Assembly: GCA_045536965.1 (NCBI GenBank)
Contig: JAZSON010000012.1
Span: 147,889-211,888, forward strand
Reading direction: 5' to 3'
DNA length: 64,000 nt
Origin: Eubacteriales bacterium
GTDB lineage: Bacteria; Bacillota; Clostridia; Oscillospirales; SIG627
Below are positions 1-64,000 of the stretch, in pieces (the first letter of the stretch is position 1; every line of letters begins with the position of its first letter). Both the position numbers and the translations under genes were made by a program. The notes beneath the pieces are model-generated. The model worked only from the letters and a program-made list of their open reading frames with translations. It was not told where the DNA came from and did not search any database.

Positions 1-2273
1 TCACCATTGACGCCGAACAACTGGTTCCGGGAGACATATTGCTGTTACAGCAAGGGGATATTCTTCCGTGTGATGCCCTTGTTATGTCGCAATCCACGTT
101 GCGCGTTTTAGAAACCAACGTAACGGGAACACGAGTGGCCATGATTAAAAAGGCCCAGAGTGAAATTGTAGGCGAAAAGGACACAAAGCGTCCCTATTTT
201 GAATGTATGCTTTTCGCAGGCACCATCGTCACGGCGGGACAAGCAACCGCATTTGTCTGCAACACGGGTAAAAACGTCTTTGACTATCGCAACGAAAATG
301 TGCGCAAATCCAACAAGCAATACATGCCGCAGATCCACTTAACCTCCATGTTTTTCGCCAAACAAATCTCACTTGTTTGGATCTTGATTTGCTTTTTCAT
401 CTTCGTTGTAGGTGTGGTTCTCAAGCAGGACATCTTTTCCATGTTTTATTTGGCATCCGCCCTCGTCATAGCGGCAGTACCCGAAAGCGTGTCCACCCTC
501 AGTGAATTGGCCATCGCCATGCAAATCGATCGCTTGTATAAAAAAAGATGCATCCTAAAAAACCCCGCCGCCATCGACCGCATGTGTGATGTCAATTGTA
601 TCATTATCAACAGCGGAAAATATTTGTTGCTCGATCATATCGTCCCCGACACCTATACGGTAGACGAGTGGATATACAACTTCAAAGAAGACCCCGAAAA
701 AGCCCGCGATTTATTCACCGTCTGCATGATGACCGCTCCTCCCGATGCTCCCAACGGTCAAAACAGCATTTTATACAACGGAAAAAGCATCGAACCGCCC
801 CTTGCAGAAGCGGCGGCTTCCTTGCAGATCACCCGCAAAAGCGTTTTAAAATCCGCATTCATCGTCTACCGACATTTTGATACCACTACGGGTATATCAG
901 GTGCCGTCGTTCTTAAAAACGAGCGTTACCACATTCTTTCCCGCGGACCGATCAACGCCATTCTTGCTCGTTGCACCCACCGCGAGATAGACGGAAAAAC
1001 CGTCTATATGAACGAAACCGACCGTCTGCGTCTCCGCGATTTGGGTAAAACCATTGCCGACTCCAGTGATCTGGTTATCGCCGTCGCCACCCGCGAAGAA
1101 TCCTCCCTGCCCGAAGGCGGCGTTGCCAAAGATTATACAGGTCTTGTGTTCCGTGGCTTTATCGGATTATATACACCCATTCGAGTCGAAGCGGCAAAAG
1201 CGGTCAATCTGTGCGCCAAAGCCGACATCGATGTCCTTTTGATTACCGATGAATACCCCGAAACCGCTTTCGGTCTCGCCAAAAGCGTTTCTATCGTCCA
1301 AGAGGAAGACCACCAACGCGCCGTAAGCCAACGTGATTATGTCCACATGGACAGAGGTCTTTTCGTTTCGGATCTTCACCGCTATAAAGTGTTTTCCCGC
1401 TTGAACAGCGAACAAAAACAAGAAATCATCCGTTATCACAAAGACGATGGCGACATCGTAGCCGCTGTAACACAGGGACTTGACGACGCTTTCCCGCAAA
1501 TGGAATCGGATATCTCCTTTGTTCAAAGCAGCGAACCGTCGGCCGCCGTCCGTTATACCGCCGATGTTTTAATGCGCACCCGCAGCTTCGAGGTCATCCC
1601 CGAATGTATCCGTTGTGCCCGCAACATTTATCATAACATCCGCCACATGCTGCAATACATTTTCATGTTGCAGTTTGCCCTGATTGCCGTTAGCTTAATT
1701 TCCATATTAACCGAAGGCAAAACCGTCATTTCTCCCGCTCTGCTGATGATATTCGGCGTGGTCATCTGTCTGCCGACAGCCTGTTCCCTCATTATGGAAA
1801 ACGATCCTCGCCAAGCACTGAAACGCCCACCCGGCTATGAAGCGTTGAATCTCAATCCCATCAATCTCTTTTTCATCCCCTTTGTTTGCGGTGCCGCCAT
1901 CGGCATCGTCACCCTGCTCGCCTACCGCTTTGCGCTCATGATGGGCCAAGATGCAAGCGGACAACTTTCAGCCGCAGTCATCACCTTATGCTTAGCAGGA
2001 TTTTTGCTTGTTTTCTCCATGCGACAAGATAACAATATGTTTTTGCATTTCGCTTTTTTCCACACAGCTCTCGGCGTCTCCTTTTTAATCACCTTTGCCA
2101 CTGTATTGCTGATCGTATACCTGCCGCCCATGCATACCCTGCTCGGCACGGCGCCACTGCCCTTTTCAGTCTTTATGGCATCCCTCGGACTGTCCTTGCT
2201 CCCAATGTTTATCAGCGAAATCTTAAAATTTTTTGCCAATCGCATTGATTTATCCCGCAAAAATGCGGTATAA
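1..2273 (+). CDS. P-type cation-transporting ATPase homolog, 5' end cut by window edge, catalytic motifs degenerate
   Basis: The frame of ORF 39..2273 stays open back to nt 3 (TIDAEQLVPGDILLLQQGDILPCDA, an actuator-domain signature). Blocks alignable to P/N domains are present (RGPINAILARC, VFSRLNSEQKQEII, TQGLDDAFP). The C-terminal half is multi-TM. DKTGT, TGES and TGD motifs are not conserved. Confidence 0.75.
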   Translation, partial: TIDAEQLVPGDILLLQQGDILPCDALVMSQSTLRVLETNVTGTRVAMIKKAQSEIVGEKDTKRPYFECMLFAGTIVTAGQATAFVCNTGKNVFDYRNENVRKSNKQYMPQIHLTSMFFAKQISLVWILICFFIFVVGVVLKQDIFSMFYLASALVIAAVPESVSTLSELAIAMQIDRLYKKRCILKNPAAIDRMCDVNCIIINSGKYLLLDHIVPDTYTVDEWIYNFKEDPEKARDLFTVCMMTAPPDAPNGQNSILYNGKSIEPPLAEAAASLQITRKSVLKSAFIVYRHFDTTTGISGAVVLKNERYHILSRGPINAILARCTHREIDGKTVYMNETDRLRLRDLGKTIADSSDLVIAVATREESSLPEGGVAKDYTGLVFRGFIGLYTPIRVEAAKAVNLCAKADIDVLLITDEYPETAFGLAKSVSIVQEEDHQRAVSQRDYVHMDRGLFVSDLHRYKVFSRLNSEQKQEIIRYHKDDGDIVAAVTQGLDDAFPQMESDISFVQSSEPSAAVRYTADVLMRTRSFEVIPECIRCARNIYHNIRHMLQYIFMLQFALIAVSLISILTEGKTVISPALLMIFGVVICLPTACSLIMENDPRQALKRPPGYEALNLNPINLFFIPFVCGAAIGIVTLLAYRFALMMGQDASGQLSAAVITLCLAGFLLVFSMRQDNNMFLHFAFFHTALGVSFLITFATVLLIVYLPPMHTLLGTAPLPFSVFMASLGLSLLPMFISEILKFFANRIDLSRKNAV

Positions 2274-2348
2274 TAGTCCACAGTAAGAAGAACATGTCGA
2301 AAAATTTGCCATGTCACTTAAATTTATTATCTTAGGAGGATATTTATC

Positions 2349-2552
2349 ATGAAAAAAATTACCAAAGAAACCATCATCGGAGATTTGCTGGATCTGGATC
2401 GCGGCTGTGCTCAATTTTTCCTTGAAATCGGTATGCATTGTCTGGGTTGCCCCGCTTCCCGCGGCGAAACCATCGAGCAAGCATGTGCAGTTCACGGCAC
2501 CGATGCCGACGAATTGGTAGAAAAACTCAACGATTATTTTGAAAACAACTGA
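2349..2552 (+). CDS. DUF1858-type small redox-disulfide domain protein (hybrid-cluster-protein-associated family)
   Basis: 67 aa with IGDLL...FFLEIGMHCLGCPASRGETIEQAC..HG, as recalled for the DUF1858 family. An RBS (aggagga) lies upstream. Confidence 0.65.
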   Translation: MKKITKETIIGDLLDLDRGCAQFFLEIGMHCLGCPASRGETIEQACAVHGTDADELVEKLNDYFENN

Positions 2553-2554
2553 GA

Positions 2555-3235
2555 ATGAAGCTTTCTAAACGTCTGTCCGCCCTTGCCCGCTTTATAGAAA
2601 CGGGCATGCGGGTGGCGGATATCGGGACTGACCACGGCTACCTCCCCGCATATCTACTCGCCGAAGGTATCAGTCCGAGAGTATATTGTTGCGATGTTCA
2701 CCCTTTGCCCTTAGAACGCGCCGCACACACCTTTGAAAGCGCCGCGCTCCGTAAGGGCGTTTCTTTTCACTGCGCCAACGGTTTACAAGGATTGCATACG
2801 GGGGACGCCGATGTCATCGTCATCGCAGGCATGGGCGGAGATTTGATTGCCGAAATATTGGAAAACGGTTTTTCAGACGGCAAAAAATACGAAGACCTCC
2901 TCTTTTTATTGCAACCCATGTCCAAAGCAGAAAAACTGCGTGAATATCTTGCTAAAGCAGGCTTTGACCGCATAAAAGAAGAACTTGTTGAGGAAGATAA
3001 AAAAATCTTTCTCATTATGGCCTGCACCTTTGACGGGAAAACAAAATTTTGCAGTGCGGAAGACATTTATTTCGGCCATGATCATTTAAATGATCCCTCC
3101 GATACCGCCGCCCAACATCTTGCACAGTGCTGTGCGCGCTTGGAAACGGCGGCCGCGGGAAAAATCAAGGGCGGCCAAGACGCCTCGCATGAAAAATCTC
3201 TTCTCAATCTCTGCAAAACATACCAAAAACCGTAA
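2555..3235 (+). CDS. trmK: tRNA (adenine22-N1)-methyltransferase TrmK
   Basis: N-terminus MKLSKRLSALARFIETGMRVADIGTDHGYLPAYLL plus DVIVIAGMGG, the classic TrmK/YqfN signature. Confidence 0.8.
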   Translation: MKLSKRLSALARFIETGMRVADIGTDHGYLPAYLLAEGISPRVYCCDVHPLPLERAAHTFESAALRKGVSFHCANGLQGLHTGDADVIVIAGMGGDLIAEILENGFSDGKKYEDLLFLLQPMSKAEKLREYLAKAGFDRIKEELVEEDKKIFLIMACTFDGKTKFCSAEDIYFGHDHLNDPSDTAAQHLAQCCARLETAAAGKIKGGQDASHEKSLLNLCKTYQKP

Positions 3236-3260
3236 AACCAAACCTTACAAAAGATAAAAT

Positions 3261-4682
3261 ATGGGAACTGTATTAAGTTTGATTGCAAAATTAAATGACA
3301 ACGTTATTTGGGGTCTGCCCATGATCATCCTCATGATCGGTACGGGCATATTCTTGACGTTTCTGACCAAAGGTGTTATCTTCACCAAATTCAGGATCGT
3401 CATGCGATATACAACCAAAACCCTCTTCCAAGGTTGATAAATCCACCTTGGAAGAGGGTGCCATTACACCATTCCAAGCCGTCTGTACCGCTTTAGCCGC
3501 CACCGTGGGCACAGGAAACATCGTCGGTGTCGCCTTGGCTATTTCCACAGGTGGACCGGGCGCTGTGTTTTGGTTGTGGATTTCCGCTTTGGTCGGCATG
3601 GTAATAAAATACTGCGAAGTTACACTGTCCCACGCCTATCGCACCACCAACGAAAATGGTGAGATTGTCGGCGGCCCGATGTATTACATATCCAAGGGAT
3701 TGGGTAAAAAGTGGTTGGCCATTCTGTTTGCCCTCTTCGGCAGCTTTGCTTCTTTGGGTATCGGCGCCTCCGTACAAGCGAATGCTTTGGCAGGCGGCGT
3801 GAATTCCACCTTTGAAATTCCTACCTGGGCCATCGGCGTTGTCGTAGCCGCTTTGGGTGGCCTGATTTTCATCGGCGGCATCAAACGCATCGCCACCGTC
3901 ACCGAGTTTTTGGTACCCTTTATGTCTATCCTTTATACAGCAGGCGCGTTGATTGTCTTGGCGGTTAACATCCAAGAAATCCCCGAGGCGTTCGCCCTCA
4001 TTTTGAAAAACACCTTTACCGGCACTGCCGCCACAGGCGGCTTTTTGGGCGCAACGGTTATGTACGCCTGCCGTGTCGGCATGGCGCGCGGTGTATTCAC
4101 CCACGAGGCGGGCATGGGATCCGCTCCCATTGCACACGCATCTGCTTCCGCGACCACCCCGCACGCCAAGGGTTGTGGGGCGCTTTTGAGGTGTTCTTTG
4201 ACTCCATCGTCATGTGCACCATTACCGCCCTTGTTATTCTAACCTCGGGTCTTTGGTGTGATTCCGATTTTGTAAGTGATACCCGCGCCATGAGCTCATA
4301 CGCTTTTGAAAACGCCTTTACAGGCGGTGAGTATATCGTCTCGATCGGCTTGTGCTTGTTTGCTTTTGCAACCATCGTTGCCTGGTACTATTATGGTGAA
4401 AAATGCATCGAATATCTTTCCAAAGGCAACAAGATTGTAAAATTGATTTATCAAATCATCTACACCCTGATGATCTATTGGGGTTGTGTGGCAAGCTTAG
4501 ATGCCGTTTGGGAATTTTCAGATTTATTCAATGGCTTGATGGCCCTTCCCAACCTGATTGCGCTGATCGCGCTTTCGCCCGTCATTAAGCGTTTGAGCCG
4601 CAACTTCTTTCAAACCCCCGATGTCATCCGCCCCCAAAACACCGATTACAGCCATCTGCTTCAAATAAAAGATAAAAAATAA
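3261..4682 (+). pseudogene. Sodium:alanine (AGCS family) symporter gene interrupted by two compensating frameshifts
   Basis: Three collinear pieces. Nt 3261-3437 in frame 3 read MGTVLSLIAKLNDNVIWGLPMIILMIGTGIFLTF...TLFQG, then TGA TAA. ORF 3373..4242 in frame 1 reads ...EGAITPFQAVCTALAATVGTGNIVGVALAISTGGPGAVFWLW... ORF 4173..4682 in frame 3 reads LWGAFEVFFDSIVMCTITALVIL... Joined, they give a full-length AGCS protein. Confidence 0.8.
3421..3458. repeat. Perfect 14-bp inverted repeat (CCCTCTTCCAAGGT / ACCTTGGAAGAGGG) with a 10-nt spacer, at the first AGCS frameshift
   Basis: Read directly from the sequence. The spacer tgataaatcc carries the in-frame TGA TAA stops. Confidence 0.9.
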
Positions 4683-4706
4683 TCCCCCAAAAATCAATTC
4701 ACCGAC

Positions 4707-4740
4707 AAAAAAGGATGTGTAGCAATACACATCCTTTTGG
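4707..4740 (+). terminator. Rho-independent terminator after the AGCS gene
   Basis: aaaaGGATGTGTagcaaTACACATCCtttt stem-loop with a flanking T-run (A-run on the other side, so possibly bidirectional). Confidence 0.6.
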
Positions 4741-4772
4741 TTTATACACAGGCATTTTTATTCGTCTTGTTC

Positions 4773-5477
4773 TTATAAATAAAACGGAAAAACAGTGAAT
4801 TTAAATTTGCCGTCAATCTTTTCAGCCTCATACACATAGGTCTCGTTATGATCGCAAACGCCATCCATGTCTTCATCCCGAAATACAATCATGGTGTAAA
4901 CACGCTTGGTGTTCGTTTCCTCGGTTAAATGAAGCTCTTCGTCTAAAACGGTAATGTCGGCGCCGCGCGCCATATCGGGCGCATATAAAAACCCATCCCG
5001 TTCAACAAACACCGATTCTGTGATCAAACGGCAAATATCATCCGAAAAACAAGAAGACAGTTCACTTTGGAGTTTGTCGGGCGTATCAAAGAGAGCGTCT
5101 GTTACCTTAGAATACGGAATACCCTCCACGTCAATCGTGTCTTCGACATCCAGTTGCAGGGTGCTTGTCCCAAATTCTATCCAACTGTACATCCTGAAAG
5201 CGCGATTATAAAAGGCAAGATGCGCCTCGTCCGCCAATTCACCATAAGGCCCGAAAGGAGAGATAGAATCCTGCGCATCCTTATCTGTGTTGCCGCCGTT
5301 TCCCGCATTCGTGCTTTGTTCGGGAATCCGATCAACATCGGGATTAAAATCACTGGGCGGTACAAGTTCATTGCTTGGAGCATCCACACGCGCTTTCAGC
5401 AACGAACAACCGCCAAGCATAACTAAAAACACAAAAACAAAAAGAAATATCGTTAACTTCTTTAAAACATTTTTCAT
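4773..5477 (-). CDS. Hypothetical lipoprotein
   Basis: Start moved to MKNVLKKLTIFLFVFVFLVMLGGC (signal peptide plus lipobox LGGC), with RBS aaaggtga upstream. The rest has no family I recognise. Confidence 0.55.
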   Translation of the reverse strand: MKNVLKKLTIFLFVFVFLVMLGGCSLLKARVDAPSNELVPPSDFNPDVDRIPEQSTNAGNGGNTDKDAQDSISPFGPYGELADEAHLAFYNRAFRMYSWIEFGTSTLQLDVEDTIDVEGIPYSKVTDALFDTPDKLQSELSSCFSDDICRLITESVFVERDGFLYAPDMARGADITVLDEELHLTEETNTKRVYTMIVFRDEDMDGVCDHNETYVYEAEKIDGKFKFTVFPFYL

Positions 5478-5546
5478 ACGATCACCTTTAAAACGGGAAG
5501 CAAAAAACGAGACTGCCCGAACGGACAACCTCGTTGTTCGACTTTT

Positions 5547-5813
5547 TTACGCATCCAGCCCGTTGAGCTTCTTGGTAAACTGACTCTTTTTTCTGGCAGC
5601 AGCGTTTTTGTGCATGTGTCCGTCTGCAGCGGCCTGATCAACCTTCTTGACAACCACTTTATAGGATTCCATAGCGGCTTCCTTGTTGCCTTCGGCGATG
5701 GCTTTGTCATATTTTTTGCAAGCGGTCTTCAAAGCAGAAATGCTCATCTGGTTCTGCAGAGCTTTCTTTTCAGAAACGATCACTCGCTTTTTGGCAGATT
5801 TAATATTCGGCAA
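5547..5813 (-). CDS. rpsT: 30S ribosomal protein S20
   Basis: PNIKSAKKRVIVSEKKALQNQ...KNAAARKKSQ. A TTG start at 5813 lies 7 nt after AAGGAGG. The upstream GTG of the ORF track sits inside the RBS. Confidence 0.9.
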   Translation of the reverse strand: MPNIKSAKKRVIVSEKKALQNQMSISALKTACKKYDKAIAEGNKEAAMESYKVVVKKVDQAAADGHMHKNAAARKKSQFTKKLNGLDA

Positions 5814-5914
5814 GGGATTCACCTCCTTAACAGGATTGGGTTACATATCGTTACAGTTTGGTATTATACTATGACAAATTGCAAAATGCAAGGTTTTTTT
5901 GAAAAAAAACAAAA

Positions 5915-6820
5915 TTATTTTTCAATAACAGCCTCATCGGGGAAATAGCGACCCAAAAATTCCTGTCCCACATGGTAGGCAACGCGTGCATCCTGAAGGG
6001 CGGAATCGGTCGAAGATTTAAGTTCAAACGAAAGATTGCCGTCAAAATGGTTGTTCGCCAACGCCTGCATCACTCGATCCCAGGGTACGTTTCCCGTAGC
6101 GGGTGGTGCATGCTTGTCGCTTTGCCCGTCATTATCGTGCAAATGCAAAAGTTTCAGATGCGGCCCGAGCATTTCAATCATTTTACAGGGCTCGATAGAC
6201 GGAAATGCCTCTTCCTGCGTCAGATTCACATGTCCTATATCAAGACAGGCAACCGCCGCTTCATCTCCCAAAAAATCAATATACGCAAGCATTTCCTCAG
6301 GCGTTGAACAAACCGTAGGACAAATGCGGCCGCTTTTGTCGCGGTTAAACATATTCTCAACACCCAATTTAACACCGTTTTCCAATAAAAACGGTTTCAA
6401 ATCTCGAAAAAGCGCTTGATTCAGTTTTGCAGCTTTTTTTGCGCCCTTTCCACGAACACACTCGCGTGGAATCGCAGGATGAATGACCAGATAAGGACAA
6501 CCGAGAGAAGCTGTGGCAATAATATCCCGCACGAGAACAGAAAACATCTCTCTCTCGCTCGGCGCCGTCGATGTAAAGGGTGTGGGAATATGGGCGTGAC
6601 ATTGCCCTACCGAAATGCCGAGTTTATCGGCATGCGCCTTCAGATCCGAAAAATAACGACGAAAGGCCGTTTCGTCCATCCCCGTATACAGCAACCCATT
6701 CCGCGGAAATGCCTCCATTGTAAAATCCACGGCAGTATAGCCTATATCGCGAATTTTCTCCAGTCCCGCTTTATCACCATAGGCACTGATAATATACTGT
6801 GTACTAACGGAAAGTTTCAT
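5915..6820 (-). CDS. Sugar phosphate isomerase/epimerase (xylose isomerase-like TIM barrel) family protein
   Basis: 301 aa with the pattern typical of the AP-endonuclease-2/TIM-barrel family (GYTAVDF..., HLHDNDG, FELK). Substrate unknown. Confidence 0.65.
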   Translation of the reverse strand: MKLSVSTQYIISAYGDKAGLEKIRDIGYTAVDFTMEAFPRNGLLYTGMDETAFRRYFSDLKAHADKLGISVGQCHAHIPTPFTSTAPSEREMFSVLVRDIIATASLGCPYLVIHPAIPRECVRGKGAKKAAKLNQALFRDLKPFLLENGVKLGVENMFNRDKSGRICPTVCSTPEEMLAYIDFLGDEAAVACLDIGHVNLTQEEAFPSIEPCKMIEMLGPHLKLLHLHDNDGQSDKHAPPATGNVPWDRVMQALANNHFDGNLSFELKSSTDSALQDARVAYHVGQEFLGRYFPDEAVIEK

Positions 6821-6893
6821 GCAGCCTCCAAAAAGTTTGGGTCATAGATAAAAAGGTACTATCATATAGTGTAAGCGAAAAGTATAGAGTGGA

Positions 6894-7142
6894 TTACTCG
6901 CCCTCGCGAATAATCTGCTCTCTGCAAGCGGGACAAATATATCCCTTGCCAATCGCAACCAAATTCTCGGTTGCGCCGCAAAGAGCACAGCTGCAAGTGC
7001 TCTTGGTCATAACAATGGCATCCCCTTGCAATACAATGTCCAACAAATCATTTTCATGTAAGTTCAGCGCGCGGCGCATATCTTTGGGTAATACAACTCT
7101 GCCGAGAGGATCGATCTGCCGACTGTTCGCCAATGTTTTCAT
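6894..7142 (-). CDS. AbrB/SpoVT-type DNA-binding protein with a C-terminal CxxC...CxxC zinc-ribbon tail
   Basis: Start at MKTLANSRQIDPLGRVVLPKDMRRAL (SpoVT-AbrB swapped-hairpin signature), with RBS agggag upstream. The tail reads CALCGATENLVAIGKGYICPAC. Confidence 0.65.
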   Translation of the reverse strand: MKTLANSRQIDPLGRVVLPKDMRRALNLHENDLLDIVLQGDAIVMTKSTCSCALCGATENLVAIGKGYICPACREQIIREGE

Positions 7143-7280
7143 GTTTTTCTCCCTTTCATTCAAAACGACTCTGTCAAACTTCGCCCTCATTGTATCACGA
7201 AAATAAAACAAAGTCAATCAACTCCTCCGCAAAATTTACATTTTTTTACATTTTTTGTCTTATGAAAGGCAGGCAAACCT

Positions 7281-7865
7281 ATGATCGGAAAAATATTCGG
7301 CGCTCTTGTGACACTTGCCTTTATTTGCGGCAGTGCAACAGGGCGAATGGAAGAAGTAGCCCAAGCAGTGGTCAACGGCGCCGGGCAGGCGGTGGAAATA
7401 ACCCTCGGTCTGCTGGGTGTTTTGGTGTTGTGGAGCGGTATTTTAGGTGTTTTAGAGCGCGCAGGGTTGGTTCAACGCCTTTCTTTGCGATTATCTCCCC
7501 TTATTTTCCTTTTATTCCCCTCTGCCCGTACAACCCCCGCGGCGCGCGATGCCGTTGCCGCGAATATATCCGCCAATTTTTTAGGTCTCGGAAATGCCGC
7601 AACACCCTCGGGCATCGCCGCCATGAAAGCCCTTTCCCAAGGCGAAACATCCACGGCTGACAGTCGTTTATTTGCGTTGATGAACACTGTTCCCTTTCAA
7701 CTTTTGCCTACCACTCTGTTCGCCCTCAGAAGCATGGCGGGGTCCCAAAAGCCTTATATCATACTCGTTCCCGTTTGGATCTGTTCTCTTGCGACAATTT
7801 CGTTTTGTGTGCTCTTCCATAAACTTCTTACCCTCCTTTCCAATCGCAAGAAAAAAGAACCATGA
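7281..7865 (+). CDS. spmA: Spore maturation protein A (nucleoside-recognition membrane protein)
   Basis: MIGKIFGALV...AVVNGAGQAVEITLGLLGVLVLWSGILGVLERAGL, typical of SpmA. Overlaps the next gene by ATGA. Confidence 0.8.
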   Translation: MIGKIFGALVTLAFICGSATGRMEEVAQAVVNGAGQAVEITLGLLGVLVLWSGILGVLERAGLVQRLSLRLSPLIFLLFPSARTTPAARDAVAANISANFLGLGNAATPSGIAAMKALSQGETSTADSRLFALMNTVPFQLLPTTLFALRSMAGSQKPYIILVPVWICSLATISFCVLFHKLLTLLSNRKKKEP

Positions 7866-8383
7866 ATACCATCGCCGCCTACGGCGTGCCCTCCGTACTG
7901 CTGATCGTCGGCCTCTTGCTGTTTTGTGATCGTCTTCCCTTGCTTGACGGTTTTTTCGATGGCGCAAAACGCGGTATTTCCACCGCTCGTTCCCTTTTTC
8001 CCACATTGGTGCTTCTCCTTTGCGGTATTTCTATGCTCCGCGCCTCGGGATTCTTGGACATATTGGCAAAAATTTTGGAAAAACCGCTTTCTTTCATCGG
8101 CGTTCCCGCCGAGCTTTTGCCCCTGCTGGTCATTCGCCCCCTCTCGGGAAGCGGCTCCACCGCACTCGCAAGTGAGTTGTTCTCTTCTTTATCACCCGAT
8201 AGCCGCACAGGGCTCATTGCATCGTTGCTTTTAGGCTCGAGCGATACCGTTTTCTATACCCTTTCGGTCTATTTTGGAGGCGCAGGCATCCGCAAAACAG
8301 GCTGGACGATTCCCATTGCACTGCTTGTGCAACTGTTTTGCTTAGCCGCTTCCATCCTGCTCGTCTCTTGGTTTTGGGATTGA
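7862..8383 (+). CDS. spmB: Spore maturation protein B
   Basis: Membrane protein translationally coupled to spmA. Contains FDGAKRGISTARSLFPTLVLLL...RPLSGSGSTA, typical of SpmB. Confidence 0.8.
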   Translation: MNTIAAYGVPSVLLIVGLLLFCDRLPLLDGFFDGAKRGISTARSLFPTLVLLLCGISMLRASGFLDILAKILEKPLSFIGVPAELLPLLVIRPLSGSGSTALASELFSSLSPDSRTGLIASLLLGSSDTVFYTLSVYFGGAGIRKTGWTIPIALLVQLFCLAASILLVSWFWD

Positions 8384-8434
8384 CAAAAAAAGGAAAGGTG
8401 TGTACAATATCCATATAAAGCGAGGATCAAAAAT

Positions 8435-8872
8435 ATGAAAGAAGTCAATTTATATACCGATGGCGCCTGTTCTGGCAACCCGGGACCGGGCGGATGGGGA
8501 GCCATACTCCGCTTTGGCGATAAAGAAAAAGTCCTTTCAGGCGGCGAAAAGGAAACCACCAACAATCGCATGGAGCTTACCGCGGCCATCCGTGGTTTGG
8601 AAGCGCTGAAAGAACCGTGCGTTGTCAATCTATACAGCGACTCCAAATATTTGGTGGATGCCGTATTGCTCGGATGGCTGGATAAATGGCGCAAGAACAA
8701 CTGGAAAAAATCCGATGGGAAGGCGGCCCTCAATGTCGATCTGTGGCAAGACTTAACACTCCTTCTCAATCGCCACCAAGTAAAATTCATTTGGATCAAA
8801 GGCCATGCAGGCCATCCTGAAAACGAACGGTGTGATTCTTTGGCCGTCTCCGAAATACAAAAGTACAAATAA
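8435..8872 (+). CDS. rnhA: Ribonuclease HI
   Basis: [20 protein letters not shown]...[11 protein letters not shown]...SDSKY...[14 protein letters not shown], covering the DEDD catalytic blocks. Confidence 0.9.
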
Positions 8873-8873
8873 A

Positions 8874-8896
8874 AACGCCGTCTTCTCGACGGCGTT
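8874..8896. terminator. Bidirectional terminator hairpin between the convergent genes rnhA and the transglutaminase-like gene
   Basis: AACGCCGTCttctcGACGGCGTT, with an A-run on the left that is a T-run on the minus strand. Confidence 0.6.
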
Positions 8897-8909
8897 AGAC
8901 CTCGGCTTA

Positions 8910-10649
8910 TTATTTTCTTTTGGCTAATGCAACAAGTATGGCTGTAATGCCGACTCCGACAACTCCGATGACCGCCCAAAGATAAAACGGCGGTCCTTCT
9001 TTTTGGGGTGCTTTATCGGAAGATCCGTTCGCATCCCCGTCACCATCCTCTGGATTTTGTTCGACCCCGTCATCCGAAGGATCGTTTCCGTTGTCGTCTT
9101 CATCGCCTTGCGATGAATCCTCATCACCCGAATCATCCAATGTAGGCTCTTTATGATCCCCGCTTGGCTTGTCGGTATCGCCGCCAAGGGTTTCATCGGC
9201 TGCGCTTTCGTGATCGGTGCTTTCATGATCGATATTTTCATCGCCCGCGCTTTCGTTGCCCGCATTTCCGTTTTCGGCGCTTCCGTTGCCAATGTTTTCA
9301 TCGTCGGCGGTTCCACCGTTGCCGCCGGTTTCATTCCCGCCGGTTCCGACATTTTCATTTCCGCCGCCCGATTGCTGGGGCGCTTGGGTCACCGTTACTT
9401 CAAACTGAGTCGAATACCCTTGATAACGAACCGTAACCTCACGGGTACCGAGAATGGAAAAATCAAAAGTGTCGGCGGAAAATCCGCTCGTTACATCAGG
9501 TCCCGTACCGTTTGCCATCTGCAGTTTCAACACAAGACCTTTCAGATCAACGGCTGTATCTGCGGTGGTATAGGTCAATTTCTGCGGCAGCGTTTTCACC
9601 GTGATACCGACGTAGGGCGAATAAGCGGTCTGATGCATGGTCGGATAGGTAAAAATTTTGCTCTCCGTACCCGAAAAATCACCGATTGCGATATGACTTT
9701 CGGAAAATTTCTTTTGATAAAATCCGAGCGACGGCAGGGTCGATGAGCCACTTAAAAAGAAGTCGGTGCGAATACCCGATTCCTGGTCGTCCCAGGTCGC
9801 GTCCAAACCGTACCATCTGCCATCCTCCATCTGCACCAAATTCCACATATGCCGTTCAGCCGAGGAGGAAGAGGTCACACCGTATCCCGTAACAAGAATA
9901 CACGGGATATCGGCCGCATCACACAAAAGTTTGATGGCTTTGGCGTAGCCCTCGCACACCGATTTGTGAGCCGACTCAAATACGCTGATAGCATCGTGAG
10001 CCTTGGCATCCGAAAAATTGCGGTCATAAGAGGTACTTTGGCAAACAAACGTATGAATGGAGCTTAGTTTTTCATACCGCGTGTTACCGCTCGCCTGAAA
10101 ATCCGATACCGCTTGCTTGAGTTTATTGATATGCGTTCCCGTGTTTCCCTGATAAACGGTTTTAATGGCAACCTTCATCTTAACCGCGGTGGTTTTCATG
10201 ACATACTGATTGTCGGGCGTTTTTTCCTCCCGCGCACTGATGCCGAAACTGCAAGACGGATCAGATGCGGATTCGCTGCTTAGATCCAAAAAGAAAATAG
10301 CGGGACAATCAGCAAGCAGAGCATCAAGCGCCGCCTGCAAATGCGGCATGATATCCTGCATCAGCGCATTGACGATGCGGTTCGCCTGCGATTCACTCGG
10401 TCTTGTGCTTTGCGGAAGCGAAACAAGCGGTGTTTTCAACGGTATTTGAATTTCGGCAGGTATATCGGTCTTATTGTAAAGGGCGGTTTTCAGCACGTTA
10501 TATACGTTTTTTTCTTCACTGTCCAACTGATCATAAAAGAAAGAACTGTCCGCCGATGCGGCTTCTCCCACAAAAGCAGATTGCACCGAAACAAAAGCAA
10601 AAATCAGACAAAAAACAAGAACAGGCACAATCTTTTTCAAACCAAACAC
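8910..10649 (-). CDS. Secreted, membrane-anchored transglutaminase-like cysteine peptidase-fold protein
   Basis: N-terminal signal peptide, transglutaminase core (CEGYAKAIKLLCDAADIPC...HMWNLVQ...GLDATWDD) and a beta-rich domain. These are followed by a G/N/E/D-rich acidic linker and a C-terminal TM anchor (FYLWAVIGVVGVGITAILVALAKRK). Confidence 0.8.
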   Translation of the reverse strand: MFGLKKIVPVLVFCLIFAFVSVQSAFVGEAASADSSFFYDQLDSEEKNVYNVLKTALYNKTDIPAEIQIPLKTPLVSLPQSTRPSESQANRIVNALMQDIMPHLQAALDALLADCPAIFFLDLSSESASDPSCSFGISAREEKTPDNQYVMKTTAVKMKVAIKTVYQGNTGTHINKLKQAVSDFQASGNTRYEKLSSIHTFVCQSTSYDRNFSDAKAHDAISVFESAHKSVCEGYAKAIKLLCDAADIPCILVTGYGVTSSSSAERHMWNLVQMEDGRWYGLDATWDDQESGIRTDFFLSGSSTLPSLGFYQKKFSESHIAIGDFSGTESKIFTYPTMHQTAYSPYVGITVKTLPQKLTYTTADTAVDLKGLVLKLQMANGTGPDVTSGFSADTFDFSILGTREVTVRYQGYSTQFEVTVTQAPQQSGGGNENVGTGGNETGGNGGTADDENIGNGSAENGNAGNESAGDENIDHESTDHESAADETLGGDTDKPSGDHKEPTLDDSGDEDSSQGDEDDNGNDPSDDGVEQNPEDGDGDANGSSDKAPQKEGPPFYLWAVIGVVGVGITAILVALAKRK

Positions 10650-10707
10650 TCCTTTAATAAACCATAAAAATTAAAAAACCTACATTTTCGAACAGGGAGG
10701 TAACTGC

Positions 10708-11109
10708 ATGCGTTTTCGAGACAAATTGGCAACATTTTTCTACGGGCGAAACGGGATGGACGGACTGAATCTGTTTCTGTTTGCTATCCTGTTTGTGCTC
10801 ATGATCATCAATGCTTTCAAAACCTTTTGGACGGTATTTATACTGGAAAGCATCGTCCTCATTTACCTGTATTTCCGCTATTTTTCCCGCAATCTTGCGG
10901 CAAGAAGAAAGGAAAATGCGGCTTTTTTACGGGTTTTTCGGAAAATTTCAGGCTTTTTTAGGTTACAAAAGACCAAATTTCGGGACAGAAAGACCCATGT
11001 TTTTCGCCGTTGTCCCCACTGTCACGCCAATCTTCGCCTGCCCAAACAAAAGGGAAAACACACAGTGCGCTGTCCCCGTTGCACCCAAGAATTCAAAACC
11101 AAAGTATGA
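10708..11109 (+). CDS. Small membrane protein with a C-terminal zinc ribbon
   Basis: Two predicted TM helices, then RCPHCHANLRLPKQKGKHTVRCPRCTQEF. RBS gggagg lies upstream. Confidence 0.5.
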   Translation: MRFRDKLATFFYGRNGMDGLNLFLFAILFVLMIINAFKTFWTVFILESIVLIYLYFRYFSRNLAARRKENAAFLRVFRKISGFFRLQKTKFRDRKTHVFRRCPHCHANLRLPKQKGKHTVRCPRCTQEFKTKV

Positions 11110-11112
11110 CGT

Positions 11113-11877
11113 TTAATCTTTATCGTGTGAAAGGATAAAGTCCACAACGGGCGTCGGATCCTCCAAACCGTGCGGATGATGATCGCAGTCGGGCTTGCAG
11201 ATACAAAGGAACGGAATGTCGGTGTTTTCAAAAGCGCGAATGAGCAGGTCGCAGTTTTCCTCGTGATACACGACCGTATCCACCCCACCGTACACAAGCG
11301 CGGTGGGGATCTTTTGCTTTATCAGCGTTTGTAAATGATCCAAAGGATGATCGCGGTAGGAAAGCATATCGGCAATGGTCGCTCCAAAAACACCCAAGAT
11401 CTCACCTCGGAACACGCGCAGATGCACAGAGCCCTCCTCGCCGCCTCTGCCCAGTCCGAGCATACTCAAAAGCTCGACAACGGGTGCATCCAGATAAAGG
11501 ACGGAAACCGTTTCGGGATAAAGCGCTGCAAATTTGATTGCGAAAAGACCGCCGCAGCTCATGCCGATAGGAACACATTTTCGCGCCAGACCGAACTGCG
11601 TATGCAAATAGTCAGCAAAGCGCTTTTTGCGCTCCAAATCCTCTCTTTGTCCCCAGCGGTTATCATTCTTTATATAGGCAAAATGATACCCTCTGTCAAG
11701 CAGCATAAAGGCAGTGGCGTTAAAAGCTTCGAAATATTCGGTCTTCAGCGCCCAACGGTTCGTTTTCACCTCGTCCTTGGGAAAAACAAGACATGCCTCA
11801 TGCTCTTCAAAAACAAAATCCAGCTTGGTATAGCCGTTCCACTCGCTTTTTTGCATCGTTTCTTCCTCCGCCATCAT
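11113..11877 (-). CDS. Alpha/beta hydrolase (esterase-like)
   Basis: Nucleophile elbow GMSCGG, plus Asp/His-containing C-terminal blocks (GGVDTVV, DHHPHG). Confidence 0.6.
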   Translation of the reverse strand: MMAEEETMQKSEWNGYTKLDFVFEEHEACLVFPKDEVKTNRWALKTEYFEAFNATAFMLLDRGYHFAYIKNDNRWGQREDLERKKRFADYLHTQFGLARKCVPIGMSCGGLFAIKFAALYPETVSVLYLDAPVVELLSMLGLGRGGEEGSVHLRVFRGEILGVFGATIADMLSYRDHPLDHLQTLIKQKIPTALVYGGVDTVVYHEENCDLLIRAFENTDIPFLCICKPDCDHHPHGLEDPTPVVDFILSHDKD

Positions 11878-11987
11878 TTTTCACTCCGATTATACCATAA
11901 AATGATCCTCTTTGCAATGCAATGGATAAAAAATCGGGATGCCTCTTTGATGTTAAGCCCTGTTTGTCTTGCCCGAGCGGGTCAACC

Positions 11988-12160
11988 TGTGTTTTATGTA
12001 AATTGCATAAATACGGGTAGGAATTTTGTGGAAGGATACGAAATTATTTTTACCCCCTTGTTTCCGTGTATATGTTATGTTATCATATATTCACAGGGAG
12101 AAAAGGAGTTCTCCCGAAACAAAACAACAGAATATTAAAAAGGAGGCAAAATCATGAAGA
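11988..12160 (+). repeat. Cassette leader, copy 1 (near-identical to 29374..29558)
   Basis: By eye, the ~115 nt from ggaaggatacgaaattat to the ATG differ from copy 2 at only about 4 positions. Includes a candidate promoter, a GGGAG/CTCCC hairpin and an AGGAGG RBS. Confidence 0.85.
12058..12086 (+). promoter_or_regulatory. Candidate sigma-A promoter inside leader copy 1
   Basis: TTGTTT, 17 nt, then TGtTATCAT (extended -10). The same element is present in copy 2. Confidence 0.4.
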
Positions 12161-12219
12161 GTTTACGCAATCTCAACACAGCGCCCCCCGATGTTCTTCC
12201 TGAGGAAAGGAGAATTTGA
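12154..12219 (+). pseudogene. 21-codon stump homologous to the N-terminus of the 1193-aa secreted protein
   Basis: MKSLRNLNTAPPDVLPEERRI* sits at the same position in the leader as MKNARKLTTQSSGQ... of ORF 29552. The K..R.L.T pattern is shared and the stop lies 1 nt before the next gene's ATG. Confidence 0.45.
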
Positions 12220-12220
12220 T

Positions 12221-13363
12221 ATGTTTGATAAACCACGATTGATATCCAAAAGAAAAATCGTCAAACGATGCCTTTTGGGGTTGATTGCCGTGTATTTAAT
12301 CTTTACTATGATTTTGGGCATACCTTTTGTTTATACGTTTAATAACGAAAAGTTTATTTTCTCGGGTTGGGTAGAAGCTCCCGGCACTCTTCCTCTCTTT
12401 CTTTCCCCAAACGGAAAGCTGGATGAGCCGGAGCGCTTTTTCTCCATTATCGCTCCGGTTTACTCCGAAGTCGATTTGACCGAGGACGGTTCGACAGAAA
12501 GTGATGGTTTGCACCATATCCTCGCCTGGAAGCAAACGTTATTGGGGCAGAATTTTACCCGTTCGCTGGGATACGATATTACTATCCATAACGGTACTGT
12601 CGGTTTTGGCGAATTTTATGCGCACAGCGTAACGCTGATTCCCGGCTACTATCCCGAGGGTAATTCCGGTCGTCCCAAACATATTTTTACCGACCACCTT
12701 CTCATCCATCAAAAGAGTTTTTCGGAAAACGAGTCCGACTCTTGGAAAACATCTGTTAATGCGTATATAACAGGTCCAACAAAGCCTCAGGTTTTATTGG
12801 AAAGCGGTGAGATTGTGGATTATGATCAAGCTGATATACCCTTTAGAGGCAAATATGTTCGTTCATATTCCTCTCCCTTTTTCCCTGTTTTGGATTTTGG
12901 CGAAGCATATTGGGGAATTCTTATTTTATTTTTGTTGCCGGTATGCTTTTCGTTGATTGCCGTTCTTATTCCCCTTGAAACACCGAAGTTTTCCCACAAA
13001 AAAATGGTGCGGCGAGGTCTGCTGATCAAAGGATTGGTAGTTTTGCTTACGCTTGTTTTTCTGCCAATGCCAGCAATATTTTACGGATATGCTCCCCCGA
13101 CATACAACACCGACAGCATCTTTGATATTATCCGTTGGCTGACACCGATCATTTCCATCCCGGCGCTTGCGGTTTGGGTGGCATCGTTTAAGAATAAGAA
13201 ATTTGCTCCCGTCGTAGCCGCCGCGATCATGGTTCTGTGCCTGTATCAACCCCTTGCAAACCTCATTTGCCTGTTTGCCACCGTCATTGCATGGGGATAT
13301 TTTGCCCACGGTGTATGCCGATTCTTCGGACGCTTCAGAAAGGCAAAAGCCAAAGCGGTGTGA
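12221..13363 (+). CDS. Polytopic membrane protein, cassette paralog A (uncharacterised family)
   Basis: Start at ATG 12221 (RBS ggaaaggag). Architecture: N-terminal TM, ~190-aa variable segment, RSYSSPFFPVLDFG motif, then 4 TM helices. It ends in WLTPIISIPAL..FKNKKFAPVVAAAIMVLCLYQPLANLICLFATVIAWGYFAHGVCRFFGRFRKAK, shared with B, C and D. Confidence 0.75.
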   Translation: MFDKPRLISKRKIVKRCLLGLIAVYLIFTMILGIPFVYTFNNEKFIFSGWVEAPGTLPLFLSPNGKLDEPERFFSIIAPVYSEVDLTEDGSTESDGLHHILAWKQTLLGQNFTRSLGYDITIHNGTVGFGEFYAHSVTLIPGYYPEGNSGRPKHIFTDHLLIHQKSFSENESDSWKTSVNAYITGPTKPQVLLESGEIVDYDQADIPFRGKYVRSYSSPFFPVLDFGEAYWGILILFLLPVCFSLIAVLIPLETPKFSHKKMVRRGLLIKGLVVLLTLVFLPMPAIFYGYAPPTYNTDSIFDIIRWLTPIISIPALAVWVASFKNKKFAPVVAAAIMVLCLYQPLANLICLFATVIAWGYFAHGVCRFFGRFRKAKAKAV

Positions 13364-13474
13364 GTGATTTGCGTATAAATAACAACGGAATGAAGAAAAG
13401 GAGGATAGACCATGATGAAAAAAGCTTCTAAAATCACCGCCTGGATCTGGCGCGGCGCAGCACTCCTTTTGGCA
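13133..13474 (+). repeat. Junction module: conserved C-terminal TM block, 48-nt spacer with RBS, then conserved N-terminal block
   Basis: Aligns with 34018..34356. Partial copies lie at 14159..14409 and 35041..35262. About 90% nt identity by eye. Confidence 0.8.
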
Positions 13475-14389
13475 TTCTACCTTTTGGTTGCACTTGTTGC
13501 GGGAATTCCGTTTTTTAATACAAATGTTGGACTGCAATTTGAATATGAATATGACCATTTCCCTCCAAAAGTTTTATCTTTTCTTTCCGTGAATCAAGAG
13601 GTTGGATGGAATGTGTATACAGCATCATTGGGGGTTGATTTGGATCTTTTAAGCAGGCCGAAATATATGTGTGCCGCGTCACCAACAATAACCTCAAATG
13701 TTAGCCTCGGTAGTCACACCATACTTCACACCGACAATCTTGTTTTTAAAAAATATGACGATAAATCCATTTTATTAGAAGGCATAGCCCACACTCGGAT
13801 TATAGGGCTGACAAATCCGCGATACATTACATCGGAAGGCGAATTAAAAACCATTGATTCAAAAGAACTCCCATTATTTACCCGTTCCTATTCCAGTCCG
13901 ATGCTCCCCGTCATCGATACGGGCGCTGATATTTGGGGTATGCTCTTGCTTACCGCCCTCCCGATCCTTTTGTCTTTTGTATATAGCCGTTTTTGCCCGC
14001 AATTTACACTTTCGCAACAAAAGAGAGTTTTGTGTTTTGGTTGGCGGATGAAGCTTGTTTTTGCGATATGTTTGATGTCGGTTTTCTCGGCAACGGCTTT
14101 ATTTTATGTGCCGCATGATAATATTCTGTGGGATTATCCATGGATTTTTGCCATTCTCCGTTGGCTGACACCGATCATTTCCATTCCGGCACTGTCGGTT
14201 TGGGCGGCATCCTTTAAGAATAAGAAATTTGCCCCCGTCGTTGCCGCCGCGATCATGGTGCTTTGCCTGTATCAGCCGCTCGCAAACCTCATTTGCCTGT
14301 TTGCCACCGTCATCGCCTGGGGATATTTTGCCCACGGCGTGTGCCGCTTTTTCGGACGCTTCAGAAAGGCAAAATCGGAAGCGGTGTGA
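13412..14389 (+). CDS. Polytopic membrane protein, cassette paralog B
   Basis: N-terminus MMKKASKITAWIWRGAALLLA is shared with C and D. The TM core is nearly identical to D (34294..35265), while the segment between TM1 and RSYSSPMLPVIDTG is strongly diverged. Confidence 0.75.
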   Translation: MMKKASKITAWIWRGAALLLAFYLLVALVAGIPFFNTNVGLQFEYEYDHFPPKVLSFLSVNQEVGWNVYTASLGVDLDLLSRPKYMCAASPTITSNVSLGSHTILHTDNLVFKKYDDKSILLEGIAHTRIIGLTNPRYITSEGELKTIDSKELPLFTRSYSSPMLPVIDTGADIWGMLLLTALPILLSFVYSRFCPQFTLSQQKRVLCFGWRMKLVFAICLMSVFSATALFYVPHDNILWDYPWIFAILRWLTPIISIPALSVWAASFKNKKFAPVVAAAIMVLCLYQPLANLICLFATVIAWGYFAHGVCRFFGRFRKAKSEAV

Positions 14390-14407
14390 GTGCATTGCGT
14401 ATAAAAA

Positions 14408-14440
14408 CAAAAACGACGGGATTCCGTCGTTTTGTTTTTT
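14408..14440 (+). terminator. Rho-independent terminator ending cassette locus 1
   Basis: aaaACGACGGgattCCGTCGTtttgtttttt. Confidence 0.75.
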
Positions 14441-14555
14441 GTAACGCCTCATCCGTCCACTTCGTGTGCCACCTTCTCCCGCCGGAGAAGGCGAATTCGA
14501 AGGCGGGTACATCCATTATGACTTATTTTTACCCGAAGAATTTGCTATACTTTGC

Positions 14556-14575
14556 GGGCGATTCATGAATCGCCC
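14556..14575. repeat. Perfect 20-bp palindrome GGGCGATTCATGAATCGCCC in a hairpin-rich noncoding spacer
   Basis: Read directly. A neighbouring CCTTCTCC/GGAGAAGG hairpin lies at about 14485-14506. Confidence 0.85.
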
Positions 14576-14725
14576 CTACGAATCACGCAGGAATATGCGG
14601 GGTGCGTTGCCTCCATCTGAGAGGGTGCCTTTCCTTCATGCATCCATCTCCTTTTTTCGTTTCCTTTCGGGTCATCGGCAATCGCCTCTTTGCAGCCACG
14701 CGACTATCACGTGGTTTTCTTGATA

Positions 14726-14763
14726 CAAAAAATCGGGATGCCGCTCAACACGGGTATCCCGAT
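14726..14763 (-). terminator. Rho-independent terminator of the tatD-metG-nagA transcription unit
   Basis: The minus strand reads ATCGGGATacccgtgttgagcggcATCCCGATtttttgt immediately after the tatD stop. Confidence 0.65.
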
Positions 14764-14772
14764 CTTATGTTT

Positions 14773-15573
14773 TTATTTACTTGCATGGATGCGCGGAAAG
14801 AGCTCCAGTGTGTTTTGATAGGTCACTTCCGCCAATTTTTCCACCGACTCCCCTTTGATTTCCGAAAGCACCTGCAAGGTCGCGTACATGAGATGGCTTT
14901 CGTTGATCTGTCCGCGGTAGGGTACGGGCGCGAGATAGGGCGCATCGGTCTCAATGAGCAGGCGGTCAAGAGGCACCGCCGCGGCGCTTACCCGCGGATT
15001 CACCGCGTTTTTGAAGGTCAGCGAACCGCCAAAGGCGATATACCAGCCCGCTTTCACAAGCTCTTTGATCATTTCCGCGCTGCCCGAATAGGCGTGAAAC
15101 ACCCCTTTGACAACACCCTTGTATCGACGCACGAACTCCATACAGTCGCCGTGTGCCTCCCGATCGTGCATCACGATGGGCATATTTGTCTCGGCGGCAA
15201 GACGCATCTGCATATCCAGCACCGCTTTTTGTTTTTCGCGGGGAGAAAAATCGTAGTGATAATCCAGACCTGCCTCACCGATGGCGATCACCTTTTCATG
15301 CTTAAGGGCAGAGCAAAGCCACTCGGGACAACCTTCTTCCACATCCTTCGTATCGTGGGGATGGATGCCTGCCGCGGCATAGACAAAGGGATATTTTTCG
15401 GCAAGGGCGATGGATACGAGGGTGGACTGCTCGCAGCAGGCGCAGTTGAGCACGCCGCAAACAGGCAAGGGAGAACGCTCACTCGGAAAGGGGAGGGATG
15501 CAAGGATCTCGTCGCGTATCCCATCGAATCTTTCGTCGTGATAATGGGCGTGGGTATCGAAAAGGGCGGTCAT
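14773..15573 (-). CDS. tatD: TatD family metal-dependent hydrolase (DNase)
   Basis: LFDTHAHYHDERF...AIGEAGLDYHY...MHDREAHGD...ETDAPYL. Confidence 0.85.
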   Translation of the reverse strand: MTALFDTHAHYHDERFDGIRDEILASLPFPSERSPLPVCGVLNCACCEQSTLVSIALAEKYPFVYAAAGIHPHDTKDVEEGCPEWLCSALKHEKVIAIGEAGLDYHYDFSPREKQKAVLDMQMRLAAETNMPIVMHDREAHGDCMEFVRRYKGVVKGVFHAYSGSAEMIKELVKAGWYIAFGGSLTFKNAVNPRVSAAAVPLDRLLIETDAPYLAPVPYRGQINESHLMYATLQVLSEIKGESVEKLAEVTYQNTLELFPRIHASK

Positions 15574-15574
15574 A

Positions 15575-17506
15575 TTATCTTACCTTATCACCGTTTTTGG
15601 CATCGGGGGAAGCAAACATGACGCGCACGTCCTCCTCGCCCGAAGCAAGAATCATGCCGCAGCTTTCCACACCGCGCAGCTTGGCGGGCTTTAAGTTGGC
15701 CACGACGACAACCTTTTTGCCGATCAGATCCTCGGGCTTATACCACTTGGCAATGCCCGACACGATCTGTCTGACCTCCAAGCCGATGTCAACCTTCAGA
15801 CAAAGCAGCTTATCGGATTTTTTCACGGGCTCACAGGAAAGCACCGTGCCCACCCGCAGATCAACGGCGGCAAAATCGTCGATGGTGATCTCGGGCGCTA
15901 TGGGTGCGATTTGAGAAGCGGCCGCTTCGCGGGCTTTTGCCTCCATGTGCGCGGTGATGCGGTCGGTCATATCCTTTTCATCCAAACGGGCAAACAGAAT
16001 TTCTCCGCTTTCCACCGTTTTGCCTGCTTCCAAAACATGAAACTGCAGGGTCTTGTCCCAATCGGCTTCAACACCCAGATAGGAAAGCACCTTTCCTGCC
16101 GCCGTGGGCATAAAGGGGGTCAACAGGGTTGCGCTGACCCGCAGGGCTTCGAGCAAATGATACAACACGGTGTTGAGGCGCACGTTCCCCTCTTCGGTCT
16201 TTGCCAAGATCCAAGGGGTCGTTTCGTCGATATACTTGTTGGCGGCAGAAAGAAGGGTAAATACCGCATCCACCGCTTCACCCGTTTTGAATTCATCCAT
16301 CAGGGAGGCATACTGCTCGGCCGTTTTTTTGCAAAGAGCAGAGAGATTTTCGTCTACAGGTTCAAGCGCGGCAGGCGCGGGAATGACACCGCCGCGGTAT
16401 TTATGGGTCATGGCAAGGGTGCGGCTGACAAGGTTGCCCCAAATATTCGCAAGCGAGGTGTTATATTTGGCGATGACGTTTTCGTAGGTGATGACACCGT
16501 CGTTGATATACGGCATTTCGGACAACAGGTAGAAGCGCACGGCATCGATGCCGAAGAAGGATACCAGCTCGTCGGCATAAATGGTGTTGCCCTTGGATTT
16601 GGACATTTTGTCCTGTCCCGCCAAAAACCAAGGATGCCCAAACACCTTTTTGGGAAGGGGCAGATCGAGCGCCATCAAAAAGATAGGCCAGTAAATCGTA
16701 TGGAAACGCACGATATCCTTGCCGATGATGTGCACGTCGCAGGGCCAATACTTTTGGAAAAGCGTGTCGTCACTCTCTCCCGTCGGGTTGTACCCGAGTG
16801 CGGTGATATAGTTGGTCAGCGCATCCAGCCAAACGTAAATGACGTGCTTGGGGTCAAAGGAAACGGGAACACCCCAGGTAAAGGTGGTGCGGGAAACACA
16901 CAGGTCGGTAAGCCCCGGCTTAAGAAAATTGTTGATCATTTCCTTTTTGCGCGCTTCGGGCATGATAAACTCGGGATTTTGCTCGATGTACTCTTCCAGC
17001 TGCTTTTGGTATTTGGTCATTTTGAAGAAATACGCTTCTTCTTTTGCCTTGCTTACCGGCGCGCCGCAATCGGGACAAACACCGTTTGTAATTTGGGAAT
17101 CGGTATAGAAGGTTTCACAAGGCGTGCAGTACCAGCCCTCATATTCGCCTTTATAAATATCGCCCTTTTCATACAGACGGTCGAAAATGGCCGAAACCGC
17201 CTTTTCATGGTAATCGTCGGTGGTGCGGATGAATTGATCGTAGGACGCACCCATCAAATCCCATACTTCTTTGACCTCGGCGGCCACACGGTCAACGTAT
17301 TCCTTGGGTGCAATACCCGCCTTTTCGGCGTATTCCTGGATTTTCACACCATGTTCATCGGTGCCGGTCAAAAAGAAAACGTCCTTGCCGCGCAGCCGCT
17401 GATAACGGGCAATGGCATCGGCAAAAACGACCTCGTAGGTGTTGCCGATATGGGGCTTGCGGGAAGTATAGGCAATCGCTGTAGTCAAATAATACTTCTC
17501 TTTCAT
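15575..17506 (-). CDS. metG: Methionine--tRNA ligase with C-terminal tRNA-binding (EMAP-like) domain
   Basis: AIAYTSRKPHIGNTYE (HIGH region), KMSKSKGN (KMSKS motif), a CPxC...CPDC zinc knuckle, and C-terminal VDLRVGTVLSCEPVKKSDKLLCLKVD. Confidence 0.95.
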   Translation of the reverse strand: MKEKYYLTTAIAYTSRKPHIGNTYEVVFADAIARYQRLRGKDVFFLTGTDEHGVKIQEYAEKAGIAPKEYVDRVAAEVKEVWDLMGASYDQFIRTTDDYHEKAVSAIFDRLYEKGDIYKGEYEGWYCTPCETFYTDSQITNGVCPDCGAPVSKAKEEAYFFKMTKYQKQLEEYIEQNPEFIMPEARKKEMINNFLKPGLTDLCVSRTTFTWGVPVSFDPKHVIYVWLDALTNYITALGYNPTGESDDTLFQKYWPCDVHIIGKDIVRFHTIYWPIFLMALDLPLPKKVFGHPWFLAGQDKMSKSKGNTIYADELVSFFGIDAVRFYLLSEMPYINDGVITYENVIAKYNTSLANIWGNLVSRTLAMTHKYRGGVIPAPAALEPVDENLSALCKKTAEQYASLMDEFKTGEAVDAVFTLLSAANKYIDETTPWILAKTEEGNVRLNTVLYHLLEALRVSATLLTPFMPTAAGKVLSYLGVEADWDKTLQFHVLEAGKTVESGEILFARLDEKDMTDRITAHMEAKAREAAASQIAPIAPEITIDDFAAVDLRVGTVLSCEPVKKSDKLLCLKVDIGLEVRQIVSGIAKWYKPEDLIGKKVVVVANLKPAKLRGVESCGMILASGEEDVRVMFASPDAKNGDKVR

Positions 17507-17531
17507 GGTATATCCTTTCTGGCTTTGGGAT

Positions 17532-18680
17532 TTATGCGCGGTAAACTACGTTGCCGCGGGAAACGGTGGAGACCAGATTATATTCACCGTCGAGAATGAC
17601 AAGATCGGCGACCTTGCCCTTTTCAATAGAACCGACTCTGTCATACAGGCCGACGTTGCGGGCAGGATTGCGGGTGGCGCAGATCACGGCATCGGCAAGA
17701 GATGCGCCTGCAAATTCCACCAGATTCTTCACACCGCGCAACAGATTGAGGGTGCTGCCCGCGAGGGTACCGGGAGCAAACCAGGCGGTGCTGTTTTCCA
17801 CCGTTACGTTTAAGTTGCCGAGCTGGTATTTCCCGTCGGGCATACCCGCGGCGCACATGGAGTCGGTGATCAAAATCAGCCGATCCACACCCTTGATACG
17901 ATAGGTCATATTGACCACATCGGGATCGATATGGACGCCATCGCAGATCAGTTCTGCGTAAGCATCGGTACCGAGTGCAGTGCCGACCACACCGGGCTCG
18001 CGGTGGTGGAGGGGACGCATGGCATTATACAAATGGGTAAAGCAACCGACACCCGCAGACAACGCTTCGCGGCATTCGGCGCCCGTTGCATCCGAGTGAC
18101 CGACGGTAAAACGAACGCCTCGCTTGACGTATGCACGGATATAGTCCATGGCACCCGACAGCTCGGGGGCAATGGTCATATACATTTTCATTTCTCCCAT
18201 TTCCGCAAGCCACGCATCTGTTTCCGCTGAGGCGGGGGGCTTTAACAATTCGATGGGATGACAACCCGGACGCTTATCGGACAAATAAGGGCCCTCGATA
18301 TGAATACCCGCAAAGTTAATGGGGTTTTCGGGCATTTTCGCCGCGGCGCTTACACGTGAAACGGCGGCGGTAATATTCTCAAAGGTATCGGTCATCAAGG
18401 TTGGGAAAAGGGTGGTAACACCGTTTTGGGCATAAAATTTTGCCATCTCCACCAGCTTTTCGGGACTGCTCGTCATGAAATCCTCTCCCGCCGCACCGTG
18501 TGAATGAATATCAACCAAGCCGGGAATCAGATAATTCCCTCCGACATCGACACACTCTTCACCCGCTTTGGCGCAAAGATTTGCACCGCAATCGGTGATC
18601 ACTCCGTTTTCTATTCTGACAGCACCGCGGTAAAAGCGGCGCATATGAGTATCCAAAACACGCGCATTCAAAAATAACAT
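17532..18680 (-). CDS. nagA: N-acetylglucosamine-6-phosphate deacetylase
   Basis: Start at MLFLNARVLD (AGGAGG 9 nt upstream). Contains LIPGLVDIHSHGAAG, HLYNAM and TDSM blocks. Confidence 0.85.
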   Translation of the reverse strand: MLFLNARVLDTHMRRFYRGAVRIENGVITDCGANLCAKAGEECVDVGGNYLIPGLVDIHSHGAAGEDFMTSSPEKLVEMAKFYAQNGVTTLFPTLMTDTFENITAAVSRVSAAAKMPENPINFAGIHIEGPYLSDKRPGCHPIELLKPPASAETDAWLAEMGEMKMYMTIAPELSGAMDYIRAYVKRGVRFTVGHSDATGAECREALSAGVGCFTHLYNAMRPLHHREPGVVGTALGTDAYAELICDGVHIDPDVVNMTYRIKGVDRLILITDSMCAAGMPDGKYQLGNLNVTVENSTAWFAPGTLAGSTLNLLRGVKNLVEFAGASLADAVICATRNPARNVGLYDRVGSIEKGKVADLVILDGEYNLVSTVSRGNVVYRA

Positions 18681-18828
18681 AGTTCCATACCTCCTAAATT
18701 TCATATATATTCTAAGTATATGCAAACGTTATTTTGCACATTATACACCATTTCACCCCGTCTTTCAAGAACTTTTCTTCGGAAAATGTCAAAACTCTTT
18801 CTTAAATACATATTTTTTTCGTTTCGGC

Positions 18829-18857
18829 TTGAAATCGCGGGTGAAATTTGTTATACT
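18829..18857 (+). promoter_or_regulatory. Candidate sigma-A promoter of the aconitase gene
   Basis: TTGAAA, 17 nt, then TGtTATACT (extended -10), about 35 nt upstream of the ATG. Confidence 0.55.
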
Positions 18858-18890
18858 GTAGAGTAGATTAACAAAATCAAGGAGTATAAT

Positions 18891-21164
18891 ATGGATATTA
18901 AACTGATCAACACTCCCGTTTATTTTGACAAAAACGGCACTCTCGTGCCGACCGATGCACCCGAAGCCGCCGCTTTGGTGCAAAAATACGGACAGACCGC
19001 CGCGGATAAGGCGGCAGACGGCAGTATTGCCGCAGGCATTTTGGCAGCCCACAACCAAGGCGACGCCGATGCCCTCCGCATCAAGTTCGACGCACTTGCT
19101 TCCCACGATATTACCTATGTCGGTATCATCCAAACGGCACGCGCCAGCGGATTGAAATCTTTTCCCATTCCTTACGTTCTGACCAACTGCCACAACTCGC
19201 TTTGCGCAGTGGGCGGAACGATCAACGAGGATGACCATTTGTTCGGCCTTTCGGCCGCCCAGAAATACGGCGGTATTTATGTACCCGCACACATTGCAGT
19301 CATTCACCAATATATGCGTGAATGCATGAGCCGCTGCGGCAGCATGATCCTCGGTTCAGACAGCCACACCCGCTACGGCGCCCTCGGCACCATGGCCGTC
19401 GGTGAAGGCGGTCCCGAATTGGTAAAACAGTTGTTAAACCGCACCTATGACATCCCCCGTCCCGACATTGTTTGCGTTCGTTTGAGCGGCAAACCTGCCC
19501 ATGGCGTCGGCCCGCAGGACGTTGCGTTGGCCATTATTGGCGCTGTCTTTAAAAACGGTTTTGTCAAAAACAGTGTTATGGAATTTGTTGGCGAAGGTAT
19601 TGCCAACCTTCCCATGGAATTCCGTATCGGCATCGATGTCATGACCACCGAAACCACCTGCCTGTCCTCCATCTGGGCAACCGACGATCAGACCAAGCGC
19701 TACTTTGACACGGTGGGCAGACCCGAGGATTTTGCATATCTTGCACCCGCGCCGCTTGCCCGCTACGACCGCGCCATCGATGTAGATCTTTCGAAGATCC
19801 GTCCAATGATCGCACTGCCTTTCCATCCCAGCAACGTATATCCCGTGGCCCAACTGAAAGAAAACGCCGCCGATATTTTGCGCGAAGCCGAAAAGGCGGT
19901 AGCCGAAGCGCTGGATAACAAGAATCTTTCTCTCGGATTGACCGATAAAATCGTGGACGGCCAAATCCGTGTCGATCAAGGCGTAATCGCCGGATGTGCC
20001 GGCGGCACCTACGACAACCTTGCCCTCACCGCCAATATTTTGCGTGGCGGCAGTGTCGGAAACGGCGCCTTTGCCCTTTCTCTTTACCCCGCCAGCCAAC
20101 CCGTTTACATGGCACTCGCCGCAAGCGGCGCTGTCGGAGAACTGATGGCGGCAGGCGCAACCCTCCGCACCGCATTCTGCGGCCCCTGCTTCGGCGCAGG
20201 TGATGTACCCGCCAACGGATGTTTAAGCATCCGCCACTCTACCCGCAACTTCCCCAACCGCGAGGGAAGCAAGCCCGGCGCCGGACAGCTTTCTGCCGTG
20301 GCACTCATGGATGCTCGCTCCATCGCCGCAACAGCATTAAACGGCGGTATTCTCACCGGTGCAGACGAAATCGATTACAGCGATGAAATCCCCGCCTATG
20401 AATTTGACGGACGCGCCTATCAGAGCCGCATTTACAACGGTTTTGGCAAGGCCGACGACTCGCTTCCCCTGCGTTTCGGCCCCAACATTGCCGACTGGCC
20501 CGAAATGGGCGGCATGACCGAGGATATGCTCTTCAGGGTCGACTGCGCCATTCAAGACGAAGTTACAACCACCGATGAGTTGATCCCCTCGGGTGAAACC
20601 TCCTCCTACCGCTCCAATCCCGAAAAACTGGCCGAATTCACACTTTCCCGCAAAGATCCCGAATATGTTGCTCGCGCAAAAGAAATGGGCAGAATTGAAT
20701 CCACTCGCAGAAAAGATGGAAAATTGCCCGATGAATTGAAGGACATTTATCCCATCGTCGCAACCATAAAACCCGACTTTTCTCCCCTCGAAACGGCCCA
20801 CGGCAGTTTGGTTTTTGCCAAAAAACCCGGCGACGGCTCGGCCCGCGAACAGGCAGCTTCCTGCCAGCGCGTACTGGGAGGAAGAGCCAACCTTGCTTTG
20901 GCATACGCCACCAAGCGTTATCGCAGCAACCTCATCAACTGGGGTATGCTTCCCTTTATCACCGAAACCAATGACTTTTGCATCGGAGATTATCTCTTCG
21001 TTCCCGGCACCCGCGCCGCACTCGAATCAGACAGCGAAACACTCACCGGTTACCGCATCCGCGGCGGCGTGGTGACCCCGCTGAAGCTGTCGCTGGGAAA
21101 TCTGACCCGCGATGAAAGAGACATTCTTCTTTCGGGCTGCTTGATCAACTACTACAATCGCTAA
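18891..21164 (+). CDS. Aconitate hydratase (aconitase family)
   Basis: 757 aa with aconitase family blocks ([23 protein letters not shown], and swivel domain [10 protein letters not shown]). Confidence 0.8.
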
Positions 21165-21186
21165 CGAAAAAATCGGAGGTGACGCT

Positions 21187-22095
21187 TTGGAGCCACTGTC
21201 CTACTGTGCCGCGGTAAGAAGCTATCTGTGCCACCGCACCTTAGAAGAAAGCGGCTACAATCTGTCCAAAAAGAAAAAAGCGGTGCTGACAAACGTTGGC
21301 TGTCGCGCTTTTTTGGCTGGCGTTGCCGACTGCATAGGGCATTTCACCGCCGAGAAAACAACGCTCGTCTCCGACCATCTTGAGCTGATGGAGCTTTGCT
21401 CCTTTCTGTTGATTCGTTATCTGGATGCACAGGTTTCGGTCACGGCACGCGAAAAAGAAAAGAATGCCGATTATACGTTGACCTTACCCGCCGACTGTCC
21501 GATCGCCCTTTCGGACGAAACGGCAACCGAGGAGGGTCTGCCGTATTATTTGCGCGGCGTGTTTTTATCCAACGGCTACGTAGTTGACCCCGCGTCCGAG
21601 TATCATCTTGAAATCAAAACGAACCGCCTCGCCTTTTCGGAAAAGTTGCTTTCTCTTGCCACAAGCGCCGACATCAAATTCAAAACCTCCACCCGACGCG
21701 GAAACCATCTGCTTTATATCAGAGACAGCGAGGGGGTTGCCGATTTCCTCACCCTCATCGGCGCGGAAAAGTATGCGATGCAGTTGATGGACCAAAAGAT
21801 TTTCAAGGAGATCAGCAATCATACCAATCGCATCAACAACTATGACCAGGCAAATCTGTCCCGCGTGATCGGAAGCGCCCAAACCGTAGTGGAAGCCATC
21901 CGCATCTTAAAGGAGGCGGGAAAACTTTCCGCCCTTCCCGATGAATTGTCAGAAGCCGCCGCTTTACGCGAAACATATCCCGACATGCCGCTGGGACAAC
22001 TGTGCGCCCTCGCACATCCTCCTATTTCAAAATCGGGTATGCACCACCGTCTGAAAAAGCTCGTCGAGCTTGCAAAGGAGACCGACAAAAAATGA
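21187..22095 (+). CDS. whiA: DNA-binding sporulation/cell-division regulator WhiA
   Basis: LAGLIDADG-like middle domain plus C-terminal HTH (ETYPDMPLGQLCALAHPPISKSGMHHRLKKLVELA). TTG start. Confidence 0.85.
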   Translation: MEPLSYCAAVRSYLCHRTLEESGYNLSKKKKAVLTNVGCRAFLAGVADCIGHFTAEKTTLVSDHLELMELCSFLLIRYLDAQVSVTAREKEKNADYTLTLPADCPIALSDETATEEGLPYYLRGVFLSNGYVVDPASEYHLEIKTNRLAFSEKLLSLATSADIKFKTSTRRGNHLLYIRDSEGVADFLTLIGAEKYAMQLMDQKIFKEISNHTNRINNYDQANLSRVIGSAQTVVEAIRILKEAGKLSALPDELSEAAALRETYPDMPLGQLCALAHPPISKSGMHHRLKKLVELAKETDKK

Positions 22096-22670
22096 AAACA
22101 GGTTCATTTTATGCCCTTCTTTTCCGCATGGGTTATATTCAACGTTGGGGTTTGATGGATTGCGACCGCAAAGAGACTTTAGCCGAGCACACCATGCAGG
22201 TTGCAGTGCTTACCCACGCCTTGGCAGTCATCGGCGTCACTCGTTTCGGCCGCACCTATTCCCCCGAACGTCTTGCCGCCGCCGCGCTTTATCACGATAT
22301 GTCGGAAATCTACACGGGCGATCTGCCCACTCCCGTGAAATACTATAATCCCGAAATCACCAAAGCATATAAAGAATTGGAAAGAACGGCCAACGAAAAA
22401 TTACTCTCCATGCAGGATGAAAAAACAAGAGCCTACTTTACAGAACTTCTGAAATTGACCGACGAAGAAAATCGGATCTTAAAAACGGCCGACAAGCTGA
22501 CCGCCTATTTGAAATGTCAAAAAGAACTGTCGTATAACAACCGCGACTTTGCCGCCGCCGCAAACGCCACAAAAAAAGCATTGGATGCGGACGATTTCCC
22601 CGAATTGCGGGTCTTTATGGACGAGTATTTCCCCGCGTTTTTGCAAAATCTTGATGAAATTGTATTATAA
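22092..22670 (+). CDS. HD-domain 5'-deoxynucleotidase (YfbR-like)
   Basis: Start at MKTGSF, overlapping the whiA stop (ATGA). Contains RWGLM..ETLAEHTMQVAVLTHALA and YHDMSEIYTGDLPTPVKY. Confidence 0.75.
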   Translation: MKTGSFYALLFRMGYIQRWGLMDCDRKETLAEHTMQVAVLTHALAVIGVTRFGRTYSPERLAAAALYHDMSEIYTGDLPTPVKYYNPEITKAYKELERTANEKLLSMQDEKTRAYFTELLKLTDEENRILKTADKLTAYLKCQKELSYNNRDFAAAANATKKALDADDFPELRVFMDEYFPAFLQNLDEIVL

Positions 22671-22681
22671 AGGAGTTATCT

Positions 22682-23341
22682 ATGACTAAGCCCGCCCTTG
22701 TCATTTTCGATCTTGACGGAACATTGATGAATACTCTCGGCGACATCACAAAATGTGTCAACGAAACACTTGCCGCCTACGGCTACCCCACCCATCCGAG
22801 CGCACAACCTTTTATAAACAACGGCGCGCGCCGCTTGATTGCCGATGCTTTGCCCGAACATGCGCGAGATGACGAAACCGTTGATAAAGTCCTCTCCGAT
22901 TACCGCAAAGCATATTCTGCCACCACCCATTCGCTGACATTCCCGTACGACGGGGTTGTGGATGTGTTGAAGGCTTTGAAAAAAGAGGGAATTAAAACCG
23001 CCCTTTTCTCCAATAAAGATACCCCCAACTGCCTTTTTTTGGTCAACCGCGATTTCCCCGAACTTCTCGATTGCGTCGTAGGCGTGGAAACGGGTATCCC
23101 TCCGAAACCCGATCTTTCTGGCATTGCCAAAATTTTCAAAGAAACCGGATGTAACGCCGAAAACACCATCTATGTCGGCGATTCCAATGTAGACGTACTC
23201 ACTGCCAAAAATGCAAACCTCCCCATGTTCGGTGTTAGCTGGGGCTTTTCGGGCAACAAACCCTTTATCGGTCAAAGCCATGTTCACCAGGTAGATACGG
23301 CGGCCGAACTTCTTTCGTGCATTTTGCAAGGATGCAAATAA
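22682..23341 (+). CDS. HAD-superfamily phosphatase (phosphoglycolate phosphatase-like)
   Basis: VIFDLDGTLMNT (motif I), SNK (motif II), VGDSNVDVLTAKNA (motif IV). Confidence 0.75.
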   Translation: MTKPALVIFDLDGTLMNTLGDITKCVNETLAAYGYPTHPSAQPFINNGARRLIADALPEHARDDETVDKVLSDYRKAYSATTHSLTFPYDGVVDVLKALKKEGIKTALFSNKDTPNCLFLVNRDFPELLDCVVGVETGIPPKPDLSGIAKIFKETGCNAENTIYVGDSNVDVLTAKNANLPMFGVSWGFSGNKPFIGQSHVHQVDTAAELLSCILQGCK

Positions 23342-23376
23342 ACATATGTAAAAATTTTTTAAGGAAGGTGTTTTAA

Positions 23377-24234
23377 ATGCAATTACCGTTCAAAATCGAC
23401 TTATCCGGAAAAGCCATCGCCATCACGGGCGGCGGCGGTGTTCTCTGCTCCGGCTTTGCCAAGGCTTTGGCTGCTTGCGGCGCAAAAATCGCCATCATGG
23501 ATCTTCGTAAAGAAGCTGCTCAAGTGACTGCCGATGAAATCAATGCCAACGGCGGTGTCGCCATTGCTGTTGCCGCAAACGTGTTGGAAAAAGAAAGCCT
23601 TTTGGCTGCAAAAGCCGAAATCGACGCTGCTTTCGGCGGCATCGACATCCTCATCAATGGTGCCGGCGGCAACCATCCGAAGGGAAGCACCACGAAAGAA
23701 TACTTCTTCCCCGAAGATAAAACCTCTGTTGCCAGCGATGTAATGACCTTCTTCGATCTGGATCCCGCAGGTGTGCAGTTTGTGTTCAACCTCAACTTCC
23801 TCGGCACTTTGCTTCCCACCCAAGTATTTGCCCGCGACATGATGGACAGACCCAATCCGCTCATCCTGAATGTCTCTTCCATGAATGCTTTCCGCCCCTT
23901 GACCAAGATCCCCGCATACTCGGCAGCAAAATCCGCTATTTCCAACTTCACCCAATGGCTCGCCGTTCACTTCTCCAAAGTGGGCATCCGCGTTAACGCC
24001 ATCGCTCCCGGATTCTTTGTCACCGATCAAAACCGCGCGCTTCTCTTTGACAGCAAAGGAAAACCCACCGCCCGCACCGAAAAGATCTTGGCTCATACCC
24101 CCCTCGGACGTTTCGGCGAACAGGAAGATCTGATCGGTACCCTGCTGTGGCTGTGCGATGCTAACGCTTCCGGTTTCGTAACCGGTACCGTTATCCCCGT
24201 CGATGGCGGTTTTGCCGCTTATTCCGGCGTCTGA
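23377..24234 (+). CDS. SDR family oxidoreductase
   Basis: ITGGGGVLCSGFAKALA Rossmann motif, catalytic YSAAK, and NAIAPGFF. Confidence 0.7.
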   Translation: MQLPFKIDLSGKAIAITGGGGVLCSGFAKALAACGAKIAIMDLRKEAAQVTADEINANGGVAIAVAANVLEKESLLAAKAEIDAAFGGIDILINGAGGNHPKGSTTKEYFFPEDKTSVASDVMTFFDLDPAGVQFVFNLNFLGTLLPTQVFARDMMDRPNPLILNVSSMNAFRPLTKIPAYSAAKSAISNFTQWLAVHFSKVGIRVNAIAPGFFVTDQNRALLFDSKGKPTARTEKILAHTPLGRFGEQEDLIGTLLWLCDANASGFVTGTVIPVDGGFAAYSGV

Positions 24235-24253
24235 TTGTCATTTTGTCTTTACG

Positions 24254-24290
24254 AAAACAGCGAAAGAGCTTTCTTTCGCTGTTTTCTTAT
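24254..24290 (+). terminator. Rho-independent terminator
   Basis: aaaACAGCGAAAGagctttCTTTCGCTGTtttctt. Confidence 0.7.
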
Positions 24291-24318
24291 TGTAATTTCG
24301 CAAAATTTGCAGTATAAT
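24290..24318 (+). promoter_or_regulatory. Candidate sigma-A promoter for the 24353..28291 operon
   Basis: TTGTAA, 17 nt, then TATAAT. Confidence 0.5.
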
Positions 24319-24352
24319 AAGATGGAACATACTGAAAGGTAACGGGCAAACA

Positions 24353-25069
24353 ATGGAAAAGGGATCATTTTCGCCGAAAACCAAGAAAATCATCAAAATT
24401 TGTCTGCTTGTTTTTTTACTGCTTTTTACCTTTGTTCTCTATTGGTTTGTCGGCCGCCCCATGATCGATTTTGTATCGCAACCAAATAAATTCCGTGATT
24501 TCATTGCCCAGTATGGTCTTTGGGGCCGAGCGGCCTTTGTCATCATGGTTATTTTTCAGGTAGTCATTGCCATCATTCCCGGCGAACCGTTTGAGCTTGG
24601 CGCAGGGTACGCCTTTGGTTTTCTGGAAGGCACCTTTTTAATGACCCTCGGCATCGTCCTTGGCAGCGCGATTATTTTCGCCCTCGTCAAACGTTTCGGT
24701 GTTGCGGTGCTTGAAATTTTCTTTTCGGCCGAAAAAATAAAAAGCATTGCTTTTTTAAAACAAACCAACCGATTATTTTTTATTGCTTTTTTTGTGTTTC
24801 TGATCCCGGCCACACCCAAAGATTTGCTTTCTTACGGTGTCGGATTAACAAAAATCGATTTTTGGAAATGGATGTTCCTCGCCGGTGTGGCGCGGCTTCC
24901 CTCTATTGTCACCTCGGTCTATTGCGGCAAAGCCATTCAAGAGGGCGAGTGGCTCAAGGCGGTCATTTGTTTTGGAACTACGGGTATTTTTTCGATCTTT
25001 TCTCTTTTGATCTATCGGCGCATCAGCGCAAAAAAAGAGCGTGCGCTGAATAAGAAACCCAACAAATAG
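24353..25069 (+). CDS. TVP38/TMEM64 (DedA-related) family membrane protein
   Basis: Multi-TM protein with VIAIIPGEPFELGAGYAFG, typical of the SNARE-associated/TVP38 family. Confidence 0.7.
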   Translation: MEKGSFSPKTKKIIKICLLVFLLLFTFVLYWFVGRPMIDFVSQPNKFRDFIAQYGLWGRAAFVIMVIFQVVIAIIPGEPFELGAGYAFGFLEGTFLMTLGIVLGSAIIFALVKRFGVAVLEIFFSAEKIKSIAFLKQTNRLFFIAFFVFLIPATPKDLLSYGVGLTKIDFWKWMFLAGVARLPSIVTSVYCGKAIQEGEWLKAVICFGTTGIFSIFSLLIYRRISAKKERALNKKPNK

Positions 25070-25095
25070 ACTTTCATCAGAAAGGAAGGTCATAT

Positions 25096-26223
25096 ATGCT
25101 CAAATTCATTTTCCCCGAAAACGGCACTTGTGTGCATAAATACGATGGCTCAGAACAAAACAGCGGCATCACGGTTGCCGTCAAGATGCAGAGCGACCAA
25201 GATGCTTTCATCACCATAAACAACCAAAACGCCCGCTATGAAAACGGTTTTTTCGTTGCCGATGTTTTCTTTGACGGCTATCGCAACACAATCCATGCAA
25301 AAAATGAAAAAACAGGAGAAGAAAAAAGCATTGTCGTATATTATCTGCCGAACGCTTCGGACAAATACCGCATTTCGGTGGACGATAACATTCTGTTTTT
25401 ACAAGATCTGACCAAAAATCAAGAAAAGTACACCTCCATCTTTGACAACTCCTATTTGGCGATATACAAAAAGGCCCACGATACCTACGGCACCAAAGTG
25501 CATATCAATCTGTTTTATGCATACAACGAGGATGCCATGGCATATTTTAAGGAGCACAAGGAATATTTCGACCTTTCCATGATGACCGATCGGTACAAAA
25601 CGGAATTTGAGCAAAATGCCGATTGGCTTCGATTTTCCATTCATAGCCATGCCGAATTTCCGCCGCGCCCCTACGCTTTTGCTTCCCGCGAAACCATCGA
25701 TGCCGATATTCGCAAAATCCACCGCGAAATTCGGCGGTTTGCAGGCGATGCTTGTCTGTCCAACGTCTGTACCACCCATTTCGGCTCGGGCAACCGCGAA
25801 GTCGTGCGGGTGCTCCGTTCCCACGGCTACCGCGCACTGACGGGGTATTTTACCCTGGACGGCAAGGGCGATCCGCTGGTAGCATATTATTATACCCCCG
25901 AAGAAATCGCCCATGTGGAGCATCGCGATTTTTGGCGCGACGAGGAACAGGACGTCACTTTCGGCAGAATCGACACCGTGTTAAACACCCTCAACCCCGA
26001 TAACCTTATTTCCACACTGGAGGCCATCAAGGCCGATAACGGCCGCCGCGGTTTCCTGTCCATGTTAATTCACGAACAGTATTTTTATACCGATTACCGC
26101 AACCATTTGCCTTACTTTGAAGATCTGATCATGAACGCCTGCCGCTTTGCCCATGAAAACGGCTATGCACCCTCGTTTATCGGTGAAGCCTGCTTGGAAG
26201 AATTTATAGGGAGAAAATTATGA
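25096..26223 (+). CDS. Hypothetical protein, tandem paralog 1 (possible polysaccharide-deacetylase-like fold; low certainty)
   Basis: Clearly homologous to the next ORF (shared blocks VYYL, DNxxFLQDLT, YLAxxxxAHxxxGTKVxxNLFY, DLSMxTDxYKxEF, DWL, HFGS, RDxW, HEQY). Family not recognised with confidence. Confidence 0.45.
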   Translation: MLKFIFPENGTCVHKYDGSEQNSGITVAVKMQSDQDAFITINNQNARYENGFFVADVFFDGYRNTIHAKNEKTGEEKSIVVYYLPNASDKYRISVDDNILFLQDLTKNQEKYTSIFDNSYLAIYKKAHDTYGTKVHINLFYAYNEDAMAYFKEHKEYFDLSMMTDRYKTEFEQNADWLRFSIHSHAEFPPRPYAFASRETIDADIRKIHREIRRFAGDACLSNVCTTHFGSGNREVVRVLRSHGYRALTGYFTLDGKGDPLVAYYYTPEEIAHVEHRDFWRDEEQDVTFGRIDTVLNTLNPDNLISTLEAIKADNGRRGFLSMLIHEQYFYTDYRNHLPYFEDLIMNACRFAHENGYAPSFIGEACLEEFIGRKL

Positions 26224-35297: not shown

Positions 35298-35340
35298 AAG
35301 GGTCTGTTGCGACCGATAGGTTGCAACAGACCCTTTTTGT
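35298..35340 (+). terminator. Rho-independent terminator ending cassette locus 2
   Basis: AAGGGTCTGTTGCgaccgataggttGCAACAGACCCTTtttgt. Confidence 0.75.
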
Positions 35341-35397
35341 GTAAGAATTGCAGTAGGTTTATGATCATGGATCGGGGCATATTAAAACACAAAAGCA

Positions 35398-35423
35398 GGG
35401 CGTTGTGTTTTTGCACAACGCCC
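35398..35423 (-). terminator. Terminator of the aldo/keto reductase-cysE unit
   Basis: GGGCGTTGTG/CACAACGCCC stem, with a T-rich tail on the minus strand. Confidence 0.6.
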
Positions 35424-35437
35424 GAAAGAGAAGCTTT

Positions 35438-36580
35438 TTAGGCTTTGGCGGGTTCAAACATGGCTTTTGCCTGCTTGAGCCGACGGATAATATCGATATG
35501 CTGAGGACAGACTCGCTCGCAGGCGCCGCAGCCGATGCAGGCAGAGGCGGGCGCTTGGCTCAGTCCTTTGGTCACCCAATCAAAACGTCCTTTTGCCGCC
35601 CTCATATTTTTATATTGACTTTCAACATTCAGAGCGTTCAAAATCCCATATATCGCAATATTTTTGGGACACCCTTTCATACAATAACCGCAACCTGTAC
35701 AAGGAATCGTGTCGGCAGAAAGGATAATCTCCTGCGCCATTTCCACGATTTTCCTTTCCTCGTCCGACAGGGGAGAAAAGCCTTTCATGGTGGCAAGGTT
35801 GTCCTCCATCTGCGCCATGTCGGACATACCGCTTAAAACGGTGATGATTCCTTCCAGCGAAGCGGCAAAGCGAATGGCCCACGAAGAAATCGATACAGCG
35901 GGATTAAATTCTTTAAACAACGCTTCAACGGCGGGCGGCGGAGAGGCAAGCATACCGCCCTTGACGGGTTCCATAATAATGATGGGTTTACCATGTTTAC
36001 GGGCAACCTCATAACACAGACGGGATTCGACGGCGGGATTGTCCCAATCGCCGTAATTGATTTGCAGTTGGACAAATTCCATCTCGGGATGGGCGGTCAA
36101 AATTTCATCCAGAACCGCCGCCTTATCGTGGAACGAAAAACCGAGATGACGGATGAGTCCCGCTTTTTTCTTTTCTTGCAAAAAGTCCCATATACCGAAG
36201 TCATCGAAATAATGCGTACGTTTTTCGCCTAAATTATGAAGCAAATAATAGTCGAAATATCCCGCGCCCGTACGAGCAAGAGAAATATCGAACATGGCTT
36301 TGGCTTCCTCTGCGCTTTTTGCTCCCAGCCACGCAGGCAATTTGGTTGCCAAAATGAAGCTGTCACGGGGATAGCGATCCACCAAAGCTTCCTTTGCCGC
36401 CATTTCGGAGGCACCGTCGCCGTAGCCGTAGGCGGTGTCAAAATACACAAAGCCCGCCGACATGAAAGCATCCACCATAGCTTTTGTCTGTTCTATGTCG
36501 ATGACGTCCCCTTTCATGGGCAGACGCATCAGGCCAAAGCCAAGTTTTGGCATTTCCTTTACTTGTTTTTGATCGATCAT
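35438..36580 (-). CDS. Aldo/keto reductase with a C-terminal 4Fe-4S ferredoxin domain
   Basis: AKR blocks (GFGLMRLP, DTAYGYG, LGFSFH) plus CTGCGYCMKGCP and CIGCGACERVCP. Confidence 0.8.
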   Translation of the reverse strand: MIDQKQVKEMPKLGFGLMRLPMKGDVIDIEQTKAMVDAFMSAGFVYFDTAYGYGDGASEMAAKEALVDRYPRDSFILATKLPAWLGAKSAEEAKAMFDISLARTGAGYFDYYLLHNLGEKRTHYFDDFGIWDFLQEKKKAGLIRHLGFSFHDKAAVLDEILTAHPEMEFVQLQINYGDWDNPAVESRLCYEVARKHGKPIIIMEPVKGGMLASPPPAVEALFKEFNPAVSISSWAIRFAASLEGIITVLSGMSDMAQMEDNLATMKGFSPLSDEERKIVEMAQEIILSADTIPCTGCGYCMKGCPKNIAIYGILNALNVESQYKNMRAAKGRFDWVTKGLSQAPASACIGCGACERVCPQHIDIIRRLKQAKAMFEPAKA

Positions 36581-36584
36581 CGTT

Positions 36585-37286
36585 TTACTCCTTATCGGGA
36601 TTTTGCGCCGAAAGTTTTCGTTCCAATTCTAAAATGCGCTGCTGCATTTTGCAAAGCTCCTGAGAAATAGGATCGGGGATATGCACCTGATCAAGCGATT
36701 GGGCGGGTGCTGCCGCCGCTTTCATCTGGCGAGTGCTTCGTCCCGGCACGCCGACAACCGTAGCGCCCGGCTCGACATCGCACAAAACCACGGCATTGGC
36801 ACCCACGCGGGCATTATCTCCCACAGTACAAGGTCCGAGAATCTGGCTTCCCGCGCCGACCAGCACATTATTGCCGAGGGTGGGGTGGCGTTTCCCCGTG
36901 TCCTTACCCGTGCCACCGAGGGTAACACCATGATAAATGGTGCAATTATCGCCGATTTCAGCGGTCTCACCAATTACAACGCCCATGCCGTGGTCAATAA
37001 AAAGACCTTTACCGATCTTGGCGGCAGGGTGGATCTCAATACCTGTTTTATGCCGACAACGCTGGGAAATATACCGCGCCAAGCCAAACCACTTATGCTT
37101 TTGAAAAAAATGGGCAGTATGGTACATACGCAGGGCACGAAAACCGGGATACAAAAAATAAACTTGCAATACCCCTCTTGCCGCAGGATCGCGGGCGGCA
37201 ATGGAGCGGGCATCGTCTAACATTCCTTTATAATACATGTTGTTTTTCCGCCTTTTCGCTTCGATTGCTTCAATTATAGCATACAT
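36585..37286 (-). CDS. cysE: Serine O-acetyltransferase
   Basis: RDPAARGVLQVYFLYPGFRAL, then hexapeptide repeats GIEIHPAAKIGKGLFIDHGMGVVIGETAEIGDNCTIYHGVTLGG. The exact start (MYAI.. versus the internal MYYKG..) is uncertain. Confidence 0.85.
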   Translation of the reverse strand: MYAIIEAIEAKRRKNNMYYKGMLDDARSIAARDPAARGVLQVYFLYPGFRALRMYHTAHFFQKHKWFGLARYISQRCRHKTGIEIHPAAKIGKGLFIDHGMGVVIGETAEIGDNCTIYHGVTLGGTGKDTGKRHPTLGNNVLVGAGSQILGPCTVGDNARVGANAVVLCDVEPGATVVGVPGRSTRQMKAAAAPAQSLDQVHIPDPISQELCKMQQRILELERKLSAQNPDKE

Positions 37287-37319
37287 GCATTTCTTGTCAA
37301 TAGAGCGGGTTAATTTTGC

Positions 37320-37348
37320 TTGACACCGACGGGTTTATCCCGTATAAT
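37320..37348 (+). promoter_or_regulatory. Consensus sigma-A promoter of the nusB-xseAB operon
   Basis: TTGACA, 17 nt, then TATAAT. Confidence 0.7.
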
Positions 37349-37386
37349 AGAGAGAGACAATATGTCGAAAGGAAGCGGCAGATGCC

Positions 37387-37887
37387 GTGAAAGAAAAAAT
37401 GACTACTAAAGGAACCGTACCCGGAAGAAGACGTTTGAGAGAAGCCGTCTTTACCATGATTTTTCAGGCGGAATATCACGAGGAGTGTCTGCCTGAGGAT
37501 TTGTTTGATTCGGTTTGGGAGGAGTTTTGCGGAAAAACACCTCTCTGTGCTCTCTATGAAGAAATTGCCGCAAGCACAGGAGAGGCAAAAAATGCCGCCG
37601 ATGCTTATTTGCGCAATACTTTTTTGGGCGTATTGAACCACAAAGACGAAATCGATGAAAAAATCACCGCCGCCAGCGTGGGTTGGCGAAAGGAAAGAAT
37701 GTCAAAGGTTGTTTTGGCCGTTTTGCGTCTTTCTGTTTATGAAATGCTTTTCGCCGAAGATGTGGCGGTCAGCATTGCCATCAACGAGGCGGTAGATCTG
37801 ACCAAACGCTATGAGGATGCTCAAATGTCGGCATTTGTCAACGGCGTTTTGGGTAAGATCAGCCAAGGGCAAACAGAATCGATATGA
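37387..37887 (+). CDS. nusB: Transcription antitermination factor NusB
   Basis: RRRLREAVFTMIFQAEY...VVLAVLRLSVYEMLF...INEAVDLTKRY...FVNGVLG. The start is GTG 37387 or ATG 37399. Confidence 0.85.
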   Translation: MKEKMTTKGTVPGRRRLREAVFTMIFQAEYHEECLPEDLFDSVWEEFCGKTPLCALYEEIAASTGEAKNAADAYLRNTFLGVLNHKDEIDEKITAASVGWRKERMSKVVLAVLRLSVYEMLFAEDVAVSIAINEAVDLTKRYEDAQMSAFVNGVLGKISQGQTESI

Positions 37888-38831
37888 CAATGCGGGTTGA
37901 TTTCGGTATCGATACCAGCAATTATACAACCTCAGTAGCGGCAATTGCCGAGGACGGACGCATGTTTCGTCTCGGTAAACTTTTGCCTGTGCGCGAGGGA
38001 GAACGGGGGCTTCGCCAAAGCGATGCCCTTTTCCACCATACGGCCGCTTTGCCGTCTCTTATGGAAGATTTGCAAAAACAACTCTTTCAAACCTACAAAA
38101 ACTTTTGCGTCGCCTCGGTCGGTGTTTCCTCCCGTCCCCGCAATGTGGACGGGTCTTACATGCCTTGCTTTTTAGCAGGTGTCAACGCCGCCACCGCCCT
38201 ATCGGTGGGAAGCGGTGCAAGACTGTATTCTTTTTCACACCAAGAAGGTCATATCGCCGCCGCTGTATATGGTTGCCCCGATTTTGTGCAGGAAACACCA
38301 AAGTTTTATGTTTTTCACATGTCAGGCGGTACCTGCGAGCTGCTTTTGGCAAAAAAAAGCGGTATCGGTTATCACTGCGACATCGTGGCCGCCACCAAGG
38401 ATATTACCTGCGGTCAGTTGGTGGATCGGGTTGGCGTGTCTCTCGGGCTCTCTTTTCCGTGCGGAAAAGCGCTGGAAGAGTTAGCAAAACCCCTCCCCTT
38501 TGGAAAAATGCCGAAAATTGCGGGAGAAGGCGGTTTTGTTCACCTTTCCGGCTTTGAAAACAAGGCCGAGGATATGCGAAAACAAAATAAATCCCCCGCA
38601 GAAATTGCCGCTTTTGTCTACGATGTCATTCGCGCAACCACCCAAACCATGATAACGCAAAGCGGCGCCGCCGATACAAAGCTTCCCATCTTATATGCAG
38701 GCGGTGTCATGAGCAGTGGGCGGCTGAAAGAAGTCTTGTCGGGATATTTTACTGAGCCAGCCTTGGCCACTGACAATGCTTGCGGCATCGCACTTTTGGC
38801 AAAAACAGCGCGAGAGGGGGAAGCCTTATGA
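37884..38831 (+). CDS. Kae1/TsaD-like (ASKHA fold, peptidase M22 family) protein
   Basis: GIDTSNYTTSVA N-terminus and an HQEGH metal-binding-like motif. Shorter than canonical TsaD. Confidence 0.55.
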   Translation: MTMRVDFGIDTSNYTTSVAAIAEDGRMFRLGKLLPVREGERGLRQSDALFHHTAALPSLMEDLQKQLFQTYKNFCVASVGVSSRPRNVDGSYMPCFLAGVNAATALSVGSGARLYSFSHQEGHIAAAVYGCPDFVQETPKFYVFHMSGGTCELLLAKKSGIGYHCDIVAATKDITCGQLVDRVGVSLGLSFPCGKALEELAKPLPFGKMPKIAGEGGFVHLSGFENKAEDMRKQNKSPAEIAAFVYDVIRATTQTMITQSGAADTKLPILYAGGVMSSGRLKEVLSGYFTEPALATDNACGIALLAKTAREGEAL

Positions 38832-40054
38832 ATGAAGACCGCATTTTACGGGTCGGAGAAGTCAATTTATATGTCAAAACCCTGCTGGACGGGGACCCCA
38901 TCCTACGCGATGTGTTCGTTCGCGGTGAAATATCCAATTTTACCAACCATTATAAAACCGGTCACTTTTATTTCACCTTGAAAGATGAAGAAGGGGCGCT
39001 CAAAGCAGTCATGTTCAAATATGCTGCCGCAAAGCTCCAATTTCTCCCCGAAAACGGCATGAAAGTAATAGCACACGGTCGCATTTCCTCTTTTGTGCGA
39101 GACGGCGCCTATCAATTATACGTCGAGGACATGGAGCCTGACGGCATCGGCGCTTTGTATATTGCTTTTGAGCAACGCAAAGAGCAGTTGCAAAAAGAAG
39201 GCCTTTTTGATGAGGCATACAAAAAACCGCTTCCCGCCTTTCCGCACCGTGTCGGTATTATTACCTCCCCGACAGGCGCGGCGGTAAGAGATATTATCCA
39301 TGTTGCCAATCGCCGTTGGCCGCTTGCCGAATTGGTGCTCTTTCCTGCCTTGGTGCAAGGTGAAGGCGCACCTGCACAGCTTTGCCGCGGTGTTCGTTAT
39401 TTCAACGAAAGCTGTCCCGTCGACGTGATCATTCTCGGTCGTGGCGGTGGATCGCTTGAAGAACTTTGGGCATTCAATGATGAGGCTCTCGCCCGCGCCA
39501 TCTTTCACTCGCGTATTCCCATTATTTCGGCCGTCGGACACGAAACGGATTTTTCCATCAGTGACTTTGTCAGTGATGTGCGCGCTCCCACTCCTTCGGC
39601 AGCAGCCGAGATCGCTCTGCCCGACATGGCAAAGGTCAAAGATTCTCTCGCCCGCACGGGTATGCGCATGACAGCGGGTCTGCAAGGCAAACTTCAAACA
39701 TTGCGGGCACGCGTGGACGGTATTGCAAAAAAGCGTTGTCTCACCGCGGCGACCGTTCCGATCGATGATCGGCGCATGGCGGTAGCCCATTTGGAAACAC
39801 GGCTCGAAAACTATATCGATCGTTTGATGGAAAAAAACCGCGCCGCTTTAGGTCTGCGCGCCGAAAATTTAAAAAATCTCAACCCGTTGGCTATCATTGC
39901 GCGGGGTTATTCGGCTGTATTTGATGCAAACGGGCAGGTCATCCGCAGTGTACGGCAAGTTAAACCCGGAGACATCGTATCATTCCGCACGGCTGACGGC
40001 AGTGTGAAAGCAGAAGTCAAGGAAACCGCCACACAAGATTTAGAGAGGAGTTAA
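38828..40054 (+). CDS. xseA: Exodeoxyribonuclease VII large subunit
   Basis: Start at MNEDRILRVGEVNLYVKTLL (ATGA overlap). OB fold GEISNFTNHYKTGHFYFTLKD, then GIITSPTGAAVRDI...GRGGGSLEELWAFNDE. Confidence 0.9.
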   Translation: MNEDRILRVGEVNLYVKTLLDGDPILRDVFVRGEISNFTNHYKTGHFYFTLKDEEGALKAVMFKYAAAKLQFLPENGMKVIAHGRISSFVRDGAYQLYVEDMEPDGIGALYIAFEQRKEQLQKEGLFDEAYKKPLPAFPHRVGIITSPTGAAVRDIIHVANRRWPLAELVLFPALVQGEGAPAQLCRGVRYFNESCPVDVIILGRGGGSLEELWAFNDEALARAIFHSRIPIISAVGHETDFSISDFVSDVRAPTPSAAAEIALPDMAKVKDSLARTGMRMTAGLQGKLQTLRARVDGIAKKRCLTAATVPIDDRRMAVAHLETRLENYIDRLMEKNRAALGLRAENLKNLNPLAIIARGYSAVFDANGQVIRSVRQVKPGDIVSFRTADGSVKAEVKETATQDLERS

Positions 40055-40057
40055 AAA

Positions 40058-40294
40058 ATGAACGAACAAAAACCTACATTTGAAGAAGCCCTCGCACGGT
40101 TGGATGAAATTGTGCGCGGTCTGGAAGAACAAAAAACGCCGCTTGATTCCTCGTTGGCACTCTTTGAAGAGGGTGTCGGTCTTGTCAAAATTTGCACGCA
40201 ATTGCTTGACAACGCCGAACAAAAGGTGAAAATATTGACCCGTGATGAAAACGGGCAGGTAACCGAAGCGCCGTTCGTTGGTGAAAAATCATAA
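40058..40294 (+). CDS. xseB: Exodeoxyribonuclease VII small subunit
   Basis: TFEEALARLDEIVRGLEEQKTPLDSSLALFEEGVGLVKICTQLL. Confidence 0.9.
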   Translation: MNEQKPTFEEALARLDEIVRGLEEQKTPLDSSLALFEEGVGLVKICTQLLDNAEQKVKILTRDENGQVTEAPFVGEKS

Positions 40295-40311
40295 TTTCAC
40301 CCAAATACCCC

Positions 40312-40340
40312 TTGCCAAAACAAAGCATATATGCTATAAT
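40312..40340 (+). promoter_or_regulatory. Candidate sigma-A promoter of the LRR lipoprotein gene
   Basis: TTGCCA, 17 nt, then TATAAT. Confidence 0.6.
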
Positions 40341-40427
40341 GCAGACAGAATATCGAGTTTGTTTTTTTCTTGTAGGGAAAAACTCGGTATCCGTTCTGCC
40401 TATACTAATATTTTGGAGGACAAGTTT

Positions 40428-42545
40428 ATGAAAACCTTGAAAAGATCTCTTCACCTTCTCCTCGTCCTGGCGCTCACGCTGTCTATGGCTCTGATGAGTG
40501 TTTCCTGCGGCGGCGAAGAAGAACAGCCCAGCGATGATACAAACAAACCTGCAGATCCCACTGTCACAGGCATTGAAGCCATCATCAATGTAGCAGAACT
40601 TCCCGCCGGCTCCAAGGTCGAAAGCTACGCACACATGATCTCGGTCATGCAAGTGTATTCCGATTCGACCGCTGACAAGCCGCACAAAGAAGCCGTCACC
40701 GATTTCACCGTTGAAACCAAGGGCGTTATCACTGCCGGCGATAATAAAATCACCGTTAAGAGCGGTAGTTTTACCACCACTGTTTCTTACAAAGGCGTAG
40801 ATGCCTCTGCCGCCGAACTTTTCGAGTTTGACGCAGCCACCGGTACCATCACCGGTTTCGTTCCTTTCAACAAAGTTGAACTGACCGACGAAGACGGCGA
40901 TACCTACATGGGTTATCCCAGCGCCGAATATCCCACCACTCTTGTTATTCCTTCCGAAATCGGCGGTGTTAAAGTTGTCGCCATCGGCAACAAAGCGTTT
41001 TCTCCCGAAGACGAGATCACTGAGTTTACCAAAGTGCTTCTCCCCGACACCATCACCACCATCGACAGCCTTGCTTTTGCTTATGCCAGCAAAGTTGTGA
41101 AAGATGAGGATGCTCCCGATACCGGTTTTGATCGCTTCAAAGCCGCCGGCGGTTTGGATTCCATTGCAATTCCTTCCACCGTCACCGAACTTGGCGAAAA
41201 AGCATTCATGGAATGTGGCTCTTTGGTCAACATCGTATTGCCCGAAACCATTACCGCCATCCGCGACAGAACCTTCGACGCTTGCTATTCTTTAAAAACC
41301 TTTACGGTTCCCAAGAGCGTGAAAACTCTCGGCAACTATGCATTTAGAAAATGCTACAACCTCGTTTCCTTCACTTTGTCCGCCGGTATTGATACCATCG
41401 GCCGCGAAACCTTCCACTACTGCGAAGCTCTTGAAGAATTGGTCATCCCCGAAGGTGTTAAAACCATCGGCGAAGAAGCCTTCCTCGACTGCTCGAAGCT
41501 TATGAAGATCACCTTCCCCTCCACGCTTGAAGTTGTTGGTAAGGATGCCTTCAACCAAACCTGTAAGTGGAGATACAACCAACCCAAAAACAGCCCTGTT
41601 TACGCCGGAAACGTTTTGATCGGTTATAACTACGAAACCAAAGTGGTCAAAGACGAAAGAACCGGTTTGGATGTTGAAGTCGACATCATCCCCGAATCCC
41701 TTGTCATCGAAGCCAAAGAAGGCACCGTCGCCATTGGCGAATCTGCTTTCGTAGGCGCTGATCACATCACCGCCGTCACCCTGCCCTCTACCGTGAAATA
41801 TATCGGTCAACGCGCTTTTGACGGTTGTTCCGGTCTCACCGCCATCGCGCTTCCCAAAGATGTCACCCTTGGTGCACTGGCTTTCCGCAACTGCTCCAAA
41901 TTGGCTAACATCACCATTCCCGATGCTCTCGGCGAAATCGGAGAAAACGCACTCCAAAACACCGCTTGGCTCTCTGCTCAGCCTGCAGGTGTTGTTTACC
42001 TCGGCAACTATGCTTACGCATTCATTTCCGGTGAAGGCAACTCTACCGCCGACATCACTCTCCGCGACGGCACGACCTCTTTCGCAGATACCCTTTTCGC
42101 AGGTCAAAAAGGCTTGAACTCCGTTGTCATCCCCGACAGCATCAAGACCATTCCTGCCGGCGCATTCGCATCCTGCACCGCTCTTGTTTCCATCACCCTT
42201 GGCAACGGCGTTGAATCCATCGGTGACAGCGCATTCGCCAACTGCTCGGCTCTCAAGACCGTCAACTTCGGTACCGGCTTGAAGACCATTGGCACCAAAG
42301 CATTCTACAACCTTCCCCAATTGCTCACCACCAAATTGCCCGAAGGTTTGACCACCATCGGCTCTGAGGCATTCGGTGCTTGCATCCGTTTGGCAGACGT
42401 CACGATCCCCGCAAGCGTTACCGCTATCGGCGACAATGCTTACTTGGATTGCGTTACTTTGCAAGTGAAAGGTGTTACCGTTACCGCAGGTTCCTTCGCA
42501 GAAACCTACATGAAGGCAAACGGTTTCAAATGCAAAAACGCTTAA
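40428..42545 (+). CDS. BspA-type leucine-rich-repeat surface lipoprotein
   Basis: Start at MKTLKRSLHLLLVLALTLSMALMSVSCGG (lipobox). Many repeats of the pattern IP.SVt.IG..AF..C..L..v. Confidence 0.8.
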   Translation: MKTLKRSLHLLLVLALTLSMALMSVSCGGEEEQPSDDTNKPADPTVTGIEAIINVAELPAGSKVESYAHMISVMQVYSDSTADKPHKEAVTDFTVETKGVITAGDNKITVKSGSFTTTVSYKGVDASAAELFEFDAATGTITGFVPFNKVELTDEDGDTYMGYPSAEYPTTLVIPSEIGGVKVVAIGNKAFSPEDEITEFTKVLLPDTITTIDSLAFAYASKVVKDEDAPDTGFDRFKAAGGLDSIAIPSTVTELGEKAFMECGSLVNIVLPETITAIRDRTFDACYSLKTFTVPKSVKTLGNYAFRKCYNLVSFTLSAGIDTIGRETFHYCEALEELVIPEGVKTIGEEAFLDCSKLMKITFPSTLEVVGKDAFNQTCKWRYNQPKNSPVYAGNVLIGYNYETKVVKDERTGLDVEVDIIPESLVIEAKEGTVAIGESAFVGADHITAVTLPSTVKYIGQRAFDGCSGLTAIALPKDVTLGALAFRNCSKLANITIPDALGEIGENALQNTAWLSAQPAGVVYLGNYAYAFISGEGNSTADITLRDGTTSFADTLFAGQKGLNSVVIPDSIKTIPAGAFASCTALVSITLGNGVESIGDSAFANCSALKTVNFGTGLKTIGTKAFYNLPQLLTTKLPEGLTTIGSEAFGACIRLADVTIPASVTAIGDNAYLDCVTLQVKGVTVTAGSFAETYMKANGFKCKNA

Positions 42546-42558
42546 TTACCCATAATAT

Positions 42559-42594
42559 AAGGGCGGCATGCAATGCCGCCCTTACTTTATTTTC
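42559..42594 (+). terminator. Rho-independent terminator
   Basis: AAGGGCGGCATgcaATGCCGCCCTTactttatttt. Confidence 0.75.
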
Positions 42595-42611
42595 AAAAAG
42601 GAGTGGGCCGC

Positions 42612-43604
42612 ATGTCACATACACAAAGCAAATCATGGCAACATGTTGTGGCGACTTTTTTGTGTGTTTTAATGTTTTTCCTGCTCATAAGTAGTAATCT
42701 ATTCTATATGCTCAACTGCATTACAAGCGGGAATTTTCTTGAAAATGTTTTCAAAGCAAGTCCGCTCACCTCCATTTCTGCCACATATTTTGCCGAAGAA
42801 GACACCTTGCGAGAAGTCGGCTTGGATCAGAATGCCAGCGTGTCGGAATACATTCTCGCAGAATTTTTAAACGGTCAAAACAATACGGCCGTTGAAGTGG
42901 GCGGTGGAGACACCACCCTCGCGCCAACGCGCAAGGTGAGCGGAGAAGAGATTCGGGACATTCTCGACCGTACAACATTGGATGATTTTATGGAAGAAAG
43001 AATCGCCGATATGTTTACCTCGATGGCAACGGGAAAAACACCAAAAGGTATGACGGCCGACGAAGTAAACGATCTTCTGAAGGAAAATGAAGCTGTGATC
43101 ATGGAATACACCGATGAACCCATTGGGGAAGGTGTTAAAAATGCTGTAAATGACTTTTTCGCAACCGACATAGGAAAAGCCCTTTCAGAACCAACTTCAT
43201 TACAAACCGAAAACAATGGCACTCTGCAACAGCTCGATGAAATCACCAGATTCCTTCAACAATTCAACACACCAATATACTGGATCCTCCTATTGAGCGC
43301 TACACTGATCTTTGCCGTCATCACGGTTCTCATACACTCTAATCGCGCAAACGGCCTTATTTACGGCGGTATTTCGACTTTGGCGGGCGGTCTGATCATA
43401 TTTTCTGTCAACTCTCTCCTTTCTTTCATACTGTCTGCATTAAGCATCGTCCCTGAGACACTACGCAGTGTTTCCGACGCCTTTATTAACGTGATGCAGC
43501 AAAGCGTTTTACCGTGTGCCATCGGAGAAATCGTACTCTCGGTTGTTATGATTGCAGTAGCAATTATATGGAAATCGCGGCGAAAACCAACGCAAAACAC
43601 ATAA
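42612..43604 (+). CDS. Hypothetical membrane protein
   Basis: Start at MSHTQSK (RBS aaaggag). One N-terminal TM and about 3 C-terminal TM helices. No family recognised. Confidence 0.5.
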   Translation: MSHTQSKSWQHVVATFLCVLMFFLLISSNLFYMLNCITSGNFLENVFKASPLTSISATYFAEEDTLREVGLDQNASVSEYILAEFLNGQNNTAVEVGGGDTTLAPTRKVSGEEIRDILDRTTLDDFMEERIADMFTSMATGKTPKGMTADEVNDLLKENEAVIMEYTDEPIGEGVKNAVNDFFATDIGKALSEPTSLQTENNGTLQQLDEITRFLQQFNTPIYWILLLSATLIFAVITVLIHSNRANGLIYGGISTLAGGLIIFSVNSLLSFILSALSIVPETLRSVSDAFINVMQQSVLPCAIGEIVLSVVMIAVAIIWKSRRKPTQNT

Positions 43605-43723
43605 CATACAGCAAAAAGCGGCTTCGGGGAAAACATAGTTTTTCCCGAAGCCATATTGATTTAAAATGCGGAGACTTTTTTATTTTTTATTAAAAATATC
43701 CCATTAGAAACATAAAAAAAGCC

Positions 43724-43752
43724 TTGACAAGCGAAATTGATTGTGCTATAAT
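43724..43752 (+). promoter_or_regulatory. Consensus sigma-A promoter of tRNA-Pro
   Basis: TTGACA, 17 nt, then TATAAT, ending 11 nt before the tRNA 5' end. Confidence 0.7.
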
Positions 43753-43763
43753 TTCTCTGTTAT

Positions 43764-43840
43764 CTGGGTGTGGCGCAGTTTGGTAGCGCGCTACCTTGGG
43801 GTGGTAGAGGCCGCTGGTTCAACTCCAGTCACTCAGACCA
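43764..43840 (+). tRNA. tRNA-Pro (anticodon GGG), CCA encoded
   Basis: Folded by hand. Acceptor CTGGGTG/CACTCAG, D arm GCGC..GCGC, anticodon arm CTACC-TTGGGGT-GGTAG, T arm GCTGG-TTCAACT-CCAGT, then ACCA. Confidence 0.85.
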
Positions 43841-43875
43841 AAATCCCGAACGCAATAGCGTTCGGGATTTTTTTC
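43841..43875 (+). terminator. Rho-independent terminator after tRNA-Pro
   Basis: AAATCCCGAACGCaataGCGTTCGGGATTTtttttcg. Confidence 0.8.
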
Positions 43876-43962
43876 GTCTTAACTGAATTAAAAAACAAAA
43901 AACCAAGAACTGCTTATAAAAAACGGTGTTGTCAAAAGACAACACCGTTTTTCTGTATCATA

Positions 43963-45225
43963 TCAGAATAAGACTATCAAAAATTGGGAAACCAAAACAA
44001 CTGCAATCAAAGCGATGGGATAGGTTGCCGCATACGCCGCCGCCACATCCTCGGTGCCTGCGGTTCCGATCAGTGTGCCGAGAGCGGGGGTGCTGGTCAT
44101 ACCTCCGGTCAGAGAGCCGAGGTTATTGAGAAGGCTGAGCTTGAGGACATATTTGGCAAACAAGAAACCAATCACCATGGGAAGAAGTGTCATAATGGCG
44201 CCGTAAACAAAATACATGGGGTCAAAGTTTGCAACAAATTCCGCGCCGCCCGATACGCCTGCGCCTAAAAGGAACAGAACTAAGCCGAGTTCGCGCAAAA
44301 ATTTGAGCGTGGAGGCGGTAGGCATGATGCTGATTTTGCCAACACGGGAGAAATGACCGAAAACAAGGGCAACCAAGAGACATCCACCCGTAGAAGTTAA
44401 AGAAAAGCAAGTTCCCGAAAGGCCGTCGCCTGTAAGAGGAATCTTAATAGCACCAACGATTGTTCCAAGCAGAGCCGCAAGAGAAAAGACTGCAATGCCA
44501 TAGGAATCAAGTTGGAAGAGGCCTTTAACTTCCTTCTTTTCGCTGCCAACATCCACAACCGCAAGTTTTGCTCTTTCTTCTGCCATATTCGCTCCCATGA
44601 TTTTGGGAATAACCTGCACAAAGAGAACGACACCAAGCACGCCGAAGATATAGGCAATGCCATAGCCTACCGAAACAAGGCCGACATATTCCTCCGCAAC
44701 CGTTGCTTTCGCAGCGGCAAAAGCAGGGGTGGAGGTAAGCGCACCCGAGAAAAGTCCTGAAATCATCGCGGTAAATCCCTCAGAGGTCTCTATGGAAGAA
44801 CCATAACCAATCCCTTGTCCCATATAGATACATGCGACCGCTGATATACCACCTGCAAGGATAATAACCACACCGAGCAAGACGTAGGACTTGAAGTTTC
44901 TTTTCATATTGCCGAAAAACTTAGGTCCTGCGATAAAGCCAACAGCGGTTACAAAGAAGATAAGTCCGATTTTTTCCACAATGCTGAGCGCCTGTTCGAC
45001 AAATTCAACGCCGCCCGACTCCCCTTTAATTATAAGTTGATCGGAAAGGGGCGTGTAAAGAAGCGCGCCGAAAAGCAAAGCAATAATAAAAACACCGGAA
45101 CTGCCAAGAGAAATCCCTTTAATGGAGATTCTGCCAAAAGCGTAACCAACAAAAAGGATGGCCAGTACACAGAAAATAAAAAACGAAACCCCCGTAACGG
45201 GTATGACACCGCCAAACAAAGTCAT
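43963..45225 (-). CDS. AAE-family (AspT/YidE/YbjL/SucE-like) permease, candidate dicarboxylate/succinate transporter
   Basis: 420-aa polytopic protein with a duplicated motif (GISLGSSGVFIIALLFG...IGLIFFVTAVGFIAGPKFF and ...LGLVLFLLGAGVSGG..F). Last gene of the frd/hdr operon. Family call is from memory. Confidence 0.55.
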   Translation of the reverse strand: MTLFGGVIPVTGVSFFIFCVLAILFVGYAFGRISIKGISLGSSGVFIIALLFGALLYTPLSDQLIIKGESGGVEFVEQALSIVEKIGLIFFVTAVGFIAGPKFFGNMKRNFKSYVLLGVVIILAGGISAVACIYMGQGIGYGSSIETSEGFTAMISGLFSGALTSTPAFAAAKATVAEEYVGLVSVGYGIAYIFGVLGVVLFVQVIPKIMGANMAEERAKLAVVDVGSEKKEVKGLFQLDSYGIAVFSLAALLGTIVGAIKIPLTGDGLSGTCFSLTSTGGCLLVALVFGHFSRVGKISIMPTASTLKFLRELGLVLFLLGAGVSGGAEFVANFDPMYFVYGAIMTLLPMVIGFLFAKYVLKLSLLNNLGSLTGGMTSTPALGTLIGTAGTEDVAAAYAATYPIALIAVVLVSQFLIVLF

Positions 45226-45249
45226 TGCTTCATTCTTCCTTTCAATTTC

Positions 45250-46854
45250 TTAACCGTTTACCTTGCGGGTATAATCGGGAAGAAGTTTGGGAGATTGCAT
45301 TTGTGTTTCGATGTGCGCATCTGCGATCTCTTTTTCAAACGCATCAACATGTTTGAGGGTAAGCGCGCCGACCGTCGTTTCTTTTGCGGCGGCCGCTGCA
45401 TGAATACCTGCATTTCTGCCGAACACAATGATGTCGAGCAGAGAGTTACCCATCAAACGGTTTTTGCCATGAATACCGCCGACCGCTTCGCCGGCAACAA
45501 AGAGATTTTTAATGTTGGTGGTTTCGCCGTCAACATTGATGTCAAGACCACCATTCTGGTAGTGGAGAGTGGGGTAAATCAAGATCGGTTCTTTGCGGAT
45601 GTCAATGCCATATTTTGCAAACATACGCATCATAGCGGGAATGCGACGCTCGATGGTGCCTTCTCCTCCGATCTTTTCGATCATAGGAGTATCCAACCAA
45701 ACGCCCTGACCGTTGCCTGTGTCAATACCGTTGTCTCTTTCGGAGCATTCACGGATAACACTTGCGGCAGTTACATCGCGCGTTTCCAACGGATGCATAA
45801 AGACTTCGCCGTTTTTATTGACAAGCTTTGCGCCGAGAGAACGCACCTTTTCGGTAACAAGAGCACCAAAGATCTGTGCAGGATAGGCCGCGCCCGTCGG
45901 ATGGTATTGCAAGGTTTCGGCATAGAGAAGCTTTGCACCTGCGCGATAACCCAAAACCAAACCATCAGCAGTTGCGCCATAGTGGTTGGAGGTCGGGAAT
46001 CCTTGATAGTGCATACGACCTGCGCCGCCCGTTGCGATGACAACGGTCTTTGCTTTGGCAACAAGAAGTTCTTTGGTCTCCATATTCATGAGCACCGCAC
46101 CTGCAGCTGCGCCGTTTTCATCTAAAATCAGTTCAATAGCAGCGGTAAAATCAACCACAGTAATACCGCGGTTAAGAACTTCATCACGCAAAGTTCTCAT
46201 AATTTCGGCACCCGAATAGTCCTTGGCCGCGTGCATACGTTTTCTGGAGATACCACCACCATGGGTAGTGATCATAGTACCGTCTGCTTCCTTATCAAAT
46301 TCCACGCCAAGGTTAGAAAGCCAATGGATGGCATCGGGAGCATCGCATACAAGTTTTGCAAGCAATTCGCGTTTTGCGGCAAAGTGACCGCCGCCAAAAG
46401 CATCCACAAAGTGAATCGCGGGGGAGTCGTTGGGTTTGTCTGCCGCCTGAATGCCGCCTTCTGCCATCATGGTATTGGCATCCCCCATGCGAAGCTTGGT
46501 TACAATCATAACGTTTGCACCCGCTTCATGCGCTTCAATGGCCGCAGAGGTACCTGCGCCGCCGCCACCAATGATGAGAACGTCGGTTTCATAATCATGG
46601 GAGGAAAGATCCACGCTGTCAGCGGTGATTCTGCTGTGCGCTTGCAGAATTTGTGCAAGCTCCTTGGGTACTTTTTCTCCCTTGTTCGGACCGATTTTAA
46701 GTGTTTCGAATTCATCCTCTTTATAATCGGGATGGAAGGTAGACAGCACCTGCTCCTTCTGCTCGGCAGTCATACGGACGGGTTCAAAAGCAATGTTTTT
46801 TTCACGCGCGGCTTCCACCAACGCAAGAGATTCTTGGAACTGTTCAGAATACAT
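45250..46854 (-). CDS. Fumarate reductase/succinate dehydrogenase-type FAD flavoprotein (soluble FrdA/TfrA-like)
   Basis: DVLIIGGGGAGTSAAIEA, HPTG, TEKVRSLGAKL, and NRLMGNSLLD blocks of the FrdA/SdhA/NadB family. Has a ~95-aa N-terminal extension. Confidence 0.75.
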   Translation of the reverse strand: MYSEQFQESLALVEAAREKNIAFEPVRMTAEQKEQVLSTFHPDYKEDEFETLKIGPNKGEKVPKELAQILQAHSRITADSVDLSSHDYETDVLIIGGGGAGTSAAIEAHEAGANVMIVTKLRMGDANTMMAEGGIQAADKPNDSPAIHFVDAFGGGHFAAKRELLAKLVCDAPDAIHWLSNLGVEFDKEADGTMITTHGGGISRKRMHAAKDYSGAEIMRTLRDEVLNRGITVVDFTAAIELILDENGAAAGAVLMNMETKELLVAKAKTVVIATGGAGRMHYQGFPTSNHYGATADGLVLGYRAGAKLLYAETLQYHPTGAAYPAQIFGALVTEKVRSLGAKLVNKNGEVFMHPLETRDVTAASVIRECSERDNGIDTGNGQGVWLDTPMIEKIGGEGTIERRIPAMMRMFAKYGIDIRKEPILIYPTLHYQNGGLDINVDGETTNIKNLFVAGEAVGGIHGKNRLMGNSLLDIIVFGRNAGIHAAAAAKETTVGALTLKHVDAFEKEIADAHIETQMQSPKLLPDYTRKVNG

Positions 46855-46868
46855 TGTGCTGCACCTCC

Positions 46869-47549
46869 TTATTTTTCAATCTCACGGGTATTGTAAAGTT
46901 CTTTCAGTTCGTCAATCGGCTTATCCATCAAAGCTTCAATCAGTTCTTTGAAAGTGCCATCTTTGATTTCGCGAACGCGGTCTTCAAGATGATTGCAACC
47001 CGGAGCAAGATATTTGCCGTTGATACGGCGGGCAAGCATGGCAACCTGCGGATGCGAAATGCCCGCGGGACAGCGAGAGGAACAAACGCCGCACATTACG
47101 CAGTCAAAGGATTCTTCGGCACAAGCGGCAAAATCGCCCCGTTGTGCGTAAGCAATGTACTGCATAACATTCAATTCCTGCGTACAAACTTTGGTACAGG
47201 CATTGCAACCAACGCAAGCATAGATTTCGGGGTAAAGCTGCATCATCACGGCCTCGGAGGGGGTGATCTTCTCCATGTCATAGACCTGCTTGACAAGGGG
47301 GAAGAACGGCAAAGTGGCAATGTACATATTGTCTTCCACTTTGGTTTGGCAAGCCAAACATGCCTTCAGTTCGCGGTCTCCTTTAATACGGTACAAGGTG
47401 GCGCAGGCACCGCAGAATCCGTTTCTGCAGCCGCAACCACGCACCAACTGATACCCTGCGTATTCCATTGCCGTCATGATTGTCAGCTCTGCCGGAACCT
47501 CATACTTTTTTCCAAACAGAAAAATATTTACTGTGTTTCCCATTTTCAT
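46869..47549 (-). CDS. Fe-S subunit (2Fe-2S plus two Cys clusters, FrdB/SdhB-like)
   Basis: CGCRNGFCGACATLY...C (2Fe-2S type), CVGCNACTKVC, CVMCGVCSSRCP. Confidence 0.7.
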   Translation of the reverse strand: MKMGNTVNIFLFGKKYEVPAELTIMTAMEYAGYQLVRGCGCRNGFCGACATLYRIKGDRELKACLACQTKVEDNMYIATLPFFPLVKQVYDMEKITPSEAVMMQLYPEIYACVGCNACTKVCTQELNVMQYIAYAQRGDFAACAEESFDCVMCGVCSSRCPAGISHPQVAMLARRINGKYLAPGCNHLEDRVREIKDGTFKELIEALMDKPIDELKELYNTREIEK

Positions 47550-47558
47550 ATACCTCCA

Positions 47559-48392
47559 TCAATATTCGCTCGGAAGCTCATCCAGCTCGTCGCAACGGAA
47601 GACAGGTCCGTCTTTACATACATATTTTGCGCCTACGTTACAACGGCCGCACTTGCCGACACCGCATTTCATGCGCAATTCAAGGGTGGTATAAATCTGC
47701 GTCTTATCAAAGCCGAGTCCGCAAAGTCCCTCTAACGTAAATTTGATCATAATAGGAGGTCCGCAAAGAACCGCTATCTTATTGGTATCAAATCCGAGTT
47801 CCTTCACATAATTCGGTACAAATCCAACGTGTCCGTCCCACTCGGGCTGCTCACGGTCAATGGTCAAGTGAACATGCACGTTTTCATCATTTTGCCATTC
47901 TTCTATGATTTCCTTGTAATCAAGCAAATCTTCTTTGGAACGAGAGCCATATACGATATCAATGCGGCCATATCTGTCGCGGTAGTGGCGGCAGTAATTG
48001 ATGACAGAGCGGAGGGGAGCAAGTCCAACACCGCCCGCAATAAAGAGCAAATCGTGTCCCGCAAACACATCGTCTACAGGGAACGGCTTGCCGTACGGTC
48101 CTCGCACGGTGATCATCTGGCCAACCTCTGCGGCGTGAAGCCACTCGGTTACACAACCGCATTTTTTAATGGAAAATTCCATATACTCGGTGTTTGTCGG
48201 AGAAGAGGTGATCGAAAACATTGCCTCACCGACACCCGGAACCGACAACATGGCACATTGTCCGGGTCTGTGTTCAAAAGGTTTTTTCCCATCAGGCGTT
48301 ACGACACGGAACGTCTTAATATCCGGTGTATCGATCCGCACATCGGTAATAACACCCACAACCGGTATCAGGGCTTCATTCATTTCAGCCAT
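47559..48392 (-). CDS. FAD/NAD(P)-binding oxidoreductase with C-terminal 2Fe-2S (FlxA/AsrB/HydG-like)
   Basis: RPGQCAMLSVPG, LLFIAGGVGLAPL, CGVGKCGRCNVG. Confidence 0.7.
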   Translation of the reverse strand: MAEMNEALIPVVGVITDVRIDTPDIKTFRVVTPDGKKPFEHRPGQCAMLSVPGVGEAMFSITSSPTNTEYMEFSIKKCGCVTEWLHAAEVGQMITVRGPYGKPFPVDDVFAGHDLLFIAGGVGLAPLRSVINYCRHYRDRYGRIDIVYGSRSKEDLLDYKEIIEEWQNDENVHVHLTIDREQPEWDGHVGFVPNYVKELGFDTNKIAVLCGPPIMIKFTLEGLCGLGFDKTQIYTTLELRMKCGVGKCGRCNVGAKYVCKDGPVFRCDELDELPSEY

Positions 48393-49410
48393 TTTTATTA
48401 CCCTCCAATGCTTTCATTACCTTCACAATATTCATAGAGATGGGACATTTTGCAAGACATCTGCCACATCCGACACACGAAAATTCACCGCCGTTATTTT
48501 CGGGGAAGTACACCAGTTTATGCATAAACCGTTGACGGAACCGCTCTTTTTGCGAGTTGCGGTTGTTGCCATGCGCCATTTTGGTGAAGTCCGAATACAT
48601 ACAAGAATCCCAGCAACGATAGCGGACAACGCCATTGTTGGTCTTATAGTCGCGGATGTCATAGCATTGACAGGTGGGACAAACAAAGGTACAAGTACCG
48701 CATCCGAGGCAGCTTTCCGAAAGTTTTTCCCAAGCGGGAGAGTTGAAAAATGCATCCGTTTTCCCGCCGCCAAAGGCATCTGTCTTCAAATCGGCAAGCG
48801 GAAGACGTTTCATGATATTCAAAATCTTTTCTTTCTGTGCATCAACAACGCTCTCGTCACCCGCCGTAGCAAGATCGGATACGAGTGCTACAAAAACTTC
48901 GCCCTTTTGGGTGTTTGCACAAAAATGGAGTTCATCGCCGCAAATCCAAGCGCTGACATCCCCCATCGGCAAAGATGCATCAATACCAAACGTTTGGCAG
49001 AAGCAATTTTCGGTGGGACGATTACAAGCAAGAGAAACGATGATGCCGTGTTCACGACGAGCCGCATAATAACTGTCGAGCGGTTCGGCGAGAAAAACGC
49101 GGTCAAGAATTTCAAGCGCTTTTACATCACAATTACGAACACCGAAAACAACAAAATCCTCGGTTTCGCTTCTTGTGTCAACAATTTCGATCTTTTTGCC
49201 CTCTGTTTTAAAGGCCATAAGATCTTCGCTCTGCGGGAAAAAGAGATCCTTGGGGCCTCTCACTGTATTCACCGCATGACTCCAAACAGAACCGGACTGC
49301 CATTTTTTATAAACAGCGCCGTTTTTATCCTCAACCGGCAAATACAGCGACATAGAAGCGGAAACTCTCTCAAAAAGCTTATCTACATTCGAAAGCGCAA
49401 TTTTAAGCAC
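48385..49410 (-). CDS. 4Fe-4S dicluster protein (FlxB/AsrA-like)
   Basis: CLGCGTCTFVCPTCQCYD and CVGCGRCLAKCP. 8-nt overlaps with both neighbouring genes. Confidence 0.65.
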   Translation of the reverse strand: MLKIALSNVDKLFERVSASMSLYLPVEDKNGAVYKKWQSGSVWSHAVNTVRGPKDLFFPQSEDLMAFKTEGKKIEIVDTRSETEDFVVFGVRNCDVKALEILDRVFLAEPLDSYYAARREHGIIVSLACNRPTENCFCQTFGIDASLPMGDVSAWICGDELHFCANTQKGEVFVALVSDLATAGDESVVDAQKEKILNIMKRLPLADLKTDAFGGGKTDAFFNSPAWEKLSESCLGCGTCTFVCPTCQCYDIRDYKTNNGVVRYRCWDSCMYSDFTKMAHGNNRNSQKERFRQRFMHKLVYFPENNGGEFSCVGCGRCLAKCPISMNIVKVMKALEGNKNG

Positions 49411-50401
49411 GATTGCCGCCTCCTTTCACGACGTCGGAAGGTTCGGGATCTTCACGGGTAAAATTGACAAGCGGGGCGCGCTGATCGGATTCGCGGCCTG
49501 CTTGGTACTCTCCGTACGTTTCGTTGATGTCTTTAATAAACTTACGGTTCAACAGATGCAAGGGAATGTTTTGCGGACACACGCGCGAACATTCTCCGCA
49601 ATCGGTACATCTTCCCGCAACGTGGTATGCGCGGATGATGTGGAATAATTTTTCTTCAAAATCTCCACCCGGAGCCTTGCTTTCAACACCCGATGCGGGG
49701 TTGTCAAATACGCATTTTTCACAAGTACAGGCGGGACAAGCATCACGACAGGCATTGCAGCGGATGCAACGGGACAATTCGTTTTGCCAGAAGGCAAAAC
49801 GCTCGTCGGGACTCATGGCTTCAAGGCGGGCAACCTCATCAAAACGGGACGAGGCCAATTCTTCTCCATCGTCGCCAATCAGCTCATCATAAGCAACATG
49901 CTTTTTAGATTTGCAGGTCACACAGCGCTCCAAAAGAACATCTGCCAAAGCCACGCGTTTGGGTTGCTCATCAAAAATGGTATGCACAACCAATCCATTG
50001 CTTTCTTCTTCGACAGATGCGATACCTTCACCTGTTATTTTGCGAATGGCTTGAATATCCGCCATGCCGTTACAAGGGATGCCAATGGCATACACCTTTT
50101 CACGATCAAAGCGATGCTCACACAAAAGCTGGTTAAAGCTGTAAGTATCACAGGGTTTTAAAAATACAAGGATCTTTCCTTCGATTTCCCGCGTCTTTTT
50201 CACCAAATATTTGGAAAGATTGGCGCCGGAAAAATCGTTATAGACAAAGCCGTCGACAAGCTCCTCTGCGGTAGTAAAAACAGCAGGGGTCAAGTCGTAA
50301 TCAAACTCGCCGCGCTTCCATCCGAGAACGGCAGCAACGGTACCGTCGGCAAGTAAGGATGCCGCGCGATCGCATAATACTTTGGTCGTTACTGTTTGCA
50401 T
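49403..50401 (-). CDS. Fe-S protein (FlxC-like)
   Basis: CIRCNACRDACPACTCEKC and CTDCGECSRVCP. Confidence 0.6.
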   Translation of the reverse strand: MQTVTTKVLCDRAASLLADGTVAAVLGWKRGEFDYDLTPAVFTTAEELVDGFVYNDFSGANLSKYLVKKTREIEGKILVFLKPCDTYSFNQLLCEHRFDREKVYAIGIPCNGMADIQAIRKITGEGIASVEEESNGLVVHTIFDEQPKRVALADVLLERCVTCKSKKHVAYDELIGDDGEELASSRFDEVARLEAMSPDERFAFWQNELSRCIRCNACRDACPACTCEKCVFDNPASGVESKAPGGDFEEKLFHIIRAYHVAGRCTDCGECSRVCPQNIPLHLLNRKFIKDINETYGEYQAGRESDQRAPLVNFTREDPEPSDVVKGGGNRA

Positions 50402-50826
50402 CGCAGATCCTCCAATCTCTTGTTCGGGCCAAGAGCCGTTACCTTTTCAACAAAATCATTCATCGTAGCGGCAAATTTTGCGCCCTCTGCAGCAGATACC
50501 CACTCGACGCGGGTGCGCTCGCGTTCAATGCCGAGATAGTCGAGCATGGAAAAGAGCATCGACATTCTGCGGCGGGTATAATAGTTGCCCGTCGAATAAT
50601 GGCAGTCGCCCGGATGACATCCACAAAGAATCACGCCATCCGCACCGCGCTGAAAAGCGCGCAGGATAAACATGGGGTTGACACGACAGGAGCAGGGAAC
50701 ACGGATGATTTTTACATCCGCGGGATAAGCGAGACGGTTAGAGCCTGCAAGATCGGCACCAGCATACGAACACCAGTTACAGCAAAACGCCACGATTTTG
50801 GGTTTGAAGTCTTTTACATCTTGCAT
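50389..50826 (-). CDS. MvhD/FlxD-like hydrogenase delta-subunit family protein
   Basis: KIVAFCCNWCSYAGADLAG...IIRVPCSCRVNPMFILRAFQRGADGVILCGCHPGDCHY. Confidence 0.8.
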   Translation of the reverse strand: MQDVKDFKPKIVAFCCNWCSYAGADLAGSNRLAYPADVKIIRVPCSCRVNPMFILRAFQRGADGVILCGCHPGDCHYSTGNYYTRRRMSMLFSMLDYLGIERERTRVEWVSAAEGAKFAATMNDFVEKVTALGPNKRLEDLRCKQ

Positions 50827-52811
50827 ATCGCATCCACCTCCGCCATAATTTGATTATTCTTGAATCCATTCAGATCCATTGCACCCGAAGGACAAGCAAC
50901 GGTGCAAGCGCCGCAACCCTGACAAACTGCGGGATTGACCTTGGCCACCCGACGCATTCTCGTCGTACGATCGGGCATTCTGAATTCTTTGTCCTCGTAA
51001 GAAATCGCTCCGTAAGGACAGACTCTTTCACAAGAGGAACAACCGTTGCACATCAGCTCATTCGACTGCGCAATACAGGGGTTTCCTGTCAAGAAATCTT
51101 TGCAAAGCAGGCCGATGACCTTACTTGCCGCCGCGCCCGCTTGAGCAACCGTTTCGGGAATATCCTTGGGACCTTGGCAGGCACCCGAAAGGAAAACGCC
51201 TGCCGTGGGAGATTCCACGGGGCGAAGCTTCGGATGCGCTTCGGTAAAGAAATCATTGGTATCCATAGAAGCTGTCAGCATAGTCGCAAGAGGACGCGCA
51301 GATTTATCCGGCTCAATCGCTGCCGCCAATACCACAAGATCGGCATCGATCTGCAGTTGTTTGCCATTGATAAGATCGGATGCCTGTACCAGCAATTTTT
51401 TGCCTTCGGGTACAACCTTACCGACCATACCTTTTACATAATGCACACCGTACTCTTCTACCGCACGGCGATAGAATTCGTCAAATGCCTTGCCGGGTGT
51501 ACGCACATCGATATAGAATACATACACTTCGGTATCGGGATATTTATCACGGGTGAGCATAGCGTGCTTGGCCGTATACATACAACAAATCTTCGAGCAA
51601 TATTCCTTGCCCTTTTCGGTGCAGTTTTCACAACGCGAACCCACACACTGCACAAACACGATCTTGTGCGGATGTTCGCCGTCGGAAGGACGAAGCAGTT
51701 TGCCCGCGGTGGGACCTGCGGCGTTGGTCAGACGCTCGAATTCAAGAGAAGTGATAACGTCTTTAGAGTCTGCGTAAGCAAACTCATTGAATTTATCCAT
51801 GGAAATGGGATTGTAACCGGTCGCAACGACGATAGCACCGTATTTTTCTTCGATAAATTCATCTTTTGCTTTATAATCAATGGCGCCTGCGGTACAAACC
51901 TTGGAACAAACACCGCATTTTCCGCTTTTTAACATGGTGCAGTAGTCGGGATCGATGGTTGCGACCTTCGGCACTGCCTGCGCGAACGGAATATAGATGG
52001 CGCGGCGATTATCCATGCCAAGATTGAACTCATTGGGTACCTTCTTCTGTGGACATTTTTCGGTACACAACCCGCAACCCGTACAAATATCTTCTTTCAC
52101 ATAACGGGCTTTTCGTTTGATGGTTACATCAAAATTGCCCACATATCCGCCCACTTTGGATACTTCGCTGTAAGAAAAAATGCGAATTTTCTCATTTTGT
52201 GCGGCGTCCACCATCTTGGGGGTGAGGATACATGCGGCACAGTCAAGTGTCGGGAAGGTTTTATCCAGTTGTGCCATTTTTCCGCCGATGGTAGGTTTGG
52301 TTTCGACGATATCAACCGGGAATCCTGCATCAGCAATATCCAATGCGGTCTGAATGCCCGCAATACCGCCACCGATCACCAATGCACGCTTGGTAACGGG
52401 CGACTGTCCCGGTGTAAGCGGTGCGTTCAAATTGACCTTGGCCACGGCCGCTTTGCCGAGAATGATGGCTTTTTCGGTGCCTGTAACCGTATCCTTATGT
52501 ATCCACGAACATTGTTCACGAATGTTGGCAATCTCCACCATATACGGATTAAGCCCTGCTGCAGAAGCGGTTTTGCGGAAAGTGGCCTCATGCATACGAG
52601 GTGAACAAGAGCAAACGACAATACCACTCAAACGATGCTCTGCAATGGCGTTTTTGATAATATCTTGTCCCGCTTGGGAACACATATATTGATAATCGGT
52701 AGAAAAGACCACACCGGGTTCCATTTTAAGTGCTTCGGCCACGGCATGAACATCCACGGTTCCTGCAATGTTTGAGCCGCACCAGCATACAAATACGCCG
52801 ATTCTTTGCAT
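50814..52811 (-). CDS. hdrA: Heterodisulfide reductase subunit A-like flavoprotein
   Basis: 665 aa. RIGVFVCWCGSNIAG, ALVIGGGIAGIQTALDIADAG, and several ferredoxin-type Cys clusters (CTGCGLCTEKCP, CGVCSKVC, CNGCSSCERVCP, CQGCGACTVACP). Confidence 0.8.
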   Translation of the reverse strand: MQRIGVFVCWCGSNIAGTVDVHAVAEALKMEPGVVFSTDYQYMCSQAGQDIIKNAIAEHRLSGIVVCSCSPRMHEATFRKTASAAGLNPYMVEIANIREQCSWIHKDTVTGTEKAIILGKAAVAKVNLNAPLTPGQSPVTKRALVIGGGIAGIQTALDIADAGFPVDIVETKPTIGGKMAQLDKTFPTLDCAACILTPKMVDAAQNEKIRIFSYSEVSKVGGYVGNFDVTIKRKARYVKEDICTGCGLCTEKCPQKKVPNEFNLGMDNRRAIYIPFAQAVPKVATIDPDYCTMLKSGKCGVCSKVCTAGAIDYKAKDEFIEEKYGAIVVATGYNPISMDKFNEFAYADSKDVITSLEFERLTNAAGPTAGKLLRPSDGEHPHKIVFVQCVGSRCENCTEKGKEYCSKICCMYTAKHAMLTRDKYPDTEVYVFYIDVRTPGKAFDEFYRRAVEEYGVHYVKGMVGKVVPEGKKLLVQASDLINGKQLQIDADLVVLAAAIEPDKSARPLATMLTASMDTNDFFTEAHPKLRPVESPTAGVFLSGACQGPKDIPETVAQAGAAASKVIGLLCKDFLTGNPCIAQSNELMCNGCSSCERVCPYGAISYEDKEFRMPDRTTRMRRVAKVNPAVCQGCGACTVACPSGAMDLNGFKNNQIMAEVDAICKM

Positions 52812-52828
52812 GGTATCTTCTCCTCCCT

Positions 52829-53215
52829 TTATTTCGTGTATTTACGGAACGCGCTGACAAGAAGCTGTCCCGGAGTATTTTCGTCCAGCATTGCCGGAAC
52901 GTCGTCTGCCGTCATGCGATTCGCGCCTTGTTTTCTGATGGCAAGAAGGCGCACCGCCTCAATCAGTTTGGCAGGTTCAACACCGCGCGGGCATCTCTCC
53001 ATGCAAGCAAAGCAGGACAGACAACGATAGATCGAATCGGACTGCAATAGCACATCGATCTCGCCGTTATCGATCATCGACACAAATTGATGGGGATGAT
53101 ACTCCATCCCATCGTATGCGGGGCAGGTTGCTGTACACTTACCGCACTTCATACATTTTTTTACGTTAACACCGCTGATGCGGAGGATTTCTTTTTTCAT
53201 TTCGTTATTTGTCAT
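52829..53215 (-). CDS. hdrC: Heterodisulfide reductase subunit C-like 4Fe-4S protein
   Basis: CMKCGKCTATCP and CLSCFACMERCP. Start chosen at ATG 53215, 6 nt after AAGGAGG. Confidence 0.7.
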   Translation of the reverse strand: MTNNEMKKEILRISGVNVKKCMKCGKCTATCPAYDGMEYHPHQFVSMIDNGEIDVLLQSDSIYRCLSCFACMERCPRGVEPAKLIEAVRLLAIRKQGANRMTADDVPAMLDENTPGQLLVSAFRKYTK

Positions 53216-53999
53216 TTCCATCCTCCTTGACACCCAGCGCTTCGGCTAAAAGCTCTGTGAAATAAACAACCGGAAGTTTTTCGCCGTTCTTTTCAAGATT
53301 ATACTTGCAAAGGGGACAGGCTGTCACAAGCATATCGGCACCTGCCGCCGCGGCGTTGTCCATGATCTTTTGGCTGTTTTTCTCAGCAATTGAGGGCTGT
53401 TCGGCATAAACATAGCCGCCACAGCATTCGTTGCGTCTTGCATAAATGATCGGCTCGCCGCCAAGCGCGCGAATCAATTCTTCTATGATCTGCGGATTTT
53501 CGGGATCATCCATCCCCATAACTTTACCGGGACGAAGGAGCAAACAACCGTAATATGCGCCGATCTTTTTGCCGACAAGCGGTTTCTTAACTGCTTTTTT
53601 TACGTTTTCAAAACCAACCACATCACGGAGAAATTCCAAATAATGATATACCGTTGTTTCGCCGTGGTAGGGTGTTTCTTCCTGCATATAACGATTGACA
53701 CGATCGGCAAAAACAGCATCATTCCGCATGGCATAATTGGTCTGCTTCACAACATTGTGGCAAGCAGAACATACGGTCAAAAGCACTTGATCCTTTTCTT
53801 TTGCAGCACGCAAAAGACGGACTGAGGATAACTTGGTCGCCACTTCATCGTTTGCCGTAGTAAATACACCGCCGCAACACTGCCATGTTTCAGGCTCTTC
53901 CAAAGTTACACCCAACGCTTTTGCGCTTTTTCTTGCATATTCATCCAAATCCCGCGCCTTATTTTTCAAAGTACAGCCGGGAAAATACGTCACTTTCAT
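53205..53999 (-). CDS. hdrB: Heterodisulfide reductase subunit B-like protein (two CCG domains)
   Basis: MKVTYFPGCTL...WQCCGG and YYGCLLLRPG...NECCGG...CPLC. Confidence 0.8.
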   Translation of the reverse strand: MKVTYFPGCTLKNKARDLDEYARKSAKALGVTLEEPETWQCCGGVFTTANDEVATKLSSVRLLRAAKEKDQVLLTVCSACHNVVKQTNYAMRNDAVFADRVNRYMQEETPYHGETTVYHYLEFLRDVVGFENVKKAVKKPLVGKKIGAYYGCLLLRPGKVMGMDDPENPQIIEELIRALGGEPIIYARRNECCGGYVYAEQPSIAEKNSQKIMDNAAAAGADMLVTACPLCKYNLEKNGEKLPVVYFTELLAEALGVKEDGNDK

Positions 54000-54016
54000 A
54001 ATAACCCCCATTAAAA

Positions 54017-55393
54017 TCAGCACATTTCTTCGGGATGGAATACCTCATCAAATTTTTCTGCCGTCAAAAAGCCGAGTTCTACACAGGCTTCTTTGAGCGA
54101 AATGTTGTCTTTGTATGCTTTCTTTGCCGTTTTGGCCGCATTTTCATATCCGATATAAGGATTGAGCGCAGTAACGAGCATCAGTGAATTGTGCAGATTG
54201 TGATGCATCTTTTCTCGATTGGCTTTAATTCCTACCGCGCAATTCTTATTGAAAGAAACGATGACCTCGGCAAGAAGTCTCGCCGACTGCAGGAAATTGT
54301 AAGCCGCCACGGGCATAAACACGTTCAATTCGAAGTTGCCCTGCGATGCTGCGACACCGACTGCCACATCATTACCCATCACCTGCGCGGCAACCATGGT
54401 CACCGCCTCGCACTGGGTAGGATTGACCTTACCCGGCATAATGGAGGAACCCGGTTCGTTTTCGGGAATGAAAATTTCACCCAAACCATCGCGGGGGCCG
54501 GATGCAAGCCAACGCACGTCATTGGCTATTTTCATCATATCACAAGCGGTCGCTTTGATGGCGCCGTGCGCAAAGACAAGTTCGTCCTTAGAGGTAAGCG
54601 CATGGAATTTATTGGCCGCCGTTACAAAGGGTTTGCCCGTCAACAAGGCGCATTTTTCAGCGACGAGAGTATCAAATCCTTTGGGGGCGTTCAAGCCGGT
54701 TCCGACAGCGGTACCGCCAAGCGCCAGTTCAAGAAGAGGTTTTACCGACAATTTCAAGAGTTCTACATCGCGTTCGAGCGAAGAACGCCAACCGCTGATT
54801 TCTTGGCTGAATTTGATCGGAGTGGCATCCTGCAAATGGGTTCGACCCGATTTTACAATGCCTTCATTTTCGTCTTCAAGACGCTTAAAGGTGGCAATCA
54901 ATTCTTCGACCGCCGGAATCAATTTATCTTCCAACGCAATAACAGCAGAAATGTGCATTGCGGTGGGGAAGGTATCGTTGCTCGATTGACTCATGTTCAC
55001 ATCATCGTTGGGATGGGTCAATTCTTTGCCCGCGATTTGGTTGGCACGGTTGCGAATGACCTCATTGGAGTTCATGTTCGACTGCGTACCCGAACCCGTT
55101 TGCCATACGACAAGAGGAAAGTGATCCATCAACTTACCTGCAATCACTTCATCGCAGGCGGCGGTGATCGCATCCACTTTTTCTTTTGTCATCTTTTCGG
55201 GCTTTAACTCGTGGTTGGCCAAAGCAGCGGCTTTTTTCAAAATGCCGAAAGCATGTACGATCTCGCGCGGCATGGTTTCAATGCCTACACCGATCTCAAA
55301 GTTTTCGCAACTTCTCTGCGTTTGCGCTGCCCACAATCTATCTGCGGGTACTTTCATTTCTCCCATAGAGTCATGTTCAATCCGATATTCCAT
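54017..55393 (-). CDS. fumC: Class II fumarate hydratase
   Basis: EHDSMGEMKVPADRLWAAQTQRS, GSSIMPGKVNPTQCE. Confidence 0.9.
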   Translation of the reverse strand: MEYRIEHDSMGEMKVPADRLWAAQTQRSCENFEIGVGIETMPREIVHAFGILKKAAALANHELKPEKMTKEKVDAITAACDEVIAGKLMDHFPLVVWQTGSGTQSNMNSNEVIRNRANQIAGKELTHPNDDVNMSQSSNDTFPTAMHISAVIALEDKLIPAVEELIATFKRLEDENEGIVKSGRTHLQDATPIKFSQEISGWRSSLERDVELLKLSVKPLLELALGGTAVGTGLNAPKGFDTLVAEKCALLTGKPFVTAANKFHALTSKDELVFAHGAIKATACDMMKIANDVRWLASGPRDGLGEIFIPENEPGSSIMPGKVNPTQCEAVTMVAAQVMGNDVAVGVAASQGNFELNVFMPVAAYNFLQSARLLAEVIVSFNKNCAVGIKANREKMHHNLHNSLMLVTALNPYIGYENAAKTAKKAYKDNISLKEACVELGFLTAEKFDEVFHPEEMC

Positions 55394-55462
55394 CTCGCGT
55401 TTCCTTTCTGCTAATAGAAAAATACAAAGTTATGAGAAAATATTTTTAATTGGTTTCAGATC

Positions 55463-56416
55463 TTACCACGAAACACCCGCAATGACTGCTTTGAGCGCTT
55501 CTGCGGATTTGTGCATTTTTTCATGCTCTTCGGGCGAGAGATTTGTGGTAAGAATAGAGCGCACACCCGTATGATCCACCAGCGAAAGAGAGCTGAGGCA
55601 AACATCATGCAAATCGCATTCGCCTTCATGGAGCGCAGAAACCGTCAACACGGCACCTGCACTGCCACCGAGCATTTTGACAATGTGCGTGGTAGCCATA
55701 CCGATTCCGTAAACGGTAGAGCCCTTGCGAGCAATGATTTTACCGCCGGATTTTCTAACATAATTTTCGACATCCTCACGATCATATTTGATCGGAACGT
55801 TATAGATAGACGTCGTCGCCAGGTTATATTCATCGAGAGGAACACCCGCGATGGTTGCGGAAGACCAAGCCACGAAGGATGTATCGCCATGTTCACCGAG
55901 AACATGGGCGTGCACCTGTTGTTTATTGACATTGTAAATCTCGGCAAGACGGGTACGGAGACGAATGGTATCCAATGCCGTTCCTGTGCCGAACACCTGA
56001 TTTTTAGGCAGTCCCGAATATTTCAAAAACGCGTATGTTAATATATCCACAGGATTTGCTACAAGAATATAGATGGCATTGGGAGCCACTTTAATAATGG
56101 GTTGGCAAATTTGCTTGATGATACCCACGTTGGTTTGCACGAGTTCAAGACGAGACTGTCCCGGTTTTCTTCCGATGCCCGAAGTAATAATCACAACATC
56201 CGATCCGGCTGCATCCTCATAACTTCCCGCATAAATATCGCAGTTGTCGATAAAAGGGGTTCCCTGCTTAATATCCAGTGCCTCACCGAGCGCTCTCTCG
56301 GTGTTGATATCAATCAAAACGATCTCGGAAGCCGCCCCGCGGGTAAGCAAGGCAAACGCAGCGGTTGCACCAACTGCACCGGCTCCTATAATTGTGATTT
56401 TCTTTTGCATGGTCAA
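55463..56416 (-). CDS. mdh: LDH-family 2-hydroxyacid dehydrogenase, predicted malate dehydrogenase
   Basis: ITIIGAGAVGATAAFAL, and GIGRKPGQSRLEL with Arg where L-LDHs carry Gln. Catalytic H in LGEHGD. Confidence 0.6.
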   Translation of the reverse strand: MTMQKKITIIGAGAVGATAAFALLTRGAASEIVLIDINTERALGEALDIKQGTPFIDNCDIYAGSYEDAAGSDVVIITSGIGRKPGQSRLELVQTNVGIIKQICQPIIKVAPNAIYILVANPVDILTYAFLKYSGLPKNQVFGTGTALDTIRLRTRLAEIYNVNKQQVHAHVLGEHGDTSFVAWSSATIAGVPLDEYNLATTSIYNVPIKYDREDVENYVRKSGGKIIARKGSTVYGIGMATTHIVKMLGGSAGAVLTVSALHEGECDLHDVCLSSLSLVDHTGVRSILTTNLSPEEHEKMHKSAEALKAVIAGVSW

Positions 56417-56428
56417 TCTCCTATCTGA

Positions 56429-56965
56429 TTAAAAATAACATACTTTGACCCATTTTCCCATTTTCATCAGGCAATCGGATAATTCCTTGACGAGATTCAT
56501 TTTTTTATCAAAAGGAATGGGAAAATCGGAAGATTGGTGGGCAGGATTTATTGCCTGACCCACAAAAAAATTCACATTGTTTGCTTTTTCAAATAAAAAT
56601 CGGCCGATTAAGGAAGCACCGTCCTCCATGAAACGCCACTCCCCATATAATTTTCTGTCACCAAGGTAATCCTTTGCGTACAACAAAACCTTGTCGAGGG
56701 TCAACACGCCGTCTGTCACGAGATCCACACCCTCAAGATGGGCGATTGGCGGAACATCATCACAGACATAATCCAAACCGACACGAAGCGGCTTGTCAAG
56801 ATATTTCGCCGCAATCGAAGCGGTTGTGCCGCCGCACACGATGTGAATACCCTCTTCGGCAAAAAAACGAGACGTCATTTTTGTCGCCTTATCAGGAGCG
56901 GCGGGAGGACCGAATAATATATTCAACGTCTTATGTGTTTCGGTCTGTTCACACAAATCCTTCAT
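56429..56965 (-). CDS. Hypothetical protein (178 aa), first gene of the mdh-fumC-hdr-flx-frd unit
   Basis: RBS aaaggag. Contains the IVCGGTTASIAAKYL motif. No confident family assignment. Confidence 0.4.
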   Translation of the reverse strand: MKDLCEQTETHKTLNILFGPPAAPDKATKMTSRFFAEEGIHIVCGGTTASIAAKYLDKPLRVGLDYVCDDVPPIAHLEGVDLVTDGVLTLDKVLLYAKDYLGDRKLYGEWRFMEDGASLIGRFLFEKANNVNFFVGQAINPAHQSSDFPIPFDKKMNLVKELSDCLMKMGKWVKVCYF

Positions 56966-57120
56966 CGCCGACAGACTCCTTTATTGCTCCGCAAAAAGTT
57001 TCAGTTCCGCTGCCTTTTTTTTGCAAAGGGCGGCGGAAGCAATACCCGTATAACATACACACAGCGCCCTCTCTCTTTTACGAGACGAAAAGGAGCGGTG
57101 TACAGACAAAAGAATTATAT

Positions 57121-58806
57121 TCAGTGTTTCTTATAATGAACGTGAAGCATTCCGTGGACATCGCCTTTGATCACGTCCTCATAGATAGCCGCCAAAGCGG
57201 GGTTTTCTTCGCTTCTTCTGATGCTCAAAAGACGGTCGGCTTCATAGAGACCGCGGCTGCGAGCGCCGCAACCATCCTTATCAACATACGGCTGGCCGCC
57301 GCCGTTGATACATCCGCCCGGACAAGCCATGATTTCAATGAAATCAAAGTGTTCTCCGGCCTTCACTCTTTCGAGAACGGATTCTGCATTGCCCAGACCG
57401 CTGACAACAGCAATCTTCAATTCTTTTTCGCCGAAAGGAACCGTAAATTCTTTAATGCCGTCGTTGCCTCTCTGTCCTGCGTTAGCAACAGACATAAGAG
57501 CGCCGCGGGTTTTGTCGGAAGAAACTCTGCGAAGAACCGCTTCTGTTACACCGCCGGTCACGCCGAAAATAACACCTGCGCCGGAAATGGTACCAAACGG
57601 CATATCCACAGCTTCGGGCTCCAATACATCAAACATAACGCCGGATTCCTTGATCATAACAATCAGCTCTTGGGTGGTGATAACAGCATCCACATTCGGA
57701 CCGAGCTCGGTTTTGAATTCTTCTCTTTCGGCCTCGAATTTCTTACCCGTACAAGGCATGATGGCTACATGGAACATCTTTTTGCCGGAATCATCACGTT
57801 TCTTCAAAACGGAAGCCATCATCTGCATGGGAGAACGGCAGGTAGAAACATTGGGCAAAAATTCAGGATGCTTCTTCTCGCAGAACTGAATCCAACCGGG
57901 ACAGCAGGAGGTGATGAGGGGGAGGTTTTCACCCGATTCAAGACGAGCGGCAAATTCTGCGGATTCCTCCAAAACGGTCAGGTCGGCACCGAGCGTGGTA
58001 TCATACAGCTCATCAAAGCCCATGCGACGAAGTGCGGCGACGATTTTACCGAACACATTTGAACCCTCGGGCATGTCGAGCTCTTTGCCGATGGCAACAC
58101 GAACGGCGGGGGCAATCTGTACGGTGGTTTTTACATTGGGATCGTCAATCGCTTTCCAGACCTTATCGATGTCATTCTTGACAACGATAGCACCGGTAGG
58201 ACAAACAGCCGCACACTGGCCGCAACCAACACAGGGAGATTCGGCAAGAGGCTTGCCAAACGCCGTGCTGATGATCATATTGGAACCGCGACGGGCAAAA
58301 TCAATGGCGCCGACGTGCTGGATCTCGTTACAAACTCTGACGCAATCGCCGCAAAGAATGCACTTGCCGGCATCGCGAGAAATGCAGGGAGAGGATTCAT
58401 CTTCCCCTTTAGTGGATTTGGCGCGATTGGGGAAGCGAACGCCTTCGATGTTAAAGCGCATCGCAAGATCCTGCAATATACATTTGTTGTTGTTTTCACA
58501 AATCGTGCAATCTCTGCAATGGTTTGCAAGAAGAAGTTCAAGAATGTTTTTGCGGTAACGACGCAGTCTTTCGGTGTTGGTCTTTACCGATGCGCCCGCC
58601 TTGGGAGGCATGGAGCAAGCGGCATCCAAACCGCCCCACTCGTTTTCTACCATACACATACGGCAGGCACCGTATATAGAAAGCTCCGAATGATAGCAGA
58701 AGGTAGGCATTTTAATGCCAATCTTGCGGCACAGTTCAAGAACGTTCTTTTCCCCCTCGATCAGTACGGGGATGCCATCTATGATCATATATTTCTTATC
58801 GCTCAT
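57121..58806 (-). CDS. hydA: [FeFe]-hydrogenase catalytic subunit HydA (multimeric, bifurcating type)
   Basis: Start at MSDKKY (AGGAGG upstream). N-terminal 2Fe-2S and F-cluster cysteines. H-cluster motifs TSCCPGW, MPCTGKKFEA, EIMACPGGCINGGGQP. Confidence 0.9.
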   Translation of the reverse strand: MSDKKYMIIDGIPVLIEGEKNVLELCRKIGIKMPTFCYHSELSIYGACRMCMVENEWGGLDAACSMPPKAGASVKTNTERLRRYRKNILELLLANHCRDCTICENNNKCILQDLAMRFNIEGVRFPNRAKSTKGEDESSPCISRDAGKCILCGDCVRVCNEIQHVGAIDFARRGSNMIISTAFGKPLAESPCVGCGQCAAVCPTGAIVVKNDIDKVWKAIDDPNVKTTVQIAPAVRVAIGKELDMPEGSNVFGKIVAALRRMGFDELYDTTLGADLTVLEESAEFAARLESGENLPLITSCCPGWIQFCEKKHPEFLPNVSTCRSPMQMMASVLKKRDDSGKKMFHVAIMPCTGKKFEAEREEFKTELGPNVDAVITTQELIVMIKESGVMFDVLEPEAVDMPFGTISGAGVIFGVTGGVTEAVLRRVSSDKTRGALMSVANAGQRGNDGIKEFTVPFGEKELKIAVVSGLGNAESVLERVKAGEHFDFIEIMACPGGCINGGGQPYVDKDGCGARSRGLYEADRLLSIRRSEENPALAAIYEDVIKGDVHGMLHVHYKKH

Positions 58807-58807
58807 T

Positions 58808-60694
58808 TTAGTCCTCCTTGATTGCCTTGAAAGCACAGGTGCTGATGCAGCTTCCGCAGCGGATACATTTACTAAGATCAATGGTAAACGGCTCTTTCAC
58901 CTTTCCGCTGATGGCGGAAACGGGACATGCGCGCGCACACTTGCTGCAACCCTTGCAAAGCGCAGGATCGATATAAATTCTCTTCAGCTTTTGGCAAGCG
59001 CCTGCGGGGCAACGCTTTTCGTAAATATGCGCTTCATATTCATCGCGGAAGTTTTTGATGGTGCTGACAACAGGGGAGGATGCAGATTTACCCAAACCGC
59101 AAAGCGCTGTGGCGGAAATGGTTTCGGCCAGTTCCAAAAGCAACTCGATGTCGCCGTCTCTGCCTTCGCCTGCTACGATTCTTTCGAGAATTTCAAGCAT
59201 TCTCTTGGTGCCTTCACGACAAGGAACACATTTACCGCAGGATTCATTCTGCGTAAAGTTCATAAAGAAGCGGGCAACCTCAACCATACAGGTGTTGGTA
59301 TCCATAACAACGAGACCGCCCGAACCGACCATGGCGCCCACTTTTTTGAGGGTATCAAAGTCAAGGGGCATATCCAAATGCTCTTTGGTCAAACAAGCGC
59401 CCGAAGGACCGCCGATCTGAACTGCCTTGAATTCAGCGCCGTTTTTCATGCCGCCGCCGATATCAAAGATAACTTCACGCAACGTAGATCCCATGGGGAT
59501 TTCGATCAGACCGGTATTTTCGATGGCACCCGTCAGCGAGAAGGTCTTACAACCCGAGCTATTTTCTGTGCCGATGGTGCGGAACCAATCTGCGCCCATC
59601 TCAACAATCTTCGGCACGTTTGCGTATGTTTCAACGTTGTTCAAAACGGTAGGCTTATCAAAAAGTCCATGTTCAACGGTACGCGGGGGTTTGACACGGG
59701 GGAAACCGCGATTGCCTTCGATGGAGGCGGTCAAAGCCGAACCTTCACCGCAAACGAATGCGCCTGCACCGCGATTGATGTGCATATGGAAATTAAAATC
59801 GGTGCCCAAAATGTTTTCGCCGAGGAGACCTCTTTCTTCCAATGTTTTAATGGCAAGTTTTAAGCGCTTAACACTTTGAGGATATTCCGCACGCACATAA
59901 ATATAACCGTTTTCGGCTTTTACGGCGTATGCCGCGATCATCATACCTTCAATCAGCTTATAGGGATCGCCTTCCATAACAGAGCCGTCCATAAAAGCGC
60001 CGGGGTCGCCTTCGTCGCCGTTACAAACAACGTAACGGACGGTTTCTTTCTGTCTGGCAACCTGTTTCCACTTTTTGCCCGTGGGGAATCCGCCGCCGCC
60101 ACGGCCACGAAGTCCCGATTTTTCGATCTCATCGAGAACCACATCTCGTCCCATTTCGAAAACGGCTTTTTCAAAAGCTTTGAAGCCGCCCGCTGCAAGA
60201 TATTCATCCAGCGATTCGGAATCAAAGTGTCCGCAGTTTTCAAGAACCATGCGAGTCTGTTTGGCAATGAAAGGAATTTCGGAGGGGCTTTCAAACACCT
60301 TACCGTCTTTGTGGTAAAGAAGTTCTTCAATAATCTCATCACCGAGAACGGATTTTTCAAAAATGGTCTTACAGGTGTCGGGCTGTACTTTAACGTACTG
60401 CACAACCTTTTCGCCTTTTTGAATACGAACCAAAGGACCAAGTTCACAGCAACCCTGGCAACCCGTTTGCTTTACACCCACAAGAGCTTCATGCTCTTTT
60501 GCATCGTGGGGAGCAAATTCAAGCGTCACACCGGGAGCATCCTTCACAAGATCTTCAAAGATTTCATAAATTTTGTTCGATCCTGTCGCAATACATCCCG
60601 TGCCCGAGCAAACAAGAATACGGCAATCGTAACCCGCAATCGCTTTCAGCGCATCTTCGCGCGTCCGATTCAAGTCTTCACGCACTTTAATCAT
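58808..60694 (-). CDS. hydB: NuoF-like NADH-binding flavoprotein subunit HydB
   Basis: GRGGGGFPTGKKW, NGDEGDPGAFMD, ESCGKCVPCREG, and two C-terminal ferredoxin motifs. Confidence 0.9.
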   Translation of the reverse strand: MIKVREDLNRTREDALKAIAGYDCRILVCSGTGCIATGSNKIYEIFEDLVKDAPGVTLEFAPHDAKEHEALVGVKQTGCQGCCELGPLVRIQKGEKVVQYVKVQPDTCKTIFEKSVLGDEIIEELLYHKDGKVFESPSEIPFIAKQTRMVLENCGHFDSESLDEYLAAGGFKAFEKAVFEMGRDVVLDEIEKSGLRGRGGGGFPTGKKWKQVARQKETVRYVVCNGDEGDPGAFMDGSVMEGDPYKLIEGMMIAAYAVKAENGYIYVRAEYPQSVKRLKLAIKTLEERGLLGENILGTDFNFHMHINRGAGAFVCGEGSALTASIEGNRGFPRVKPPRTVEHGLFDKPTVLNNVETYANVPKIVEMGADWFRTIGTENSSGCKTFSLTGAIENTGLIEIPMGSTLREVIFDIGGGMKNGAEFKAVQIGGPSGACLTKEHLDMPLDFDTLKKVGAMVGSGGLVVMDTNTCMVEVARFFMNFTQNESCGKCVPCREGTKRMLEILERIVAGEGRDGDIELLLELAETISATALCGLGKSASSPVVSTIKNFRDEYEAHIYEKRCPAGACQKLKRIYIDPALCKGCSKCARACPVSAISGKVKEPFTIDLSKCIRCGSCISTCAFKAIKED

Positions 60695-61170
60695 TATTCT
60701 CTACCTCTCAATTCTTTCAGAACTTCCACAACCTTTTCGGGGGTCATAGCTGCATATACCTGCTCGTTGACCATCATGGTCGGTGCAAGACCGCAAGCAC
60801 CGAGACAAGAAACGGTTTCTACGGTGAACATCAAATCATCGGTGGTGTGCTTTTCTTTGGAAAGACCAAGTTCTCTCCAAAGCGCTTCAAGCACAGGTGT
60901 CGAGTGACGTACATGGCACGCGGTACCATCACACACTTTGATTACATATTTTCCCTTCGGCTCGAAAGAGAAGTTCTCGTAAAAAGTAGCAATGCTGTAA
61001 ATTTTCGCCTCGCTCATTCCCAGTTTTTCCGCAAGCATCGGAACGACCTCGCCGGGAAGATAGCGATAAACCTCTTGGATTTCTTGCAGAATGGAAATAA
61101 TGTTCACTTGCTTATAGCCGTGCTTCTCCATTATTTCATTTACTACGCCTGCATCAAATTTTTCTGCCAT
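60694..61170 (-). CDS. hydC: NuoE-like thioredoxin-fold 2Fe-2S subunit HydC
   Basis: VCDGTACHVRH...SCLGACGLAP. Confidence 0.85.
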   Translation of the reverse strand: MAEKFDAGVVNEIMEKHGYKQVNIISILQEIQEVYRYLPGEVVPMLAEKLGMSEAKIYSIATFYENFSFEPKGKYVIKVCDGTACHVRHSTPVLEALWRELGLSKEKHTTDDLMFTVETVSCLGACGLAPTMMVNEQVYAAMTPEKVVEVLKELRGRE

Positions 61171-61214
61171 TTCTTTTTTCTCCTTTATCCTTACTTAATT
61201 ATCTTTCTCTGTTT

Positions 61215-61457
61215 TTACAAAACATCCAAAACGTTTTGTTTAAAAAACGCATCCGCCGTTTCGGGCAGTACCGAAAAAACATTTTCGCCCACCGAAACAC
61301 AAACACCCTCTTGGCACCTGCCCATACAGAATGTTCCGCTCAAATTGACCTTGTCTCCAACACCGTTTTGAACGATCAACTCCTGTAACCGCGCTACCAC
61401 GCGTCTCGCGCCCTTGATGTGGCACGAACTTCCAATGCAAACCGTAATATCCAGCAT
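61215..61457 (-). CDS. Small (2Fe-2S) ferredoxin-domain protein associated with the hydrogenase
   Basis: 80 aa: MLDITVCIGSSCHIKGARRV...GTFCMGRCQEGVCV. Confidence 0.7.
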   Translation of the reverse strand: MLDITVCIGSSCHIKGARRVVARLQELIVQNGVGDKVNLSGTFCMGRCQEGVCVSVGENVFSVLPETADAFFKQNVLDVL

Positions 61458-61518
61458 ATTCTATCACCTCGTCTTTATATTGTATGTTCAAGCAGCCAAC
61501 GGATCCCGCCGCCGCATA

Positions 61519-62151
61519 TCACGCAAGTCGATTATTTAAATGCGCAAGAGAAAGCGCTAAGTTTTCCTGTTTGAAAAGAACGGTCGAAGGCACATTCAAC
61601 ACGCAGGGTGCGAAATTCCATATCGCCTCAATGCCGCAATCCGTCAGCGTGTCACAAACCTGTTGCGCCGAGCCCTTTCCAACCGTGATAATACCGATTT
61701 TTACATTGTTTTCGGCACAATATGCTTTGAGATCGGAAATGGGCAGGATCGGTTTGGAGGTTTTCCCAAATTGCAATGCCTTTTCATCGCAATCGAAACC
61801 CGCGACCACTTTCACACCATACTCCTCAAACCCCTCATAATCCAAAAGGGCCCTCCCGAGTTTTCCTGCGCCAACCAAAACCGCATTCGTAAGTTTATTG
61901 TACCCGAGACAAAATTCGATGGCAGCTACCAGCTCGGTTCGCTCATATCCGATTTTCGGTTTTCCTGCACCGCTGACGGTTGCAAGGTCCTTGCGCACCT
62001 GCACCTCACCCAGCGACAATCCGCGGGCAATCGCAGCCGACGAAATTGTCACGCCGCATTCTTCGGGCAGTTTTTTCAGATACTGCAAATAAAGCGGAAG
62101 CCGTCCAAGCGTCGCTTTTGAAATGGATCGCCTGGTCATATATCGCGCCAC
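61519..62151 (-). CDS. rex: Redox-sensing transcriptional repressor Rex
   Basis: ISKATLGRLPLYLQYLKKL winged helix, plus Rossmann motif AVLVGAGKLGRAL. Confidence 0.9.
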   Translation of the reverse strand: MARYMTRRSISKATLGRLPLYLQYLKKLPEECGVTISSAAIARGLSLGEVQVRKDLATVSGAGKPKIGYERTELVAAIEFCLGYNKLTNAVLVGAGKLGRALLDYEGFEEYGVKVVAGFDCDEKALQFGKTSKPILPISDLKAYCAENNVKIGIITVGKGSAQQVCDTLTDCGIEAIWNFAPCVLNVPSTVLFKQENLALSLAHLNNRLA

Positions 62152-62361
62152 CTCCTCGTTTTTTCGCTATTTTCACTCATATTCTATGGTATTCTATCAT
62201 ATTTTTATTGCGGTGGGAATTATACAAATGTTATATCGAGGTTATATATATCGATATAACCAAAATCGATATTATCTGCATCAATGGAAACGGGCGGCTT
62301 TGCTTTTTTGCAAAACCGCCCGTTTTTCAACACTTTTTCCTCAAAATCAATTTATAAAAAA

Positions 62362-63285
62362 TCAGTCAAAATATTTTCTTTTTGCTTCATTCAACTCTAC
62401 AATAAACTGCTTATCCAGCGCCGTCATTTTATATCCTCTGCGGTAGATCAAAACATCCTTGTAGACCTTTTTGTTGTCCGCGCATTTTCTTTGGACAAGA
62501 CCGTATCTGTCCAATGTTTTTTGGGATGCGGGAGACACCCACATAAAGGTGTCGGCGTTTTCGGCCAAAAGGTTTAGTTGGCTGGCGCGCTCGTAAATAA
62601 AAATCCGCCGATTGACATTGTTCGGAAGGGTTTCTTTTACAACCTTTGATTGGGGAAGGGAGGGCACATACGGGTCGGCATGAGCAATCTCAATATAAGA
62701 AGAAATATCCTCGAAGGTCACCGTTTCTTTCGAAGCGAGAGGGTTATGCTTGCTCATAATCAAAAGATAGTGAAACTCTGAAATCATTTCATGCTCAAGA
62801 TCCTTCTCCTGAAACATCGCCTTGAAAAACTTGTCATAATTTTCGGCATAGCGAATAACGCCAAGCTTGCAATCGTTGTTCAAAACATTGTTGATCGTCC
62901 GCCCTGAATTGGTTTCCTCATAAAAGATTTCCGCGGGGTCGTCACTCAAGCACTTGGAAAACTCGACAAAGGCATCCGAAATATAGCAAGCGCGGGGGAC
63001 GGAAACGGCAAACTTCTGCTTTTGCCGCGAGGTGTGCTTATAAAGCTGCTCCACCTCATCGATCTGTTTTAAAATATCTTGTGCATACCCGATAAATTCA
63101 GCGCCATCCGGTGTAAGCTCCATTCCTTTGGCACTGCGCGTAAAAATGGAAATACCCAGATCTGCTTCCAGTTCTTTGATCGAACGGCTGATATTCGGCT
63201 GTGCGATCAAAAGAGCATCCGCGGCTTTGTTCAACGATCCCAACCGCGCAACCTCGACCGCGTATTTCATGTGCAGTATATTCAT
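62362..63285 (-). CDS. LysR-family transcriptional regulator
   Basis: MNILHMKYAVEVARLGSLNKAADALLIAQPNISRSIKELEADLGISIFTRSAKGMELT. Confidence 0.85.
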   Translation of the reverse strand: MNILHMKYAVEVARLGSLNKAADALLIAQPNISRSIKELEADLGISIFTRSAKGMELTPDGAEFIGYAQDILKQIDEVEQLYKHTSRQKQKFAVSVPRACYISDAFVEFSKCLSDDPAEIFYEETNSGRTINNVLNNDCKLGVIRYAENYDKFFKAMFQEKDLEHEMISEFHYLLIMSKHNPLASKETVTFEDISSYIEIAHADPYVPSLPQSKVVKETLPNNVNRRIFIYERASQLNLLAENADTFMWVSPASQKTLDRYGLVQRKCADNKKVYKDVLIYRRGYKMTALDKQFIVELNEAKRKYFD

Positions 63286-63413
63286 AAATGTCTCCCTTTT
63301 CCGTAGGCGGCATTTTCAAATCCGCAAAATCGATCATCTTTATCATACCGCAAATCCAAATAGAAATCAAGGGGTTCGCTGTATTTATATACCATCCAAA
63401 ACAGGGTTTTTGG

Positions 63414-63450
63414 CAAAAAAAGACCGCCTCTGTTAAAGAAGCGGTCTTTT
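63414..63450 (-). terminator. Rho-independent terminator of the gltD/nfnB-like gene
   Basis: The minus strand reads AAAGACCGCttctttaacagagGCGGTCTTTttttgcc. Confidence 0.75.
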
Positions 63451-63459
63451 GCAATGCTT

Positions 63460-64000
63460 TTATTTGGAAAGCGCCTCGTCGATGGCTTTGGCTGCGGTTT
63501 TGCCAGCACCCATAGCAGAAATAACGGTCGCTGCGCCAGTGACGGCATCGCCGCCCGCGTACACGGCATCGCGGGAAGTAAGGCCATCTTCGTTGACAAC
63601 AATACCGCCCCAACGGTTTACCTCAAGGCCCTTGGTCGTAGACTTGATCAACGGGTTGGGCGAGGTACCGATGGACATGACAACGGTATCGACATCAATG
63701 GTAAACTCGCTGCCTTCAATGACAACGGGACGGCGTCTTCCCTTTTCGTCGGGTTCGCCAAGTTCCATTTTCACACAGGTCATACCTGTTACAAAACCGT
63801 TCTTGGGATCTCTGGGATCGTCGGGGTTCTTGTATCCGTGAATCTCAACGGGGTTGCAAAGCAGGCAAAATTCGATACCCTCTTCTTCTGCGTGCTCAAC
63901 CTCTTCGCGTCTTGCGGGAAGTTCTTCCATAGAGCGACGGTACACGATGTATACTTTATCTGCGCCGAGACGGAGAGCGGTTCTCGCGGCATCCATTGCC
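63460..64000 (-). CDS. NAD(P)H-dependent FAD oxidoreductase, GltD/NfnB/SudA family (C-terminal part; gene runs off the window)
   Basis: DAARTALRLGA..VYIVYRR...AGGDAVTGAATVISAMGAGKTAAKAIDEAL. The ORF is open to the window edge. Confidence 0.8.
   Translation of the reverse strand, partial: AMDAARTALRLGADKVYIVYRRSMEELPARREEVEHAEEEGIEFCLLCNPVEIHGYKNPDDPRDPKNGFVTGMTCVKMELGEPDEKGRRRPVVIEGSEFTIDVDTVVMSIGTSPNPLIKSTTKGLEVNRWGGIVVNEDGLTSRDAVYAGGDAVTGAATVISAMGAGKTAAKAIDEALSK

Follow-up and report, generated by a model that had tools for sequence, protein, structure and literature searches.

A candidate orphan array of membrane-protein genes behind the retained leader and start codon of a large secreted-protein gene in an uncultured member of the Oscillospirales

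Two loci in the stretch of DNA analysed here (the window, 64,000 nucleotides) carry related versions of one cassette, in which four paralogous genes for membrane proteins with 6 transmembrane (TM) segments are distributed as A and B at locus 1 (11988-14440) and C and D at locus 2 (29374-35340). At locus 2 a gene of 1193 codons precedes the paralogs, while at locus 1 the same leader and start codon open an ORF of only 21 codons. The homologies of this short ORF leave little doubt in our minds that it arose as a deletion scar. We put at about one in two the chance that the combined reading is right, i.e. that the cassette encodes a secreted polymorphic effector with membrane immunity proteins and that locus 1 is an orphan array left by a deletion on the effector's promoter.

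Table 1. Coordinates of the features of the two cassettes in the window
Feature	Position	Strand	Basis or remark
Conserved upstream box TTTTATGTAAATTGCAYAAAT with imperfect palindrome ATGTAAATTGCAT	11992..12012	+	20/21 identical between loci
Predicted promoter	12058..12086	+	weak -35 TTGTTT (12058-12063), 17-nt spacer, extended -10 TGTTATCAT (12078-12086); read from sequence
Stem-loop near 5' end of UTR, GGGAGAA-AAGGAG-TTCTCCC	12096..12115	+	RNA fold
Translation-initiation module AACAACAGAATATTAAAAAGGAGG	12123..12146	+	pattern count
21-codon stump ORF, probable deletion scar	12154..12219	+	two-part homology to locus 2
Paralog A, 380 aa, 6-TM, own N-terminus, long variable ectodomain	12221..13363	+	SD AGGAG 12208-12212, 8 nt before ATG
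A-B spacer with RBS module (13381-13404)	13364..13411	+	about 90% identical to C-D spacer 34246-34293
Paralog B, 325 aa (P0001), positional counterpart of D	13412..14389	+	74% aa identity to D
Bidirectional terminator hairpin, end of locus 1, common to convergent tatD	14410..14433	.	10-bp stem, T run on both strands
Locus 2 leader: box, promoter, hairpin and RBS as locus 1, plus 13-bp tandem duplication	29374..29551	+	alignment, blastn
Large gene, 1193 aa	29552..33133	+	Pfam, NCBIfam, PDB lectin matches, hydropathy
GC-rich hairpin GGGGGGCG-GCTTA-CGCCCCCC between large gene and paralog C	33152..33172	+	3' arm survives in locus 1 scar
Paralog C, 347 aa (P0007)	33202..34245	+	ORF, paralog alignment
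Paralog D, 323 aa (P0002)	34294..35265	+	terminator hairpin after it, 35300-35338

The initial annotation had estimated about four differences between the two leaders (11988-12160 and 29374-29558) from GGAAGGATACGAAATTAT to the start codon, and the alignment gives exactly four, i.e. 3 substitutions and one 1-nt indel. The extra 13-bp tandem duplication that it had noted in the second copy is present as well (GGGAATTTATGGC followed by GGGAATTTATGGA, 29406-29431). Segment by segment, the identity is 73% upstream (11992-12036 and 29378-29422), 95% in the middle (12020-12123 and 29419-29522) and 88% where the leader runs into the stump (12122-12179 and 29520-29577). In blastn the core of the leader is 97.6% identical, with 3 differences in 124 nt, and the 64-kb window contains no copy of the leader outside the two cassettes. 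In the conserved blocks of two paralogs 10-24% of the codons for the same amino acid differ, and the divergence of the leader is thus far below that of the synonymous sites of the paralogs (P<=1e-5). The leader is therefore either constrained or recently converted; its conservation is consistent with ongoing use, but gene conversion could also have produced so high an identity.

The elements of the leader can be followed in both loci and partly beyond them. The upstream box, whose counterpart in locus 2 (29378-29398) is directly followed by sequence that is only about 73% identical, is a candidate regulator site common to the two loci. The predicted promoter is identical in locus 2, and in L072, a related metagenome contig, the leader sequence aligned to it reads TGCTATAAT; the promoter was not flagged in a simple consensus scan because its -35 element is poor. 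Downstream of it, the RNA of 12092-12160 folds with an MFE of -10.7 kcal/mol (z = -2.7). The L072 leader has a hairpin at the same position in which both arms are changed (GGAGAG/CTCTCC), and in locus 2 an A.C mismatch weakens the stem. The RBS module, AACAACRGAATNNNRAAAAGGAGG, is found 4 times in the window, i.e. in both leaders, in the A-B spacer and in the C-D spacer, against 0.00 expected. In the organism of L072, too, the extended -10, the 5' hairpin and the RBS module precede a paralog. A riboswitch or other known cis-acting RNA was considered and rejected, as Rfam gave no family in either leader, and 4 metagenome matches to the DNA pattern of the RBS module were set aside as chance occurrences unrelated to the cassette.

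As had been described, the ATG at 29552 opens the 1193-aa ORF, and the equivalent ATG at 12154 opens MKSLRNLNTAPPDVLPEERRI, which stops with TGA at 12217-12219, 1 nt before the ATG of paralog A at 12221. The stump consists of two pieces. Its 5' piece (12154-12179) matches the first 26 nt of the large gene (29552-29577) at 20 of 26 positions, and its 3' piece (12182-12215) matches 33164-33196, which comprises the 3' arm of the hairpin and the RBS between the large gene and paralog C, at 27 of 34 positions, with a local score of 27 against 11.7 +/- 2.0 for shuffled sequences (none of 2000 shuffles scored as high). Each half of the stump thus corresponds to one end of the missing segment, and only half of the hairpin is left in locus 1, a remnant of the sort expected from a deletion and not from an insertion. 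This directly supports the earlier proposal of a full cassette as the ancestor of locus 1, with the large gene deleted and an orphan partner array left that could still be expressed. The most plausible course of events would be that an old duplicate of the entire cassette suffered a deletion of about 3.6 kb, which began around codon 9 of the effector gene and ended in the loop of the downstream hairpin, and that the effector's start codon was thereby joined to the spacer before paralog A, creating the 21-codon ORF by accident. At the deletion ends both parental sequences contain the microhomology ACGC, yet the junction itself reads CAC-AG-CGCC. The public annotation starts paralog A at 12191 (390 aa, P0011), a position without a Shine-Dalgarno (SD) sequence; this is probably a mis-annotated start codon, and it conceals the scar.

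Could the short ORF instead be a functional leader peptide, one that controls paralog A by translational coupling or attenuation? Its strong RBS (AAAGGAGG), 7 nt before the ATG at 12154, would suit such a role, as would a stop codon that overlaps the start region of A (UGAUAUG) and the location of A's SD inside the ORF. However, each half of the ORF is accounted for as a remnant of another element, so that the two-part scar makes a dedicated leader peptide unnecessary as an explanation. The stump is diverged from locus 2 by about 20-23%, similar to neutral sites, against 2.4% for the adjacent leader; folding of 12092-12230 gives no significant alternative structure (z = -1.1); the leader of the same kind in L072 is fused directly to a paralog without any such ORF; and paralog A has a good SD of its own. 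We consider a dedicated peptide quite improbable, though the UGA-N-AUG geometry of the scar permits an incidental translational coupling to paralog A.

A second alternative is that locus 1 was a paralog-only locus that never had a large gene, its leader and first codons having been brought in from locus 2 through gene conversion, or that the leader is a generic promoter repeat. The high identity of the leader next to the less similar rest of the loci is what a recent conversion tract would leave, and the RBS module of the leader is homologous to the inter-paralog spacers, a homology that offers substrates for recombination. Against this, the 26 nt of coding sequence adjoining the leader are only 77% identical and hence lie outside any recent conversion tract, the half-hairpin remnant further downstream fits a deletion, and the restriction of the leader to the two cassettes within the 64 kb is not what one would expect of a generic repeat. 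We give this alternative very little weight and retain the deletion.

The protein encoded by the large gene has a composite architecture. Its residues 23-55 form a predicted Sec signal or anchor, with a basic n-region and one hydrophobic segment, within an N-terminal module (aa ~20-506) that is DUF7948-like and contains DNRLRE/CBM96 (E = 1.9e-21 for DNRLRE). A stretch without a family match, PPC-like by eye, follows (aa ~507-630), then a RicinB lectin (aa 633-787; RicinB_lectin_2 and PDB lectin matches) and an orphan C-terminal domain (aa ~790-1193) with a conserved HG...AC pattern. In the polymorphic toxin WapA, DNRLRE belongs to the wall-binding fragment at the N-terminus (PMC12704120). The N-terminal module aligns with the N-termini of about 30 Clostridia proteins whose C-termini carry RHS+Ntox44, RHS+AHH nuclease, Lipase_3, Peptidase_M23 or Peptidase_C70, i.e. 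one N-terminal region is combined with differing C-terminal domains, as in polymorphic toxins. A relative with a different C-terminus is followed by a small lipoprotein gene. The 1193-aa protein itself has no match to RHS_repeat or DUF6531 in Pfam or NCBIfam.

The C-terminal domain is conserved only in the genome GCA_036720835.1 (L074), where YIETHG and IMMACSQ become YIEGHG and IISACDQ; the domain gave no HMM match. The HG and AC motifs might form a cysteine peptidase dyad of the clan CD type (strand-His-Gly and strand-Ala-Cys in a caspase-like fold), and the domain may be a His/Cys hydrolase. Residues 780-1193 gave no Pfam match above noise and no PDB sequence match, and no recognised toxin family was found there; the C-terminal 400 aa gave no usable AF2 model (pLDDT 38). 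A fragment search with the C-terminus retrieved nothing, not even the parent protein, and this negative is unreliable.

The paralogs are predicted from hydropathy to have 6 TM segments, an N-in/C-in topology and an acidic ectodomain. Their 5' and 3' ends are homology blocks that take in the intergenic spacer, and their centre is hypervariable: the 3' block is about 90% identical at the nucleotide level in all pairs and the 5' block with the spacer 74-90% in B, C and D, against about 38% for the centre. For B and D the nucleotide identity is 90-94% in the flanks but 54% in the centre, and among codons for identical amino acids 52% differ in the centre but 10-24% in the flanks, which argues for a mosaic ancestry. 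The C-terminal block of A and B is identical at 71 of 75 amino acids in spite of 17 synonymous changes, and both genes look intact and constrained. The initial annotation had described the paralogs of locus 1 as having the same spacer/RBS module as at locus 2; this holds for the A-B junction, which is of the C-D type (13136-13435 and 34018-34317, 90%), but not for the region upstream of A, which derives from the hairpin spacer after the large gene. No family in Pfam, NCBIfam or PADLOC matched the paralogs, and a poor structure model (pLDDT 56) gave no fold match. A fifth paralog, P0004, lies at a third locus elsewhere on the same 300-kb contig.

In other strains (L071 and L069) the flanks are 88-96% identical (93-96% in L071) and the centre is replaced. 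The terminator hairpin of locus 1 is 96% conserved in the metagenome contig L071. Tandem copies of the paralogs are also present in L069, L073 and L074. The last of these is the one distant genome in which the pairing of the large gene with tandem paralogs recurs: a large gene with 46% identity, which retains the C-terminal domain with its HG/AC residues, precedes a member of the paralog family (about 30% identity), after which the same hairpin spacer leads into the start of a further member. Beyond these, the cassette is rare. Only two homologues of the large gene exist, the family is very small at about 11 proteins in 5.8 billion, and an exhaustive profile search of 1.84 billion representatives returned only 3 clusters. 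The family alignment found no relatives in GTDB genomes, JGI metagenomes or viral contigs, and exact-protein look-ups for TatD, the large protein, P0003, P0004 and P0015 gave no record. The cluster representative of paralog A, an unrelated 30-aa Logan peptide, was treated as a clustering artefact. The genomes retrieved in a GTDB scan with TatD are all distant (at most 55% identity in TatD and 64% in MetRS) and keep metG-tatD but lack the cassette. There was no match in the plasmid and phage collections or in PADLOC, and thus no sign of an origin from a mobile element or a defence system.

The combination of a conserved membrane core with an exposed, hypervariable domain, together with several alleles per genome and strain-specific centres, would also suit variable surface receptors that serve self or kin recognition or vary a phage receptor, with the large lectin-bearing protein as their ligand or modifier. 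But invertible elements or site-specific recombinases for switching are absent nearby, every copy has an RBS module and the copies appear to be co-expressed, and there is no phage or defence signal. We hold this explanation to be highly unlikely.

The label of immunity proteins is used because of the domain architecture of the large protein and the structure of the arrays, by analogy with known systems, and an effector/immunity function for the cassette is in our opinion an even bet. The effector would combine a WapA-type N-terminal wall- or glycan-binding module with a RicinB lectin and, at the C-terminus, a payload domain of a novel kind, and we infer its secretion and toxicity; the immunity candidates would expose their variable ectodomain outside the membrane. 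Some features count against this function: RicinB, CBM96/DNRLRE and the PPC-like stretch are shared with common secreted enzymes of glycan degradation and are typical of carbohydrate-active exoenzymes, the near-invariant C-terminal TM block of 80 aa goes beyond what immunity alone would need, and Pfam and PDB show no recognised toxin domain in the large protein. Another explanation sees in the large protein a hydrolase that binds glycans, is secreted or attached to the wall, and serves to acquire nutrients or to adhere. Its partners, the paralogs, would be anchors, receptors, maturation or export factors or sensors, and locus 1 a spare set of partners after the loss of one enzyme copy. Several relatives of the N-terminal module are indeed lipases or peptidases and not classic toxins, and the invariant block suggests a conserved membrane function. 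However, a hypervariable, strain-specific ectodomain in several non-identical copies is unexpected in an anchor or chaperone, the same module also heads RHS toxins with Ntox44 or AHH ends, and sugar-utilisation genes are absent beside both loci. We regard the hydrolase explanation as unlikely, if worth keeping in mind.

The proposed deletion at locus 1 spared the predicted promoter, the 5' hairpin and the strong RBS, and removed the hairpin that separates the effector gene from the paralogs at locus 2. With the promoter kept and this hairpin lost, we propose that A and B are transcribed directly from the effector's predicted promoter as an orphan array, which would broaden the cell's set of ectodomain variants. 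Ribosomes on the scar ORF would pass the SD of paralog A and stop at UGAUAUG, which could help initiation at A. More speculatively, the loci could represent a previously undescribed Sec-dependent antagonism system of an uncultured Oscillospirales lineage, in which an RHS-less WapA-type carrier with a lectin brings a new His/Cys hydrolase payload to the cell surface and a new 6-TM immunity family, with its specificity in the hypervariable ectodomain, neutralises it. Locus 1 would then illustrate a distinct route to immune-only arrays (effector deleted, promoter kept, internal hairpin removed), with orphan immunity genes that are co-regulated with the resident effector's own array and perhaps expressed above it. 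We consider this extended version possible but somewhat doubtful.

If true, the effector/immunity reading would extend the polymorphic toxins of Gram-positive bacteria by a payload domain and a polytopic immunity family, both new, from a lineage of gut Clostridia without cultured relatives, and the two-part scar would be an unusually clean record of the birth of an orphan immunity array that kept the regulation of its effector. It would also mean that unrelated membrane proteins have arrived independently at the recombination design of conserved ends and a variable centre known from T7SS immunity arrays. Should the reading be wrong, the loci would amount to a duplicated operon, specific to this lineage and carrying a deletion, and would be of purely local interest.

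The general features of the cassette can be compared with three known systems. Firstly, in the esaG, tipC and tsaI arrays of Firmicutes T7SSb, a secreted polymorphic toxin is followed by strings of non-identical paralogs (Garrett et al. 2022, PMC9484751). Their 5' and 3' homology blocks reach into the intergenic spacer and flank variable centres, and recombination via the blocks alters the repertoire; TipC is an extracellular protein anchored in the membrane, and TsaI a polytopic one (PMC9484751). The present cassette resembles them in having several non-identical tandem paralogs beside a large gene, with conserved ends, variable centres and signs of recombination. However, its paralogs have no sequence relation to DUF600, DUF443 or TipC in Pfam, NCBIfam or PADLOC, its large protein carries a signal of the Sec type and lacks any LXG/WXG or T7SS context, and its second array lies 17 kb away behind a kept copy of the putative toxin promoter and a start-codon stump.

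Secondly, WapA/Rhs systems share with the cassette a Sec signal and the N-terminal DNRLRE wall-associated module, which is common to proteins with exchangeable C-termini (PMC12704120). There, too, the downstream gene or genes are candidate immunity genes, and the loci are rearranged and leave truncated remnants (PMC12704120; Zhang et al. 2012, cited there). The large protein differs in having neither RHS/YD repeats nor a recognised toxin domain. Classical orphans keep a 3' toxin fragment with an immunity gene downstream of the main gene, whereas locus 1 keeps the 5' end, i.e. the promoter and 9 codons, and has lost the whole toxin.

Finally, the T6SS literature describes orphan immunity genes of Vibrio cholerae that arise by sequential displacement (PMC5361080) and orphan immunity arrays in the AID clusters of Bacteroidales (bioRxiv 10.1101/471110). 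According to both sources, these genes persist in the absence of a cognate effector and are proposed to give protection from non-self effectors, and the arrays are assembled by recombination at conserved junctions. The secretion route and the phylum are different and the proteins unrelated. Moreover, the T6SS arrays usually stand downstream of a resident effector or on mobile elements, while locus 1 appears to be a promoter-retaining deletion derivative at a separate chromosomal site.

The leaders of the two loci can be aligned from 11988 and 29374, respectively, up to both start codons, which bears out the resemblance proposed in the initial annotation. The identity varies along the alignment, i.e. 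it is 73% in the upstream 45 nt, 95% in the following 104 nt and 88% in the final 58 nt that reach into the coding sequence; formally aligned by blastn, as had been suggested, the leaders share a 124-nt core that is 97.6% identical and differs at 3 positions. The finer details read by eye were correct as well: there are four differences between GGAAGGATACGAAATTAT and the ATG, the locus 2 copy carries an extra 13-bp tandem duplication (29406-29431), its ATG (29552) opens the large gene of 1193 codons, and the two paralogs of each locus are separated by the same spacer module (the A-B and C-D spacers are ~90% identical). Four copies of the RBS module AACAACRGAATNNNRAAAAGGAGG are present in the window (0.00 expected), one in each leader and one in each inter-paralog spacer. 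No third copy of the leader was found in the 64-kb window beyond the two loci.

In locus 1 the ATG at 12154 opens an ORF of 21 codons, the TGA of which ends 1 nt ahead of the ATG at 12221, as first described. The ORF consists of two recognisable pieces. Twenty of the 26 nucleotides at 12154-12179 match the beginning of the large gene, and 12182-12215 (CGCCCCCCGATGTTCTTCCTGAGGAAAGGAGAAT) aligns with 33164-33196 (CGCCCCCCCATTATTCTTGATAAAAGGAGGAT), that is, with the RBS ahead of paralog C and the 3' arm of the GC-rich hairpin (GGGGGGCG-GCTTA-CGCCCCCC) that follows the large-gene stop codon. The local alignment score of the latter pair is 27; shuffled sequences scored 11.7 +/- 2.0 and none of the 2000 shuffles reached 27. 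The 3' arm of the hairpin is present in locus 1 and the 5' arm is absent. This two-part scar, with its half-hairpin remnant, supports the earlier proposal that locus 1 is a full cassette minus the large gene. The simplest history, which we consider highly probable, is that locus 1 was once a full cassette and lost ~3.6 kb between approximately codon 9 of the large gene and the loop of the hairpin. The 21-codon ORF would then end at the first in-frame stop encountered in what used to be the spacer. Both parental end points of the deletion contain the tetranucleotide ACGC, and the junction is not clean. The public annotation places the start of paralog A at ATG 12191 (390 aa, database protein P0011), which has no Shine-Dalgarno sequence, overlaps the scar ORF in another frame and hides the stump. 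Judged from the sequence, ATG 12221 is the likelier start, with the Shine-Dalgarno AGGAG at a spacing of 8 nt.

Coordinates of the leader elements, the membrane paralogs and the domains matched in the large protein
Feature	Position	Location	Remark
Upstream box TTTTATGTAAATTGCAYAAAT, 21 nt	11992-12012 and 29378-29398	Loci 1 and 2	20/21 identical between loci, surroundings not conserved
Predicted promoter: poor -35 TTGTTT, 17 nt, extended -10 TGTTATCAT	-10 at 12078-12086	Locus 1	Predicted from sequence
7-bp hairpin close to predicted 5' end	12096-12115	Locus 1	-10.7 kcal/mol, z = -2.7
Paralog A	12221-13363	Locus 1	
Paralog B	13412-14389	Locus 1	
Paralog C	33202-34245	Locus 2	
Paralog D	34294-35265	Locus 2	
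DNRLRE/CBM96 domain	aa 324-495	Large protein	E = 1.9e-21
RicinB lectin	aa 633-787	Large protein	Domain match

The upstream box, ~65 nt ahead of the predicted -35, holds an imperfect palindrome (ATGTAAATTGCAT) and could be a regulator binding site common to both loci. Apart from the 5' hairpin the UTR is A-rich, without structure, and bears the RBS module; the leader matched no Rfam family. The same layout (TGCTATAAT, hairpin, AACAACGGAAT...AGGAGG) precedes a member of the paralog family in a metagenome contig of a related organism (L072), where both arms of the hairpin are changed and neither a stump nor a large gene is present. Homology exists between the leader RBS module and the inter-paralog spacers, and recombination between the two would excise the large gene cleanly; the arrangement in L072 may have arisen in this way.

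Where two paralogs share an amino acid within their conserved blocks, the codons for it differ in 10-24% of cases. The two pieces of the scar have diverged from locus 2 to a similar degree (~20-23%), which argues that the duplication and the deletion are not recent. The three differences of the leader core are far below this level (P<=1e-5 even when the lowest silent-site rate is taken), so either purifying selection has kept the core at both loci or gene conversion has homogenised it. Both explanations are compatible with an orphan locus in use, and only selection requires such use.

Hydropathy and charge distribution predict that the paralogs have six transmembrane helices with both termini inside, and put the acidic TM1-TM2 loop (130-180 aa) on the outer side of the membrane. 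The AF2 model of a paralog is weak (overall pLDDT 55.8), shows a beta-rich domain in this loop at pLDDT 70-80, and gave no fold match. The final ~80 aa are 93-95% identical across all four paralogs, the first ~40 aa are conserved among B, C and D, and the motif RSYSSP..P.IDTG is found ahead of TM2; identity in the centre is ~20% at the amino acid and 38% at the nucleotide level. The conserved C-terminal block contains 13-18 synonymous changes, which points to purifying selection on the protein sequence. When B and D are compared, 52% of the codons for identical amino acids differ in the centre versus 10-24% in the flanks, i.e. the segments are of different ages and the ancestry is mosaic. Replacement of the centre is seen in another strain: in contig L071 a gene with only 55% identity to B sits between conserved flanks (the spacer is 89-93% and the 3' block with the terminator 96% identical to locus 1). 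Two further contigs (L069, L070) have a variant of C (84%) and, behind it in the D position, a gene with a different centre. Three long antisense ORFs (12926-13558, 14099-14512 and 33916-34484, all on the minus strand) run across the conserved 3' blocks; their recurrence follows from the conservation of the sense sequence, their synonymous-site patterns track the sense frame, and they are probably not genes.

The large protein has a basic N-terminus and a single hydrophobic segment (aa 23-55), on which we base the prediction of a Sec signal or anchor. There is also a weak match to DUF7948, and the region at aa ~507-630, which contains ETEPNNT and looks PPC-like by eye, had no match in the family searches. 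The last 400 aa matched nothing in Pfam or PDB; a word-index search with aa 790-1193 returned nothing, not even the parent protein that is in the collection, so this absence is uninformative. Residues 20-506 align with the N-termini of ~30 proteins from Clostridia, whose C-terminal parts are of two kinds, namely RHS repeats with Ntox44 or an AHH nuclease at the end, and Lipase_3, Peptidase_M23 or Peptidase_C70 behind lectin domains. Such a common N-terminal module with exchangeable ends is the hallmark of polymorphic secreted effectors. Directly downstream of P0017, a relative with a different C-terminus, comes a gene for a small lipoprotein, a typical candidate for extracytoplasmic immunity. 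Two motifs of the C-terminal domain, strand-HG (YIETHG) and strand-AC (IMMACSQ), are kept in its only homologue, and we take these to resemble the His/Cys dyad of clan CD peptidases, as a lead; a single-sequence model of the domain (pLDDT 38.5) is of no use.

The paralog family is rare: a word-index search of 5.8 billion proteins gave nine members, an exhaustive profile search of 1.84 billion representatives gave three clusters, and none were found in GTDB representatives, JGI metagenomes, viral contigs, plasmids or phages. One genome holds at least five copies, A to D and the protein P0004 (327 aa, 56% identical to B), which is encoded on the same 300-kb contig outside the window. Another member, P0003 (329 aa, 58% identical to B), comes from a 144-kb NCBI contig and is not encoded in the window. 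Members beyond the window's loci imply at least a third locus in the genome. The most distant member (P0014, genome GCA_036720835.1, contig L074) directly follows a large gene whose product is 46% identical to that of the window over aa 152-1188, C-terminal domain included. Downstream of P0014 the hairpin spacer is repeated, and another paralog begins behind it. This linkage shows that the module of a large gene plus tandem paralogs is conserved. GC-rich hairpins with a poor T run (33152-33172 in the window, 3150-3215 and 4300-4364 in L074) separate the large gene from the paralog that follows it, and in L074 they repeat between paralogs (GGGGCGCCTGTGCCCC); a role in RNA processing, RNA stability or attenuation is possible. 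It is at these repeats that metagenome contigs of the family break.

The closest matches of the host markers TatD and MetRS are 55% and 64% identical, respectively, and the host is an unsampled Oscillospirales-like lineage. Both loci are flanked by housekeeping genes. The G+C content of the cassettes is 41-45% (12000-14000, 31000-35000) versus 48-56% in these flanking genes, which could reflect horizontal acquisition or the composition of membrane and secreted proteins; no mobile-element genes were seen near the cassettes. Upstream of an mntP-like gene (28344-28997, minus strand) there is a weak match to the Mn2+ (yybP-ykoY) riboswitch (28914-29053, minus strand; 12.2 bits versus a gathering score of 45, E = 0.44). 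In L072 the segment 28947-29063 is 92% conserved, lies downstream of the solitary paralog and, relative to the cassette, is oriented oppositely to its counterpart in the window. At a distance of two genes from locus 1, 8910-10649 (minus strand) encodes a secreted or anchored protein of 579 aa with a transglutaminase-like core, a Big_3 domain, an extended acidic low-complexity region rich in G/N/D/E and a TM segment at the C-terminus; no link between it and the cassette was seen.

The best-supported reading, to which we give roughly even chances, is that the large protein is a Sec-secreted polymorphic effector and the paralogs are membrane immunity proteins, the variable exposed domain of which would determine specificity. 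Locus 1 is then an orphan array. The deletion spared promoter, 5' hairpin and RBS, and took out the GC hairpin standing between the effector gene and the paralogs in locus 2, which was flagged as terminator-like and has a weak T run. With this hairpin gone and the promoter retained, the effector's promoter is predicted to drive A and B directly. Ribosomes on the scar ORF would terminate at UGAUAUG, which may help initiation at paralog A. The combined statement, scar origin together with effector/immunity function, seems to us about as likely to be right as wrong.

The closest analogues are the T7SSb immunity arrays esaG, tipC and tsaI, in which conserved end blocks, variable centres and recombination were described (PMC9484751); conserved ends and variable centres are found here as well. 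WapA/Rhs loci with orphan modules (PMC12704120) are a further analogue, as are the T6SS orphan immunity arrays (PMC5361080). In terms of protein families there are differences: the present proteins matched neither RHS nor any recognised toxin domain, nor DUF600, DUF443 or TipC, both families, i.e. the large protein and the paralogs, are new, and the predicted secretion route is Sec. Finally, classical WapA/Rhs orphans keep a 3' toxin fragment, whereas the present orphan keeps the 5' end, that is, the promoter and the first codons.

Follow-up and report, generated by a model that had tools for sequence, protein, structure and literature searches.

The closest described counterparts of the genes analysed here are esaG and tipC, tandem T7SS immunity genes of comparable architecture and dynamics (Garrett et al. 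2022; PMC9484751). TsaI (DUF443), which confers immunity to TspA in Staphylococcus aureus, offers a second precedent; in the proposal made for it, the conserved helices would engage a partner in the membrane and the variable part would meet the toxin (PMC9484751). Polyimmunity loci have been described by Zhang et al. (2012; PMC3482391), and the WapA protein of Streptococcus suis combines a Sec signal with a DNRLRE domain (PMC12704120). A further type of system is that of the BSAP toxins, in which the gene of a secreted, diffusible antibacterial protein adjoins that of a variant, resistance-determining surface membrane protein (Roelofs et al. 2016; PMC4999547).

Here we compare these systems with two loci in a 64,000-nucleotide stretch of DNA from a Eubacteriales bacterium (the window), which encode six-helix membrane proteins of a new family with a very narrow distribution. 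Like the TipC/EsaG arrays, the genes are strings of non-identical paralogs 3' of a polymorphic secreted protein, with conserved 5' and 3' blocks, a variable centre, and recombination via the blocks and the intergenic spacer. TipC is alike in placement too, being membrane-bound, outward-facing, and neutralizing a toxin that acts extracellularly. However, no sequence or Pfam relationship links either array to the window family; TipC is a lipoprotein and EsaG cytoplasmic, whereas the window proteins have six helices and a 3' block encoding a three-helix membrane module; and the cognate toxins are LXG or WXG100-dependent T7SS substrates, whereas the large protein of the window carries a Sec signal and lectin domains. 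TsaI is alike in being polytopic, with many tandem divergent copies and one conserved helix block, but that block is N-terminal, little recombination was detected, and there is no homology to the window family. WapA/RHS polymorphic toxins share with the large protein a Sec signal and a DNRLRE N-terminal module, homologous over ~500 residues (PMC3482391, PMC12704120), as well as a same-direction downstream gene and toxin-less arrays of immunity-type genes. They differ in that the large protein has neither RHS/YD repeats nor a recognized toxin domain, its C-terminal half instead comprising a PPC-like region, a Ricin lectin, and then an uncharacterized domain. BSAP systems resemble the window in the adjoining of secreted and membrane protein genes, and differ in phylum, in their MACPF toxin fold, in target type (outer-membrane barrel or O-antigen), and in having a single replaced target gene with no array of copies. 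On our best reading, the window genes are a new immunity-like family with an orphan array, which would evolve like T7SS tipC and esaG.

Four paralogs at two loci

Approximately ten sequence clusters represent the membrane family in a set of 5.8 billion proteins; when 1.84 billion cluster representatives were searched in full with an HMM, three clusters only were recovered. No relative turned up when GTDB species representatives, IMG/VR and JGI metagenomes were scanned with family peptide patterns; A–D and the sole distant family member, P0010, gave no Pfam, NCBIfam, PADLOC or PHROG match at E≤0.1; and the family profile has no match in the PDB. Known immunity families (DUF600/EsaG, TipC, DUF443/TsaI, Imm families) and defence models likewise gave no profile match. 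A phage or defence-system origin was rejected, with no PHROG, PADLOC or IMG/VR signal.

The window contains four intact paralogs, A and B at locus 1 and C and D at locus 2, all on the + strand, as are all features below unless stated, and each preceded by a strong ribosome-binding site. Paralog A (12221–13363, 380 aa; C-terminal module 13136–13363) has the most divergent body of the four and is the one that P0010 most resembles; its ribosome-binding site, GGAAAGGAG, lies 8 nt upstream of 12221, with an alternative in-frame ATG at 12191. Paralog B (13412–14389, 325 aa; identical to database protein P0001) comprises a conserved N-terminal and helix-1 block (13412–13533), a variable ectodomain (~13534–13798), a helix 2–3 region (13799–14161) and the C-terminal module (14162–14389). 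Paralogs C (33202–34245, 347 aa; module 34018–34245) and D (34294–35265, 323 aa; module 35044–35265) are identical to P0007 and P0002, respectively. The A–B spacer (13364–13411) carries the ribosome-binding site of B, contains no terminator, and matches the C–D spacer (34246–34293), which also carries a ribosome-binding site, at 46 of 48 nt. An intrinsic terminator with a 10-bp stem and a T run (14410–14433) ends the A–B operon and is kept 3' of P0005 in the metagenome sequence L007, and a terminator-like inverted repeat (35297–35336; 40 nt at 90% by self-BLAST) follows D. Open reading frames antisense to the module (12926–13558, 14099–14512 and 34128–34484, all on the minus strand) were rejected as genes, as substitutions track the plus-strand frame.

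Locus 2 is an operon, in which a gene for a 1193-residue secreted protein (29552–33133) is followed by C and D. Its promoter and leader (29378–29551) match those of locus 1, and C starts 68 nt after the large gene in the same direction, across an interval containing a GC-rich hairpin (33152–33172) that may be an attenuator. At locus 1, the promoter and leader (11992–12153), which include the ribosome-binding site of the lost large gene, a putative −10 box (TATCAT, 12081–12086) and a hairpin (12096–12115), are 85.6% identical to 29378–29577, rising to ~97% across the central 150 nt. Rfam detects no RNA element in either leader. Immediately downstream lies a 5' remnant of the large gene, a 21-codon ORF beginning MKSLRNLNT (12154–12219), the first ~9 codons of which align to the start of 29552–33133. 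The sequence that follows resembles the right half of the hairpin after the large gene (12183–12223 against 33160–33204), a match so short that it is suggestive only. Locus 1 is thus a set of tandem immunity-type genes without a toxin gene, comprising the shared promoter, the 21-codon remnant, A, B and the terminator, a label that holds only if these genes are immunity genes. It is not the only orphan: a solitary gene, P0006 in L003, lies behind the same type of leader, and for the source genome at least six family copies are on record against one large gene.

A conserved tail and exchanged ectodomains

Each paralog is predicted to be a six-helix protein with a cytoplasmic N-terminus, a β-rich ectodomain of 130–180 residues that follows helix 1, and a C-terminal module of three helices. 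The placement of the variable segment outside the cytoplasm, anticipated from the sequence alone, agrees with hydropathy, which gives six helices with the K/R-rich loops all on one side. Built on an alignment of 10 sequences, an AlphaFold model of B was of low quality (pLDDT 56) and had no Foldseek match in the PDB at E<1.

Strong purifying selection acts on the tail. A 44-residue core, FKNKKFAPVVAAAIMVLCLYQPLANLICLFATVIAWGYFAHGVC, occurs exactly four times in the window (13187–13318, 14213–14344, 34069–34200 and 35095–35226), with flanks that vary slightly, as first described. Between A and B, the 18 codons from 13211 and 14237 differ by 6 synonymous and 0 nonsynonymous changes, and across all four copies of the 132-nt core every one of the 17 variable sites is a synonymous third position. 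Random change would be nonsynonymous in ~3/4 of cases, so chance falls far short of explaining this. The 75-codon C-terminal module as a whole has dS of 0.26–0.52 and dN of 0.012–0.046, with dN/dS of 0.03–0.18, in keeping with the purifying selection on the core peptide that the sequence-only reading proposed. Its companion claim, which set recent gene conversion aside, is in essence wrong, as module dS (0.26–0.5) lies far under the saturated dS found elsewhere between A and B, C or D. Moreover, P0006 and P0009 share 97.6% identity in their modules, which are ~75% identical to the window copies, though their gene bodies are of different types, and P0008 combines a C-type body with a module nearer to those of A and D (93.3% of nucleotides each) than to that of C (89.0%). 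Low module dS, together with module groupings that cut across body types, indicates that paralogs were homogenized, though not very recently. These sequence comparisons point to a tail shaped by strong purifying selection plus homogenization among paralogs, with tail sequences clustering by lineage and not by body type. Collapse of repeats during assembly was rejected as a source of the identity, because module sites differ by 8–12% among the four DNA copies.

The ectodomain behaves differently. B and D share 92–93% identity in the helix 2–3 region, but only 38–39% in the variable segment. The RSYSSP motif that was said to bound this segment occurs in paralogs A, B and D, its counterpart in C being RSFSTA. 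GC3 is 0.34–0.46 in the ectodomain segments, against 0.58–0.66 in the tail and 0.53–0.64 in housekeeping genes, and the initial hand counts of GC (18/60 in the variable segment, 34/60 in the module) are exact. Conserved ectodomain positions are nevertheless retained across all 11 family members. The diversifying (positive) selection proposed for this segment was not borne out: dN/dS is 0.2–0.5, with dS saturated while dN is high, and in variable patches dS climbs with dN, the ratio staying below 1. That the two rise together argues for the import of old alleles or cassettes, not fast change in place. Pseudogenization was also rejected, with reading frames intact and dN/dS below 1.

Modular exchange, the other process suggested at the outset, is directly visible in population data, in which metagenome alleles have whole centres replaced. 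The L007 allele is 89–96% identical to the B position in its flanks, with a centre that cannot be aligned. Between C and the allele P0008, the replaced patch spans residues ~76–150, dS rising from ~0 in the flanks to between 1.1 and saturation inside, and steps in dS are seen along this pair and along B and D alike. Trees of the module and of the gene body are discordant. A second lineage has 27 variable residues, of which 24 lie within positions 28–150 (Fisher p ~1e-9), and its dimorphic blocks are reshuffled among alleles; alleles from independent metagenomes are intact. The recurring unit of C-terminal block, spacer and N-terminal block is present at both junctions (13136–13533 and 34018–34415, 90.7% identical), at 398 nt slightly longer than the ~340 bp first estimated. 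The family therefore fits the pattern of a tandem-paralog mosaic, its nucleotide sequence being conserved in blocks at the 5' and 3' ends, variable between them, and exchanged across the blocks. A diversity-generating retroelement target was rejected on the repeat pattern: there is no template/variable repeat pair, repeats of at least 40 nt in the window are limited to the paralog blocks and the promoter, and differences between paralogs are not adenine-specific and include indels.

The secreted protein encoded with C and D

The 1193-aa product of the large gene, which has Pfam, NCBIfam and PDB ricin matches, comprises from N to C a Sec-type signal peptide, a DUF7948-like region, DNRLRE/CBM96 (324–495), a PPC-like region, a Ricin-B lectin (633–790) and an uncharacterized region (785–1193). 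It has neither an LPXTG motif nor any other recognizable anchor. Residues ~14–516 are homologous to clostridial RHS toxins and to other multidomain secreted proteins, and all 30 of 30 homologs align solely to this stretch. Their C-terminal ends comprise RHS with AHH or Ntox-type domains, lipase, Ricin with M23, Ricin with C70 peptidase, or no assigned domain. By sequence comparison, the signal peptide and DNRLRE region (~500 residues) are a constant delivery module with variable ends. DNRLRE is the sole domain in common with RHS/WapA-type toxins (E 1.9e-21), and RHS/YD repeats are absent, with no PF05593 or PF25023 match in the protein. DNRLRE/CBM96 and Ricin domains are known from ordinary glycan-degrading enzymes too (PMC9971899).

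Residues 785–1193 have no significant Pfam, PDB or homolog match except the ortholog, and a scan of GTDB genomes with the C-terminal domain found nothing. That ortholog, 46% identical, is encoded in another organism (L001), where P0010 starts 17 nt downstream; it is the one independent instance of the gene pair that was inspected. Two motifs are kept between the orthologs, YIE[TG]HG (YIETHG) and W.I..AC.QLN (MMACSQL), each with a strand predicted before it. The His-Gly/Ala-Cys pair evokes a clan CD (caspase-like) cysteine peptidase, in which such a dyad, each half preceded by a strand, sits on an α/β fold; a single-sequence model of the C-terminal region reached pLDDT 42, and no profile matched. 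Among relatives with other C-terminal ends, the next gene encodes other membrane-tethered extracytoplasmic proteins, namely a lipoprotein of 145 aa, whose gene overlaps, and a protein of 692 aa that has both a signal peptide and a C-terminal anchor.

Immunity and its alternatives

The arms-race or immunity function first proposed for the membrane proteins fits their conserved linkage to a secreted protein whose N-terminal module is common to RHS toxins. Two features expected of polymorphic toxin–immunity systems are present, a conserved N-terminal region with varied ends and a paired downstream gene in the same direction; a further one, a recognizable toxin domain, is not. The data show the anatomy of the loci, the pattern of selection, the mosaicism and the kept gene pairing; from these we infer that the large protein would be toxic and that the membrane proteins would protect against it. 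That they serve as immunity (self-protection) against both the co-operonic lectin-bearing protein and competitors' variants of it, and that deletion of the effector gene left locus 1 orphaned, is in our judgement about evenly balanced between true and false. In favour are the kept gene pairing, the delivery module in common with RHS toxins, the tethered extracytoplasmic proteins encoded next to relatives, the copy number and orphan loci, the concentration of variation in the part predicted to lie outside the cell, the mosaicism and the precedents above. Against it count the missing toxin domain, the occurrence of DNRLRE/CBM96 and Ricin domains in ordinary glycan degraders, the lack of any match of the membrane family to an immunity family, defence model or solved structure, the poor AlphaFold models, a variable-segment dN/dS below 1, and the single independent gene pair inspected. 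Locus 2 (promoter, effector gene, C and D) would be the complete set, and locus 1 (the same promoter, a nine-codon effector remnant, A and B) an orphan array. The part of the ectodomain that is variable and distal to the membrane would engage the effector on the membrane's outer side, by binding or blocking it, and the invariant helix module, with the conserved juxtamembrane motif RSYSSP..ID/NTG, would act as a scaffold or touch a conserved partner in the membrane. Homologous recombination, together with gene conversion, would operate from the conserved 5' block to the 3' module, with conversion tracts covering the 3' module, the spacer and the next gene's 5' block. Such exchange would homogenize gene ends among paralogs while swapping old, diverged central cassettes. 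A more specific version remains tentative, and we think it rather doubtful: a hitherto undescribed contact-independent antagonism in an uncultured clostridial lineage, by a lectin-guided Sec effector with a new, possibly caspase-like enzyme domain at its C-terminus, countered by a new class of two-part immunity protein whose invariant three-helix module occupies or shields the conserved membrane target of the effector and whose ectodomain, swappable by recombination, captures particular effector variants.

The foremost alternative, although we consider it unlikely, is replacement of a target or receptor. Instead of being inhibitors, the membrane proteins would be the docking surface for the lectin protein or a phage, producers would keep ectodomain variants that are not recognized, and the conserved helix module would carry a needed membrane function, as with the Bacteroidales BSAP toxins. 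An exposed variable ectodomain on an invariant, constrained membrane module suits such a role, as does the adjoining secreted lectin protein gene, given that the neighbours of BSAP genes encode target orthologs that have been replaced and are not themselves targeted (PMC4999547); dimorphism within populations, with blocks reshuffled as here, is also typical of receptor variation. However, at least six co-resident copies and toxin-less arrays better suit an immunity collection than the replacement of one target, searches for a phage or defence signal came back negative, and no other sampled bacterium has the family, so that its function cannot be a broadly needed one.

Less probable again, and to our minds distinctly so, is that the membrane proteins are dedicated partners that anchor, mature or help export the large protein, the ectodomain holding it at the surface. 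Co-transcription, a pairing kept in two lineages, and the missing anchor of the large protein are consistent with this; its own Sec-type signal peptide, the orphan copies without a large gene (locus 1, L003) and the several highly divergent ectodomains per single large protein argue against it. Neutral decay of redundant duplicates with the tail alone kept, or repeat identity as an assembly artefact, is very improbable: the former would suit the low GC3 of the ectodomain segments relative to tail and housekeeping genes, but is largely refuted by four intact frames with strong ribosome-binding sites, a variable-segment dN/dS well away from ~1, ectodomain positions kept in 11 of 11 members and intact metagenome alleles, and the latter is countered by the 8–12% divergence of the DNA copies.

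Function aside, these genes illustrate that synonymous-only divergence alongside amino-acid identity does not exclude concerted evolution, as both act here. The system is small enough to be tested directly, consisting of one proposed effector gene, a pair of proposed immunity genes and an orphan array of two genes. If the immunity reading is true, Gram-positive interbacterial competition would gain both a protein family and an effector type that are new and lie beyond the T7SS/LXG and RHS systems investigated to date. The genes would then also show cleanly, in a natural setting, how the specificity of immunity can be rebuilt, the constant membrane module and 5' block providing the scaffold and the recombination handles for swapping an exposed specificity domain.

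Four paralogs and their shared C-terminal module

The paralog mosaic is real. Four intact genes for membrane proteins with six predicted helices lie on the plus strand in two tandem pairs, A (12221-13363, with an in-frame ATG at 12191 as alternative start) and B (13412-14389) at locus 1, C (33202-34245) and D (34294-35265) at locus 2; tblastn of the window with all family members returned no additional copy or fragment. Their alignment shows nearly invariant final 75 residues, here termed the module, and strongly divergent central parts. The 44-residue core peptide reported by the sequence-only reading occurs exactly four times, and its hand counts (6 synonymous and 0 nonsynonymous changes in an 18-codon stretch; GC of 18/60 in a variable segment versus 34/60 in the module) are exact. 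Across the four copies of the 132-nt core, 17 sites vary, all 17 synonymously at the third position, and the 75-codon module gives dS 0.26-0.52, dN 0.012-0.046 and dN/dS 0.03-0.18 (Nei-Gojobori); this pattern exceeds chance. Because DNA copies of the module differ by 8-12%, an assembly artefact is rejected as the source of the repeat identity. Minus-strand ORFs at 12926-13558, 14099-14512 and 34128-34484 (210, 137 and 118 aa) cover each module and spacer antisense; a coding role for them is disfavoured by the strictly third-position substitutions of the plus frame.

Kyte-Doolittle hydropathy predicts six helices per paralog. Under the positive-inside rule, the K/R-rich N-terminus, helix 2-3 loop, FKNKK loop and RFFGRFRKAK tail, set against a net acidic long segment after helix 1, place the variable domain outside the cell, as had been proposed; the helix 3-4 loop also lacks K/R. 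AlphaFold renders this ectodomain as β-rich at pLDDT 70-80, inside a poor overall model (pLDDT 56).

Homogenised gene ends and exchanged ectodomains

Purifying selection on the peptide stands, but the accompanying dismissal of gene conversion is wrong in substance: sequence comparisons show that the gene ends have been homogenised among paralogs too, though not very recently, and selection is only part of the explanation. When A is compared with any of the other three paralogs, dS is saturated throughout except in the module, which argues against uniform vertical divergence, as this would give uniform dS. Among the eleven known family members, the grouping of modules disagrees with the gene-body types (A alone; B, D and database members P0003-P0006; C, P0008 and P0009; the distant P0010). 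The modules of P0006, whose body is B-type, and P0009, whose body is C-type, share 97.6% DNA identity with each other but only about 75% with the copies in the window; the window-type module is common to B and C. P0008, from other metagenomes, is an allele of C whose dS is about 0 along most of its length; its module matches A and D at 93.3% nt each and C at 89.0% (dS 0.2-0.7 versus C). The homogenised tract spans the gene boundary, as 13136-13533 (A module, spacer and the conserved 5' block of B) is 90.7% identical to 34018-34415, and the non-coding A-B and C-D spacers are identical at 46 of 48 positions. Site support within the module is interleaved (6 sites for AB/CD, 7 for AD/BC, 3 for AC/BD), which fits short conversion tracts; recurrent synonymous mutation could account for part of it.

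For B versus D, flanking dS is 0.05-0.4, against 1.1-1.9 over residues 46-148, where dN is 0.3-1.1. The step is sharper between C and P0008, with dS about 0 at residues 16-75, at most 0.1 at 162-266, and 1.1 or saturation at ~76-150. Since dS climbs with dN and the dN/dS of the patches stays below 1, they are best read as old diverged alleles imported by recombination, not as products of rapid in-place evolution. The proposed modular exchange is seen directly on four metagenome contigs: on L007, the flanks of P0005 are 88.6-96.3% identical to the B-position spacer, 5' block, module and terminator around an unalignable centre, and on L005, the C-like P0008 is followed by a D-like gene bearing yet another ectodomain. 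The remaining two carry P0009 followed by one more paralog (L004) and a solitary P0006 behind a leader of the same type (L003). GC3 is 0.34-0.46 in ectodomain segments, 0.58-0.66 in the module and 0.53-0.64 in nearby housekeeping genes; the low ectodomain values suggest cassettes from a compositionally different pool, or weaker codon selection. In the better-sampled P0010 lineage, 12 alleles show 27 polymorphic residues, 24 of them within positions 28-150 of the ectodomain (Fisher p about 1e-9), and the polymorphic residues form dimorphic blocks in many combinations. That the family evolves by recombination between conserved end blocks is well supported and highly probable.

The secreted lectin-bearing protein and the two loci

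Locus 2 is an operon in which a promoter and leader precede the gene for a 1193-aa secreted protein (29552-33133, plus strand); a GC-rich hairpin comes next, then C and D, and finally a terminator-like repeat. From the N-terminus onward, the large protein carries a long Sec-type signal, then a DUF7948-like region and a DNRLRE/CBM96 domain (E 1.9e-21); a PPC-like segment and a Ricin-B lectin follow, and the C-terminal 400 residues have no assignment. Homologs match it in the first ~500 residues only; most are clostridial RHS-repeat proteins of 2000 residues, some of them ending in AHH or Ntox-type domains, and others are lipase, Ricin+M23 and Ricin+C70 proteins. In WapA of S. suis, a demonstrated polymorphic toxin, a Sec signal and DNRLRE domain likewise make up the start (PMC12704120). 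The large protein has no RHS repeats and no recognised toxin domain. Within its C-terminal region, YIETHG and KWTIMMACSQLN motifs (window 32090-32290, residues ~847-912) each follow a predicted β-strand and are kept in a 46% identical ortholog; the way their His-Gly and Ala-Cys pairs are ordered and spaced is reminiscent of the His/Cys dyad in clan CD peptidases and hints at a caspase-like hydrolase. Profile and fold searches gave no support for this putative domain, and a word-indexed search with the C-terminal 409 residues (31904-33133) returned no match, missing even the source protein's record (P0011), so that negatives of this search type for sub-fragments call for caution.

In another assembly, P0010, the sole distant family member, lies directly downstream of the 46% identical ortholog; the gene pairing is therefore conserved. 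In two relatives of the large protein with other C-terminal ends, the next gene encodes another membrane-tethered extracytoplasmic protein. At locus 1, a promoter and leader about 97% identical to those of locus 2 over 150 nt precede the first ~9 codons of the large gene, a stretch similar to the right half of the locus 2 post-gene hairpin, then A, the paralog closest to P0010, and B. The simplest reading is that the large gene was deleted here, which would leave A and B as an orphan array.

A leader hairpin (GGGAGAA...TTCTCCC, loop AAGGAG-like) is kept at 12096-12115, 29493-29512 and L003 ~65-85; it has no Rfam match and may be a regulatory element. Downstream of the solitary P0006, L003:1193-1309 aligns at 92%, in reverse orientation, with window 29063-28947, which lies immediately upstream of locus 2 and holds the beginning of the MntP gene. 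That strain has a lone, oppositely oriented family gene where the whole effector-C-D operon sits in the window, so the site is structurally plastic. Both loci lie amid housekeeping genes (MntP, GpsA, aldo-keto reductase, hexapeptide acetyltransferase, TatD, MetRS), and the ORFs flanking them showed no mobile-element genes. Upstream of gpsA, two neighbouring ORFs of ~370 aa (25096-26223 and 26220-27332, plus strand) lack a Pfam match at E<=1e-5. A 579-aa surface protein (8910-10649, minus strand) with signal peptide, transglutaminase-like core, Big_3 domain, acidic G/N/D/E-rich low-complexity tract and C-terminal membrane anchor is not obviously linked to the paralogs.

Relation to known immunity arrays

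The family resembles esaG/tipC immunity arrays in architecture and dynamics; there, conserved blocks at the 5' and 3' ends enclose a variable centre, and exchange extends over the 3' end, the spacer and the 5' end (PMC9484751). TsaI, a polytopic membrane immunity protein bearing a conserved helix block, sets a precedent (PMC9484751), and polyimmunity loci have been described (PMC3482391). Sequence membership of A-D in esaG, tipC, TsaI or other known immunity families was not found. Of the arms-race interpretation, exchange of a domain predicted to be exposed holds; that the proteins act in immunity, tied to the secreted lectin-bearing effector and with an orphan array besides, we rate at even chances. 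The main rival is target replacement as described for BSAPs (PMC4999547), and a dedicated partner role of the membrane proteins is a lesser one. Neutral decay of duplicates, set against dN/dS below 1 in the patches as in the module, is essentially excluded.

The family amounts to 9 sequence clusters among 5.8 billion proteins and 3 among 1.84 billion representatives. Searches of GTDB representatives, IMG/VR and JGI metagenomes yielded no member. The source organism has at least six recorded copies, on two NCBI contigs (300 kb and 144 kb) that are taken here as one assembly. The C-terminal domain of the large protein was likewise not found in GTDB representative genomes, and the methionyl-tRNA synthetase (15575-17506, minus strand) is a singleton at 90% clustering of about 15 billion proteins, which together point to a very rarely sampled lineage. 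The phenomenon belongs to a known kind; what carries it is a new, extremely rare protein family.

Follow-up and report, generated by a model that had tools for sequence, protein, structure and literature searches.

Soluble Fumarate Reductases and Flx–Hdr Complexes

Pseudoclostridium (Acetivibrio) thermosuccinogenes is a known succinate producer whose highly expressed and co-regulated "succinate operon" (CDQ83_RS03315–03365) has been proposed to encode a bifurcating Flx–Hdr fumarate reductase (PMC7282089), a proposal also made in the 2019 preprint of Koendjbiharie and van Kranenburg, as cited there; the same paper reports from earlier work that added H2 abolishes succinate formation in this organism. 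Tubeworm symbionts (Ca. Endoriftia) and Thioflavicoccus mobilis have an rTCA cluster in which tfrAB lies amid flxABCD–hdrABC and korABCD, and for which a joint reduction of fumarate and ferredoxin with NADH has been proposed (PMC6315080, PMC11636981). The idea of a bifurcating Flx–Hdr fumarate reductase has thus been in the literature from 2019 on (PMC7282089, which cites the preprint; PMC6315080; PMC11636981; PMC13147460), and papers from 2024 and 2026 still present bifurcation as a suggestion. No biochemically characterized Flx–Hdr–FrdAB fumarate reductase was found in the literature to 2026, and the remark in a preliminary description of the present locus that none was known to it stands.

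The operon described here is a further member of this group. It shares with the P. thermosuccinogenes operon the order of fumC, seven Flx–Hdr genes, and two fumarate reductase genes, as well as the proposed mechanism, the likeness being one of gene order and gene sizes (RS03320, 1602 nt versus 1605 nt here; RS03325, 675 versus 681; fumC, 1365 versus 1377). The P. thermosuccinogenes operon ends in an 83-residue hypothetical protein rather than an AAE permease; mdh is not reported for it and neither HydABC nor Rex adjoins it, whereas these are present here. The symbiont cluster likewise links a TfrAB-like soluble fumarate reductase to Flx–Hdr, but its role there is in the CO2 fixation of autotrophic Gammaproteobacteria, with links to OGOR, ACL, PntAB, and Rnf, in contrast to the fermentative context with mdh, fumC, and exporter seen here.

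Methanothermobacter has a thiol:fumarate reductase, TfrAB (Heim et al., 1998, cited by PMC6315080), which, like the present system, is soluble and joins FrdA-type chemistry with CCG-domain clusters; however, its TfrB subunit is an FrdB-like part fused to a CCG domain, which here is the separate HdrB, and its electron donors are CoM-SH and CoB-SH rather than NADH. In Desulfovibrio vulgaris, FlxABCD–HdrABC (Ramos et al., 2015, cited by both PMC7282089 and PMC6315080) has the same seven-subunit domain inventory (an FAD/NAD/2Fe–2S FlxA, two Fe–S proteins, an MvhD-like FlxD, and HdrABC), with the gene order inverted here to hdrBCA–flxDCBA, and the proposed high-potential acceptor DsrC replaced by an FrdAB-like module of the same operon. 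HdrA, HdrB, HdrC, and MvhD are also clear homologues of subunits of the methanogen HdrABC–MvhAGD complex (5odc, 8rvu, 7bkb), which uses H2 or formate as the donor and CoM-S-S-CoB as the acceptor, whereas the presumed donor here is NADH through FlxABC, and the presumed acceptor is fumarate through FrdAB.

Organization and Conservation of the Operon

The window (the whole stretch of DNA analyzed, 64,000 nt) comes from a gut Clostridia bacterium. The operon occupies its minus strand from 56965 to 43963 as 13 closely packed ORFs, which are listed below in the order of transcription together with two features beyond the operon end.

56429–56965, minus strand: 178-residue ORF with 463 homologues
55463–56416, minus strand: mdh, LDH-like malate dehydrogenase, 317 residues (Ldh_1_N/C domains)
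54017–55393, minus strand: fumC, class II fumarate hydratase, 458 residues (Lyase_1 and FumaraseC_C)
53205–54023, minus strand: hdrB, 272 residues (PF02754 in two stretches, two CCG domains)
52829–53233, minus strand: hdrC, 2x[4Fe–4S] protein, 134 residues (Fer4_8/Fer4_17; HdrC models at E about 1e-18 to 1e-19)
50814–52811, minus strand: hdrA, FAD and Fe–S subunit, 665 residues (HdrA2 model, 780 bits)
50389–50826, minus strand: mvhD/flxD, 145 residues (PF02662 FlpD, E 1e-55)
49403–50401, minus strand: flxC-like Fe–S protein, 332 residues (4Fe–4S dicluster domain at residues 208–279)
48385–49410, minus strand: flxB-like Fe–S protein of the AsrA/sulfhydrogenase-beta type, 341 residues (Fer4_22)
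47559–48392, minus strand: flxA-like protein binding FAD, NAD(H), and 2Fe–2S, 277 residues (FAD_binding_6, NAD_binding_1, DHODB_Fe-S_bind)
46869–47549, minus strand: frdB-like Fe–S subunit, 226 residues (Fer2_4/Fer2 and Fer4; one 2Fe–2S and two [4Fe–4S])
45250–46854, minus strand: FrdA/TfrA-like flavoprotein, 534 residues (FAD_binding_2 at residues 91–472)
43963–45225, minus strand: AAE-family permease, 420 residues (two Asp-Al_Ex domains)
43840–43871, no strand assigned: perfect palindromic hairpin, 14-bp stem, A/T runs on both sides
43764–43840, convergent to the operon: tRNA-Pro gene

The preliminary description spoke of a twelve-gene operon, which is a miscount, since its own list also holds 13 ORFs. 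Its gene order, gene identities, and tight junctions are borne out by the ORF positions, the domain and family assignments, and the recomputed coordinates: hdrA/mvhD and mvhD/flxC overlap by 13 nt each, flxC/flxB and flxB/flxA by 8 nt each, and hdrB/hdrC to an extent that varies with the start codon chosen, while the remaining gaps are 17, 9, 14, and 24 nt, with 69 nt between mdh and fumC. All of the diagnostic motifs that it named (WQCCGG, NECCGG, FCCNWCSYAGADLAG, VIGGGIAGIQTALD, HPTG, RLMGNSLLD, and GSSIMPGKVNP) are found in the translations. It had also seen no internal terminator; in agreement, terminator-like sites in the operon region occur at chance level (23 observed, 22.7 expected), and the sole strong hairpin lies immediately beyond the last gene, where it is likely to act as a bidirectional terminator, serving the operon from one side and the convergent tRNA-Pro gene from the other. 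The spacing of the genes and the absence of terminators suggest a single transcription unit.

The nine-gene core hdrBCA–mvhD–flxCBA–frdBA is collinear in every one of the 53 testable genomes of related Clostridia, so the arrangement, and with it the link between the Flx–Hdr module and the FrdAB-like reductase, goes beyond chance. In the same operon, fumC is found in 48 and mdh in 45 of these 53 genomes. In related loci, the flxC-like gene is invariably flanked by mvhD and flxB, and the frdB-like gene invariably adjoins the flavoprotein gene, the two being fused in one case (P0121). A distant relative (L084, 55% identity) has the different order korDABC–hdrA–mvhD–hdrC–hdrB–frdB–frdA, which is closer to the symbiont arrangement.

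Proposed Function and the Hydrogenase Neighborhood

The operon most likely specifies, at moderate confidence, an NADH-dependent fumarate reductase that co-reduces ferredoxin through flavin-based bifurcation at HdrA. It would form a reductive branch from oxaloacetate to succinate together with a probable exporter, and the succession of oxaloacetate, malate, fumarate, and succinate put forward earlier holds. MDH would convert oxaloacetate to malate and FumC malate to fumarate, and a soluble complex of the Flx–Hdr and FrdAB subunits would catalyze the last redox step, with NADH as the electron donor. NADH would be oxidized by FlxA (FAD, 2Fe–2S), and its electrons would reach the FAD of HdrA by way of FlxB, FlxC, and MvhD/FlxD; HdrA would split every electron pair. 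The downhill electron would go from HdrA to HdrC, across both non-cubane clusters of HdrB, and into the FrdB-like subunit (2Fe–2S and two [4Fe–4S]), from which the FrdA-like subunit would receive it at its non-covalent FAD and reduce fumarate; the uphill electron would leave through the C-terminal Fe–S domain of HdrA to ferredoxin, the presumed co-acceptor. The net reaction would be 2 NADH + fumarate + Fd(ox) → 2 NAD+ + succinate + Fd(red), for which about −48 kJ/mol is calculated from the textbook standard potentials of −320, +30, and −420 mV.

Reduced ferredoxin would be re-oxidized by a hydrogenase, namely the adjacent HydABC here and a monomeric [FeFe] hydrogenase in many relatives. The hydrogenase genes form a block upstream of the operon on the same strand (57121–62151), with a 155-nt spacer between hydA and the 178-residue ORF.

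61519–62151, minus strand: rex (Rex model NF003994, 232 bits, over cut-off)
61215–61457, minus strand: 80-residue thioredoxin-like 2Fe–2S ORF
60694–61170, minus strand: hydC (NuoE-like domain)
58808–60694, minus strand: hydB (NuoF-like domain)
57121–58881, minus strand: hydA (Fe_hyd_lg_C)

The functional tie to hydrogenases suggested by the preliminary description is plausible: of 47 related loci, 17 carry the gene of a monomeric [FeFe] hydrogenase immediately 5' of the operon. In 2 of the 47, rex occupies this position; a search for a Rex operator found none, which counts against the bifurcation reading.

The Flx–Hdr Module

HdrA aligns over its full length with the solved bifurcating HdrA of methanogens (5odc_A; residues 3–661, E 1e-201, 674 bits) and keeps the C-terminal 2x[4Fe–4S] domain on the ferredoxin side, features by which it is assigned to the bifurcating type. 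The FlxB-like protein matches ShyB, HydB, and AsrA models (E 1e-41 to 1e-54), and the FlxA-like protein, the presumed entry point of NADH, matches sulfhydrogenase-gamma and AsrB models (E 1e-52 to 1e-68).

The same subunits could instead be a mere electron wire from NADH to FrdAB in a non-bifurcating soluble NADH:fumarate reductase, with ferredoxin left unreduced. NADH-driven fumarate reduction is strongly exergonic by itself, soluble NADH-dependent fumarate reductases exist, such as the five-subunit enzyme of Hydrogenobacter thermophilus, and no assay demonstrating ferredoxin reduction in any member was found in the literature to 2026. This reading is nevertheless unlikely, given the complete HdrA with its ferredoxin-side domain, the ferredoxin-type hydrogenases that repeatedly adjoin the operon, and the loss of succinate formation by P. 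thermosuccinogenes when H2 is added. Moreover, in marine Gammaproteobacteria the same FrdBA core is paired with one NuoF-like subunit; a seven-subunit Hdr–Flx input is therefore unnecessary for plain NADH-driven reduction, and the extra subunits would be hard to explain. Against the bifurcation reading, FrdBA-like pairs stand alone in other lineages, where no donor is obvious.

The FrdB-like Subunit and the Proposed Link to HdrB

The FrdB-like protein has invariant cysteines at positions 41, 46, 49, and 67, at 112, 115, 118, and 122, and at 150, 153, 156, and 160, and thus two [4Fe–4S] motifs, in contrast to the one [4Fe–4S] and one [3Fe–4S] of the membrane-bound E. coli FrdABCD (1kf6). Among NCBIfam models it matches the N-terminal part of TfrB best. 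Its similarity to SdhB/FrdB is weak, a point against the bifurcation reading, and its structure model has a pLDDT of 49. HdrB matches the HdrB chains in the PDB (E 1e-28 to 1e-33) and scores almost equally with HdrB (145.6 bits) and with SdhE of methylmenaquinol:fumarate reductase (143.4 bits).

Under the bifurcation model, HdrB would pass electrons directly to the FrdB-like subunit. A two-step route through a thiol has also to be weighed, in which Flx–Hdr with NADH would reduce ferredoxin and a disulfide, either of low molecular weight or DsrC-like, and a Tfr-like step would carry electrons from the thiol to fumarate. Both C...CC...CxxC motifs of HdrB, the known heterodisulfide-reducing center, are complete and therefore leave room for such an intermediate, TfrA is the nearest curated family of the flavoprotein, and both PMC7282089 and PMC11636981 allow this option. 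Yet the FrdB-like subunit, unlike TfrB, has no CCG domain of its own, and hence no thiol-oxidizing site; there is a single HdrB, and the conserved operon holds no gene for a DsrC-like protein or a thiol cofactor. As hdrB immediately adjoins frdB in the L084 cluster and both are fused in TfrB, direct contact is suggested. On the whole, the thiol route is improbable.

The FrdA-like Flavoprotein, Malate Dehydrogenase, and Fumarase

The pair designated FrdAB earlier is non-canonical. All fumarate-site residues of E. coli FrdA (H232, T244, E245, R287, H355, and R390) are kept in the flavoprotein, and its AF2 model (pLDDT 89.5) has E. coli FrdA (1kf6_A) as the top fold match (E 1.8e-34, TM 0.72). 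In contrast to E. coli FrdABCD, no membrane anchors or quinone site are present, the PF02910 C-terminal domain, which TfrA also has, is absent, and the His44 that binds FAD covalently is replaced by an Asn that is invariant across the flavoprotein family, from which non-covalent FAD binding is predicted; an 86-residue N-terminal extension is also present. Among the curated families, TfrA scores highest (343 bits, cut-off 718), but this score, like that of NadB (267 bits, cut-off 452.75), lies under the cut-off, as do those of all curated families; the nearest relatives of canonical length reach or come close to the TfrA cut-off.

The fumC product contains the GSSIMPGKVNPTQ motif and passes the fumarase model TIGR00979 (702 bits, cut-off 664.75), and does not pass the aspartase equivalog. 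The mdh product clears the NCBIfam L-LDH cut-offs, yet, as claimed earlier, it has the MDH-type Arg at the substrate-discriminating site (GIGRKPGQSR). Arg likewise occupies this site in every one of the 32 operon-linked homologues whose motif was located and in the closest PDB entry, 1y6j (C. thermocellum).

That the flavoprotein acts on another substrate, such as aspartate (NadB-like) or another enoate, and yields a different end product could draw on the missed cut-offs, on aspartate:alanine exchangers within the AAE family, and on the occurrence of the flavoprotein family in lineages without nearby fumC, mdh, or Hdr, including a Prochlorococcus-like contig, but it is highly improbable in view of the retained fumarate-site residues, the frequent presence of fumC and an Arg-type MDH gene in the same operon, the match of the fumC product to the fumarase model, and the homologous operon in a succinate producer, for which a fumarate reductase function has been proposed.

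The Permease and the 178-Residue ORF

In 68 of 78 related loci, the permease gene immediately follows frdA, and its product is a probable candidate for a dicarboxylate exporter that would carry succinate out of the cell. Its earlier description as SucE-like is right in placing it in the AAE family; the likeness to SucE holds at family level only, the protein scoring under every NCBIfam equivalog cut-off.

The 178-residue ORF, which the preliminary description had counted in the operon, adjoins it in just 1 of 47 related loci (L016) and is probably not a member of the fumarate pathway. It has no match in Pfam, NCBIfam, or the PDB; some of its homologues are annotated as Ser/Thr phosphatase or SpoIIE, and in other genomes the homologue is flanked by a HydS-like gene on one side and the gene of a monomeric [FeFe] hydrogenase on the other, by which the ORF is assigned to hydrogenase regulation, as the C-terminal domain of a phosphatase-like protein associated with hydrogenases.

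Organization of the operon

Thirteen consecutive ORFs run along the minus strand of the window from 56965 to 43963, one more than the twelve genes named in the title of the preliminary description, whose own list also holds 13. Its reading, an operon for malate and fumarate conversion with an Hdr–Flx module and a soluble fumarate reductase, is correct in outline, and the feature is real and strongly conserved; the ORF coordinates were reproduced exactly on the minus strand, each gene assignment was confirmed by Pfam and NCBIfam, and all of the motifs it had quoted were found in the ORF translations. The reported overlaps of 13, 13, 8, and 8 nt and the 69-nt gap between mdh and fumC follow from the ORF coordinates.

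Features of the operon and of its downstream end
55463-56416, minus strand: LDH/MDH-family dehydrogenase (Pfam/NCBIfam)
Operon, minus strand: HdrB, with two CCG domains
Operon, minus strand: HdrC (Pfam/NCBIfam)
Operon, minus strand: HdrA, 665 aa
Operon, minus strand: MvhD/FlxD (PF02662)
Operon, minus strand: FlxB and FlxC, Fer4_22 and Fer4 dicluster Fe–S proteins, FlxB of the AsrA/sulfhydrogenase-beta type
Operon, minus strand: FlxA, FAD/NAD(P)/2Fe–2S protein of the AsrB/sulfhydrogenase-gamma type (PF00970, PF00175, PF10418)
46869-47549, minus strand: FrdB-like protein, 2Fe–2S and 4Fe–4S, 226 aa
45250-46854, minus strand: FrdA-like flavoprotein, FAD_binding_2, 534 aa
Operon, minus strand: AAE permease, with two Asp-Al_Ex domains (PF06826, two stretches)
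43764-43840, plus strand: tRNA-Pro (GGG), convergent with the operon
43724-43752, plus strand: tRNA-Pro promoter, a perfect 12/12 sigma-70 match with extended TG

The absence of an internal terminator, also claimed previously, agrees with the 23 terminator-like sites in the operon region against 22.7 expected from shuffling, which is chance level, and no internal terminator rises above this expectation. The only strong hairpin (43840-43871) lies just past the last operon gene and is a perfect palindromic terminator common to the operon and the convergent tRNA-Pro.

The FrdA-like flavoprotein and its Fe–S partner

The flavoprotein belongs to the SdhA/FrdA/NadB superfamily and has the FAD_binding_2 fold, and it is not a canonical SdhA/FrdA. 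Its match to the TfrA/SdhA models ends at about position 428 of 546, the C-terminal helical domain PF02910 gave no match in the protein, and its N-terminal extension, 86 aa long, contains conserved FHPDY and GPNKG motifs. The best solved match of its AlphaFold model (pLDDT 89.5) is E. coli FrdA, and residues H232, T244, E245, R287, H355, and R390 of that enzyme are all kept in the alignment. His44, the covalent-FAD residue of E. coli FrdA, corresponds to Asn127, which is invariant, together with the catalytic residues, in a 17-member family alignment down to 38% identity. FrdA variants whose FAD is not covalently bound retain fumarate reduction but are poor at oxidizing succinate; a flavoprotein that lacks covalent FAD is therefore consistent with a one-way fumarate reductase.

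The FrdB-like protein contains invariant cysteines for one 2Fe–2S and two [4Fe–4S] clusters, its second cysteine motif set being of the 4Fe–4S type. Its best match is weak and covers the N-terminal part of TfrB, the similarity to SdhB is marginal (E ~5e-4), and the structure predicted from a shallow alignment was unusable (pLDDT 49). The gene adjoins that of the flavoprotein in related loci, one distant context (40-46% identity) being without an Fe–S partner. P0121, a homologous protein of 727 aa from a 7.7-kb NCBI contig, is a natural FrdB–FrdA fusion with 58% identity over the flavoprotein part, and it supports a probable physical partnership of the FrdB-like and FrdA-like subunits.

More distant relatives were sought among 1.84 billion representative proteins, followed by genome-context look-ups. 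Three homologous loci on marine Gammaproteobacteria/Thiotrichales MAG contigs (L081-L083, 9366-12891) hold a three-gene module of frdB-like (212 aa), frdA-like (545 aa), and NuoF-like (418 aa) genes, whose FrdA-like product is 49% identical to the window flavoprotein and has the same N-terminal extension; this module may encode an undescribed three-subunit soluble NADH:fumarate reductase. Another locus, on a Logan contig (L084, SRR24270839, 811-9771), has the order korDABC-hdrA-mvhD-hdrC-hdrB-frdB-frdA at 55% identity and no flx genes. Relatives at 40-46% identity have no donor module nearby, and an Fe–S gene is paired with the flavoprotein gene in two of their contexts, one of them a Prochlorococcus-like contig, and missing from the third. 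As these gene contexts show, the FrdB/FrdA-like pair is a portable module. The Hdr-linked FrdBA of L084 lies beside a 2-oxoacid:ferredoxin oxidoreductase, an arrangement that resembles reductive TCA (rTCA) clusters. In L085 (GCA_902567285 contig, 8001-10357), the frdA-like/frdB-like pair stands alone at 43% identity with no obvious donor module; the contig is cyanobacterium-like, and one cluster member is named Prochlorococcus sp. MIT 1201.

Electron input and proposed mechanism

HdrA, HdrB, and HdrC are all encoded in the operon, alongside the FlxABCD set (the MvhD-like FlxD, FlxA, FlxB, and FlxC). HdrA aligns over its full length to the solved bifurcating HdrA of methanogens (E 1e-201), and HdrB matches solved HdrB chains, both of its CCG motifs being complete. 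HdrB obtains nearly the same score from the models for HdrB and for SdhE, which in a methylmenaquinol:fumarate reductase is the CCG-type subunit, so a CCG protein that partners a fumarate reductase has precedent. The gene order of the Desulfovibrio FlxABCD–HdrABC system is inverted relative to the window, and the likeness to it is drawn from domain content.

From this gene content, the oxidation of NADH coupled to the reduction of both ferredoxin and a high-potential acceptor is the best-supported reading. NADH would enter at FlxA, and FlxB, FlxC, and MvhD would carry the electrons to the HdrA flavin, where each electron pair would be split, one branch passing at high potential through HdrC, HdrB, FrdB, and FrdA to fumarate, and the other reducing ferredoxin at low potential. 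The sum reaction amounts to about -48 kJ/mol in our own calculation from textbook potentials. We infer that the proteins form a complex, that NADH is the donor, that electrons step directly from HdrB to FrdB, and that ferredoxin reduction is coupled. The chances seem to us evenly balanced that the operon family represents a new class of bifurcating enzyme, an HdrABC–FlxABCD–FrdAB supercomplex in which the non-cubane clusters of HdrB would deliver electrons to a TfrA-like reductase directly, with no thiol.

A plain NADH:fumarate reductase, without ferredoxin, is one rival to this coupled enzyme, and the marine three-gene module may be an enzyme of that kind; since a one-subunit NADH module suffices there, the seven-subunit Hdr–Flx input of the window is likelier to do something extra, namely to reduce ferredoxin. 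Another rival is a thiol-shuttle system working in two steps. TfrA is the best match of the flavoprotein among curated families (343 bits), and in TfrAB, the thiol:fumarate reductase of methanogens, TfrB is an FrdB-like domain fused to a CCG thiol-oxidizing half, whereas the FrdB-like protein of the window has no CCG domain and the sole CCG protein of its operon is the separate HdrB. A different substrate, NadB-like or other, was judged unlikely, given the fumarate-site residues that the flavoprotein keeps and the fumarase and Arg-type MDH of its operon. The flavoprotein misses the TfrA equivalog NF004900 (cut-off 718 bits), the SdhA/FrdA and NadB families rank below TfrA at 286 and 267 bits, and the nearest canonical-length relatives score 565-765 bits against the TfrA model, passing or nearing its cut-off.

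If the bifurcating supercomplex exists, quinone-free gut Clostridia could drive ferredoxin reduction by fumarate reduction, which would support the release of H2 or energy conservation linked to Rnf. Fumarate would then be added to the few high-potential acceptors by which NADH-dependent ferredoxin reduction is driven, and three NADH rather than two would be oxidized per succinate, the surplus going to ferredoxin and H2, which would explain what strictly fermentative, quinone-less Clostridia gain from succinate.

Malate dehydrogenase, fumarase, and permease

The fumC product is a class II fumarase (TIGR00979, 702 bits, over the cut-off). The mdh product passes the NCBIfam cut-offs for L-lactate dehydrogenase; at the site that discriminates MDH from LDH (LDH Q102, Gln in LDH) it has the Arg of GIGRKPGQSR, as do all 32 operon-linked homologues with a recognizable motif and the C. 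thermocellum protein, deposited as an LDH, that is its best match in the PDB, and the earlier call of a malate dehydrogenase is for this reason a reasonable one. A protein that passes L-LDH cut-offs while carrying an MDH-type Arg in a malate/fumarate operon is an annotation pitfall. The window mdh is about 52% identical to that of most related operons and 77-78% identical in three loci, so that mdh has been exchanged or is diverging at a much higher rate than the other operon genes. The AAE permease scores under every NCBIfam equivalog cut-off, and its assignment at the family level makes succinate a candidate substrate that it may export in the manner of SucE.

Conservation and precedents

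When species-representative genomes were scanned, at least 586 flavoprotein relatives came to light. The top 80 are 82-91% identical and belong to Clostridia MAGs, mainly of ruminant hindgut origin, that are labelled Oscillospiraceae, Acutalibacteraceae, Ructibacterium, Congzhengia, or otherwise; up to 2098 member sequences are grouped in single protein clusters at 90% identity. The linkage survey proposed in the preliminary description bore out its gene order, as hdrB-hdrC-hdrA-mvhD-flxC-flxB-flxA-frdB-frdA is collinear in 53/53 related loci with enough upstream sequence for the count, with fumC in 48 and mdh in 45 of the 53, and the AAE permease directly follows frdA in 68/78 loci. Median identity is 86-88% for the catalytic subunits (HdrA, MvhD, FlxA, FrdA, FrdB, and FumC) and 66-71% for HdrB, HdrC, FlxB, and FlxC. 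High identity across Clostridia families and orders indicates either unusually strong constraint or horizontal spread of the operon. Across loci L001-L080, FrdA, FrdB, HdrA, MvhD, FlxA, and FumC are 82-96% identical between genomes labelled as different Clostridia families or orders, whereas HdrB, HdrC, FlxB, FlxC, the permease, and above all mdh are far more divergent.

The hypothesis of a bifurcating Flx–Hdr fumarate reductase has already been published, and as a concept it is not new. In P. thermosuccinogenes, a 'succinate operon' joins a fumarate hydratase gene to seven Flx–Hdr genes, two fumarate reductase genes, and one for a small hypothetical protein; these genes are highly expressed and co-regulated (PMC7282089). 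The order of this operon is the one met here (fumC, hdrB-hdrC-hdrA-flxD-flxC-flxB-flxA, frdB-frdA), the match being one of gene count, order, and sizes, and the gene sizes in the supplement (PMC7282089) agree almost exactly with those of the window genes. Tubeworm symbionts have tfrAB interspersed with flxABCD-hdrABC and korABCD in their rTCA clusters (PMC6315080), and bifurcating fumarate reduction was still a model or suggestion in 2024 (PMC11636981) and 2026 (PMC13147460). In keeping with the remark that no characterized enzyme was known, literature searches yielded only hypothesis papers and no purified-enzyme report; the kind of operon was known beforehand and is biochemically unproven. 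The window contributes a further and fuller example of it, with an in-operon MDH, an AAE permease, and a recurrent hydrogenase neighbourhood, and the family is very widespread in uncultured gut Clostridia. The system is carried by more than 580 species-level genomes of ruminant and other animal gut origin, and its commonness and high conservation in uncultured ruminant-hindgut Clostridia mean that it may affect the flux of succinate, propionate, and H2 in animal guts. A literature search on the fermentation products of cultured relatives (Ructibacterium, Congzhengia) gave nothing useful.

Hydrogenase neighbourhood and other genes

Upstream of the operon, on the same strand, lie rex, a small thioredoxin-like ORF, hydC, hydB, and hydA, and a 155-nt spacer separates the hyd genes from the first operon ORF.

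Small ORFs of the hydrogenase neighbourhood
61215-61457, minus strand: 80-aa thioredoxin-like 2Fe–2S ORF, between rex and hydC
56429-56965, minus strand: 178-aa ORF, corresponding to the C-terminal part of a phosphatase-like protein but encoded on its own

Of the 47 related loci whose upstream sequence was available, 17 encode a monomeric [FeFe] hydrogenase (TIGR04105, 569 bits against a cut-off of 450) immediately ahead of mdh or fumC, in the same orientation, within the first ~500-1400 nt of the locus (L017, 9-1436, and 16 others); in L017, L034, and L065 the hydrogenase gene replaces mdh. Other upstream neighbours are Rex (2 loci), the thioredoxin-like 2Fe–2S protein (2), and a homologue of the 178-aa ORF (1). 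The HydABC genes beside the window operon are only one variant of this neighbourhood, whose recurrence supports the suggestion that ferredoxin made by the complex would be consumed by a hydrogenase. Loci L056 and L070 likewise have small ORFs resembling the 80-aa one ahead of the operon, and in L089 and L090 such ORFs precede HydS-like genes in pairs.

The 178-aa ORF had no Pfam, family-model, or PDB match. Some of its 463 homologues are named Ser/Thr phosphatase or SpoIIE, and the full phosphatase-like protein is normally encoded between the genes of a HydS-like sensory hydrogenase and a monomeric [FeFe] hydrogenase (L089, 9001-9498; L090, 8400-9582). Membership in the fumarate pathway was rejected, given the lack of Pfam and PDB matches and the placement of homologues in hydrogenase-regulation clusters, and the ORF is provisionally assigned to hydrogenase regulation.

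Searches with two Rex consensus patterns yielded no match above chance in the vicinity of the operon or the hyd genes. In the minus-strand intergenic region upstream of rex (62152-62361), a strong hairpin terminator follows a LysR-family gene, and beyond it an AT-rich stretch in which ATATCGAT/TATAAC elements recur forms a candidate operator, which has no match to the Rex-box consensus patterns.

Other genes of the window
40278-42545, plus strand: BspA-type leucine-rich-repeat protein, 755 aa, of a type typical of host-associated bacteria
18891-21164, plus strand: aconitase-family protein, 757 aa
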